A stretch of DNA of 64,000 bases, taken from Owenia fusiformis. Taxonomy: Eukaryota. The translations under genes and the position numbers were made by a program. This document shows positions 1 through 64,000 of the stretch, in pieces. The notes beneath the pieces were generated by a model that was given only the letters and a program-made list of their open reading frames with translations, was not told where the DNA came from and ran no database searches. The stretch spans positions 23,994,001-24,058,000 of the forward strand of contig CAIIXF020000001.1 in the NCBI GenBank assembly GCA_903813345.2. The letters are read 5' to 3'. Each line of letters opens with the position of its first letter. The first letter of the stretch is position 1.

Positions 1-691
1 CAAAGCCAATATGTATACTGACAGGCCCCTAACAATCTTAAGAGGGCAATAACTACCCCAATTTGTACCATCCACATTGATGTGTATAGGTCAGGGTCAT
101 TAACAACTTTGTTCGCAGGATTCATTTGTGCATAGAGAGAAGAAGTGCCCATTTTGAGCATGTTTTGTAAGGTACTGTAGTTTTTGACACAATCGACAGA
201 TTATCATGAAACTTTCACAACAAAATTCTCATTGAATGAATTAAATAATTCTTAAATTTCAAGGGAAAATATCCAAAATTGACTGAATAATTCAACTTTC
301 GTACGGTCCTGTTTTTTTTGAACACCCTGTAAATTACAGTATTGCAAATTTCATGAAGTAAAATGAGAAATACTCTATTCAGGAAAAAAACTGATAGTCA
401 CCTTAACTAAAATTTCATTTTAGGGATACATACAGTATCTGCTTCTATGGGATATTCTTTCTGTTGACATTTTTTGAAGAGACTAACCAACTATCCAAAC
501 ACTAACCAATCATTTATTAGAATGAATTTTGAAATTCGACTTTTCAATTTTAATTCTCTCCTTTTAAATATTTTTTTAAAGAAAAATTTGACATGTGCTA
601 CCTCAAACCCCTTTTAAAAATAGTTCATGGCTCTTATATACTAAATACAGGACATTCAATGAGCATGTAACTGTAAGATTAATTATCTTAC

Positions 692-753
692 TCAGATTCA
701 TCATCAGCATCATCAAACTGTCCTTCAACTGGTAGATTTGTGGAAACCTCCAT
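692..753 (-). CDS. RIOK1: First coding exon of a probable RIO1-family Ser/Thr kinase; gene continues off the left end of the window
   Basis: Minus-strand exon 808-692 has acceptor ttttcag and donor gtaaga. ATG at 753 gives MEVSTNLPVEGQFDDADDES, matching the GQFDDAD N-terminal motif I recall for RIOK1 orthologues. Upstream non-coding exon ends at donor gtaagt (exon end 2498). A possible in-frame next exon lies at ~436-484 (DLFKKCQQKEYPIEADT). No kinase domain is visible in the window. Confidence 0.55.
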
Positions 754-2219
754 TTTCCTGATCCCAATCACTGACTGCACTACTATTTTGTTGTTCAATA
801 TTCTAAGCCTGAAAATAATATTATCTTGATTAAATCCTATCTTCTTGTTTTCAGTCTAATGACGTACTATGTGATTTGGGGCGAGAAATACCTGGGAGGG
901 ACGTCCAGTTTGTGTTCTATAGCATTTTTCAAAATGTCTGCTAAATAATCAGTAAGTACCGACATTGACCAACGATAATACAGACACCCCTTTTCACTTC
1001 AGTTCTGAGCACTAAACCCCTCTACTTAAAATTACACAACTGCCGCTGGATTCTGCATTTGTAGGCCTAGATAGTTATAGGGTATAATGTGCAGTAAATC
1101 TGTGGCCTTTGGTAATTTAGGGAGTTTCAGCATGTTAATTTTGGAGGACTAAAACACCATACTGTATGACACAAAAACATCAACATAGAGCTTAGAGGTC
1201 ACACTGTTGATTTACCTGATTACGAACATAGGCCCAGGGAAGAGTATTGGCAAGTTGAATCTAAAAAACAGGTTGATAACCCTGAATGAGACCACTTTTT
1301 CAAATGGCAATTTCAACAATATTTATTTATTATTTTCGAAAAAACAATGGGGAGATGATAGAAAATTGATAATTTTCAATTCTTACCTATGAATTTTCAA
1401 ATATTTACGGTATATTTTACGCCCGTTCTTATAGAAAAAATCGAATTATAATAAAATATTTTACGGTAGATTTTGGTAAAGTTACAGCAGATTTTTTACG
1501 GTCGTTTTTACAGTAAAAAACGGTAATTTTTTATGGTATTCAAAATATTTCGAGACATACAAATTTTTTTCAACTTTGATATCGTCTAGAACACTTCGAG
1601 ACAACAAAAATATCAAAAATTGTTGGATGGTTTATCACTTAAATTTTTTGCAAGCCTTGGTCAAAGAAAAACTGCGAAAAAAGCACTCATTTTCACTTTA
1701 GAATCACCTATTATCGCCCAAATGGCTATATGTTGTCAAGGTCGCCATGTTAAAAGTAAAATTACGGAGCTAGATCTGCTCTTCAGACAATGTTTGATAG
1801 CTTTCCTTTACCATGGAACAAAGATCTTTGCACTGGCAACACTGGTATGCCCATTTCCATGAGATAATGCACGTGAAAGAGGAACAGTGTCTTTAAATGT
1901 CATCAAAACTTTTTCGCACTACTTTTGGTGTAATAATACCATCTGATTGATTGTTGGTGTAAACAGTGAGTCGGGATTCTCGGGATTTGGGCTTTAGGAT
2001 ACGATTTTACACTGAACGAGATGTAGCGACGCAGTTGTGAAACAAAAATGGCAAACAGCTTGTGAACTTCTAGTATTTTATCTATAAAGGTAGAGTATAC
2101 CATTGATAGTGCTGACTTTGAGGTCAGGTACATATGTTTTTATTTTTTCATATAATGCTGCAATGTGGTCCTTCAATTGCTGATTACAGAGACATATAAG
2201 TATAATGTCTGCTGACAAG

Positions 2220-2367
2220 CACAGGAACCTGTATCAACACCTGATTGATCTCCAAACCTGAAATGATGAGCTTCTATTCTTTATAAGGTCTATATAGTCT
2301 AGTCTAGGGTATCATTCTTCCAGGTTGGGCCACCAATGGATGTCAGGTGTTGATACAAGTTCCTGTG
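2220..2367. mobile_element. Small hairpin/MITE-like element with 25-bp inverted ends
   Basis: cacaggaacctgtatcaacacctga (2220) versus tcaggtgttgatacaagttcctgtg (ends 2367), one mismatch. Weaker internal complementarity; no clear TSD. Confidence 0.5.
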
Positions 2368-2599
2368 ATTACCACAACTAAAATATTTTTATTTTCATTT
2401 TATTCTGATTGACTCACTGACTGTGCACCGTCCACAAAACCACAATCTTCTTGTCAAACAAACAAAATAAATCCACTTAGATCAATCTTTAACTTACCCT
2501 CGATGAAGGAGACGCAATATATGAACACGTTCTGCTCGTCGAGTACTTCTTTAGGCTAGAAAATGTTGATAAACAACTCGAAATTTCACAACTTTACGA

Positions 2600-2780
2600 A
2601 ACATGCTAACCGGATGTAAACTCTGAACAAATGCGCAGGTTATTTTGCGCACAATGACATCACTTCCGTTATTGAAAATTTCTCACTTGAAAATAAAAGC
2701 GATCTTTGCCAGGGGTTTTCGGTGGTAATGGAATTATTGGACAAGTTAGGAATACTTTAGCGATACGTATCATAAGGTAA
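2600..2780. promoter_or_regulatory. Putative bidirectional promoter between the RIOK1-like and alpha2delta/CACHD1-like genes
   Basis: Locally CpG-richer stretch with ETS-type cores (ccggatgt ~2610, cacttccg ~2661) and tgacatca (~2654). Flanked by outward-facing donor sites (minus-strand gtaagt at 2497; plus-strand gtaatc at 2777). Confidence 0.5.
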
Positions 2781-4925
2781 TCGATTGTATTCATATGCAT
2801 TCCATCAAGGAGAAATTATACACACAAATTTAACATAAATAACAAGTGATCTTTAGATTAGACTAATCTAGTGAATGTCAGGAGATCAGAATGTTCTGTC
2901 TGATGTTTATGTTTATAATCCTGGTCGGGAATAGTATTGTAACATATATTTTTCTCCCGAGGCTGTCTCTGTATACACTCATTGCATCAGGTTCTCAGCC
3001 GCCTTTGCATTTGTTCGTTCTCACTTGTGCTTTTATGCATTTGCTTTTTTAGGTGCATTCACGCACGCTCTGGGTCTCTGAGGATCGTGTTGGACTCTAA
3101 TGCAAGTCCATACGACAATCCAACGCATTAGAGGCGGTGTTCACCATCTATTGCTTTTTATGAACAGAATTACTGTTTGTAAACATACCTTCATGTACAT
3201 GTATCATGTTGTCGAATGTGAGTTCACCTCCTTTGTGTTCCATTTAATGGCAGTGGCATAGCCTAATAGCAAAACTGAAAAAGTGATGAGTCAAAAAATA
3301 CAAGAAAGACAATTAGGGAGGGGTAAATTGTTCAATGAAGTATGAGGATTTCCCATGTTAAAAATTTGAGGATTTTCATGAGGTCATACATCACTGGATG
3401 AGTTTAAACAAAATGTAAAATAAACAAATTTAAGGGGATAGAGTCACTATTCATAAACTATGGACTTTTAAACCACCATTGTTTGTAAATGGTGATAGAA
3501 AATCGACTATTGATTTATTTATGGCCCAAATCGTATGTAGTGAATTTACAACTTCATTGATTAAGGATCATTTCTCAAAGGATTCAGGCAAGTGACTTTT
3601 CTGCCTCATCCTGGCTACGCAACTGCATGATACTGGATTTGTTTACATTACTATTGAGGATTTGTTTACATTACTACTGAATATAATTATACTGATCATT
3701 TCAGTAAAAATGGTGACCTTCCTCTTTCGGACATGGAGATGTAACATTTTATAGCTATAGTTGCACCCAGTCTCTTAGGAATTGCTCTTTTGTACAGAAA
3801 ACAATTATCAAACTGTAGATACAGTGGTTAGAAAGCCTTACAGCAAAGTAACCTCCATTGTTTACATTCGCTCAAACATAAAAATAGAAAAGTTGCCATA
3901 ACTTTGTAAAACTTCAATTATTGGAACCTGTCAGCTACAAGTATTTTGGTTGTAAACTAACTGACCAGGTCAAAACCAAATTGGTCATCTGTCAATATCT
4001 CATTTTCGTTTAAGTATTTGACAGTTTTCTAGATCATCCTAATATTATAATAGATGTTAAACTGATATGCCTGTAGAGTTGCTTTGCTTTATCCTTCTGT
4101 TTGTGGTATTTTTCTTGTTTTCTCACTTCCTTATTTATATATGGGTGTAATGGTTAGCCACATGTAATGACTCTTGATATTTTAATTTTAAATATTATGC
4201 AAATATTTAATTATATTGATGTGAATACCTGTGCATCTTTCACAAGTTCCGAAGGGCTAGTGGAATATCATCTTGTGAGAGTGTCACAGTTATTCACCGA
4301 AAATAGAATTAAATATTTGTTTTATTATTCACTGTTATATTCCTCACTCTCATTAATGGAATATTAATATTAATGCTTAATTGATAATAACAATGTACTC
4401 CCGGGAATATATAAGATAAAAAATATACTGGGCAAAGTCGTGGCTGGTGAATATCATTTGATATTCAATGGAAGTCATGTGGCCTCCCTTGAGTATCGCT
4501 TGTTATTTTTTAGTCATGTGAAGGACATGGACGAATCAGAGAATGTGGAATATGACAGTGATACAATAATTTGTTATACATGTATTCTCAATTTTAAATT
4601 GATACTTAATTACCTTGGTGTAAAAAGATGAGTACCAGAGAACCTTAAAAACTATAAGGACAGTAAAAACTGAAATGACGGGTACTTCATGTATATGCAT
4701 TCATGTTGATTGTAAAATGAAATGACTGTCTCACCTGTTCACTTTCCAGCCTAGGAGAATCAACCAGTCTTAGTCATCCCGATTGATTTCTCCTAATCTA
4801 TGCATTCTAATTTAGACATGGCTGGTAATTTAACTCAGAACAATCCTAGATGGCACTTTGCTTTGAGTTGATAAAAGTAATTGATATCAGCCTTCATTGA
4901 TATTTACCTGGTCATCTTTTATAGA

Positions 4926-7900
4926 ATGGAGCTGTCAATCTGTACTTTCTTCCTCTGTGCTGTATGTTACCATGGTTACGTGCAAGGCTACCACCAGGAG
5001 ACCCCTAGAGATGAAGGTTCACTAGCAGGAGATGTGCAGAACTGGGCAGTTCTCATACAAAACTATATATTACAGGTGAGTTGTGGGTTAATTGCTGAAT
5101 ATCAACTTAAATTTATTATTTTCTTGTATAAGTTATGAATTTGCACATTATAGTTTTATAAATAACTCAATCACAGCTGTTTTGTTTGGAATCATATTAA
5201 AGACACAAAAATGTGGATACAATTTTGTCCCACCTTCCAACTTTAAATTGAAATTCATAGGGCTTTTAGCAAACCCTTTTAAAGGAAGAACTAAGGTACA
5301 TACTATGACTGTGATTATTTTTTACATGTAGCTTGCTAGTGATGGTATCAAGAGAGAGGTGACTCAGAGCCTATTTGATCTGGCTAATTATACATATGAA
5401 GAGAAGAGTGGAAAAGAGGTGGTTGAAGTTGTCCAGGAGAGACTTGGCAATTACTTCACAGACAAGAAACTTGCAGCTAATGTATGTCTAATGTAATATT
5501 TACTCGCTTTTGTTTAAAATTTTGATAAGATTAAAATTAAAGATGAATATGTTAAAAGTCAATTTATTTGATTCAAAAATTTGAATACTTTTAAATGAAA
5601 TTACATTAAATAGTCTTTGAAAAATTTTAAATCTATGAAAACTATCATAAAAGTAGTTGGGAGCTACATTTTCAGATAACACATAGATGTATTTCTTGAG
5701 AAAAGGTCGCTATTCCCAAACGTTGTTATATTATATAAAACAGTATTGTGTATTTGTTATATTATACTGCTTGATCTTTTGTCAATTAAAAACTTTGATT
5801 TTGCATTGTTCAGAGGATTGCTGAAGCTGCAGTAACAGCCTATGATACCTGGTACAGAGAGAACAAGAACAGAACAAGAACTAGTGCACCAAGGTTACAG
5901 AATCTAACACTGGCTGTATACAGCGATTCAGACATTCCCACAAGGCTACCAAAGGACCTCAAATTCAACCCGTAACTACAAACTTTGTTCTCATGTTGTT
6001 AAAACATTTTCATTTATTTCTTGGGGTTTGCTTGATAGTTCACAATAACTCAAATGAAATCTCCATTTGATCAATATGTCTACATAAACTTTTGCATTTT
6101 TTCCTGTTTTCACATTTCTATACTTTGGAATAGTTCTCGATAGATAAAATCTAAGCCTAAATCAAAGACTAAGAACAAATATATACAAATATTTCTTGCC
6201 TTGGCTAATTCTGTTCGCCCCAATAAACAGAAATTAACAATACTAAAAGATATTCATAATATAACATTGATTGCAGGTACTTCCGCCAGCCAGTGAGCCT
6301 CTCCAGGAGCACAGTGAAGATAGCAGATGATGTTCCCAGGGACTTTGAGGGGACAATAAGTGCTGTTGAGTACACATATGCTCTTGAAAAGGTCTTCAAG
6401 GAAAATGCTGCACGGGATCCACTGCTGAGGTAAATATGTGTTGGTGTTGCAAACATGAATATATATCATAGATTATAACTGGATATGATACTCCGACAAA
6501 ACAAATCTGTATTCCGGCATCTGGGAGCTGAACCCAGTTTGCAATCTCAATATGCTAATACATTCAGCATACACCATATATTACTCACCTTTTATTTCCT
6601 AAAAGTCATAATATCAAAGAAAATTGAAATCTCAGAATTTATAAACGATTTTTAAAACCACAAATTTTCAGATGCAGTTTATATGTAGATTTCAAATATG
6701 ATATCATTTTAACTAAATTTGGAATATTAAATGATGAAAATCAAGATAATTGTTTGCTTACTATTTGAATTGTACCACTAGCTTTTTTTTGTACTATACT
6801 TATTCTTATGCAGATGGCAGTACTTTGGTTCAACAGCAGGTATAGCTCGTCTCTACCCTGGCAGGGAGTGGGCTATCAACTTTGCAGGATTCTACAATGA
6901 TTATGACCCTCGCACCCGACCATGGTACATTGCAGCCACCAGTGGTCCCAAAGATGTAGTCATTGTTCTGGACTGCAGGTATTGCATCCTGGCCCCTAAT
7001 CTTTATTGTCATATTTTATTTCACTTAGTACATACGGTTTAATTTGTTATGTTCATGTGCACGACTAGATAATCCAACAGATATCTCAGAATTATCTTCA
7101 TATTTATAAGTATGATATTTAAACTTTCTCATGTTCACTTATAACCCCCTAGCCTTGATGAGAGAAACAAATAAAAGTTCTAACATGTTGACCCTTTGAA
7201 ATGCCTATGGACTTGGAGACTGGATTTTATCTATCCCACATCATTTGAGACTGAATGCTCTATCTTGTATGAGTACTTGTATCTACAACCATTTTTGAGG
7301 TTATGAAAATTGGTTATCAATTTCTAATTTTTCTTTTTCTTTATATCTTGTAGCATATTCCTTGAGGATTGTTACAATAATCATATTATTTATGTTTTAG
7401 TAAATCCATGGCTGGTGATAAGTTCAAGATAGCACAAGGTGTTGCCAAGACAGTCATCAACACATTAACAAAGCAGGATTATGTCAATGTGGTGTGTGCA
7501 AGGGCAAGTCATTGGGATGAGGTGGGCAAGTAAGTCAATAACACATTAACAAAGCAGGATTATGTCAATGTGGTGTGTGCAAGGGCAAGTCATTGGGATG
7601 AGGTGGGCAAGTAAGTCATCAACACATTAACAAAGCAGGATTATGTCAATGTGGTGTGTGCAAGGGCAAGTCATTGGGATGAGGTGGGCAAGTAAGTCAT
7701 CAACACATTAACAAAGCAGGATTATGTCAATGTGGTGTGTGCAAGGGCAAGTCATTGGGATGAGGTGGGCAAGTAAGTCATCAACACATTAACAAAACAG
7801 GATTATGTCAATGTGGTGTGTGCAAGGGCAAGTCATTGGGATGAGGTGGGCAAGTAAGTCATCAACACATTAACAAAGCAGGATTATGTCAATGTGGTGT

Positions 7901-10900
7901 GTGCAAGAGCAAGTCATTGGGATGAGGTGGGCAAGTAAGTCATCAACACATTAACAAAGCAGGATTATGTCAGTGTGGTGTGTGCAAGGGCAAGTCATTG
8001 GGATAAGGTGGGCAAGTAAGTCATTAACACATTAACAAAGCAGGATTATGTCACCGTGGTGTGTGCAAGGGCAAGTCATTGGGATGAGGTGGGCAAGTAA
8101 GTCTGAAATGTATGAACTCGATTTTGTCTCAGTAAATGCTAATTGTTTTATTGAATAGATTATTTGATTAAGTTAAATGAATTTTTTCGGTGATATATCT
8201 TGTTTTTCTTGTAGGTGGCATTTGTTTACAACAGAAGTTCTAAGTTGTCAGCAGGAGCACATGGTTCCAGCAACAGTTGCACATAGGAAAGATCTCATTG
8301 AGAAAATATACAAACTCAAACCTGGAGGGACAAGTGAATTAGAGTAAGTAATATGAATGGGAATTGATAATGACTGCAGTTTGATAAGATGTTACATACT
8401 ACATGTATAAAGTTACATAGTAGCATTAATCATGTAGAGTGTACATGTACATGTATAATTAATTTCAGAATGGAAGTTTCATTTTTAAAAATATTATGTT
8501 CAGTTAGTTTGAGTCACAATATAACCACAAAATACTCATTGTATATCTGTTTTATAACGTTTCTAATGTTGTTATTATATAATGTTTTTAGGAAGGGATT
8601 TGAGATGGCTTTTGACCTTCTACAGAGTACCCCAAGAACAGGCTGTCAGTCTATCATGGTCTTCGCTACTGATGGCAAGGACACTGATGGTGAACAGGTC
8701 CGCTGTGGACCAGGTATACAAATTTAAAACTCAGTTACAGAAGTTAAAACTTATGTTAAGGAATTTATCCGAATTTATCCAAGTTAAATGATTATGCATT
8801 TTATATTTTATATTTTAATTCATTCAAGAGAATAAATAATCTTCATGTCACCACCACAAATGGGCACTTCGCATCTAGTATAAAAAATTTCAATTTCATG
8901 TGGTGACATTTTGCATGTTAATGGGTTGTTTATATGTTGCTTTAACCTGATATTGTTGATATCACAGGGTGAAAATGATTTGGGATGTTACATACTTGCA
9001 ATTTCTTTATACCTTGATTCAAATGTTTTCATACTTGTTCCAGGTTACTACACCAGGTCAGGTTATGTACCAGGACCTATTTGTAAATACAATTGGACCA
9101 AAGTTTGGGATGTCTCAGACACCATGAATGAAAAAACTGATCCAAAGGTGACACATTAACTCTCGCTTTATACATGTACTGTCTCATTTAGAACTTCATT
9201 TATTGCTATACACTTGCTTCATTGTTTATAACTTTTTAGATTCTTTTCATCATGCTGTGTTCTATCCTTTTGAAACATTTTAATTGTGTCAATATCTGTA
9301 CATCCACTTAGAAAAGCAAATGCGAGACATCTCTATTGAGCCTAATTAAAAACCTACAAGCTACAGTGTGGTCTCCATGTCATGAAATGTTGATGTTGTT
9401 TTAGGCCAGGATATTCAGCTACCTCACTGTAGAAGATGGTGAACTATTCCCAGGTAAACTAGCATGTAAACACAGAGGGAGCATGGTGAAGTTAACCTCT
9501 GGTGAAAACCTCATATCCAAGATGGCCGACTACTTTCACTTCCTGGCTAAAAATTCCAAGAACAGCCTTGCGTTGTGGACATCCCCATATATTGACGCAT
9601 TTGGATTGGGCCTCATGGTCACTCATGCTGTACCTGCTATAAGTAAAGAAACTGGCCAGTAAGTATTAGGCTAGGTTAAATATTTGAATGTTTAGCATCC
9701 TCTCATATTTAAATTAGGCCCATGTGATATTATGAAAATTAAACTTTAATTAGATTTTGAGAATATATCTCTTAACAACTAAATGGTGGGCCAAAAAATG
9801 CAACCATTTAATTCTGGAAACACATTTTCTTTCTAGGTATGTTATGTCATATATACCCTATGTAACAAGTATGTGTTTGTTTACAGAACCATTGGTGTGG
9901 CTGGTATCGATGCAACACTGGATGAGATGGAGTTGTTCCTGACACGTCACCAATGGGGTTCTGTCTATTCATTCCTCATTAACAAAGAGGGCGAAACCAT
10001 ATTTCACCCTTTCATCAAGCCTAGTACAAAAGTAGGTTGAACTCCCTTCTTTGTCTTGTATTAGAACTCATTGCCTGCTATGTTTTCAATACCATGTGTA
10101 TAGAGGACATTCATGAGTCAACATCACTAAGAATGGTCATTTTTGGGAGTATACTAGACAGCAGACTAATGAGAGATAAAGGGTTGAAACAAATATTAGA
10201 AGTGTATCAGGTCATCACTACATTCATTTCATTCATAATGAGAAAAGTCTAATATTTCTATTAGATGTCACTATCAATACATACCATTAGCACATCTGTG
10301 AAATAATCAGACTTCTCGTTAGTAACTTTAAATAATTGATGATTTAAAATAATCAATGATAATAAGAATGAATCTAAGGGGTGCTGGAATGTTAAGCCTA
10401 TCAACCATCTCATTAATAATTAAAATCCAATTATGGAACTAACCCCATGTTGATAGTTCAACATGCAATCAACTGTCCGATATTTGTGCTTATCATTTAT
10501 TAATATTGTGTGCAGTTATATACCTTGTTGGCTTGAACAGGAAAAAATTAAACCATGACACACTTTGCTTGCTTAAAGAGTTACTAAACCAAATTTCTTC
10601 GGTGTCTGGTGGCATCTGTATAATGGTGTACATCTTTAACAAATATGGCAGATGGTGACATTTTGCATGTACATACCTTGTTTTCAGTTGACATCATTTT
10701 ACAATGTCTTAATAATAATCGAACTAGCAGTCTTTATTTTTGTGACATTAGATTTTGTGTCTATTGCATTAAGTTTGATTTAGCAAACCTAATTATTGCA
10801 ATGATGAAAGAGAGTTGCCCAAAAGATTGAAAAGAACATTTATAAGTAGGAAAGTTTTGTCCAAGTATGCATGCTATATGTACAACACCACCACTTGTAT

Positions 10901-13900
10901 ATTGGTGTTATAATGAGTCTTGACTTTATTTCAGCTTCTAGATGATCCTATATTCATCCCCATACAACAGTTAGAGCAAGACAAGAAAGGTAGTCCACCA
11001 GAATTCTCCACAGTGTTAAGAGAAATGAAAGCTGGAAAAACTGGGTCACTTCGCATAGAGAAAGCCAGGAGAGGCACTCCAAAGGTGTATATTTGAATTT
11101 TACATGTGACTTTTGGAAATTAAAGTTATCTGTGCTACATGTACTTGGTAAAAACATGTTATTATCCCATCAAATAAAGTTTGGAGATAATTTGAGATGT
11201 ATCCATTCATCAACCCATCCATCCATCCATCCATCCATCCATCCATCCATCCATCTGTTGTTACATCTGTCTGTCCTAATCCATTTGTTTATTGTATTCA
11301 GCTTTCCTTACATCTGTCTGTCCAAAGTATTTGTATCAATTTTGTATGATGTTCTGTATATTCCAGGGAGATGCTAGGGCTGGGATTAAGTATGATATAA
11401 TGCCAGGAACATACTACTATGCTGCTATGAATGACTCTGAGTATGCATTTGCTTTCAACCTGGCTGACACTGATAAGGTACATCTACTTTGTTCACCTCC
11501 CCTCAAAGTGAAGCTTCACTGTTGATTTGTATGTCTTAGTGCAGAAGATTAAAGAGTAATACTTAATAGGGGAAGAAGATGATATAGTGGGCTGTATAGC
11601 AAGGTTGGTCGGGGTCGGGAGCTGGGGATAATTTTATTGCTTAAATATAACCATGTCATCATCCTACATTAGAATCCACTCAGTCTAACATCAATTTCTG
11701 GTGCGAAAGTTGTCATTTTTGAGTTTTACCCCCCTTGAAGACAAATTCTTGGGGGTACTATGACAAATGCTTATAACTAAAGAAGTATTTATGTGATCAT
11801 CTTCATTTTTGGCATGGGTAATTAACAGGTATGTAAAAGTAAAATTTGAAAAATTCGTACAAATTGGGTTATTAATCCATCCTAAAGATAATAATTCAGG
11901 TATTTTCAAGGGTCAATTTCAACATTTTCTGAATGTCGACATGAACTAAAAATAACAATTTGACCCAAATGACATATTTATTGAATGTTTTTAGGCTTTA
12001 GAAAATAATTTGACTATATAAGCTAAAATAATAACATAAGAATTGTACCATATTGATAATTCTTCATCGCCGTCCAGGCACAAATAAACCCCACCCCTCC
12101 CCATTTTCGATTATAAAGGTCTATACATGAAACTTCCTTAAATAGCTATATTTCAGAAACTATTACAGCCTACATTGCAAAATTATTTCTCATGGTGATT
12201 ATTCACATCATACTCTGCATAATAGACATATAATTGAGATTTATCCATTCTATAGCTAATAATTAAGGTATTTTCAAGGTTCAATTTCATCATTTTCGGA
12301 ATGTCGCCATGAAGTAAAAATTACATGACCTAATGACATTTATTAAATCTTTTTAGGCTTTAGAAAATAATTTGACTTTATAAGCTAAGATAATAACATA
12401 AGAATTGTACGATATTGATAATTCTTCATCGCCATCCAGGGATAAATAATTTGCGAAAATAAAGGTTTTTACCTGAAACTTATTCAAATAGCTATACTTC
12501 AGAAACTATGACAGCCTCCATTCCAAAATTTCTCTTGTTGATTATACACATCATACTCTGCAAATTATGCATATAATTGAAGTCTTAACACTTTTTGAGG
12601 GTGTAGCTAATAATAATACTATATTTATTAGACATCTTAGAAATCAAAATATATGTTTTAGAAGGTTGTCACAACACTACAAGAGAGATATTTTGGAGAT
12701 AAATTGGCGTGTTCAGAATTTAAGAGAAGGCGTAGAGGTAAAATGCAGCCACTGCTAGTGAATGGTCCCAAAACTATAGTCCCAAAAAATTGGAAGGACT
12801 TCCTTTCAAATAGCAAAAGCAAAATTCAGCTTGTCCAACTTATCCTCGCAGAATGGAAAAAGGACAAATATGAAAAAAATTCAGAACACGCCAATTTACT
12901 TTGTCTGTCAGGAGAAGTGCATCTTACTCAGAAGTGATGGGTCACATGTTGTTAGTGAGGAAGTCCTAGACCTAAGGTGTAACCATGATGAACCTGACAC
13001 AAAATCATTCTCCATGCTTTATATGCATCAATAAAGGTGGGGGCTGAGGCCCAGACCATACTTGTCAGATCTCCAGACACAGATGTTCTCATACTCCTGC
13101 TTATTTACAGCAAACACCTACTTCTCAAAGTACTGTTTGACACTGGAGTTTCAAACAAGAGGCGCCTCATTGATGTGAAGACAGTTGCAGCAGGTTTGGG
13201 TGATCCAATCACAGCCACCCTGATCAGTATCCACTGTTTTACAGGGTGTGATACCACCAGTGCCTTCATGAGAAAGGGAGAAATAGACCCTCTGAAACAG
13301 CTGATCAAGAGGGAGGACATGCATGCAATCTTTCAAGAACTTGGAAAATCTATAGTTCTTGACCAAAGGCATCTTCAAAAACTTGAAAGATTTGTGTGCA
13401 TCATGTATGGGGAAAAGAAAAAAACAGACATCAATCATGTACGATACATAAATTTTGCCAACAGATTTCAACCTCAAGCCTCTATCAACAACTATGATGG
13501 GATAGACATCAGTCTCCTTCCTCCATGCAGGTCAACCCTTGTTCAATATTGTAAAATATGCAACTACCAAGGGTACATATGAAAGCAGTCTCACAAAGCT
13601 CAAATGGATATACACTCTCCAGCAGATGGATCCTAGAAGATGGCGAACTTGATATACAATGAGCTGAAAATCCAAATGCCATTCTTCTACAAGAGTTGGT
13701 AGACATTTATAACGAAGAATCAGATGACGAAATTGATGATGATATGACAGATAATGAAGTCAACAATTTCATAGATGAAATCTTTTCAGGTGATGTTGAT
13801 AACTAACAATGTTCAACTGCTTGAAGCAAATGTTGAAGTGAATACTCAATCAAATTGTATTGGTGAAGTTATTCAAAAACATATTGGTGGAACATATTAA

Positions 13901-16900
13901 TCATTATTGAGTGTTGTTAAGCATATTGACTGGATGTTGTCAATTGAAATCATTAAAACTAGCTGGATAATATATTTCAATTATGTTCAATGAAAATAGG
14001 TGAGTATTGCATAATATAAATATGTTTTTGTAATATTCTCAAAAATGATGACAATCCAAAATATCTCTCTTGTAGTGTTGTGACAACCTTTTAAAACATA
14101 TATTTTGATTTCTAAGATGTCTAATAAATATACTATTATTATTAGCTGCACCCTCAAAAAAGTGTTAAGACTTCAATTATATGTATAATATGCAGAGTAC
14201 GATGTGTATAATCAATAAGAGAAATTTTGGAATGGAGGCTGTAATAGTTTCCGAAATATAGATATTTGAGAAAGTTTCAGGTAAAAACCTTTATTTTCGC
14301 AAATGAGGGGGGGGGTATTTATCCCTGGATTGCGATGAAGAATTATCAATATCGTACAATTCTTATGTTATTATCTAAGCTTAGTACCCCGGACAGGTTG
14401 TATGATGCAGTCGTATTTTTACTCTATATTTGCAATAGAACAACCATTCTTATTGAAATTTTCATATTTTATTCTGGAGACAATTTCCAACATGGAAAAA
14501 AATATTTTAACGAAATTCCTAATTTTATGATTTTGATAGGCTTTATTCAAAAACACTCCACTGTCAATAAAATACAAGTTTTGCTTGAACAATTAAACTT
14601 TTAACGTCATTTCAAAGATTGTCTAGCTATTGAATTTTTGACAGCCTAAAGTCTGTCCAGGTGTATTTGATGCCATATTAATTATGGCTGATTATTGTTA
14701 TTCATTTTTGTCATATTCGATAGATATATATTATTACAGTGCATTAGGCCAATGAAAAACTTGTCACTCTGGGTCATGTTTTCTCTGAAAACGCACCTTT
14801 TTCTCCACTGGGGTTTTCCACCACCGTCACTCAGCATGCAAGCCTGTAGCACGTAAATTGTACCATGCTTTTAAAATGTCAGGTCTCCCTGACAATTTTA
14901 TGATAAAATTTGACACAGCTATATTAACATCTCTGAAGGATATAATGCCAAGAGTACTTCAAATTGGAGATTCGTAATGTTTTACTTCATTTTGGACAGT
15001 ATTGAACAGTGACCGGGTTGAACTCATGTCCATGGACAAGAAGATTGACCTCCTCTATCTGGGCTCAATCTAGGGAACGTTTCACAAAACGAGACCCAGA
15101 GCAACAAGTTTTTATTGGCCTAATGCACTGTAATAATATTAAATATGACTCAAGTGAATAACAATAATCAGCCATAATTATTAATATGGCAACATATATA
15201 TCTTGAAAGACTTTAGGTGGCCGGAAAATTCAATAGCCAGACGATATTTGAAATTACATTAAAAGTTCAATTGTTCAAGCAAAAACCTGTATTTTATTGA
15301 CAGTGTAGTGTTTTTGAAAAATGCGCGTCAAAATCATAAAATTGGAAATTTTGATAAAATATTTATTTTCCATGTTGGAAATAGTCTCTAGAATAAATCT
15401 TGAAAATTTCAATAAGAATGGTTGTTCTATTGCAAATATAGAGTAAAAAAACGACTGCATCATACAACCTGTCCGGGGTACTATATAGTCAAATTATTTT
15501 CTAAAGCCTAAAAACATTTGATAAATATGTCATTGGGTCATGTAATTTTTACTTCATGGCGACATTCCGAAAATGCTGAAATTGAACCTTGAAAATACCT
15601 TAATTATTAGCTATAGAATGGATAAATCTCAATTATATGTCTATTATGCAGAGTATGATGTGTAGAATCACCATGAGAAATGTTGGAATGTAGGCTGTAA
15701 TAGTTTCTGAAATTTTGCTATTTGAGGAAGTTTCAGGTATAGACCTTTATATTCGAAAATGGGGAGGGGGTGGGGTTTATTTGTGCCTGGATGGCGATGA
15801 AGAATTATCAATATGGTACAATTCTTATGTTATTATTTTAGCTTATATAGTCAAATTATTTTCTAAAGCCTAAAAACATTCAATAAATATGTCATTTGGG
15901 TCAAATTGTTATTTTTACTTCATGTCGACATTCAGAAAATGTTGAAATTGACCCTTGAAAATACCTGAATTATTATCTTTAGGATGGATTAATGACCTGA
16001 TTTGTATGAATTTTTCAAATTTTACTTTTACATACCTGTTTGTTACCCATGCCAAAAATGAAGATGATCACATAAATACTTCTTTAGTTATAAGCATTAG
16101 TCATAGTACCCCCAAGAATTTGTCTTCAAGGGGGGTAAAACTCAAAAATGACAACTTTCGCACCAGAAATTGATGTTAGACTGAGTGGATTCTAATGTAG
16201 GATGATGATATGGTTATATTTAAGCAATAAAATTATCCCCAGCTCCCGACCCCGACCAACCTTGCTATACAGCCCACTAATAGGCCTTTATCCCCCTCCC
16301 TTCAGTCCATATCATATCTTGGGATGTTATTGAGCAGCAATAACTTGAGATTGCAACCCTGTTATGTTAGGCTAGATTTATCCAAGTTAGGATGACATCT
16401 GCCATGACAAAATACAAAGCCTATCAAGTTGGTAGGTATAGGAGCTAAAAAGTAAGGAATTTAGATACCTCTGTGCCACACCCCCTGAGCCTCTCATAAT
16501 TATTAACATTTATTAAAGAAATATATCATTAATAATTGTACATTCTATTACACAGGTGTTCAGAAGGTCGCAAGAACCTATAGAAAGACCGACTGTACCT
16601 GAGAAAAAAAGCTACTTCAATCTACTCATAGAATACAATAGTACGCTAGCCAGAAAGGAGCTCCCTGGAGTGTTTGAATACCTCAAGGTGAAATATGATG
16701 AGCCCAAGTATCCCAATCTCCGTGTGTCATATGGTCATTCTAGTATCTTTTTGGCCCCAAAATGTCATTGTGACCCCAATAAGTACTTCTACAATGATGA
16801 CCTGGCTCAGAAGACAGTGGATGCACATAAATGGATAAATGGAATATTACCAGATGTAGGATGTGATAACGGCAACATGTACGAGAAAGGGGTGAGGTAA

Positions 16901-19900
16901 GAGATGTTGCTTATTGCATTCAATTGCTGTTCAGTTGATATAGTATATTAATGTTTACTTTTTGATACGTTATTGATGGAATTGAATTGATTGAATCTAG
17001 TTGAATTTTTTACTGGATTAGAACCTCTAATCTGCTTCCTTTTCTGTTTTTTTCTTTTCTTTTTTGTCCTTCGTGTGTTTTGAACTACCGGTTAATTTGC
17101 TTGTTATCAGATAGGGGAAGACCAGGGCCAGGATAATGCCATACTGTGAATATACTCAACAGCAGACTTATTAGAGTATAAAAATGTGTTTATAGAGCTG
17201 ACGTGTTAATTACTCAACCAGTAGAAGAGGTATGGAGGGACAGAGAATTTGAGTACATCCATGATGTTAAGTGGACATATGTGGGTCTAAGGACAGGTGT
17301 ATTTAGAACCTACCCAGCCCATAGGTCAACAAGAGCTTATGACCCATCAAAGTAAGTGAAACACAATATTAAAAACTTCAACACTTAAGCTCATACAACC
17401 GATGCATTTACATGTAGCAAAACCAAAATAGAATCACGTAGCATTAGATATAAAAATGTATTTATATAGGCCTATATTATATTTATTCAGACATTTTTTC
17501 AACTTAAGAACGAAATCTAAATATACCTTATAATATTATAGCCATGTTATATTCTCATTGTCTGATAATTTTTGATCCTGGCTACTCCCATTGATATCTA
17601 ACAAGATGACATATACAATATGTACCTTTTGAATGATTGACAAACACACTGCACAATTTTGACAATGAGATTTTATTAATTGATGAGCATGACAAACAAA
17701 ACTAGATATCAAGATTGCAACCAATCTTACAGAGGCCCCGTAGGCATTTTTTGACAATAAGAAGGTCATATATGAACTCTAGGCAACTTGTACACGATGT
17801 ACTGTATAAACAAATATTTGTTCAATTTGAAGGAAGTTGAAATTTGACCTTGAAAAAAGAAATTTGACCTTTTTCAGTTTTTGAACTCTAATGTCTCAGA
17901 ACTGGTGTAAAATTTTATATAGATAGTCAATTGCTAATATGCGTAGGACCTTTTGAGGAATAAATATCCTGTATTTCATACAAAAATATTCATTTGATTT
18001 GTTGTCTCGAATTTCGTGAAACTTAGAAAACACAGTTTGTGATTTAGTTTGATGACTTTGACCTTGCAAATTTTACATCTCTAGACCTCAGTAGATCTTT
18101 TCTGATTAAATATACCTAAATTTGAATCCAGAAAATCAATTTAAAAAATCAACTTTTTTTACCTTTGGAAGGTCACTGAAGGTCAACCAAAGATCAAAAG
18201 TCAAAACTTAGGTCAGGTTTGAGTCTCTGAGAACTTGTAGATGATTTTTTAAAATAAGGTTGGTCAATTTAGAGCAAATTTGATCTTGAAAATTTTCGAA
18301 ATTTGACCTTTTTTAGTATTTAAGTTCTAATATCTCAAAACTGGTATTGAATTTTAATAGATAGTCAATTGCTATTATGTGTAGAACCTTTAGAGGAATA
18401 TATATTTTGACTTTCATTCAAAGATATTGATTTTTAGTGATAAATTTTGAGAAACTTAGAAAACATAGTTTGTGATTTAGTTTGATGACCTTGACCTTTG
18501 ACCTTTACTTTTTTAGTCCTCAAATTAAAATTTGAAAAATTAACTTTTTTTGACCTTTCGAAGGTCACTGAAGGTAAATTAAAGGTCAAAGGTCAAAAGT
18601 AAGGTCAGATTTGAACTCCTGAGAACTCCTGTAGATGATGTTTAAAAGAAATTTGGTTAATTTGAAGCAAACTAATTTTTTCAGTTTTTGAGCTCTTGTA
18701 TCTCAAATCTGGAGCAAAATTTTAAAAGATAGTCAACTGCTAATATTTGTAGTACCTCTAAAGGAATATTTATCCTGACTTTCAACCTAAAATATTGATT
18801 TGTAGTCTCGAATTTTGAGAAACTTATATAGCACAGTTTGTGACCTAATTTGATGACATTGACCTTTGACCTTAAAAATGTTACTTTTTTCAGAGCTCAG
18901 TATCTCTATTTTGATTAGGCCAACCTAAATTTGAATCCAAAAAATCTATTTGAAAAATTAACTTTTTTGACCTTTCGAAGGTCACAGAAGGTCAACCAAA
19001 GGTCAAATCTGAGGTCAGATTTGAAATTCTGAGACTTAACAGATGCTTTTAAAAAAACAATTTGGTCAATTTGAAGCAAGTTGAAATCTCAAAAATCTAG
19101 GCAAAAGGCTCACACTAATAGGATACTAATATCTATCTGTGTGACAGCCAAAAATAAAGTGTAGTGTCAAGATTTGAGAAACTTGAAAAAAGCTTTGATT
19201 TGACCTAGATTTTGACTTTAGACCTTCACCTAGATAAAATTTTCTTTCCCCCAATTTCAGCCAAGGTCCCTAGTAGGAGCATATAAGAGTTAACTCAGAC
19301 CTAGCTAGAAGTAGGAGAAAAAGTGCTAAAAAGAATAATAAATAATGATTAATAATAATAAATAATAACTACAAAAACTATAGGAGGCCCCTTGAAGGGC
19401 CTCCTATTAATAAATCAATATTTTCGCTGTCAGATGATTTCTCCCAATAATTTGTGTGATAGAGTGTCTGTGTTCTAATGCTTTTTAACACAAAGGAAAT
19501 GTACAATTCAATGATTAACACTGTACTAAATTCTTATATTAATGCATTATGCTAAGTGGTCTCCCCAGCTTTAGGAACCAGGTTATGCACCCCCTTAAAA
19601 TTGTGGAAATTATTTGCCACCTTGTTGAAAATCTGTTTGCACACTTTCAAACTCATTGAAATATTGAGGTACTATGAGTAAGATTCTGATGAGTAAGACC
19701 CTGTTGAGAAAAATATCTTTACTTGGGAGATCACTGGTGGCAGTCATTTTCCTCTATAAGCTTAATTGATTTTACTATTTAACATGAAGCTATCTCTATC
19801 TGCATGTTAACCTACAGGCGTCCCTGGTTCTACCGTGCTAAATCTGACCCAAGTAAAACATCCATCTCTACAGTATATATGGATGCTGCGGGCGTAGGCA

Positions 19901-22900
19901 AGATCCTTACCATCTCCCAGGCTGTTTTTGAGGGTATGACAGGGCGTACCAATGAAGAGTGCCGCAACATATCAGCAACTGGGCCCTGGCCTGGGGGTTG
20001 CCCTTGCACCAATGATGACGAGTGCATTATAGGTTTGTATATTACTAAATGCAACAATACAATTTGAGATTTCTTGTATTTAGTGCTTATGTGTGAAGTG
20101 GTAATTGAATATAACATTCTCTTCAACCTGCTCCTTTTATTTACCTTTCTTTGAATATTTATTTGCGCTAATATGCTTTGGTCATGTTTTTGATTTTGAA
20201 TAATAAGTTAACATTAATTTCTGATATCTAACTGAAATCCAACAATACTATAACCTCTTGAATACTAGAACAATTTTTAAATTTTTTACCATTTTTCTAT
20301 CTTGATAACATTTTATCTTCATTTTGATTTAGTCACCAAAAACCAATTGTTCACATTTGAATGCATGATGAGTTAATTAACTTGCAATAGATTAGTGGAC
20401 CTCCTACACACATAGGCTTGCATATGGGCATCATGCACATATGGGTACAAATGATGCCATTGTCATCTCCACTCCTCCCATCTTAACAAAAGCAAGCACA
20501 TGAATCTACTTGATGCACATACGTATGCCTTAGTCATCCACCACTGTCCATTGTAACTAAACACAGCACATGAACGTAATTTCTCGATGCCAGTTAAGGC
20601 TGACAAAGTCATCGAGTTCTGCCTTTTTGAATAAACCCGAAAACATGAATAGAATCTATTTTCTCATTGTTTCCTTTAGGAGTATGCTATTTATCAAAAG
20701 CTCCTGGAGAGAACAAAGACCAACCACGCTGTGCCACAGAGCGTGTTGAGGCAGTGACCAGTCTTGATATCCTCTATAACAGTTTCCATAAGACCACCAT
20801 GGACATCATGGAGTCCAGTGACCCAGGTCACCTCAGGTCATGTGGGAAGAAGTATGACTGTCCTGATGGAGAACCACAGTGTGAGACCAGGTATGTTACA
20901 GCTTTGCCGCTCAATCTCATAAAGTTTCACACAACATTCTGAATGTTAAACATTTCATTAACTCTGCTGTATTTTCAACTTCTCTCAATGAAATACATTT
21001 TAGATTTTTTAATAAAGGGAAAAAAAATTCCATTGACTTTTCCACTCTCCAGTGATAATAAAATGGCATTTTATCACCCACCCACTGAAGAAAGTTATGA
21101 CAATCATGAACTGTATGGGAAACTTGCCATGGCACCTTACTTCAGTATAAATTCAAATTGAAAATTCTATATTATCCATTGATAACCTATAAACCATTTT
21201 ATCATAAATAAATCACACAAGAAGCCCACACCCAGTTTTGAATGAAATTATTCTTTCTCACAGTATTTTTATCTCCTCTTATCTGTACCACTCCAGGTGT
21301 TATTTATTTGACAACCGAGCCAACTTGATCACTGACCCTGACTTCCTTGAGGCTGATAACCTGGACACCAGCAAATACAAGGGCATCACAATGGGCAAGA
21401 AGGAGGGGGAAGTAATGAAGGATCTGATCTACCAACACCACCTCTTTCAGAGAATTGAAACTATAGATTTCCAGGGGTCATGCAGTATCTCTCCTGGTGC
21501 ACCCAAGGTAAAACTTTTTGTTTTTCTAATGAGGTTGTGGCATAATGTAAACAAATACCTTTTTGTGGGATATTTGATTAGTTCAGTGATTGATGTTGTA
21601 TGAATGAATTGTATGAATTAACATGTAAAAATGTAATTGCCTCTTTTTAAGGTTACCTTAAAAGGAATCCCCCAAACACCAGAAGAAACAGATGATTACT
21701 ATAAGAATCGTGGCCCTATTCCAAAGTTCTCAAACAGCTTTGGCTGCATTCAGGATGTTGTGGCTTATGCGGCAAACTTATCAGCTTTGGGTAAGAACAA
21801 GTTGTATAATTCAATGCTTAAAATAAATGTGTTAAGTGTTAGCAATGCAGGAAATATTTTGTGAAGGAGTATGAGCTGTTGATACCACAATGGGAAAAAG
21901 CACTAAGTATCAGCAATTGTAGTCTTGCTGCAAGATTCTGGACCCCCCCCCCCCCCCCTTATCTACTTTACAAAGTTGTTGTTAAAGTTAAAGTAGACAA
22001 GGGTGCCCAGGGTCTTGAAGCAAGAGTACAGTAATTGACAAGCTCATCAACTCTCTTTATACATGATCATATAAATGATCTTAGGCTATACAATGTTTAT
22101 GTCTATGATATTTATGCATCACACAGAGAGCAGAACAAAACAGATCATTTTGAATTATTTATTAAGGTTTCAAACGATCATCAATTATGTGTATTTTATT
22201 CTTCTTGTATCTGCTATCAGTCAATATTCTGTAAATAATAGATGCATATTGTGTTTGTGGAAAATTCCGCAGTATAGGTTGATTTTCATATTTTTCCTGT
22301 CATATTTCCCTGTAGGTCCCAGCAACATGATAACTGGCAATGTGTCAGGGCCGTGCATGTCAGGGTTCTACTATGTGACCCCCCTGCCCAAAACCAACCT
22401 TCTCTTACTGGTCATAGAGAACTGGAAACAGTACAAAGACTCATTTTTCTACAACTTTAATTGTAAAATAGCCAGAAGGTAAGTGGATATTACTTTTTTA
22501 TGACACATGTAAAATTGTGTATGACACACATGTAAAATTGTGTGTAACACACATGTAAAATTGTGTATGACACACATGTAAAATTGTGTGTGACACACAT
22601 TTAAAATTGTGTTTGACACTTATGTAAAATTGTGTGTGACACACATTTAAAATTGTGTTTGACACTTATGTAAAATTGTGTGTGACACACATTTAAAATT
22701 GTGTTTGACACTTATGTAAAATTGTGTGTGACACACATTTAAAATTGTGTTTGAGACATACAAACCTTCATGCACAAATGCATCTCACAATTGTCAATTT
22801 TGTTGTAAAGCAAACATAATTGAGGAAGTAACGATAATTGACACTGGAGTCAGCATGATTATTAAGATCTTGACTGCATTGCAGCAATAATGCGACTCCT

Positions 22901-23645
22901 CTGCTATTTTTTGTACTTCTAATACAGACATTTAGTACACAAATACATTTAGTACACAAATACATAATACACACTGAATTTGACACATAAAAGTCACAAA
23001 ACTTATATACACATGAGAATAAACATGTATGGCAAAAGGGTTGGCTCATTTAAAACGTAACCACTGGTTACATTTGGTTTGGGTTTTACACACGATACAT
23101 AAGTATATAGAAACAGATATGCATATGGTACATAAATGAAAGTTTATTTATTAATATTCATAATTATATTAAGTTTTGTTTGTTATTGGTACATACTTAG
23201 ATACATCGTACCTATATTATTTATTTATTAAATGAATAGTATAAGAATAGTTAAGGTTCTCAATTGATTACCAATATCTTTCAATATTATAAGGCATTTA
23301 ATGATTTTATATTTACTTATATTTAATTATAATGAATGAAAATTTAATTATAACGAACATATGTATAATTATAATTGTATTTGTATAAATGTATTGACAT
23401 GTATACTAACACTTATTTAAGTCATGTTCTGTGTGTTGCATTTCAGTATTGTTAACTCAGGTGCTTACCGTATTATCAATGGAACATGCTCTCACGAAGA
23501 CCCCTTCACATCAACATTGGCAGAAAATGGCATGTGTCCCATCATCAGAAACCTTGATATCCCATGCACATACCAAGGAGTGAGAGGTCTTGGGTATTCA
23601 CCTCTTATTTTGCTCCTAGTTATACTAATAGTATGGAGCATATAA
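4926..23645 (+). CDS. Voltage-gated calcium channel alpha2delta / CACHD1-family protein (signal peptide, VWA_N, VWA, two dCache domains, C-terminal hydrophobic/GPI-like tail), ~1184 aa, 21 coding exons
   Basis: Phase-consistent GT-AG exons: 4926-5075, 5332-5481, 5814-5971, 6277-6429, 6814-6978, 7401-7529, 8215-8343, 8592-8713, 9044-9147, 9405-9658, 9887-10031, 10935-11084, 11367-11477, 16556-16896, 17196-17351, 19818-20032, 20680-20890, 21297-21507, 21652-21790, 22316-22478, 23447-23645 (3555 nt total). Motifs: [37 protein letters not shown] (MIDAS DxSxS), [14 protein letters not shown], second [20 protein letters not shown]. Confidence 0.92.
7453..8100 (+). repeat. Eight tandem copies of an 81-bp unit made of the 3' end of coding exon 6 plus its splice donor
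   Basis: Unit gtcatcaacacattaacaaagcagg...gaggtgggcaagtaa starts at 7453, 7534, 7615, 7696, 7777, 7858, 7939, 8020; copies are near-identical. Confidence 0.97.
8845..8930 (+). mobile_element. Short HINE-like family copy (atgtcaccacc ... gtggtgacattttgcatgttaatg)
   Basis: Same terminal motifs as the copies at 39573, 46293, 51013 and 55481. Confidence 0.55.
11212..11253. repeat. (CCAT)n microsatellite
   Basis: Direct reading of the sequence. Confidence 0.9.
12704..13805 (+). pseudogene. Frameshifted XPG/FEN1-like (PIN-fold) nuclease region of an Academ-type protein
   Basis: Fragments in three frames: [24 protein letters not shown] (HEEADT-like), [20 protein letters not shown] (H3TH GCD motif), [12 protein letters not shown], then an acidic tail. 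Several frameshifts and stops; the N-terminal transposase part is absent. Confidence 0.82.
14384..15481. mobile_element. Foldback/MITE element with ~400-bp imperfect TIRs and TA TSD, nested in the right TIR of the Academ-type element
   Basis: GTACCCCGGACAGGTTGTATGATGCAGTCG... / ...CGACTGCATCATACAACCTGTCCGGGGTAC, with TA at 14382-14383 and 15482-15483. Removing it plus one TA restores agcttatatagtcaaa as in the sister repeats. Confidence 0.88.
17701..19410 (-). mobile_element. HINE/Helentron-associated non-autonomous element with internal satellite
   Basis: Hairpin taggaggccccttgaagggcctccta (19381-19406), adjacent (AAT)n tract, degenerate tgacctt-rich internal repeats, a matching gaggcccc sub-terminal motif, and a short palindrome aagattgcaaccaatctt near 17711. 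Confidence 0.65.
22500..22752. repeat. ~22-23-bp minisatellite (tgacacacatgtaaaattgtgtg)
   Basis: About 11 tandem copies read directly. Confidence 0.9.
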
Positions 23646-23967
23646 GTTGGATCTCTTATTCCAAACCTTTCACAAATATCCAAAAGAAGTTCATTCAGGT
23701 TATCCTGAATTATATGCTGATTCGACAGTTTTGACAGTAGATCACCCTAGGACAACATAACATATGGATCAGTTTAAACTGAAGTCCCAAACATTATAAA
23801 ATGCAGACTTGGACCAGCTTAACATTGAGTCCAAACAGTCATGACATTCAATTATGAACAGATAGACATCTGGGCATTTGTTATTTGTGTACTTATACAT
23901 GTATTTAGCAATTCGAGGTGCTGGAATCTCATATAGAGAGTTACATGTACTTAGGCTGAATATGGTC

Positions 23968-24252
23968 TTATGAAGAAAACCTGTGCAATATGGCATATAT
24001 AGTCATATGGAGAAAACCTGTGCAATATGCCGTATATGGTCATATGAAGAAAACCTTTCCAATATGCCGTATATGGTCATATGGAGAAAACCTGTGCAAT
24101 ATGCCGTATATGGTCATATGAAGAAAACCTGTGCAATATGCCGTATATGGTCATATGAAGAAAACCTGTGCAATATGCCGTATATGGTCATATGAAGAAA
24201 ACCCGTGCAATATGCCGTATGTAATCATATGAAGAAAACCCGTGCAATATGC
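23968..24252. repeat. 37-bp minisatellite in the putative 3' UTR (gaagaaaacctgtgcaatatgccgtatatggtcatat)
   Basis: About 8 tandem copies; explains spurious ORF 23983-24195. Confidence 0.92.
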
Positions 24253-24603
24253 AGTGTACAGAGCTTTGAGAAAAAATATATCTATTTGAGATCTGTTGCC
24301 GTAAAGTCTAAAGTCAAAATACTCAGTAAGTCTAGTTTTTAAGTTTATTTTTGGGGTAGTATTTTTATGTACAGTATTATAAATTATTTATGATAACTAT
24401 GTAAGACCTATTGTTTAATGTAGGCTGCATGCAATAGTAATGTACTTAATTAAATTTAATGTACTAGTAGTTTTAGATAAGCATATAGATATTGACATCT
24501 TTTATTTATAGTTAGATACACATTTCATCAAACTTATTTATTATCCCACTGAGCAAAATTCACTGGGATATAGAGAATTGGTCAATAATCATCTGTTCAT
24601 TCA

Positions 24604-24713
24604 ATCTCATCCAAGTCTCATTCAAGTTATCTCATCCAAGTTATCTCAATCAAGTTATCTCATCCAAGTTATCTCATTCAAGTTATCTCATCCAAGTTAT
24701 CTCATTCAAGTTA
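24604..24713. repeat. 14-bp tandem repeat (ttatctcatccaag)
   Basis: About 7-8 copies read directly. Confidence 0.88.
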
Positions 24714-25473
24714 TAATTCAATGAGTTTTTTATGACTTATTAATTGTTCATGTTTGAAATGTGCCATGACAATTTTTGGGTAAGAATCACAATAACATTT
24801 TTTGTGGAGTGGGATTTTACTCTGTGGACTTTGTTCTAGTTTAAAATGAGTTTGTAGCTTTGTTTTTTTGTTATAGTAATGATTGGGATTTGTATTATTA
24901 GTCACTTTAGATTTTATCACACATTAATGGATTCCCTATAGCCTTGCCCAATGCGGTATTTTTACTTATCTGATCTTGAATTATTACCATAGTAGAAATC
25001 AAAATAAGTAAAAGAGACTACATAAGGGCAAGGCTAGATTTCCTAATACTTGATACTTATACCCATATTAACCATGAAAGAGGTGTCAAAAAATATTGTC
25101 CAAAATCAATTTGAATTAAAATGAGTGATTCAGTTGGGGTATAGTTAATGAGAGATTATTTATGAATTGACAATCATTTTTGTATTTATTGAAGTGTTAA
25201 CCCAGTGAACTTGAGAGTAAATGGTCATATATATTCTGTACTATACTGAGATAAGATTAATGGAAGTCATAGATTTAAGGAAATATATATTACCATGGCA
25301 ACATATTTTGAGACTTCTGTAAAATAGCAATAACTCAAGAAAACTACAGAAGATAGTCAGTGATGTTCCAAAATTGTAATCTTACATAAAATCTGTTACC
25401 TTGGCAACACAAATTATTTAAAAACATTGTCTTGCAATGGTGTTTTATCATGACAATCAGTTATTACCTTATT

Positions 25474-25885
25474 GATGGTAACATAGTAAAATAAATGTAA
25501 CTAGTTGGTAACATAGTGTAATTTATGCAAGCAGATGGTAACATATTATAATTTGTGTAACCAGATGGTAACAGTATAATTTATATAACCATAGGGTAAC
25601 ATAGTGTAATTTATACAACCAGATGGTAACATTGTGTAATTTATATAACCAGATGGTAACATAGTGTAATCTATGTAAGAAGATGGTAATATAGTATATT
25701 TTATATAACCAGATGGTGACATAGTGTAATTTATGTAACCAGATGGTAACATAGTATAATTTATGTAACCAGTTGGCAACATAGTCTAATTTATGTAACT
25801 GAATGTTAACATAGTGTAATGTATGTAACCAGATGGTAACATTATGTAATTTACATAACCAGATGGTAACATAGTGTAATTTATA
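25474..25885. repeat. 30-bp minisatellite (agatggtaacatagtgtaatttatgtaacc)
   Basis: About 13-14 degenerate copies; explains spurious ORF 25546-25782. Confidence 0.9.
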
Positions 25886-26980
25886 TTAACTTTGTTTTAT
25901 TATTATACATGTTTAAAACTGTTTATAAAATGATACAAAATGTAACTTTCAGTTTGTATTATGGAATATGCAGATAAATGAAATTATATTATGACAATTG
26001 TTGTAGGTTTTTTGTTTTACGTCACAATGTTATTTGAAACAAAATAAATTGTTTTTAAAAAGTCATCTTATTTTGTTAACTTAATAAAGTATTGCCACTG
26101 AAGTATTAATTTCGGGTTTAACATATAATTCTAACCAACTTTTTGGATAAATGTACATGTACTTTTTTGGTAAATTATGATGTAGCTATTTTGAAATTGT
26201 CAGATGTTGAATTCATGATCAGGGATGGTTCTTTGCAATATATCTAAGTTTAATAATTAGATGTTTGTCATCACCCTTGTCATCTAATGCTTGTGAGAGA
26301 CTCTAATTTATTATGAGACAAAAAGTGTTCCTAGCCAATGTATTCTACTTGTTATCAGTACATGTGGATGAATAAATTATTATTGGCTTGTGTTTATATG
26401 TTCATTTTCCACTTTGATATTTATTTCATTACAAAGATAACTGGCCATTTTTAATAACAGAAAATTAGATGTATTATTGAAATCAATCAGCGTTATTTAA
26501 TACAATATTTGAAGTTTATTCAGTATTTCATTGTATGATTGTTGAAGGAAATTCATCTTTTAGTAGAGGCTGAGACTAAGATAAATGTTAGTCTCAGGTA
26601 GAGGCAAACAAAACAAAGTCACAATGCTAAAAGTTATAATTTATTAGTAAAACACAGAAAACATGATGAACAAAATCAATTCATGGTTAAAATCTTTATA
26701 TACCCCCTCCAAATATGTAATGCATTATTTATGATATTTACAATTCAATTGTTTTAAAGCCAATGGTGAAATAGTCTAATATAAATCATGAATAGCTGTT
26801 TTGTGACATTGTGGCAACTAGCTTGCTGGTTTCTACCGACAGTCAGCAAAACAATAAACAACAACTGTTTATAACGAAGACAACTTCATAAGAAGAGTTT
26901 TTCGTGCTCGAAATATATTCCATAAACCATGGATAATTAGAAATCTACACCAAAGTTGGGTATATTTTCAATTTCATAAC

Positions 26981-29900
26981 ATGAAAGTTGTTTTGTGTGT
27001 GCTGTATGGCCTGATCATATGGCATGAGCATGTTTCTGCAGCCCTTCCAAATTGGAAACCTGGACCATTTTGTGAGTATACAATGTTTCATTACTTAATT
27101 CATGTTATTATTGGCTGAGGGTAGAAAGTTAAATGGAAATAATACCTAAAAAAAACTTGCTTATATGTCATGTAGCAATCAAGAATTTCCTAGAACCAGT
27201 CAGTAGAGAATAATAAGTGGTGTATCAAACCATAATCCATTTAATGAGAGAAGACTTTAAATCACTTGATTGTATGTGAATGTGTCTAAAAATACCTCAG
27301 TCCCAAATACGAGTATGAAACTTTTATGATCCCAGGGTTGTTTTGAAGCTGTTCATGTAATTTGTATTAAAATGGATAACATATCAATTCCATTTGTAAC
27401 ATTGGTACCCAACATCATTATATGCTAACTTCGTACCATTGGTGCTTGCCTCATTAGTAATGTAATACCTGAGTTCAAAGTAATGTATATTACGTTGATC
27501 ACATGAGTTGATAGTTACTCTCATGTTTACAAACTGTTTCAGTTCAAGAGATCAAAGTGATGGCAAGGTTCGGTAGGGATGTAACTGAAGATTCTATAAA
27601 TGATGGACCAGTGACATACTCATCTGAAGGAGAAAAGGTTATACAATCTACAAATTCAGGTATATTTATTATTTGGATGACCACTAACAACAATCACTTT
27701 TACATGAATGTCAATTGATCAATTATTATCCATATAAGGAATCCTTCCATCTGTCCATTCGGGTGATAACTCAAATTCCGTTCCCCGACTTGGTTCATAT
27801 TTTTGTACACATATGCCCTATGGGAGTAGAATGGCTGCCATTTTTACATGTGTTGATTTACCTTTCTAACTATATATGGCAGCCATTTACATGTTTGTGT
27901 TTGATTTCTTACGACAATTTGGCTTGTGAGCTAAGGCTAAGGCACATGGCTATGTATTATGTATAACCAAACTAGGCAGTATGTTCATTTCATATATTAC
28001 ATTATTGATGTTCCTGTCAGCAAATGTTTTTTCTTGACTGCATTATTCCAAAAATATACCTCAGGGGGCTTACTTCATGCAGGTACACAACTGTATGTAG
28101 AATGAAGTAGAGGCCCTTTTCCTTGATTCTTTTTCTAATGTTTTATGTGTAAATTAAAAACTTTTGAACTCATGTACTTTTAAATAGTTGAATGATTAAT
28201 TTAAAATGATTTATTCCAAGATTTATTTCTCAAATTCCAGTGAGACATCCCATTTTTTTTGGGGGGGGGACATTGATAACTTAATCTTTTTGTTGAATAA
28301 TTTGAATGCAGTTTCATCATATATCTTTCACTTCTGCTTTCATATGTCGTTAATGCATATTAAATATGCCTGTATGGTCATATAACCCCTAATAATTGCT
28401 CATACAAAATCAGTCAAACATGTATAGTTGCAACTGATACAGATTGTTAAATTGGATTGTGAGTTGATCAAATAATTAATGGAACATGCACACAATGCTT
28501 GCTTTGGGGCCTATAAGCTAAAGTTCCATGTGCATTATGGCAAGTGATTTTAGACAGTCATATCTTTCACCATGAGTTCTTTCTGGGCATAAATACAGTA
28601 TTTTTTATTAAGACAATATGTTTTCTTTCAAGTGATGTCCCCATGGTGATAAAAATATCAATCGAACAATTCGAAAAATTGTAAATAGGGACCCCACATC
28701 AACAATTTTTTCAAAATATAGAACTTATTTGCTCAAAGAGGATCTTCTTTTTCTGATTTTTATTGCATGAAAAGATTATTCAACATGGGGTTTAAAACAT
28801 CTTCTAAAGTAGAATGGTATTGAAAGTCTAGTTTTGAAGATATCAATTTTCGATGACCAAAATCATGCTGAAAACAATGGATAGCATGAGTTTTCCCTAT
28901 TGTTGGATTGATATTTTACTATCACGGGGACTTCACTTTAAAGAAAACATATTGTTTTAATTAAAAACCATTGTATTTATACCCAGAAAGTACTCATGGT
29001 GAAAGATATGACTGTCTTAAATTACTTGCCATAATGCACATGGAACTTTCACTATGATCATTTAAATGAATCATTTTCACTTTTTCAGTATTCATTGATC
29101 TTATTTGTTTCTTAATTTTAGGTGGTATTGGTTTAGGGCTCCATTTTCTTTCTGACTATCACCCTCCATTTGTCAATTCAACCTCCAAAGAAGAGGCAAT
29201 TACACTAGATGGTGATGCGACAATAACACTAGATTATGAAGTTCCTCAAAACGGATCATGTCTTGGTCATGTAGCAGCATGTGATCACTGGATACTTGGC
29301 TTTTGGTTTGCGCATAATGTTCCTCGCCAACAAGAAGGACCTAGCAGGTGGGGAATTCTTGCTTTGGGGTCTGAGAGTGCAACCAATGATGGTCTCTATA
29401 TGTACTTTGAACAGGATATATCTACCTACGTCGTTGGCATGAAACATGATGATAAAGAGTACCAAGTTATGTTTCAGACAGAGGTATATACACATACAAG
29501 TTTTACCCTGAATTCTTCTTGCAGTCACTTTTTTTAAGTGAGAGTGGAACAAAAGAATATTTTCTAAAAAGGATAGTTATTTTCAAGCTTCCTAAAGATC
29601 TTTGTCATTAACAAGGGTGGGTAGGTTGTTTAGCAGTAAATGAAATAGACTGCATGTGGAAATAGGTGTCACTCTTAGGAGACAATACCTTTAAGCCCAT
29701 TATCTAATCAAACAAATGGATTTTGTTTAAATTTTATATGCTGATGCCTAGAGAAACATGTAAAGGAGATCTGCTCAAAAATACATTTTCAAAAAAAACT
29801 GGTCGACGGATTTGGTTCAAATTTTATGTATCGACAAAGGAGCTCTCCCCAAGAAAAAAATTTCTAGATGGCACTTGAATTTCAAAATGACCACTATTTA

Positions 29901-32900
29901 TAGGAAAAAACACAATCTTTGATAACTTTACCAGTTAATGAATTTGGTTTTAATTACCATTTGATGGATTTGGTTCAGATTTTATATGCTTATATATAGG
30001 GGCAAAGGAGCTCTGTTCAAGAAGAAATTTTTAAGATGGCCATTAATTATCAAAATATGTTTTGTTCAATGGAATTTGCTTGGAATTTGCTTGGAGTTGC
30101 TGTTTTTCTAACTGAATGCGTTATAATTGTTGTAGGAGTTAAACCTGGAACTGGATAGTGATACAACAACCACATCAGAAAGTGAGATGACCAAATACCA
30201 CTACATAGTAATTGGTTGGAATGTTGAATCTATCGATTCATTACATGAGTTACCTTATACATTTCCTCTTCAAGTCCTTTATGATGATCAATATGTCCGT
30301 GGAGATACCCATGTGAAGAACATTACTTTATCAGCCAGAAGTGAAAGTACCAGTCCTCTGGTTATTCTTGGCGCCATTCCACACTGTGCCCCAGAAACCT
30401 CCATGACCTTTCATTCGTTCACTTTTGGAACAGGACGCCTTATGCCTGTTGCAATGGGCATTCCCTGGAAACCCTATGCAGGTTTTGAGATACTTTCAAT
30501 TCCATATGATCCAGGTAATTAGTACTCAATAAGACATGTTTGTGGTATCATGATCTTTGAAAAATGGATGCATAAACACATGCTGACAGTGCACTCTTAC
30601 GCTGCCCTCATGAAATATTCTAATACCAAATACATAAAGAATGATACAGGATGCTTTCATCCTGAAATCAATCAAATTTTCATAATTCTTCATGAAATAT
30701 TTGCATGATTTTTTTAATGTTTTATCTTCAGTTAACTTTGCCCCAAGCCGGTATCTTTTACTTATCTGATCTTGAATCATTACCACCTTCTACAATCTAA
30801 TGCATCATCGCTGATATTATGATGCGTTATTCAGCAGTTTCAAGATATCCATAAAGAAGACCTAGTTCATTTAGTCGTGAATCTGATTCAGAGATTGATC
30901 GGAATTGTATCATGTTCAATCATAACAGCAATCGTGTCAATGTTTCTAGTTGAAATCTTCTCACCTCTGGGTATCTGATCGATGCTCTGACATCCACTAA
31001 ACCCTGATTGATATTTATCTGATAATGTATTTTCATGATAATTTTTGCAAGATATGATTGTGAAAAGTCCCAGTGAAAAATGCATAATAATGAGCTAATG
31101 CTGCAGGGCCATCATTGATTGGTCAAATTTACTGACATAAACATTGGGTGGGCTAAGCACGTGGCTTTCTTATTTGTACAAGGTGGTCATAATAGAAATC
31201 AAGACAAGTAAAACCGACAGACTTGGGGCAAGTTTTCAGTGTTAGAAAAATAATAAATAACATAGAAATAAATATAGAAAATAACAAATTATGCATAGCT
31301 TTAATATTCAGAAGTACTCCATTTACTCTGTAGATATTATCTAATTGAAACCTACCTAATGTCCAAAACAAGAAAGGACACAGACTTGGGCAAGGCCACC
31401 CCCATGTTGGTTATAATTATGTTGTATGTAATTACTGTTGCAGCACTACAATGTGAACCAGGGTGGATTTATTTTGATGGTGCTTGTCATACTCTGCTGA
31501 AGAAGTCATCAGACTATACAGGGGACTACATATGCAGCAGTATTGGAGCCAGAAAAGGAATCGTAAATTCAATAGAACGATTTAGCTTCGACAACTCTTT
31601 GCTTTCCTCAAATGAGTTTTTTGCAAATGACAAAATTGAGGTTACCGTAGAGGTTAGAACATAATCATACCAGTTTTAAATAACTACGATCCATTATAAT
31701 CTGAATTAACACCTGAAATATTCAATCCAGCGCACATATTCAAATCACTTTGGTACTATATAATCCTTGTAATAATGTCTCAGCCTCTATATTGCGATGC
31801 AGTTGTCTGAGGTAGACTTTGAGAATATAAATTCTATCATGTTTAACTGGCATATTTTTTCCAATGTTGAATTTCACTGACATTTTTTAGAATTTCACAA
31901 CTCCAGAAGGTCAAGTCAATGGTGGTGCGTGTGGCTATCTTGATCGTGTTACAACATCCTACATCATATTTGACTGTAACAATGATGACGGAAATTCTAC
32001 ATATGTGAGATGTGAAACAGATCCAAATTGTAACTCTGATTCCTTGTTTTGCAACAATCCAGCAAGTAAGTATTACACATATTACACATGTTAAAGTCAC
32101 TTTGCCAGACTTTAGAGGGTGGAATTAGGGATTTCAAGAACTTCTCAAAAATAGTCTTACTTTTCTATTAGCATGGGCTCAGGTGCCAAAAACAGCCGAT
32201 CCATGGACATATATCATTTCGAAAATTAGGTGCAAAAAATTTCTTTTGAGTATTTTCAGACCATGGATTCTCATAATGAAAACTGGATTAAACATTAATT
32301 CTGAATATGGCTTAGAATACTGTAATATTAGCATGATTATTTACTTTTTTTAATAATTATGTTGCAGTGCTACAACTTTTATCTAAAATTAATAAAATAT
32401 GTATCAAAAATTACCCATAGAAGACAAGCTGAACACACTGAGCTAAATGGTAAAAGTATCAGTCTTTCAAGGGTTCAAATCCTGGCCGTGGTGAAATATT
32501 ATCCCATCCAATGAAGTTTGATGGGATAAAGGGACCCCTCTGTCCATGGCTAAGAATGAAATAAATACTCTAAGAAGAACATCATGGAATACCATGGCCC
32601 TCTCTTCTTGCATCATAGATTGCCATGGTATTTGGTATAGGGTACTTTCCATTTAGAATTGGTGGAATCGACAGACAAATCAAATTCGTAATAACAAACA
32701 CGTGATTAAGCGTCACTTCTCAAAATAGATTTCTCAATGAACTGCATAGCAATGGTGTAATTAACAATTTCTGATTGAAAACGGTCAATTCCTTGCAAAC
32801 TTGCAAAGTTTTCACTTATTTTTAACAGTTCCTTTGAATAATTATATATTTTTCGTACAAATGAATTTTTATAACATGAGAAATAAACATCTTTTAAGAT

Positions 32901-35900
32901 ATGGTATTTAATTGGAAGGAAACATGTGGCCTTTACACACTATGTGTTTACGATTTTTGCTGTAACTTGAAAAGGAGTGGGGTTATTTTTTCATTTTTGA
33001 TATAGGAATACTATATAATGGCACAATGTCTAATGACACACTTTATTTTTTGATTTGATTTGATTTGAAAACTATATTTATTCTGGGTAGCCCTATCAAC
33101 ACAAAACTGGTCTTCCTAGAGGCCCAGTTATAATTTACAATTATTTACAATATGTACAATAAATGTAGAAACATACAAATAGATACATAGGACATATAGA
33201 ACAATTTGATATATATGCATCTTCAAAGTATGCATTAACATATATGTTTCATTATACCAAAGAAAATTACTCACTCCATGCAATAGATACATCATTTGTG
33301 GGTTACTCCCACTTCTGTTTGAAGTTCAATAACGCTGGGAGCAAAAGCAATTGAAAATGGTGCAGGAGTATCATCTTTCAAAATGTACCATTTCTTGTTT
33401 AATTTTCTTATGGCACGATATTGTGACACAATAATATTTTCACATGGTTTAAGCATAATTATGAAGGTATAAATTAGATGTTGATGTATTTGGTCTTCTT
33501 AATTCTTTTATAAAGAATAATATGTTTTTTTGTTCCCTGTGACGGAGCAGTTGCAGATGTGAACTGTGAAAATGCTCTGCCACAGTGGACAAAAAATGTT
33601 TATATTATTTTTTATAAAAAAATTAAAAAGACCCAATGCATTAATGTCTCATTACTACATTCAGAGTTATGCTGAAAATGTATGTTAATATTATCATGTC
33701 ACTATATCATACACTTAAAAAGTAATAAAAGAAATGGTAGATTTTAAAGTTTGATACTCTGGTGCTGTTTTCAATAACTTTTACTCCTAGCATTATTGGA
33801 CTTCAAACAGAAGTAATGGTTACTCGCAAATGATATATCCATTGCATGGAGTAAGTAAACTTCTTTGATAAACAGAAACATATGAGTTAAGAAAAATAGC
33901 ATGCTCCGTCACAGCGGACAAATCTTTCGATACCAGCCTGTGATAATACTTAAGGAAAATATTTGTATTGCCTTGACATGGGGATGTGCTTCATTGACTT
34001 CAAGTGGTACTCAAACCATTTAAACAGGCAATGCGCCTATTTTTGAAGGAAAAAGGACAAAATATGAGTGTCACTCACACAGTCAATCAAATATGATAAA
34101 AACTTTAATTTGGGTCAATACTGAAGTGAAAAAAATTACTCGTATAGAAAACAGGATTTGAAGTTCAGAGATCAAAAGAAGTGAATTACCACTTTTCACA
34201 AAGTGTATGTGTTTAAATAACTCCTGGATTAAAAGATGGCACATGGTTAAAAATCCTATCAAAAATGAATGGATAATTAATGCAAACAACAATGTCATCT
34301 TTCTATGGCATTGCTAAAACTTGACATATATAAATTGATAGATCAAAAATATTTTTTCATGATCTAGTGTCAACTCTGATGTGGTCTGTTTGAGCTGTTT
34401 TTGGTGTCAAATGAAAGATCAGGTACTTATTAATCTATTGGAAATACTATGAAGATCAAAAGTGAGACTTCGTTTACGCACTTTGTCCCTTTAACTAGAT
34501 TTAGATATATTCATGCTATCTTACCATATGAAGGCAACACTTTACGATGGTGAACCATCAACAATTCTAGAAGTTCATTTAATCATGATATCCGGGATAT
34601 AAAGTCAGCACGTGGCTATTTTCACAGCAAAACTGATTTCATTTTCAGAGCAAAGATTTTACGTCATGTGACATGACGTGTGTGGTTGAAACAATTTGCC
34701 GCGTAATACAATTCTGTAGATAAAAATGAAACCCTGGCTCACAAAACCTGTTTATCACTCTTATGTTGAGCCAATTATTGCATAATTGAGGCTATTTTCA
34801 TAAATTTTTCAAAGGGTATCATATCACTTGCAATTGAGTGCAGAATAAATTGAGCTGAGACGCTATTGAAAACATGTAAGTTATATAACAGCAAATATCC
34901 ACAGTGACATCTATATGAAAACCTAGTGTAATCAGTATTTAGTAATTTTTGAACACGGGGGACATACTCCAGGCAGCATGATGAGATATTTTTATTTGAG
35001 GGCAAGACTGTCCTCCATGCTTTTGGGAATGGCTTTTGGGGAGCCATAGCTTTAGGTGCACCACCTACACTTAAGGTGTGTGGAGAGAGATACGCCTTGG
35101 GGGCGATTTGGCTTTTGGGAAGCCATAATAGGTGCATAAGGGCACCACCCACACTTTGGGAGTGTAGAGAGAGATACGCCTTGGGGGCGATTTTGCTTTT
35201 GGGAAGCCATAATAGGTGCATAAGGGCACCACCCACACTTAAGGTGTGTGGAGAGAGATACGCCTTGGGGGCGATTTGGCTTTTGGGAAGTCATAATAGG
35301 TGCATAAGGGCACCACCCACACTTTGGGAGTGTGGAGAGAGATACGCCTTGGGGGCGATTTGGCTTTTGGGAAGCCATGAAAGGTGCATACTGTAAGGGC
35401 ACCATCTACACTTAGGGAGTGTGAAGATACACCTTGGATATGTGTGAAGAAATTTCAATGTCATTCGAGGGTGGGTGATCATTCCTTGTGATTCAGGTTC
35501 GTTTAGAAGAGGATGTATACCTCAGCGGTACTAAATTCCCTCTTGATTTAGTTGATGAAGAAATACATTCGAATATACTCATCTTTCGAGTGATGATGAT
35601 GTTTCTGCATGCATTGTTCGCGGGCAATTTACTGTACCTTCAGCAGAATATGTAATAAATGGAAATAGTAAGTTGCCTATTTGGGATAGTGCATATTCTG
35701 TGGCATGGTTTATTGGATTGGACTAGTTTGTATCTTAAAACAAGTGTATTTACCACTGTGTTCAATTTTGATTTCGCATTGGATAGGTTATATAAATGTG
35801 AGCAAGTAGGTTTATTTTTATCTAAGGATTAGGAGGAGAGTTTTTTTTTGTTTTTTTTTCATATATTTCAAATTCTTTTTTACAATGAATGTTCAAAGAA

Positions 35901-38900
35901 TTAACAATTAATAAAATAAGACCCCAGAGGATTGAAATTAGCTACACATGTCTTCTCCCATAAACACAGTAAATCTCACTCCAGGAATTCCTGAAAAGTG
36001 CTTATTAAGTGTTTATACACAGAAGAAATATGTCAATCATATTTCACCCAGTAAAGATCCTATTTTGAAAGAGATGGAGTATACACAATAAGTCCAAATT
36101 TAGTCTGTTCCAAAGTTAGATAATCTTATTTATGTGTCTTGTGGATTCTGGTCAACAGCCTGGGGTAGGGAAAGAACTTTGTCTGGGCCATCTTTAATGA
36201 ACTCAAAGATATGATCATGTATCCATTTAAGTCCTTTCTGTTCACTGACACAGATGCTGTTAAGAAGTATTTCATGGGCAATGTCAATCCATTTTGCCTC
36301 AGGGTCTTTAAGTAATGTCCCTTGTATCTCAGATTCTTTCATGTCATGGGATATAATCACAAAAAATCATCAAGATTAGCAATATATACATCTATGTTCT
36401 CATCTCCACGTTGTTGATGAGCTAGAAAGGTATCATGTATGACAGTGTTACGCTTATTGTCTTCTAAACGTGACTTTAGATCATCGCTGTTAAACTGTTC
36501 CTTACTAAGCTTGCTCTCAACAACTGTTGCTTTTATTAAGGTTCCATCTGTGTTTGTAGCAATATTCTGTGTGTGTATCCTTGCACTTACTGCTTTACTT
36601 TCAGTTTGAGTAATATCAGTATGTTTATCTGTATTCGTAGAAATATTCCGTTTTCGTATCCTAGGGCTTACTGCTTTACTTTCAGTTTGAGTAATGTTTG
36701 TTTGACTACAGGAATCATTTGACAAAATACTGTCTGTGTTGCTTGATCTATTCACTGTCTGACTTTTGTATCGAGAATTATTCCTTTTGGTTGATGGACA
36801 CTGTAGTTTAAGTTTTGGTTCAGTTTGTTTTTCGTCCAAACATTTCATTACATTATTGGTGGTCTGTGTGTTTAAATCCTCTCCAGATGTCTGTTTATCA
36901 TTTTGAATTGATGCAGGTTCCATACATATTATGTGTACTCCAACATTTTCATGTGTGTTTTGATATGGTCCCTCACTGGTTACACTAACTTGTTTTGGTA
37001 TGAATGGCTTTGCTTCAGACCAGTCAGCTTCACTCAGAGGTGTTGAGGTATGAGTGCCTGCTAATTTCCTATTGTTCTCCGTTTCATTATAAAACATGGT
37101 ATTGTATTGCGAATCATTATCACAGCTGGATTGTTTTAAGTGAGAGTTGTTGAACTGGGTCATTCTAACTTGGTCTCTGTGTACTTGTTTTGTATTTTGC
37201 CTGACCTCTTGTCCAGTATATTCACCTGTTGTAAATCTCAAACTTATACAGGGTGGGCCAAAAAAACGCCACTTTTTTTTCAAAATGCTATAACTTTTTT
37301 AATTTTTGATACAAAATCATAATTCACATACCAAATGAAACTTGAGGTTGTTATCTAGCCATTGATCATGAATTATACACTTTTACTTAAATAAAATATG
37401 TCACCAGCGTCTCACTTAAACATGTGGTGTGCCATGAGAAATAAGCATAATTTGGATAATGTTCCTAAACTGATACGCCCTGATGACCGCCAGCTAATAG
37501 CCTTTATTCAAACCCAAGTGAGTATAGGGCATGGGGAGGTCTCCAGGAGATGGTACGAAGGCACCAGATCTAAAAAATTGCTTAACTAAAGCTGGCAATT
37601 AAGACACATTGAAAAAATATAGCTAACATTTCATTGATACTGCTATATCAGCAAGGTGACTAAAACTAAAATCTATCATCAAATGGGGTGGCGGACCAAT
37701 TGAACTCCTCTTTTTAGATCAAATAAAATCCCAGTTGAAGGACTCGTTACATTATATTATTACTAAGAACCCTTGGCACTATATAACTGCAAAATTTGGG
37801 GTATTTAGGTTGGAAAATAAAAAAGTTATAGTGTCTTGAAAAAAAAGTGGCGTTTTTTTTGGCCCACCCTGTAGTTGTATACAATCCATTGCCTTGCATT
37901 TTATAGTTGTAAAACATCTGTCCTTGCAATTTTAGTAATTCCAATAAGTTCTCCACCACTTTAGGTAACATATCCATTATATTTTGAGAAATTATATCGT
38001 AGAATAAGTCACTTTTATGCTAAAAACTGACCAAATTTAGGAGCTCTAAAAATTGCCAACCTGTCCAGTAAGGGACCAACTCAACTCAATTAGGAGGAGA
38101 GTGGTCAGGCTGTTTTAGTAGGGTGCAGGGGATATGGAATGTATACAGATATGTAACTGACATTTTGCCCCAAACCTTAACGTGAAGTACTGGTTGAAGT
38201 ATATATGTCACTGTGCGTAGGGTACTATCAACAGTTACATCTATATGAAAACCGAGAGCAATCAGTATTTAGTAACTTTTGAAATCGTGGAAGTGGCTTT
38301 ATACTTCTTGGTGTTGGGAGAGTTTCTATAGCCTATGGTAATTAACTTAATAGTTATTGAAAAAACTTCCCACCACTCCCGCCCATGTTTCGGTATATAT
38401 TAGAATTTTAACGGATAACCATGCAAGTTGGATTAACCTCCTGTAGAGATCAACATGTGATGCTGCCACTAATTAATTTGATAATTAGCAAATAAGGATT
38501 TCATAAGATTATCATTCATCAAATTGGATTAACCTCCTGTAGATATAGACATGTGATGCTACCACTAATTAATACCCCTTGCTGTTTGTTTCAAACTTGA
38601 TAAGTAAGATTAAGAATGTCAGTTAAAAAACAAATGAATTATTAGCAGTAGGAAACGAGTCTTCAAACATTTGTCAAATCTACGTGCCTGAGACTGGCAA
38701 AATGAGGAGGATTAAGAATGTCAGAAAACATTTCTGGCAGAATGAGGAGGATTAAGAATGTCAGAAAACATTTTTGGCAGAATGTCAGACACCTTTTTGA
38801 GTAAAACAAATGGACAATTTCAGATGACTTATTCATATGAATTAATTTTTTTCTCATAGGGAGGCATTTAATTGAATATGTTTTGTTATCATTGTTGGGT

Positions 38901-41900
38901 CTATCAAGAGGCATAAAGGCTTTCAAAATAATGAGAAAAAATAGAGATTATCTTATATGAGGTTCATGATATTGGGATTATCCCGAGGCCAATATAATAT
39001 ATCTGCCTGAGGGCCGTAGGTCCTGAGGGAAGACATCTTATATTGGCCAAGGGAGTAATTAAAGTGATTATGCGAACATTACAAAAATGAATCAATATGC
39101 TCTATTGACTTCTTTTTCCTTATTGACAAATTCCTGTGGTTCGGAGAGGGACGTAAAGCTATATCTGCCAGCTGATGAAAATATAAGTTTTTACAAGCCT
39201 GCTTTATGTACCTGTAACACATCCAAGTATGGGATAAAGAACATGTATGAACAATTTGTGACTTAATATTCACAATTTCAATTGTAGATGCCTACTACAT
39301 TGGTTGTGTTGAAGGAATGCTGTCAAGTGGGTTTGGTCTTCCAATAGATGGTGCTTCTGAATGTCGTTCTGAATGTCCCTTTATTGGTCAAATAGCTTCA
39401 ATTTATTCAACATCGTAAGTATTGTAAATTTTGTATCTTGCGCAAACAATGATATGTTAACTTTAAGCTCAGCTTGTTTGATAATATGAGCACTCCATTT
39501 ATCCATTATAGTCTGCCAAAATGGCAGGCTAAATTAACCTGTTTCAAAACCATACTTTACCCTGGGATTGGAATGTCTCATACCACCACAAGTGGTGACA
39601 TATTGTTATAGTTTCATACTTTTTTGTGGACAGTGGTCAGTTGTTGGTGTTTAGTGGTTACCAGTATCTGTAACAAATAGCAAGTGGTGACATTTTGCAT
39701 GTTGCAATTTACCACAAATTGAAAGCTCCTTAATCTCAGACAAAATTAACCACCCCTATAAAATCATTCTTCTGCAGGATTTTTGTTGGGAGCCACTCTG
39801 AAACATTGTTTTCTATTATAATAACCTATTATTGAACACATTTACGCAAACACTTTTGTTTTAAATAAAATGTACAGTCTGTCCATGTTTTGATTAGGTC
39901 CTCGTCACATCTTAGAATTCACAATGATTTCCAATTTATCTATTGTTGCATGCATATTGAGCTTCCAAATTGTCATTGTTACTTTATAGAACCCCTACGA
40001 TGACTTGTAGTTGTATATCTACAGACACAATTTTGGAGACTGATTCGATGAATTTACTGCAACCCATTGAGACATGTTATAATCAATGCAGTGTAAACGG
40101 AACAATTGCTTCAATGACCTGTGGAAATGTCAATGCCACACCAGTAGCAAGTAGCATTTATTCATCAGGTTTCACTAGGTATAATGGGGTTTTCCTTGAG
40201 CTAAATGGTGACATGGGTACCTCATTTGTCTTGATGAGTCCAACAGTAGAGTCTCCACATATAGCTATAATCGGAGATCAGTGGTCTATTAAAGATGATT
40301 CACATTCTGGTTTGATGTATGGCATGTATAGTCTCATTAAATGGGGTCCATCTTTTGAGTTCAGAGCAGATCAGATTTCTAAGTATGAACCATGGAACTA
40401 TAACTATAGCTTGAGTGATATTGGTGATCTTGAAATAATGATAAGCATCAGAAATATGCTGTTTGAATTTGTTGATGTCATACCCATCTCAGTGGTGATT
40501 GGTGCAGCTGATGTACAGATAACTCCACCTGGAGAATTGATAACTCCTGGAGAACAGATTTACAAATTGTCAATGTCTCGTGGTCTAAATCTGACATGTA
40601 GCATAGCATGGGATGATAACGTCGAGACATTTACAAATATGAATAGTGATTCTTCAAGTGACATGAGTATTACCATCAGTTCAGATGAGACTAAGTGGAT
40701 TGAAGTGATCATAGACTGTTATGATCCATATCAGCCCAGACTGATAGAAGGGAAAATATTTGATCATTTTATTGTTGCTGAGGCCTCTCTTGAAATTAGT
40801 TCAAGTTCTATCATGGTTCACTCTTTTCATAAGTATTTTACCATTCCAACATATTTTGTGATAGATACTCCCATCGTATACATAGATGGCATTCTTTTAC
40901 CCAACGTGACACTTGACAGCAACAACATGCTCCTATCACCAGATATGAGTGAATATGCTGTTGGTCTACACATTCTACATATTATTGTATTCAATCCTCT
41001 TGGCGTCCAAATAAAATCTGCCAATCTGATTATTATGCCTGCTCCCACATATGGAATGGAATCATTGTCACTGCCAACCATTACTGGCACTACAGCTGGA
41101 ACAGGATCATTTTCAGTGATGTATAATACTAGTGAAACAATAATCATGCTAGCTCTAGTTGATGGTTATGCTGATTTTGTAGCTGCATTTAATCCAGACC
41201 CAAGTGATAAAACTGAAATTGGCATGGCCATAGACACACCTGGTATATATTCTGCTCATATTGTAGATGGAGTACATTATTATCAACCAACGCAAGTGTA
41301 CATTGTTCTTCCAATTGGAAGTGTTAACCTGAATGCAACTGACGCATATTACATTGAGGAGCCAACGACGCAATTCTTTGTCTCAGTGGAAAGTGAAACA
41401 CCAAATATGACAATCACTATTGACCTACAGGATGGCATTTTTATTGAGGACCATGTCACACTTGCTGCAGGGGCTCCAATGGAATTTGAACATGAATTTC
41501 AAACAGATATAGCTCCAATATCTATTCCCATTGTTGGATTAGCAGTATCTTTGGCAGAGGAATTGGTCTTCAAAACCGTAGCCAACATCTTATTATACAA
41601 TGAACTGGACTTGAATGTAGACAAATTGATTGTCAACACTTCAGAAAGTTTTACAATAATGTACACCAATGTAACTGGGTTTAACATTTTGTTTACAACC
41701 CCAGAAGCAGATATTGAATTCCCAGCAGTGAATGTGTTCAACAGATCTACTCAATCATCAGTTTCCACTTTCTTACCAAATGAGGGAATATATTTCTTGC
41801 CTTCTTTTGTGGACAACAATGACACAAGAAGCTCTGCCTCTTTAATCAAACCAATTGTTGTCCAGAATCCACTGATTGATATATCTATAAATGAAAGCAT

Positions 41901-44900
41901 TGATGGAGTCTTGATATCACAAGAACAGAGTGTTGTTTTAACCTTGACCCATAACAATGAAGTGAATCTACCCACAAATGTTTCATGTGTTCTAGATACA
42001 GGAGCAGGAATCCAGGATGAAACATCAGTTTTCTCACTGGAACCATTCCATGTTTTGATTATAGATTATGAGGAAACTGGCTCATATATGCTTAATGTTA
42101 ACTGTAGTAATCTTGTAAGTTCTGCATTGGTAGATATAGAAATTGTAATCGAAGATCTAACAATAGAATCATTTAATGTAACCATGATGACACCAGATGA
42201 TGTAACATTTCATGTTGAAGATCAAAAGACTCTTGTAGAATTCCAATTGATGATAGATGGTGTAGAATGTCTAATGGTGCCCCCAGAGGCAGAGTATTTT
42301 TGGACCTATGGTGATGAAACTGCAACTGATACCAACATGACTGAATGCAAACATGTCCATAAGTATGACAAGAAAGGTACTTATACTGCAGAACTCACTA
42401 TCAAATTAGATGGACAACTGAGGGTATTTTCATTTGACATAAAGGTAGGGATCCTAAACATTTCCACTGATGTAGCTGAAGGTGTAATGGGGGTGGATGA
42501 CCTTACCCTTAAAGTCATAGGATTCGAAGGAGATCTGAGTATAACTATTGAAGCCATGAATGTCAATGACCCCACAGTAACAAGTAAAGATGAACTATCT
42601 GCAATTGCAGTTGATCAGACAGCTGTGCTATTGTACATATTCTCAATACCAGGAGAGTTGTCTGTCAACTTCACAGTTGCAAATGATACACACATTGAAT
42701 CAACACAGTTGTTATCAACCATTATGATGTATGCTCCATGTCCTGATTATGAAATCAACTATTTAGGCCCCGAATTAACTATCACACCGGCAACTGTTGA
42801 AGTTGAAGTCTCACGTATTCATCCTTATCATCCTGATGATGCCTTGTTCTTCATGGATTATGGAGATGGTAATCCAAGTATGCCAGTAACTATAGAAACT
42901 TTTGAATCCACCTTACTCTCACATGATTTTGTATTTGATGGAACTGCAAATTTACAATTGAGATGTACAAGTCCACATGGTAACACTGAGTCATATCTTA
43001 ATATTGATTTCATCGAGGATATGACAGAGCTCACAATGATACCTCTTGGTGAAACGGTTCCTACAGTTGTTATACTTGGATCCAATGTAGAATACATATG
43101 CTCTGTTGCCTCAGGTAGGGGTGTCACGTTTTCGTTGAGTATCGGATCACATGAAGTAAAACATCTCCCAGGGAATCCAAGACAAGCTTTATTTAACCAC
43201 ACTTTTGTGACCGTAGGACTGAGTACAGTAATATGTAATGCAACTGACTTTTATGGCAAAACATTGTCATACACACAGCAAGTTCAGGTAATGAAAAACC
43301 TCATTCTTGATGTTGAAATGTTCCACATTGATGGCCCTGAAACAGTCACCTTTGATTATGTAATGAGAGAAGCATCGGCTGAATTTGTTATTTCTATTGA
43401 TGGTTTTGGATCAGTCATCCCTGAAGGTGTTCTTGTTGCCTGGGAATTTGGGGATGACTCTATTGGAGTACCAATGAATAATCTTACATCATACTCAGAA
43501 ATGCATTCATTTTTTGATGCTGGTACTTTCATTGTCACTGCACTGATCCATTTGCCTTTGGGTGAAAGTTTTACACTGTCACATACAATAACAGTGGTAA
43601 AGCCATGTTTGTGTCCAATCATATCTTTTGATGAAAGTGTGATTCAAAGAGATTCCCCTCTTACAGTGATCAAATCACGCTCAGCAGGCATCACACTTGG
43701 TGTTACGCAGAGATGTGATGGACAAGCATTCAAACCTAAATACAGCTGGCATTTATCACAACTTGAACTAGGAGTATATGAATCGAGTCCAATAGTATCA
43801 TCTCTTTTTACAATCCCCAAAAAGACTCTAAATGATGGTTTGTTCATTGTGACAACTTCAGTGGAACTAACTGGAAACTTGTCATGTAACTTAAGTGCTT
43901 ACATGCATCTTAAAGTTGTGAAGACCCCATTGGATTGCAAAATCTTTGGTGGTGAAACTGTTGCTGTAGGTGTAAGTAACAATCTGATATTGCGAAGTGA
44001 AACTATTGATCCTGACTTACCCATTTCAACTGACTATAGTGGAATGACCTATAGCTGGACCTGCACGAAGATTCCAGTTGACCCTGATAACATTGAAGAA
44101 ATCCCTGTTGAACAGGATGGTGATGAGTGCTTTCCAGATTCCCCTAATCCAACTGATAGAGAGGTCATACATACCGAAGCAAAAACAGCTGGCTTTTGGT
44201 ATATAAACAATTTAAAAGTACAGAAAGATGAACGGTCATGCAGTGCAGTCCAATCTGTTAGAGTTGATGATGGAAATACACCACAATCTGTAATAAGGCA
44301 AGTCCTTTTAATTTTGTGCTGTGGATATTTTGTATATCTATGCTGCTCTTTGTTTTTTCTTATTGAAATAATAACAGAGACTTTGTTTCAAATATTCATC
44401 TCCCCTGTTATATTCTTGCTTTTTAATATCCTATAATGATATTGTATAATTTTGTGTTTAGATGTCGGGCTAACTGTCTAAAAAAGGTCAATCCTGCTGT
44501 TGCCTTAGTGATTGAAGCAATGTGCACTAACTGTGTGTCTGAAGAGGGTGTGCTTTACAACTGGAAGTTGTATAAGGAGAAACTGGGGGGCACATTTGAG
44601 GAAGTAACAGATGTGTTGGGAAACGGTAATTAATATCTGTTAATATCTGTTCCATTGGAGTGAACTAATCTTTAGATGTCTTTAATTCCAAACATTTTCA
44701 TTGTTTTCCTAAACAACCTTTCTTAGCGTGACCATTAAGTTGCATTTCTATGTCTATTTAAACGCTGCCATTTAAACCACACAAGGAAAAAAAATTAAAG
44801 AAAATATTGATAGAATTGAATGCATCATTAGCTTGATTCATTAGTTGGCTAAAAGCTTGTGTCTAAATCCCAAAGATATTGATATTTTCTAGATTCTTCT

Positions 44901-47900
44901 CGTCTGAATACTAAAGGTGTTACAATCCCGGCAGGGGGATTGGAAGAAGGAGGAGTATACCAAATGAAGAGTATAATATCTAAAGAAGGGGAATTGGATG
45001 GATTCAATACGCACACTATTATTTCAACTTTCCTTCCTTGGGGAGGGAGGTGTTCAGTTGAACCTTTAGAAGGTATTTCACAGTTTTGATTCACTTATTG
45101 TTCAGAGCAGGAAATGTGTAACCACAAGCACCAAAAAGGGAAATAACAAGTAGTTCTATAAGGGAAAGCAATGAAAAAAAATCTTAAAAGAAATCATACG
45201 CATTGAACGATATCTAATTTCCCGGGGAAAATTACCGGTCCAGAATATATTCTAGACCGGTCCATATGGACCACCACTATGACGTCACACATTTCTCAGG
45301 TCGATATAGTAAAATGAATGCCTTCTAAACTAGCACTAAAACCCCTAGAACTGGCCCGGCAAGGTGGTAATAATACATGTTGAAGAGGGGTAGATTTATT
45401 CTTACTTCTCTTGTTTGTTTGTGTAATGCTTGGATTTAAGTTATTATATTCAACGTAATATTATTTTATTTAACATAAATGCATTTGTTAAAATTGCCAG
45501 TTGACCAATCAGAATTCTTTCAGGTACTGCTCTCCAGACTGTATTCAAGTTGAGCTGTTTTGATTGGATGGATGAGGGTGGTTTAGATGCTTCTGAAGAA
45601 CCTGTTCTGTCATACAGATTCTTTGCCAATAATGACTCTGTGTCATATGGGCGTATGTAAAATTCCCAAATTGAATATTGTACATGTATATTGCAAGGGC
45701 AAAGTTGCTGATTCTATTCAAAGTCAACAAATTCATTATTGAAAAAATTGTTATTTGAGACATATCTTTTATGTTTTTTATCTTATATGTAAGTCCAAAT
45801 GTTAAAGTAATCTCATGCAAATGTTAAAATAAACTCTAAATCCTATAAAGTTTTGTAATTAGGGTTTTAAGAAATATGAAAATCAAGGATTCTCTATTAT
45901 CAGAAAATCGTGAAACTTGTGTTCTTAATTAATTGAACCTTCTTCTTAATTGACAACTAATAACTCTCACATGTAGATATGTCGTTGTGAGCCTTTACCC
46001 TGTTGTGTACATTCAATAAACATTGATAGTGTTTTCAGCATTATATGAATTTCTCTTCAGAGGAGTCAGTAGCAACTAATCTCATTCTACCTGCTGGCCC
46101 AGACACCAATGATCACATGATGGAATACAGAATAGAAATATGTGACGCTTATTTAGCATGTGCAGAATACTCAGGACATATTAAGGTTACTTGATGTATC
46201 ATATATCATATTTAGATTTATTCGTTGCCATATTGTCCCTCATCTTCTTGGTCATAGAGCTCGTATCTACATTTGTATGACAAGGGAATTTATATGACAC
46301 CACCAAAAGTGGCGACTTTTTATAGTTTTCAATTTTTTGTGGATTGCGTTTGGTGTTCAACAGTCGGTGTCTGTAGCAAATGGAGTTTGGTAGTCAGTGT
46401 CTGTAACAAATGGCAGGTAGTGACATTTTGCATGTTAATGCCTCATCTAATGTTGTCATATTTACAATATTTTTGAAATGTATGTATGATAACAACAATC
46501 ATAATGTATTATTGCAGGTTAAGCCTCTTGTCAGTATTGCTGTACCAATTGATGATGAATCTGATGATACAGTGAGTGAAGCAGAGCTCCAGGAAAAGGC
46601 AGTGGACAAACTAGCTGGCTCCTTAGACACTCTTGCTTCACTAGAGGATGTTGGTAACCCTAAAAATGTCCGCACTATGATTATGTCTTTGTCAAATACA
46701 TTAACAACAGCAACACCCGCTCCGGTTAGTTTTATATTATATTACATTTTGCTTTTAGTTCAGTGGAACTGGATCTTCTTAATTTCACATTTCATATTTG
46801 AAATAATAAACATACATTATGTTTCCATTTAAGTAAAGGCTTCTCTATGGTATAATTTGAATCCAATATACATAGAAACACTGCTAGCCTCTCTGCTAGC
46901 ACCAGTGTATTTACTTTTACAAATTTTCCATAAATGTATTTGGCAAAACTGTATTTGAAACTGTATTTGTCAGAAATGCATGTACAATTTGGCATGGATC
47001 AACATTATAAATATATTGTATTTGTACATTTTAAAACCTCCTCAAAGTTTTTTATTGGTAGTGCAAGTGAATTCTACATTTATAAGCCAAAGCCAAACTT
47101 CGTACTCTATGGTTCTTTTAAACTCTTCCCTCTGGAAATAGAAAGTATTAAAGGAATAAAGACCAATATTCTATGATTTATGGCGCAGTATATGACCAAA
47201 AACTTTATTCTGTTCATTGTTAAGACTGAAACCACGTAGCGATTGAGGTCTTTGGCAATGGCCAGAATAAAATCTGAGGTCAAATAATTGCCATAAATCA
47301 TAGAATTGAGGTCTTTGTCACAATTCTAATATGATAAAGTGCACAAGTGGTCATATATGCCCCAATATAGACTAATTAATCAATTGTTCTAGTTATTGTA
47401 ACGTCACATATCATATTAGAATAAGGAATAAAGACCTCGATCTAATGATTTATGGCATAATATATGACCGAAAATTTTATTCTGTTACATTGTTAAAAGA
47501 TCGGAATGGTGTAGCGATTGAGGTCTTTTGCAATGGCCAGAATAAAATTTGAAGTCATCTCGTATGTATCTCCTCTCCCCATTAGGGTCATTAAGAATAA
47601 GACCTGTCTTATTACCACTACCAGCCAGATTAAATTTTCATTCAATCTTTGATTCTCATAAGCCTGCATTGGAAGACATCCCAGCAGAAGAAGCAATTGG
47701 AGATCGCCTAATGGAACAGGAATCAGTTGTCACTGCCAAAGCTAAACAGGTACGTGTAATTATTGAAGCACCACATGGGAGTCTGCATATTACCTAGAGT
47801 CCAATTTCTGAAAAATTTCAAAATGTAATGAGGAAATAATAAAAAAAATCAGATATATGTGTAGTGTAAAACTGTTGTTTTCTAGATGAAGAGTGCGATG

Positions 47901-50900
47901 GTGGATGCTGCTGTGTCAAGCTGTTCTGGGAATAATGCCCCTATAGATGGAAATGCATTGCTACAGTGTGGATCAGCCATAGGTGCCGTCACTGCCAATC
48001 CTGATCAGCTCACAGAGGAGGCTCAGGTTAATAGTCAATTCTCATTGATTACTGTAGATTGGGTTAATTTGGCGCTAATTAATTTGGCAACTTTGCCATT
48101 TTTGCATATTGGCAGCTATTTGATATTCGTCAAACTACGATTTTATCATTGATGGAGACGATTTTGACGACATGTGTCCATTTTCATCATTCAATAAGGC
48201 TCAACCTGAGACTAACATAAAATTTTATGATGGTCTCAGGCTCAACATACACTTTTAGGACAACTGTAATGATTAAAAGCTATTATTGTAATCTTGAATA
48301 TTGTTAATGAACCTGGCTGTCTATCGATATAGGGTCCGAGAGCGAGAAATCAAAGATGATACATTCTTCCACCAATCTTCAGTAAAACTAATTTTCAAAG
48401 ATTGCGCCTATAAAACTGTATTTGCAAGATTGCTAGGCAACTGCCATCAAATAGATGGCAACAATGTATGACTATTCGTTGTTCTACGATTTCATCGACG
48501 ACGTGTTTCGAGAAATGCAATTTGGAAAATCATGGACAACATTATAGAAAGCAAAAAATCGTTAATCTGAGAATCATTTATGACGGTGTATTCGAGAAAC
48601 AGACTTCCGACTAACCCAATCTACATTATACAAATAAACATCATAGAGATAACAGGTGACATCATGGTATTGATGTTCGTGACACCATTTTATGAAGATT
48701 TTTGAGATTGAGAATAGGATGTAAGATACATATTTTTTTAAATATGACAAGACATGGCACATTTCATAAAGATAAGGAAGCACAAAGCCCAAAAGGTAAA
48801 CCATTACTAATTATTTAAAAGCATAAGACAGTTGACATTTATACTGAAGGCAAAACAGATGATACAGATGGTAGTTTATTCGTATCTTAGTTATGGGAAT
48901 ATTATGTGGGGCATTATGCAACAAAAAATCATTTGAACTGACTTTTTATTTTACAAAATAAATTCCTTAGAATAATGACAGACTCTCCAAGAACTGCTCC
49001 TTCGAATCCTATCTTCAGAGAGTTCAAAATATTGAATATTTTTGACATAAATAAATTTCAGATCGCTACATTTGTGCAGAAAACTGTGACTGAATTAAAA
49101 GATTTTCCATCTCGTAATTTCAAGCATTTTTTCAAGAGAGAATAAACATACATTCCCATGATAAGAGAAATAAATATAATTTTGTAATAAAAGAGATTTA
49201 GAACTGAAAATGGTTGTAAATCAATTGCGGTAAGTGGAGCGATACTTTATAACTCTTTGTCAACAGATTTTCAAAAGGCAAAACCATATAAAACAGTTTG
49301 AAAAATGATCTAATATGATCTTATTAATCAATACCAGTGATACTTTGTGCTTCCATTAGTTCTTTTTTCAATTTAATTCAAATTTCTTCTGGTTTACAAC
49401 TAAAACATTTTTCATATATTGTATGAAACATTGTAGGGAAATGTTATAGGGAAACCTGTTTATATGTCAAAGTGATCCAGCTAAGTATATTGAATATATT
49501 CATCCACTTTTTAGGAAGCTGCTCTGAATGCTGCTACTGAACTTGCTGGAGGTCTAGAGGCCATGGCTAATGAAGGGGAGGTTGATACTAGCCAAGTTGA
49601 GAAAGTTGGCACAGGTACCCTCCTTTGAATTATTTTGGATTACTTATCCTAAAATTGAACAAAATGTTATGACATAAACTCTGGATTTTAAGGGGATCTT
49701 GTATTCTATATGACTATATAATATATGGACATGAAATGTGAAAAGTAGATTCTAATGGAATTGACTTTATTTTCCACTCTGTGGATGACAAACAAACCTA
49801 TGACCTAATAAAGTATTAGTCTCTCAGAGGCCATCCACAATTGTTTTATATATGATCCATTACATTGAGTAAGTGCCAGTTTTGTAAGTTTGGATCAAAT
49901 TGTACAATAATCTCCCCCAGACATTTAGTGAAGTGTACCAGTTGCTACCAGTCTAAGGCGCATAGGGCTGCAGTAAGCAACAGTGATGAATGCTTGCATT
50001 TGGATTGTATTTCCAGCCATACTGGGAATAGTAGCAAGCAATGTGCCTATGGAAGAGAAGTCTGGGGCACTATCTACAAGCTGTGAAGACCTCCGAGATG
50101 CCACTAAGAGAACAGTCTGTCAGAAACAGATTCCACAAGCTGCCCTAAAGAAGGAAAAGGCTAAAAAACAGGTATGAGCTATAGATCAGTGAGGACTTCT
50201 CATCATCATTATCATCTTGCTTCATATTTTGGTTATATATGTTTATTAGTTGAGTATGCATAAATAACTGAATCTGAGAGAAATTATTATTAGAACAATT
50301 GAGCATTATGCTTTTTTAATGAGCTCAATTTTAGTTTCCCTTCATATACAGCACATTGTAATTGCCTTTGATTTTTAACTGTTAAAGTGTGGATTCAATA
50401 GGCTCCACACATTATGAAAATCAGTCAATGTAATGTCTTTAGCTTTGCATCTATTTCAAAACCTTTTATTTTGAAAATGATTCACTTATTAAGTGCTTAT
50501 TTCAGCAAAAGGAAAGATCGGATGCTCTGAATAAGAATGTTGCATCCATAGGAAATGCACTGAGTAAAACTCTGGCTGTAGGAAAAACATCAACAATTGG
50601 AACTCCTACTCTATTAGTTAATGTTGCCAGAACAAGTGGCAATGATCTAGCAGCTACTGAATTTCCTTCAGGAAATGATGGAAGCTCTATAGCACTATCT
50701 GGTGGCCTTGTCAGCAATGAACCAGTCAACATACAGGTAGGGATACCTTTTAGAAGTCTTTGATATTTTTCAAATTGAAGCATGTAGCACTTAATATGAC
50801 CAGGGGTCTTTTCTGTAGTGATGTATGTTTTTAATGGAATTCTTTTGGGACTTCTTTCATCTAAAATTAACTAAACATGGATGAACATGGATTTGCTGCT

Positions 50901-53900
50901 TATAAAATTGTTATGAAATCTATATAAAAATGTTAATTAATGAATGTGATGAAAAAAATGATAAAAACTAGGTCAATGTGAATGAAATAAATATGTCATC
51001 TCAATTCTTCATTATGTCACCACCACAAGTGGCGACATTGTTATGGTCTCCAAATTTTTGTGGATTGTGTTTTGCATTCGACAGTTGGTTGTTGGAGGTT
51101 GATGATTGGTATTTGGTGTCAATAACAAATGGCAGGTGGTTGCATTTGCGTGTTAATGCCTTGTTAATACATATGTTCTAGCTTACCAACACAAAGGGCA
51201 ACATAGCAGCATTTGCTGAAGGGGCTGATAGTGTTACATCAGGGATCAATACTCTAAGCCTATTCAATGAAGAAGGTGCTGTCAAACCAGATGGAGTCGT
51301 AATACAACAGAGCTTCAATGTAGCTGACTTTGTGAAAAGGCCAGGCCAGAAAATTAAAGGAAGAAGAGGGAAAATGGCATATATCAAGTAACTATAGCAA
51401 CAAATGTTTTAATAAAACATAAACATACAACAACAATTATTTCACATTTTGCAGATTTTGATTCTAAAAATATAATTTTTTTCTTATTGTATTCAATCAG
51501 TGCAGAATTATTCAAATAAATAATGTTTGTCATGTTTGTTATTATTTGTTTAACGTCATAATTATCATTATTTAGGACAGAAACTTGTGAAAAGCAAGAT
51601 ATGCAGATATCAATGTCAGATGGCAAAGATAACCAGGTCTTCAAAATAGCAATTAAGTGTGGTGAATATCCCAAAAATCCAAAAGATAGCAATTGTGATG
51701 TCATAACATTCAAGCCTGCAGAAAGTGATGTCATAATTGTTCCATATGAGTGTGTGGCAGACTGTGTCTGTGATGGGGATATCACTATTGGAGCACTGAT
51801 ACGTACCAAGAAAGGAGGTAAGTCAACTATTTGTATTGTTAGTACCTCAGTGTAAATTCTCGCATCTGATTGGTCAATTAGCGGTCAACCTTTTTGCCTG
51901 TACCCCACCTGTGCATCATGGGATATAATATTATTGACCGCGTATGTTACTGTACTGTGCTTGTGAATTATGGGGAATATGATGTCATAATGTTTACAGA
52001 AAAAAACATGGTAGATGAGTGGCGTGGTTCGGAGAGAAGATTGTGAAATGAAGCTATGATTGATGATTGTCATCTATATGTGTATTATTAGTTTCTTTTG
52101 AGTAACAAAACAATTGTATACCTCAACTGTAAACTTTGAAACTACTGTACTGTTGACCTCGATGTTCGGTCTCTGTCAACAGTAGTTTCTTGGTTTACAG
52201 TCTCAGTATACAATTTTATCGGTCGACCTCTGGAGTGGTCAACAATTGTATATTACCAGAAGTCAAAGCTGTACCATGACCAATGTGTAAGTTTGCTACA
52301 CATACACTATAAATATGATTGGAAGAGATGTAATTGAGATAGCTTGAAATGGAAGAATATGCGTAGGTATATGTTTCTCTTCTGCCCTATTTCACTTGTG
52401 TCAATATTGTTAACTTATAGACACCAATTGTCTCCCTCTTATTCGTAAAATTGATTCAGGAAGAGGTAAAAGACAAGCAGACAATAGCAACACAACAGTT
52501 GAAGATGATGACTACTCTGATTACATTGACTGGAACACTATTAGTGAGGCTGAACTGGAGGATATGGGAATAGACCCTGATGATGCAGGAGACATGCCTG
52601 ATACAGATGTAGCTAGTGTTGGCTGTAAGGTCTTCAATGGAACTGATTGGGTATCAGATGGATGCAGGGTAAATGTTGCATATTCCACGTTGTGTCTACA
52701 ATATGTAAAGGTTATGTACTACTAGGTTTTTCATGTTGGGTTCATCCTAAGAGAATTTTTTTTTTCAAGAACCATCTTCCAAAGGTGTGAATTCAGACAT
52801 CATTTTAGTTTAGTTTAGTTAGTTACTTACTTTTATTCTCAAACTATTATACATTCATTTTACATCAACATACATTTGTGAGACTTTTTCAAGTGGATCC
52901 ACTCTTGCTAAAAATATTTTTATGTCTGAGAAAAATCTTCTTTCCAAAAACAGTGGACATATAGATAAAAGCTGATTCTGATAAAAGTTTATAACTTTTT
53001 TAAACAAATAAATTTAAAAGAAAAACATGTATATTTGCCTTTCAGATCTCCCCATTGTCCACAGCAAACAATACAAAGTGTGATTGTGATTTGGCAGAGA
53101 CACCTGCTTTCACATTTGCCACATCATTCATGGTCATGCCCAACACCATCGACTTCAATGCTGTCTTTGCTAACTATGACTTTGGGCGTAACGCTGCAGT
53201 ATTTGCCACGCTGTTAGCATTACTTGCAATATATATTCCCATAGTGATCTGGGCTCGCAGAAATGATAACAAGGACATTCTAAGAGTAAGTATATGGAAC
53301 ACAATTTGTATGGACTAAACTCATGACTTAATAGAAATTTATCAATATGATTATATCGGCACCATTATATCATATCCATGAAGATAACTCTTGAGAACCC
53401 AACATGACAAGAACGCTTGTGTTACTGAAACCATTAGTAATGTTAATTGTGGGGAAAACTGGGATAGACTACATTATGAAATAGCGAACTGCAGAAAAAC
53501 AAGCGACCATAAAACAGATGTATATTTTTAGTTCAAATAGGTAAACTTAAAATAGACAGGATCTCACGTCATAAACTCTACATTGTATGTAGACTTCTAG
53601 CTGTGCTCAATATATGCAGTATCCTCAGTAAATCATTTCTTAATTTCCAGTGGGGTGTGACCCTGTTGAAAGATAACGACCCTGATGAGCACTACTTTTA
53701 CATCATCAATGTATATACTGGGATGAGACGTGGTGCTGGGACAAAGTCTAAGATCAGCTTCATACTTGCTGGTCAGGATGAGGACACTGGAGTTAGACAA
53801 TTAGACGATGGCCTACGAACCGTAAGTGATTCAGGGGGTATTGATAAAAAATTCTAATACAGTATTACATTGAAAAAATATCATATGTATCAAATGGTGA

Positions 53901-56900
53901 AGTTATTTGAAGAGACAGCTAGGAATCACAACTTTGTAATATTTTTAGTTTACAAAAATTATTGTATCTTCATTAGAACTTGCTGAATTTTGGCATTTCT
54001 GCGTCTCAAACCTTTCTACCATCATGTATGCTAAAACATCTCTAATTCAGGGAAAAATGTCATTCATTGACTAGTTTTCTTGTTTAAAAGAGTTCACATG
54101 AATTGATTTAGAGAAAGCATATCAACAAGGAATAACATATTCGTTCAATGACTATTGTATTACTGTGTAGTACATGTTCTAACTGAATTTCTGCATATCT
54201 CTTATTTCTATGTCATGTTTGTAGGAGTTTGGCAGGGGCACTGTGCTAAGGTTCTTATGTAGTACCCCCGAATCTCTGGGGCAGTTGAAGTACATACGTA
54301 TGTGGCATGATAACTCAGGTGGGGGAGAGAATTCATCTTGGTATCTGGCTAGAGTTCTGGTCCAGGACATTCAGACTGATGATACGTAAGTTGCATGAGA
54401 ACTTTGAACTCACACAACAGATTCAGAGGAAAATCGTAATTTTAGGCCTATCTTTCAATTCATACATTCATAATTCATTATTTGAAATATGAAATGAATA
54501 GATTTAGACTTGTACAAGTAAGCTAAAAACTAACTTTTGCAGATTTGTGTTTGTCTGTGGTAAATGGCTTGGTGTAGAGATGGGTGATGGTGAGATAGAA
54601 CGTTTGATTCCCGCAGCAGAGTCTGACACTTTACGTACATTCAATCATCTATTTGACGACAATGCAAGGAAGCGAGTCACTGAAGACCATCTTTGGTTCT
54701 CTATTCTGATGCGTCCTCAAAGGAGTAACTTCACCAGAGTCCAGAGAGTCTCATGTTGTCTCTCACTCTTGTTTCTCACTATGATTGCTAACTGTATGTT
54801 CTTTGGCCAAGAGAATGCTGTTGATAACCCTATGGTGATCTCTGTTGGTCCATTGAGCTTTGGCATACACACTATTTGGATATCATTTATTAGTATCCTA
54901 GTAGTGATGCCTGTCAGTCTAGTGTGTGTTGAGCTGTTTAAAAGAGCAAGACCTAGGAAAACTCAGATAGGCACAGGTGTTAACCCAACAGATTCGGGCG
55001 ATGAGAAACCAATCGGTTGCTGCAATAAACTTCTTCATAATGTCCCAATAAGAGGCCGTGTGTACATGCCTATTGACCAAGAGGAAAAAACGTTGCCTTA
55101 CTGGGTTGCCTATATAGGATGGACATTGGTAGTTCTGTCTGTTGTTGCATCAGGTTTCTTCATTCTGCTCTATACGCAGCAATGGGGGGAGGAAAAGTCA
55201 AGTCAGTGGCTGAGCACCTTCATGCTCTCATTTTTCCAGTCCCTCCTCGTCATGGACCCTGTCAAGGTATGTTACAGTCATTTGAAATTTGAATTGTTTT
55301 ATTACAGCTAAGCACATATATTTTGTAAAGAATGATGAAGATTATGAAAGAAACCCTTATGATGACAGTATAATGTTACCAAATTGGATAGTTGCTCACA
55401 GTTTTAATAAGCTCTGAATTTTTGAGTGCCTTATCTCATATTGAAAAACATGTCCAGGCATGAACGAATGATATTATTATTATGTCACCACCAAAAGTGG
55501 TGGTGACATATTGTTATGGTCTCCGTTTTTTTATGTCACCACCAAAAGTGGTGGTGACATATTGTTATGGTCTCCGTTTTTTTGCGACGGCGGTTGGCGT
55601 CCGGCGGTTGGAGGTTGGCGTCCGGCGGTTGGCGTCCGGCGTCTGTAACAATTTCTTACAACTTCCTATAACTTAACAAATACTGTTTAGACTGACTTCA
55701 ATTTTTTTCTAAATCATCTACATGTTCTCAGAAGTTCAAATCTGACTTTAGATTTGACATTTGACCTTCAATGACCTTCTCAAGGTCAAAAAGGTCTTTT
55801 TTCAACTTGCTTCACATTGACTAAATTTTTTTTCAAAATCATCTACATGTTCTCAGAAATTCAAATCTGACTTTAGATTTGTCTCTAGATTTGACATTTG
55901 ACCTTCAAACCTGACTTTAGATTTGACATTTGACCTTCAATGACCTTCTCAAGGTCAAAAAAGGTCAAAAAGGTCTGTTTTCAACTTGCTTCAAATTGAC
56001 TAAATTTTTTTTTCAAAATCATCTACATGTTCTCAGAAATTCAAATCTGACTTAAGATTTGACTTAAGATTTGACATTTGACCTTCAATGACCTTCTCAA
56101 GGTCAAAAAGGTCTGTTTTCAACTTGCTTCAAATTGACTAAAAAATTTTTTCAAAATCATCTACGTGTTCTCAGGAATTCAAATCTGACTTTAGATTTGA
56201 CTTAAGATTTGACATTTGACCTTCAATGACCTTCTCAAAGTCAAAAAAGGTCAAAAAGGTCTTTTTTCAACTTGCTTCAAATTGACTAAATTTTTTTTTC
56301 AAAATCATCTACATGTTCTCAGAAATTCAAATCTGACTTTAGATTTGACATTTGACCTTCAATGACCTTCTCAATGTCAAAAAAGGTCAAAAAGGTATTA
56401 TTTCATCTTGCTTCAAATTGACTAAATTTTTTTTTCAAAATCATCTACATGTTTTCAGAAATTCAAATATGACTTTAGATTTGACATTTGACCTTCAATG
56501 ACCTTCTCAAGGTCAAAAAAGGTCAAAAAGGTCTTTTTTCAACTTGCTTCAAATTGACTAATTTTTTTTTCAAAATCATCTACATGTTCTCAGAAATTCA
56601 AATCTGACTTTAGATTTGACTTTTGACCTTTAATGACCTTCTCAAGGTCATAAAAGATCTGTTTTTAACTTGCTTCAAATTGACCAATTTTTTTTTTCAA
56701 AATCATCTACATCTTTTCAGAAGTTCAAATTTGACTTTACAAGTTCTCAGAAGTTCAAATCTGACTTTAGATTTGACCTTTGACCTTCAATGACCTTCTC
56801 AAGGTCAAAAAGGTCTTTTTTCAACTTGCTTCAAATTGACTAATTTTTTGTCAATGACCTTTTCAAGGTCAAAAATGTCTTTTTTCAACTTGCTTCAAAT

Positions 56901-59900
56901 TTACTTAATTTTTTTTCAAAATCATCTACATGTTCTCAGAAGTTCAAATCTGACTTTACATTTGACCTTCAATGACCTTCTCAATGTCAAAAAAAGTCAA
57001 AGAGGTATTTTTTCAACTTGCTTCAAATTGACGAATTTTTTTTTCAAAATCATCTACATGTTCTAAGAAGTTCAAATCAAACCTTCTTAAGGTCAAAAGG
57101 TATTTTCCAACTTGCTTTAAATTGACCAAATTGTTTTAGGTGGTGACATTTTGTCATGTTAATGCCTTGTTAATAGTTTGCTGTGTGTAAAATTCACCAA
57201 TTGGACAATCCATTCATAAATTCCGAAATGTAGCACTTGTTTTCTCACATTATAGGTGGCAGTTATAGCAGCTGCCCTGTCAATCATATTCCGTAAGCCA
57301 CGCCTTATTGGAGACACAATTGAGATGAACACCCTGAAGGAAGATGAAGAATACATACAGCAAAACACATCAGAGAGGAATGCTGGTCCGTATTCATAAA
57401 TGCCACCTATAGAGTACATGTATACCAAACCTGACAACTAATTCAAATCTTATTATTGGGATAACCTCTGGTGAATTGGTGGTAAAGAATGCAGATACTG
57501 GAAACTATGACTCTTACGGCTTACATTGACCTTGAGAAATACATAATGTAGGCTAAGGTCGATAGAACTAATTTCTAAATATAGTACATACAAGGCAAAT
57601 CATCACCAACCTTTGTATGAGTGTAAATGTAATATGTTGTAATGAGCAAAGTATGAGTTCAAATTACTTTTTATTTTCAGCTACAAGAGCCAAATACTAT
57701 AAGCCAATGAGCAAAAGAAAAATCAGAGAATTTCGAAAGGAGCGTCACAGGGAGATAGCTCTTCAAGGGCTCACCAGGGAGATTGTGCTCTACGTTATCT
57801 TTATGTGGATAATATACAGCATCAGTCAGAGTAACCGAGATGACATGAGTTACCGTATCACTGAGGTCCTCAGTAAATCCATACTGGATGATCTCACCAC
57901 TTCAATGAAACCAGAGGGATTTTATGAGGTAGTCTATAGAACACTTATAAAAGTTGATTCTTTTATTTTGTTTTATGTTTGTGTGGGTATGTTATACTTA
58001 GAGAATGTTTTTTTATGATTTTCAAATACTTCTTCTCAAAGTGTATGCTTTTGCTATATTCAAATGAAACATACATGTATTTGATACATTTTTCATCCTA
58101 AAGAGTAGAATTCTTCGATAATGCACTTTGAATAAAATGAATTCAATATGGCTGCCCAAATATAAGAAACTTTCACTTTTCAGACATCAAGCTGTTACTG
58201 ATTTGCTAAGTTCATTTTCAAATACACGAATTCATAGAAATTTCTTCCACCTTGAAGACATATTACTCCCACCTCCGTTCACTCCCCCCTCCGTTCAATT
58301 TCAATTATTTTTGATTATTTTTTATGTATCGTTTGGAAGATTATTTTAAAAAACCAGCAATGACAATAATTTTGTGATAAAAACATAGCTGATATATATT
58401 TATTACACGTCATGCAGACAATTGTTGCTTGATTTATAGCAAAAACATTGACATTTGCACGTTGTTGATTCTGCGCCTTTTTTAATAGATCTGGTATCTT
58501 AGAAGTCCATCACTTCAAAAAAATCCTAGAAGACCTAACACATTTCCCCGTGTACTGCGCCTATTCATTTAGCAATTCAATTGTAAGCTTTCTCTTGAAA
58601 AAATAAATCTTGGAGATTTGTTGAATTTTCTAGTGAAAATCAGTGGCCCGGTCGTGATTATAAATATTATGTTCATAATATCAGCAATTATGAGTCATAG
58701 TAACATATTTGAAAACACAGCGCAGACTGAACAGCATCATAACCTTGAATAGACAGTTCACAGGATGGAAAGTCCAAAATGGCCACCATATCCTTTACCC
58801 AGAATGCCCAAAAGCTTATAAGTTATAGAGTTTATTCCAAGAAACATCCCAACATTTCAGATGAATACATGAAATGATTTGGTTGCAAAGGGTGCGATAA
58901 TAATACTTGGGGAACTTGGCTTACTTGTTGTAGCTCGAAAAGTGAATTATCTATTTTTGAAAATTGGCAAGCTTTTGAACCAGTCATAGTTTACTTCCTG
59001 CGAAAGCTATTTGGATTTTGATATAATAGCTTTCCCACGGCGCATTTGAACAGCTGAATGATAGTGACCTTTGAAATCGAATTAAGTCGATCAGCGGCTT
59101 ACTTTTGGTCTCTAACTGTGTCTTACATCAGTATCATCGAATCCGTGTAAGTATTAGAGCACTGAAATACTTCTTTTTCGATCAAGACTTGTAAATTGTT
59201 CATCGAGTGAATGTTTTTTAGACCTATTTCCAATATGGCGGTTTGCTAGGAGCGAGATACGCAACGAACGAAATGAATTTTGAGAATTAGTTAGGTTCGG
59301 ACAACCTCTGGAGATTTACGAAAATGTCCGAGCAGAAAATGCCATATTGGAATTTGGCAGTAAAAACATTCACTCGACAAACAATTACAAGTCTTGATCG
59401 AAAAGGAAGTACTTCAGCGCTCCAATACTTGCACAGAAGGATGATAATGATGTATAACATAGTTAGAGAACAAAAGTAGGCCGCTGATCGACTTAATTCG
59501 ACTTCAAAGGTCACTATTAATCAGCTGTCCACTTCCCCGTTTGAGAGCCATAAGTTTCAAAATCTCACATGGCTCTCGAAGTGAGTAAGTCATAGTCTCT
59601 TTTGATGAATGAATAATGACAGACAGACCAACAGATAAGTTAGTGATTGTAATAACTCACCATGTGAGCTAATAACCACATCAAGGTGATCTAAAGTAAA
59701 AAGTAAGGGGTCAATGTCATCTTGGCCTAGTTTTTTAAGAATGTTTATCTAATGTTGTTATTGTGATAAACCTATTTGGCCATAGTTACGGAGGAATTCA
59801 GTATTACCATACTGTAAATCTTCGACATTGACTTGAACATTGGCAGGTAGTGTCTCATATGTATCTTCATTTGTTGTTTCATTTGCTGTACTTGTGTCAT

Positions 59901-62900
59901 TCAAATTTAGGCCTTCATTCCCTCTAGCATCTGTTGTTGTGTCCTGTTTCTTCTGAGGACTTCTTTTTAATATGAAGCATAGTGCAACAGTTACTCCTAT
60001 AACAGTTCCAAGTGCGGCTCCCAGTGAGACACCGAGAATAAGAAGGGAAGTCTGCAGCGCAGATTTCTCCTGTTCATATTGCCTCAATTTCTGTAGACAC
60101 ACATCTGTTTTCTCAGTTGAATCAGACACTGTTGGAGTTGAACCAGACACTGCTGGAGTTGAACCAGACACTGTTGGAGTTGAATCAGATGATACTGCTG
60201 GAGTTGAATCAGATGATACTGCTGGAGTCAAATCAGATGATACTGCTGGAGTTGAATCAGATGATACTGCTGGAGTCGAATCAGATGATACTGCTGGAGT
60301 TGAATCAGATGATACTGCTGGAGTTGAATCAGATGATACTGCTGGAGTTGAATCAGATGATACTGCTGGAGTTGAATCAGATGATACTGCTGGAGTTGAA
60401 TCAGATGATACTATTGGAGTTGAATCAGATGATACTATTGGAGTTTCAGCAGAGGATCTTGTTGGAGTTTCAGCAGATGATGGTGCTGATGATACTGTTG
60501 GAAATGTATCAAAAATAACTTCATGAGTTGAATCGGATGATACTATTGGAGTTGAAACAGATGATACTATTGGAGTTGAATCAGATGATACTATTGGAGT
60601 TGAAACAGATGATACTGTTAGAGTTGAATCAGATGATTCTGTTGGAGGTAAATCAGAATGTACAGTTGGAGAAACTGGATACCTTGTTGAAAGAGGATAC
60701 TTTGTAGATGAATGGGTGGCGGCTGTACTTGTGGTTGATAATGTTGTTGTAGAAAGGTCTTCTCTTGTGTCATGCTGGAGCACATAAACATCAAAGCTAC
60801 CTCCAGTGGTAACATACTCAAAGTCATATTTAGCATTTGGTAACTTGGCACAGAATCTGAGGTCACAAATGACTGATGTTGAATCACTGTAATAGTTGAT
60901 GACGGGAGCCCCACGTTCACATGCATATAGCATGCATTGTCTCAGATCCCTAGCATCAGGGATGACAAGTGACCTATCACAGTTAGACTTGTAGCATTGA
61001 ATTTTTGATTTATGAATGACAAAGATTGATGAATTACAGCTTGGTGTACCTGGATACGGTGGAATTAGCGTTCTATACGTGCTTCCAGATGTGCAGTTTA
61101 TGTCATTGTTGTATGATATGTGCCAGTCAGTTCCTTCAAAGTTTTCGTAGCAATTATAGACTGAGATTGATGACCATATAAATGGTTGAAGTACAAAGTT
61201 TGACTCAGAAGTACAGTAGCTGTCCTTCAAACCAATAGTGTAATATCCTTTAAGGGATGTTATGTTAGGGGATGGTATTTGTGTTTCTACCCAATATTTA
61301 CTATCATACGGAGACAATGTGTGCTCTAAGCCATACACGGAAACTGCTTCATTGTTTGTGGTGGTGGTAAATTCAAAGGCATAGTCGTTAGTTGAAGTAT
61401 CCCATTTACAATGCTTTATTTCACATCTTGGTGTTACATCAAAGTAGAAGTTCAGGGTATTTGCCTTGTCATCACATGCAGCTTTCATACATTCTCGTAA
61501 ACCTTTACCCGTCACTGTTCTGATAAGGTAACAGTTGGATTTAACATCATTGTTCCATGTTCGCCTCATGAAATAGGAATTCTGACATCTTGGGACATAG
61601 TGATGTGGTCTCACGTATGTTTTGCCATTGTATGAACCAGGATTCCATTCATATTCCCATTCAGTTTTGTTTATGTTGGAACCACATTTGCCAGCACGAC
61701 AGTGGCCATTGTTGCTGTCAAAGTAAAGCCAATTGGCATTCATGGCACACGCTTCAATGAAACATTGTTCCTTTGTTTGCTCATAGAGATAAAAGAGAGT
61801 GCAACCAGGTAACCCTCCAATTACATGGGATGATCGTTGTCTTGACAACAGAAAGTCACCGCAGAAGCTATCTTCTACAATAGAAAATTCAAAAACAAAA
61901 TTATACACAGCATACAGTAGTATGTAAATTTACAATGTGCCAATGTAAATATAAGTATACTTTAGTGTTTTATTGGTTTTATGCTACTACTATTTTAGCT
62001 TATTGAACGAGAAACTCACCTTTACATATTGCTGAGGCAGCATCCACTCTAAGATACTTAACTCCAAATATTACACAGAGAAAAAATAAATTCATTGTTG
62101 TATTTACAATTTCATACAATGTATTTTAAAAAGTGACCCTTACTGTAGAAATATTTTGATGAGCACTTAATGTGTATTAATGTGTCCTTTGACATTCATG
62201 ATCTCTACTCATATTCACGCTCACAATACACCTAGTGTGCAAACATCCTTAAAGGCTATTGTTTTGAAATTATGGATTACATCCTTATATCAAGAACAAT
62301 AAAGGATTTTTGGATTATGATAAATTGAAATTGGCATTCAAATTGACCTGAATAAAATCAACCAAAACTAATATTTCTCAATAAAAATACATTTTGAAAT
62401 CAACTGTCAGATATTTTGCTTTACAATTTTTTTTAGCGAATGGTAATATACAGTAGTCAGGGCCTTTAAGGAAGATTTGAATTCGATTGCCATTCAGAAT
62501 TGCCTTGTATGTTTCAAATAGCAAAATAATAACTACTGACATGATGAATAAATTAATTTTAAAAACTATTTTATTTTACTAAAGTGTCATTAAATTTCTC
62601 TCAATGTAAGAAGGAAATAAATCAAAATGGCAAAGTTGGGTTGGTCAAGAGCCTTAAACATACAATCTGGACTTTAAAGGCCGAGGTTTTGAAAAATGAG
62701 TAAACTAAGACTCATAACATGTATTTTAAGCCTTTTATTTTGAGTAAATTCTCGTTTTTCTTTTCAGACCAACACCAGAAAGAAGTTTATGGAATGGATG
62801 GATGAGGAGCTACTCCCTGTCATGTTTGCAGATGTCGACTATAAAGGGGACAAACTCACCTGGAAGGACCAGTTGTACATGGAGGACCTTGCCAACTTCA

Positions 62901-64000
62901 GAGTAGGACCTATGAGACTGAGACAGTTACGACAGAAGGAAGGTATATGACTGTGCACTCTAAAGTTGTTTTAAATTGTTGAAATGTTTAATGGCACTTT
63001 GAAAAAATATTCGCACTACATGTATGTTTTTTATTATTTTTTATTGCGCTTTTATATACTTCCTCTTTTATACTTCCTTTAGTGCATTTGTTAAATTTCC
63101 ATATATTTTGCTATGGCCTCTTGTGTATCTGTTGAAATTGAAATTAGTTAAGAATAAGGAATCTCAAGACTTGCCTTTCAACTTACTCCAATGTAAAACA
63201 AGAGTACATGTATTGTTAATGTTATATTACTCATACAAACTCTTCCCATAGTAACAACTGGTGCTAGGTATTTATTAATGGCAATGATTCATTTCAATTG
63301 GCAAAATATAACATGTTGACTAGGAAGGTTATAACTTATAAATGATACCCATTGTTTAATATGTGTTTCTAGATTTAAGTGAACCTAATACCCTGGAGCC
63401 AAATGTGGTTGTTAATACCACCGATGGAACACCAACATGTGAAAGAGCAAAATATGGCTGGTACGAGTTTGGCAATGAAGAAGATAGAGACTTTTGTCTG
63501 GGTTGGAAGTCTCAGCCCTGTCCCCCTGCGGAGGCTCCCTATAGCTGGTCATCACCTGCTTGGAACTACACATCTGCCTTTGATGTCTGGGGTATCCCAA
63601 TCCTTGGTTTGGTAGACACCTACAGTGGTGGTGGATACATAGCTACCTTGGATACCACATACCCTATTGCTAGACTGACTCTCAATGAAATGTGGAAGAA
63701 CTTTTGGATTGATCGTCAAACCAGAGTTGTGTTCATTGAGTTTACTGTATATAATGCCAACATCAATATCTTCACAGTAGTAACCTTGATGGCTGAGTTC
63801 CCTGCCAGTGGGGGTATCATACCCTATGCTACTCTGCACTCGTTCAGGCTCTATATGCATGAGGGTGCACAAGGACTGTACAATCTGGCCTGCGAAATCA
63901 TATTCATTATATTCCTGGGGTACCTCATATACCAGCAGTTCAATGTGTGTAGGCGTGTAGGACGTAAGGGCTATTTCAGCGCAGGCTGGCACGTTTTTGA
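26981..64000 (+). CDS. Polycystin-1-like / REJ-domain protein (PKD1L/PKDREJ family); 3' end lies beyond the window
   Basis: Phase-consistent exons: 26981-27071 (signal peptide MKVVLCVLYGLIIWHEHVSA), 27543-27659, 29122-29483, 30136-30514, 31444-~31652, 31891-32065, 39288-39414, 39990-44297, 44462-44625, 44893-45072, 45524-45652, 46061-46185, 46518-46724, 47663-47749, 47886-48026, 49515-49614, 50017-50171, 50506-50736, 51182-51387, 51576-51817, 52421-52668, 53046-53285, 53651-53821, 54225-54385, 54543-55266, 57256-57385, 57681-57928, 62768-62942, 63373->64000. Motifs: PKD repeats (WTYGD, DYGDG, WEFGDD), REJ (DPD..YSWTC, CRANC), GPS-like C-W-GC...CDC, PLAT (VYTGMRRGAGTKS, IRMWHDNSG), HLWFSI..RSNFTRVQRVSC, RLRQLR, YSGGGY, WIDRQTRVVFIEF. 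The first six exons are less certain than the rest. Confidence 0.9.
28520..29049. mobile_element. Palindromic MITE with long imperfect TIRs
   Basis: aaagttccatgtgcattatggcaagt...catatctttcaccatgag versus ctcatggtgaaagatatg...acttgccataatgcacatggaacttt; complementarity extends >100 bp. TSD not resolved. Confidence 0.8.
30733..31233. mobile_element. Degenerate MITE; a shorter related copy lies at ~24935-25037
   Basis: ttgccccaag...ttttacttatctgatcttgaatcattacc versus gaaatcaagacaagtaaaa...cttggggcaa. The same tacttatctgatcttgaa motif with inverted partner occurs at ~24963-25010. Confidence 0.5.
32438..32620 (+). mobile_element. tRNA-derived SINE remnant
   Basis: A-box-like gagctaaatggtaa followed by B-box ggttcaaatcc; spacing too short and no cloverleaf, so not a tRNA gene. 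Confidence 0.45.
33047..33200 (-). mobile_element. 3' tail fragment of a CR1/L2-type LINE
   Basis: Minus strand reads ctgggcctctaggaagaccag...gggctacccagaataaa followed by a (caaat)n tail, i.e. a stem-loop plus short tandem tail. Confidence 0.5.
33230..33920. mobile_element. Degenerate inverted-repeat element(s)
   Basis: ~100-bp arms at ~33245-33347 and ~33778-33885 are reverse complements (ctccatgcaat / attgcatggag; acttctgtttgaagt / acttcaaacagaagt). A second pair is ctgtgacggagca (33537) / tgctccgtcacag (33902). Confidence 0.6.
35055..35435. repeat. GC-rich 84-bp minisatellite with alternating (168-bp) higher-order structure
   Basis: tacgccttgggggcg recurs at 35091, 35175, 35259 and 35343; alternate units carry ttaaggtgtg versus tttgggagtg. 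Confidence 0.92.
36130..37977 (-). pseudogene. Disrupted ~400-aa ORF of unknown function (MITE insertion plus one homopolymer frameshift)
   Basis: MDMLPKVVENLLELLKLQGQMFYNYKMQGNGLYTT joins in frame to ISLRFTTGEY... when 37249-37871 and one TA are removed. One extra T in the run at ~36361-36366 would join ...LDDF to VIISHDMKE... (ORF 36130-36360). Confidence 0.7.
37249..37871. mobile_element. Tc1/mariner-type MITE, 623 bp, TA TSD
   Basis: TA-CAGGGTGGGCCAAAAAAAACGCCACTTTTTTT ... AAAAAAAGTGGCGTTTTTTTTGGCCCACCCTG-TA; non-coding interior. Confidence 0.92.
38980..39058. repeat. GC-rich hairpin, probably a terminal structure of a Helitron-like repeat
   Basis: ggccaatataa...cctgagggccgtaggtcctgagg...ttatattggcc forms a long stem-loop. 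Confidence 0.45.
39573..39705 (+). mobile_element. Short HINE-like family copy
   Basis: ccaccacaagtggtgacatattgttat ... tctgtaacaaa ... gtggtgacattttgcatgtt. Confidence 0.6.
39990..44297 (+). CDS. 4.3-kb single exon of the polycystin gene (end of WSC-like region, PKD/Ig-like repeats, start of REJ)
   Basis: Core of ORF 39970-44436. Acceptor ctttatag ends at 39989; the exon ends at GC donor AG|gcaagt. Confidence 0.9.
46293..46447 (+). mobile_element. Short HINE-like family copy
   Basis: atgacaccaccaaaagtggcgac ... tctgtaacaaatggcaggtagtgacattttgcatgttaatgcct. Confidence 0.6.
47148..47557. repeat. ~270-bp-spaced direct repeat with internal inverted segments (degenerate TE)
   Basis: aaggaataaagacc...tgatttatggc...tatatgacc...gtagcgattgaggtcttt.gcaatggccagaataaaat occurs at ~47150-47281 and ~47422-47557. 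Confidence 0.65.
48830..49330 (+). mobile_element. Decayed non-LTR retrotransposon (LINE ORF2 C-terminal region)
   Basis: Broken frames read VYSYLSYGNIMWG, LFILQNKFLRIMT, PSNPIFREFKILNIFDINKFQIATFV, SIAVSGAILYNSL, typical of the post-RT region of CR1/L2-group LINEs. Confidence 0.72.
51013..51165 (+). mobile_element. Short HINE-like family copy ending just before a splice acceptor
   Basis: tatgtcaccaccacaagtggcgacattgttatggtctcc ... gtgttaatgccttgtt. Confidence 0.6.
51843..52255 (+). mobile_element. Probable Helitron/Helentron-like non-autonomous repeat
   Basis: Begins ...tctgattggtcaattagcggtc and ends with nested inverted repeats (aattgtatac..actgtaaac...aactact.tgttgac / gtcaacagtagttt...gtttacagt..gtatacaatt). 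Superfamily is inferred from structure only. Confidence 0.45.
55481..57171 (+). mobile_element. HINE/DINE-like element with duplicated 5' end, (ggcgtccggcggtt) microsatellite and an expanded ~120-140-bp satellite array (55690-57130)
   Basis: 5' hairpin tatgtcaccaccaaaagtggtggtgacata (twice, 51-bp duplication). About 11 copies of ttcaacttgcttcaaattgac...aatcatctacatgttctcagaa.ttcaaatctgactt...tgaccttcaatgaccttctcaaggtcaaa. 3' end ggtggtgacattttgtcatgttaatgccttgtt. Confidence 0.8.
59050..59528. mobile_element. Palindromic MITE-like element with ~180-bp imperfect arms
   Basis: acagctga.t.atagtgacctttgaa.tcgaattaagtcgatcagcggc ... versus gccgctgatcgacttaattcgacttcaaaggtcactattaatcagctgt. Confidence 0.8.
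59758..62095 (-). CDS. Nested gene: ~730-aa type I membrane protein (signal peptide, Cys-rich PAN/apple-like repeats, Ser/Thr/Pro mucin stalk, TM, Tyr-motif tail)
   Basis: Exon 1 62095-62020 (MNLFFLCVIFGVKYLRVDAASAICK, donor gtgag) splices in phase 1 to exon 2 61874-59758 (acceptor ttctattgtag); 2193 nt total. Three C-x3-AC-x3-A modules, (PAVSSDST)n, TM LLILGVSLGAALGTVIGVTVALCFIL-KR, tail with YETL and YGQI. Confidence 0.88.
60118..60640 (-). repeat. Coding 24-bp (and 21-bp) tandem repeat encoding the PAVSSDST mucin stalk
   Basis: (gttgaatcagatgatactgctgga)n on the plus strand; about 11 near-perfect copies plus degenerate flanks. Confidence 0.95.

Follow-up and report, generated by a model that had tools for sequence, protein, structure and literature searches.

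Retrocopies and retroCNVs are known from mammals, Drosophila, mosquito, zebrafish, chicken and plants, and a target-site duplication (TSD) and a poly(A) remnant are the accepted hallmarks of those made by LINE machinery (PMC5470649). HAL1 ('half-L1') elements are non-autonomous L1 derivatives encoding only ORF1p (PMC5753468). A minus-strand insert in the 64-kb stretch of Owenia fusiformis DNA analysed here (the window) resembles LINE-mediated retrocopies in being a full-length mRNA-like unit with a poly(A) remnant and a TSD of LINE-typical length, in having both filled and empty alleles and transcribed source copies elsewhere, and in the decay of the new copy through a nested transposon and a frameshift. 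It differs from them in that its source is seemingly a several-copy gene without database relatives, in a target that is not T-rich, in a poorly sampled host judged to be lophotrochozoan-type from its polycystin relatives at 39-46% identity, and in having no recognised parent, so that its status as a retrocopy is reached without the intron-loss criterion. With HAL1 the insert shares a single ORF, the absence of an RT, an A-tail, a duplication and, presumably, mobilisation in trans. The HAL1 ORF is L1 ORF1 and its ends are L1-derived, whereas for the insert neither an ORF1-family match nor a LINE partner was found; unlike the low-copy insert, HAL1 is also a multi-copy interspersed repeat. The insert is probably a young retrocopy (retroCNV), now a pseudogene, of an expressed, lineage-restricted, low-copy orphan gene.

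The insert spans 2,247 bp (35842-38088) between two exact copies of a 14-bp direct repeat, the left at 35828..35841, on the 3′ side of the minus-strand unit, and the right at 38089..38102, on its 5′ side. This 14-mer, ATTAGGAGGAGAGT, occurs exactly twice in the 64 kb, at 35828 and 38089, and none of 100 shuffled sequences contained it twice, even with one mismatch permitted. On the plus strand, T8GT9 lies just inside the left copy (35842-35859), corresponding on the minus strand to an 18-nt poly(A) tail remnant, A9CA8, that directly adjoins the duplication. Both the flanking TSD and the abutting 3′ poly(A) remnant of a retrocopy are therefore present, and the repeat and A-tract reported in a preliminary description of this DNA were both recovered. 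On the sense strand the nick site reads ...GACC/ACTC..., and the target site is not T-rich; the L1 nick-site consensus is T-rich.

Four public sequencing runs were searched for alleles of the insertion (X1, X3, X7 and X21; the kinds of the first three, DNA or RNA, were guessed by the tool). In two of the four, X1 and X3, a contig joined 35827 directly to 38089, skipping exactly 2,261 bp with 14 letters that fit both sides, and the empty allele retains a single copy of the 14-mer. Each of these runs gave one such contig, at a depth of 41.7 in X1, where 293/293 letters were accounted for, and of 6.74 in X3. The filled junction was also recovered from X1 (record 2, 35642-35882) with 0 differences from the window at a depth of 36.3, as was the right flank (record 7) at a depth of 40.1; with filled and empty versions at similar depth, X1 looks like a heterozygote for the insertion. 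Relative to the window flanks, the empty-allele contig has differences at 11/186 places (with 8 gaps) and at 9/103, and it could still conceivably come from a diverged paralogous site rather than an allele, though its depth fits an allele. Since an empty-site allele with one 14-mer accompanies a filled contig, the insertion is real, was made by target-primed reverse transcription (TPRT) and is not fixed; its boundaries and polymorphism were observed directly. The TPRT origin claimed in the preliminary description is thereby supported, and the empty-site allele for which it had proposed a search was found in both X1 and X3.

It is highly improbable that no retroposition took place and that the locus is a DNA-level indel polymorphism (a hemizygous segment) with a 14-bp microhomology repeat and a chance T-run. 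Among molluscs, widespread hemizygous segments have been reported (10.1101/2020.09.15.298695; PMC7653742), and deletion between short direct repeats likewise leaves exactly one copy. However, the limits of the insert are those of a complete transcription unit with an 18-nt A-tail exactly at the repeat, RNA contigs cover this same unit and not the left flank (X7 covers the insert and has a depth of 0 in the left-flank bins 35400-35711), near-identical copies are present elsewhere, and a chance-repeat deletion is not expected to remove exactly one mRNA together with its tail.

Once a nested MITE is subtracted, the insert consists of a 111-nt leader, an ORF of ~407 codons interrupted by one frameshift, and 270 nt of 3′ UTR, all on the minus strand, where the joined frame is arithmetic on ORF coordinates rather than the product of an assembled MITE-free sequence. 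These values agree with the ORF of ~400 aa, the single frameshift and the leader of ~110 nt given earlier; the 3′ UTR, previously put at ~290 nt, measures 270 nt, followed by the 18-nt tail. An X7 contig extends through the leader (37978..38088) to 38070, 18 nt short of the 5′ end of the insert. ORF codons 1-35 (37874..37977, with the ATG at 37977-37975) are separated from the remainder by the MITE, and removal of the MITE with one TA brings the frame 38019..37875 into phase with the frame 37247..36360. The main ORF segment of 296 codons (36360..37248) holds the end of the N-terminal block, a low-complexity middle rich in T, S, N, Q and K, and the start of the C-terminal region; a 313-codon open frame, the third longest in the window, has a chance of ~1e-9 at the window's stop frequency. 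The duplicated peptide unit noticed earlier corresponds to an 81-bp tandem duplication (36546..36695; a 27-aa unit in 1.9 copies at 85% identity), present in different numbers of units among copies, as a joint from 36585 to 36667 in X3 skips 81 bp. At the frameshift site (36357..36366) a six-base homopolymer is followed by a premature stop (36359-36357, in or beside the homopolymer), and the next frame is then open for 78 codons. In the window copy these C-terminal 78 codons and their stop (36130..36366, stop at 36132-36130) do not share the frame of the main ORF. Both X7 contigs (kind guessed as RNA) and stranded raw reads of X21 RNA cover the 3′ UTR (35860..36129). This UTR lacks the canonical signals AATAAA and ATTAAA; an AATATA stops 2 nt short of the tail, which is also preceded, ~15-25 nt upstream, by an A-rich stretch.

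The element that splits the ORF is 623 bp long (37249..37871) and is flanked by TA at 37247-37248 and 37872-37873, with terminal inverted repeats whose arms measure 34 nt and 51 nt. A precise MITE-free joint from 37246 to 37872, which skips 625 with two letters that fit both sides, was present in X1, X3 and X7 as well as in three RNA reads of X21, and the depth of the element in X1 was ~10^5 compared to ~40 per haplotype, corresponding to a very high copy number. Terminal inverted repeats, a TA duplication, a high copy number, a precise empty site in the other copies, and neither a transposase nor a long ORF are the features of a TA-targeting MITE and are shared with Tc1/mariner-type (Stowaway-like) MITEs. 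The 623-bp MITE of the preliminary description was re-found, and the other copies of the unit proved to be MITE-free.

These other copies, which are ~1.5% different from the window copy, were found in both DNA-type and RNA-type runs. Differences from the window number 15/1,002 aligned places, plus one gap, in X1 records 3-6 and 15/993 places, plus one gap, in X7 records 16-18. Their depth in X1 is ~270-290 compared to ~36-42 per flank haplotype (~7 haplotype equivalents), and in X3 ~72 compared to ~11, where contig depths are sums and not a copy number. Depth in X1 reaches 584-743 over the 5′ third of the insert compared to ~280 over the middle and 3′ part, and over 36045-36612 and 36667-37041 the contigs of high depth run collinearly with the insert. 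Self-BLAST of the 64-kb window gave no second copy. At the frameshift site the other copies have one base more and two substitutions relative to the window; the extra base accounts for 288.7/288.7 of the depth in X1, 31.1/31.1 in X7 and 40.9/130.2 in X3, and for 0/4 raw RNA reads of X21. Intact-frame, MITE-free copies exist elsewhere, and frameshifted versions may exist elsewhere too, judging from the X21 and X3 values. All raw RNA reads of X21 carried the non-window letter at 36457 (5/5), 36544 (10/10), 36621 (6/6) and 36784 (3/3); the non-window copies are transcribed, the RNA reads at informative sites come from them, and a retrocopy's transcribed source copy elsewhere is accordingly present. 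One further contig of single-copy depth (X3 record 9; 1,124 nt, depth 16), possibly from the source locus, matches only 35859-36059; past the polyadenylation point it continues for ~937 nt with no alignment to the T-run. Among the 13 ORF differences listed, eight are non-synonymous and five synonymous, with no clear sign of purifying selection, and since 163 further differences lie in the stretch beyond these, the 13 are too few and too selected for a dN/dS test.

The encoded protein was compared with known families and protein collections. No Pfam match was obtained for the two long ORF pieces, and a 48-aa piece gave only a sub-threshold DUF5445 (E 0.7); Pfam families for RT, endonuclease, transposase and known ORF1 proteins were all without a match in the ORF, in agreement with the lack of RT, endonuclease and transposase motifs noted at the outset. 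A word-indexed search of 5.8 billion proteins identified no relatives of the 296-aa piece and, among the longer proteins of that collection, none of the 78-aa piece; PDB sequences gave 0 hits. Exhaustive phmmer searching of 1.84 billion representatives returned two hits (E 4.8e-4 and 8.7e-4), which were dismissed as chance matches of internally repeated proteins to the low-complexity part only, at 24-29% identity. The best ESM Atlas scores, 0.76-0.78 and including a 'Retrotrans_gag' cluster, were likewise set aside as lying below the level of a third of shuffled proteins. Pattern matches for related loci numbered 73 in metagenome contigs and two in viral contigs, with 0 confirmed in either. 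The protein collection includes a gene model of this chromosome (P0006, 100% identity) and no protein like the ORF; since the chromosome is represented there but the ORF protein is absent, the supposed source gene is unannotated. Single-sequence AF2 gave the 296-aa piece a mean pLDDT of 34.3 and the 78-aa piece one of 48.7, the latter as two helices at low confidence; both models were too poor for a fold search, with the C-terminal region split by the frameshift. The low-complexity stretch of the architecture first proposed is present, and the protein did not fold with confidence. From composition alone, our guess would be a mostly disordered protein with small folded ends; on the retrocopy reading it plays no part in mobilisation.

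These comparisons bear on the suggestion that the insert is an internally deleted LINE, a 'half-LINE' of a resident autonomous element that kept ORF1 and the 3′ UTR and lost ORF2, which is very unlikely. A single ORF with a leader, 3′ UTR, A-tail and duplication would suit such an element, and the ORF1 proteins of many LINE clades evolve fast and can escape Pfam, but no ORF1-type domain was found with Pfam, HMMER over 1.84 billion representatives matched 0 LINE proteins, and no RT remnant lies downstream of the ORF. Homology to the ORF1 of an autonomous LINE, which marks HAL1-type elements and which the preliminary description had named as fatal to its proposal, was found neither in Pfam nor in the 5.8-billion and 1.84-billion protein collections. 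The insert is on the strand opposite to a polycystin-1-like gene, ~1.9 kb upstream of one large exon that encodes REJ/PKD; the polycystin relatives show 39-46% identity. None of the 51 window ORFs of at least 85 aa that were scanned in Pfam matched RT or endonuclease families, and the window holds no partner LINE, nor an RT or endonuclease ORF for a comparison of LINE tails. The region 35000-39000 has no Rfam match at E ≤ 0.1 and no tRNA; a SINE was ruled out, as the insert carries a 407-codon ORF and neither a tRNA nor an Rfam small-RNA match.

A different source for the insert, which we regard as unlikely, would be a young family of few non-autonomous retroposons that carry an ORF but no RT, HAL1-like and mobilised in trans by a LINE ORF2-type enzyme, the other copies then being sister insertions and not a host gene. 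Several ~98.5%-identical, intronless-looking copies at several-fold flank depth, an intact and transcribed ORF in those copies, a gene that is unannotated though the chromosome has gene models in the collection, and X3 record 9, which at single-copy depth shows at least one copy to have a different 3′ flank, are all consistent with such a family; since the insertion is recent and unfixed, its source would also be currently active. Set against these, copies number in the units and not in the hundreds, depth is greater over the 5′ third whereas retroposon families are 3′-biased, the sole foreign 3′ flank seen has no A-run, the ORF is unlike known ORF1 or gag (the 'Retrotrans_gag' rows at 0.76-0.78 being often reached by shuffled proteins), and neither a partner LINE nor a second copy is present in the 64-kb window. 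As to the dispersed copies typical of HAL1, depth suggests several only, with one foreign 3′ flank (X3 record 9) and no other in the window. That a living, low-copy, protein-coding non-autonomous retroposon exists, its orphan ORF carried by a LINE enzyme and its intact masters yielding segregating insertions, appears distinctly unlikely.

Of the alternatives in the preliminary description, a processed copy of an orphan gene or a mobile family, the retroposition common to both stands and the first fits better, because copy number is low, because the 5′ third is deeper than the 3′ part, the opposite of 5′-truncating retroposition, because one contig of single-copy depth passes the polyadenylation point without an A-run, and because the ORF falls into none of the known LINE ORF1 families; the second is neither established nor dismissed. 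What supports the word 'processed' is the tail together with the duplication rather than intron loss, and with no intron-containing parent found it is unproven in the strict sense. Several observations count against a retrocopy: the several-fold depth implies several intronless-looking copies, which a small mobile family would also give; the nick site is not T-rich, AATAAA is absent and the source gene is unannotated; and the ORF differences are without clear purifying selection, with the extra base in 0/4 RNA reads.

If the insert is a retrocopy, its template would have been the polyadenylated mRNA of an expressed, lineage-restricted, low-copy orphan gene with a largely low-complexity product of ~407 aa. 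A LINE-type endonuclease/reverse transcriptase acting in trans would have pasted a full-length intronless copy by TPRT, producing the A-tail and the 14-bp target-site duplication, and the insertion would be young and segregating, with filled and empty alleles coexisting. A TA-targeting MITE would afterwards have entered codon 35, and this together with a one-base loss in the homopolymer of the window copy would have left a dead copy, or retropseudogene. Three points are inferences: the LINE origin of the enzymes, a host gene and not a mobile family as the source, and the order in which this copy was disabled.

The locus is a clear but ordinary case of gene retroposition in an invertebrate genome. 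It provides a clean, dated example of recent mRNA retroposition, complete with TSD, tail, empty allele and nested MITE, in a lineage of invertebrates where the evidence for retrocopy formation comes mostly from gene families without introns and not from insertion hallmarks. It suggests that some resident LINE machinery copies polyadenylated mRNAs in trans, now or very recently, and points to an orphan gene that is expressed, present in several copies and unannotated. Should the other copies instead be dispersed insertions with their own duplications, the unit would be an unusual ORF-carrying non-autonomous retroposon.

The 14-bp direct repeat noted from the sequence alone was found exactly twice in the window (35828 and 38089), which is eukaryotic DNA of ~35% G+C, and it was the sole long exact non-tandem direct repeat within 35500-38500. 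Two matches to it, with one mismatch permitted, appeared in 0 of 100 dinucleotide-preserving shuffles. Directly inside the left copy the plus strand reads T8 G T9 (35842-35859), corresponding on the minus strand to a tail of A9CA8 that terminates at the repeat. The minus-strand insert (35842-38088) spans exactly one leader-ORF-UTR-tail unit, accompanied by the 14-bp duplication. Together, a tail and a target-site duplication are the recognised signature of target-primed reverse transcription by LINE machinery (PMC5470649).

Four public sequencing runs from the same organism were aligned to 35400-38500 at 90% likeness. Three supplied contigs, guessed to be DNA (X1) and RNA (X3 and X7, either of which may be DNA), and the fourth, X21, is recorded as raw RNA reads that look stranded, of which about 6% were read. 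A joint from 35827 to 38089, which skips 2,261 bases and has 14 letters assignable to both sides, was present in one 293-nt contig of X1 (depth 41.7, all letters placed, shorter side 103) and in one contig of X3 (depth 6.74). This joint is the empty site, keeping a single copy of the 14-mer, which the preliminary description had named as a check on its reading. Since X1 also contained the filled left junction (a contig covering 35642-35882 at depth 36.3, with 0 differences from the window) and the right flank (depth 40.1), it looks heterozygous for the insertion. X1 possibly represents the individual behind the window assembly and hence is not independent of it; X3 comes from a different study and is. 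Against the window flanks, the empty contig shows differences at 11 of 186 places (with 8 gaps) and 9 of 103, far above the divergence of the insert from its relatives, which fits a young insertion amid old, diverged haplotypes; there is a small chance that it is a paralogous site instead of an allele.

The minus-strand ORF opens with an ATG at 37977 and runs for 35 codons up to a nested MITE of 623 bp (37249-37871), whose earlier designation agrees with its inverted arms of 34 and 51 nt and the TA flanking each side. The frame resuming at 37247 is in phase with the first 35 codons once the MITE and a single TA are left out, as calculated by coordinate arithmetic and not read from joined sequence. 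It continues for 296 codons to a premature stop adjoining a six-base homopolymer, past which the next frame adds a further 78 codons. The resulting layout, a 111-nt leader, a once-frameshifted ORF of ~407 codons and a 270-nt 3′ UTR followed by an 18-nt tail, bears out the initial estimates of a ~110-nt leader, an intronless ~400-aa ORF with one frameshift and a ~290-nt 3′ UTR, and the duplicated peptide unit corresponds to an 81-bp tandem repeat at the DNA level. Since a 313-codon open frame has a chance probability of ~1e-9 at the window's stop frequency, the frame is, or until very recently was, real coding sequence.

No significant Pfam family was found for pieces of the ORF, consistent with the reported absence of reverse transcriptase, endonuclease or transposase motifs; the sole listed match, DUF5445, was sub-threshold (E 0.7) over a 48-aa piece. 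The protein, rich in T, S, N, K, Q and D, had no relatives in two large protein collections or in PDB, and there was no sign of it participating in its own mobilisation. Matches in the ESM Atlas were rejected with scores at noise level, and single-sequence AlphaFold2 models (pLDDT 34 and 49) were unreliable.

Copies of the unit without the MITE exist, as a joint from 37246 to 37872 (625 bases skipped, two letters fitting both sides) was present in X1 (depth 658), X3 (two contigs), X7 (one contig) and X21 (three raw RNA reads). Compared with the window, high-depth contigs had 15 differences over 1,002 aligned places in X1 (records 3-6) and 15 over 993 in X7 (records 16-18), with one gap in each case. 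The depth of other copies was ~270-290 in X1, against 36-42 per flank haplotype, and ~65-72 in X3, against ~11 for the flank; such contig depths are sums and not copy numbers, and they indicate several copies, neither one nor hundreds. The MITE itself reached a depth of ~2-3 x 10^5 in the runs, compared with several-fold flank depth for the insert copies. Its family is transcribed from both strands in the RNA run, includes many internally deleted variants with joints within 37264-37856, and shows fixed differences from the window copy, e.g. at 37389, 37455 and 37726.

At the frameshift site, other copies carry one extra base and two substitutions, and by our reading of the site the extra base would join the main frame to the 78-codon frame. 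It was present in all of the depth in X1 (288.7/288.7) and X7 (31.1/31.1), in 40.9 of 130.2 in X3, and in none of four raw RNA reads from X21. Because most X3 depth is without it, window-like frameshifted versions may exist elsewhere. X3 also contained a variant in the number of 81-bp units. Relative to other copies, 13 differences were listed, 8 non-synonymous and 5 synonymous, too small and selected a sample to interpret. Raw reads from X21 reached depths of up to 9 across the ORF and 3′ UTR, and since they carry non-window letters at 36457 (5/5), 36544 (10/10), 36621 (6/6) and 36784 (3/3), the RNA comes from other copies and not demonstrably from the window copy. X7 depth was 31-290 across the insert, with coverage to 38070, 18 nt short of the insert's 5′ end, and zero in three left-flank bins (35400-35711).

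The insert was more deeply covered in its 5′ third (36960-37250 and 37874-38000), at 584-743 in X1 versus ~280 elsewhere (about twice) and at 5-8 times the rest in X7. In X7, a contig with 91.5% identity and stronger coverage that spans 36952-37128 (record 19) suggests paralogs with a common N-terminal part. Stranded X21 reads over this third, including the three that skip the MITE, ran in the direction opposite to those over the 3′ two-thirds. These anomalies could reflect such a paralog family or antisense transcription.

The preliminary description had left two alternatives, a processed copy of an orphan gene and an undescribed retroposon family, and low copy number, 5′ depth, one X3 contig and the lack of ORF1 or gag likeness in the ORF favour the former. 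The insertion itself is real, well supported and segregating, and it is probably a young retrocopy of an orphan gene that is expressed: mRNA of the host gene would have been inserted by LINE-mediated target-primed reverse transcription, and the copy later broken by the MITE and the frameshift. A mobile family, half-LINE included, would account for several near-identical collinear copies, an ORF that stays intact and transcribed, and current activity. It would also fit a protein collection that holds a gene model from the same chromosome (P0006) yet nothing like the insert ORF. We nevertheless consider a mobile family less likely, given the low copy number and a depth bias toward the 5′ third, the reverse of the 3′ bias from 5′-truncating retroposition. 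The X3 contig (record 9; 1,124 nt, depth 16) aligns to 35859-36059 and extends from there ~937 nt past the cleavage site with the T-run unaligned, as would genomic sequence on the 3′ side of a source locus. In outline the unit is similar to HAL1, which is defined as derived from L1 and coding for ORF1p alone (PMC5753468), but its ORF has no likeness to any ORF1 or gag family.

No RT-bearing element was found within the 64-kb window. Read in the sense direction, the duplication begins with A and then CTC after G/C-rich bases, so the nick site is not T-rich, in contrast to the T-rich nick consensus of mammalian L1. Neither AATAAA nor ATTAAA occurs in the 3′ UTR of the insert; AATATA, among the variants that can serve as polyadenylation signals, ends 2 nt upstream of the tail, which is also preceded at 15-25 nt by an A-rich stretch.

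The retrocopy landed in repeat-rich DNA, as the right flank holds two further repeats (38104-38207 and 38416-38500). By run depth, one of these is moderate (X1 2,270) and one very high (X1 about 49,000). An 84-bp tandem repeat at 35058-35427 (4.3 copies, 90% matches), which lies ~400 bp away from where the insert landed, has open frames on each strand. The insert lies ~1.9 kb upstream of, and on the opposite strand to, an open exon of 1,491 codons (39961-44436) that carries PKD and REJ domains and is assigned to a plus-strand polycystin-1-like gene with polycystin domains in its downstream exons. P0006 (1,304 aa, 100% identity) maps to the downstream part only, 51562-63998, and the REJ exon may be a part of the same gene absent from that model. 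The closest named relatives of the gene are from molluscs and rotifers (39-46% identity), which would make the host probably a lophotrochozoan-type animal from a sparsely sampled lineage. Within its span, a 723-codon minus-strand frame (59758-61929) contains a long Ser/Thr/Pro-rich tandem repeat, its only Pfam match being sub-threshold and repeat-driven; judged from sequence, the product looks mucin-like and likely has a membrane anchor. A 194-codon plus-strand frame (12998-13582), with no Pfam match, may be an exon or what is left of a further mobile element.

The growth of gene families by retroposition has been proposed in lophotrochozoans and in oysters (PMC6896357, PMC8917759), and widespread hemizygosity has been reported in molluscs (PMC7653742, 10.1101/2020.09.15.298695).
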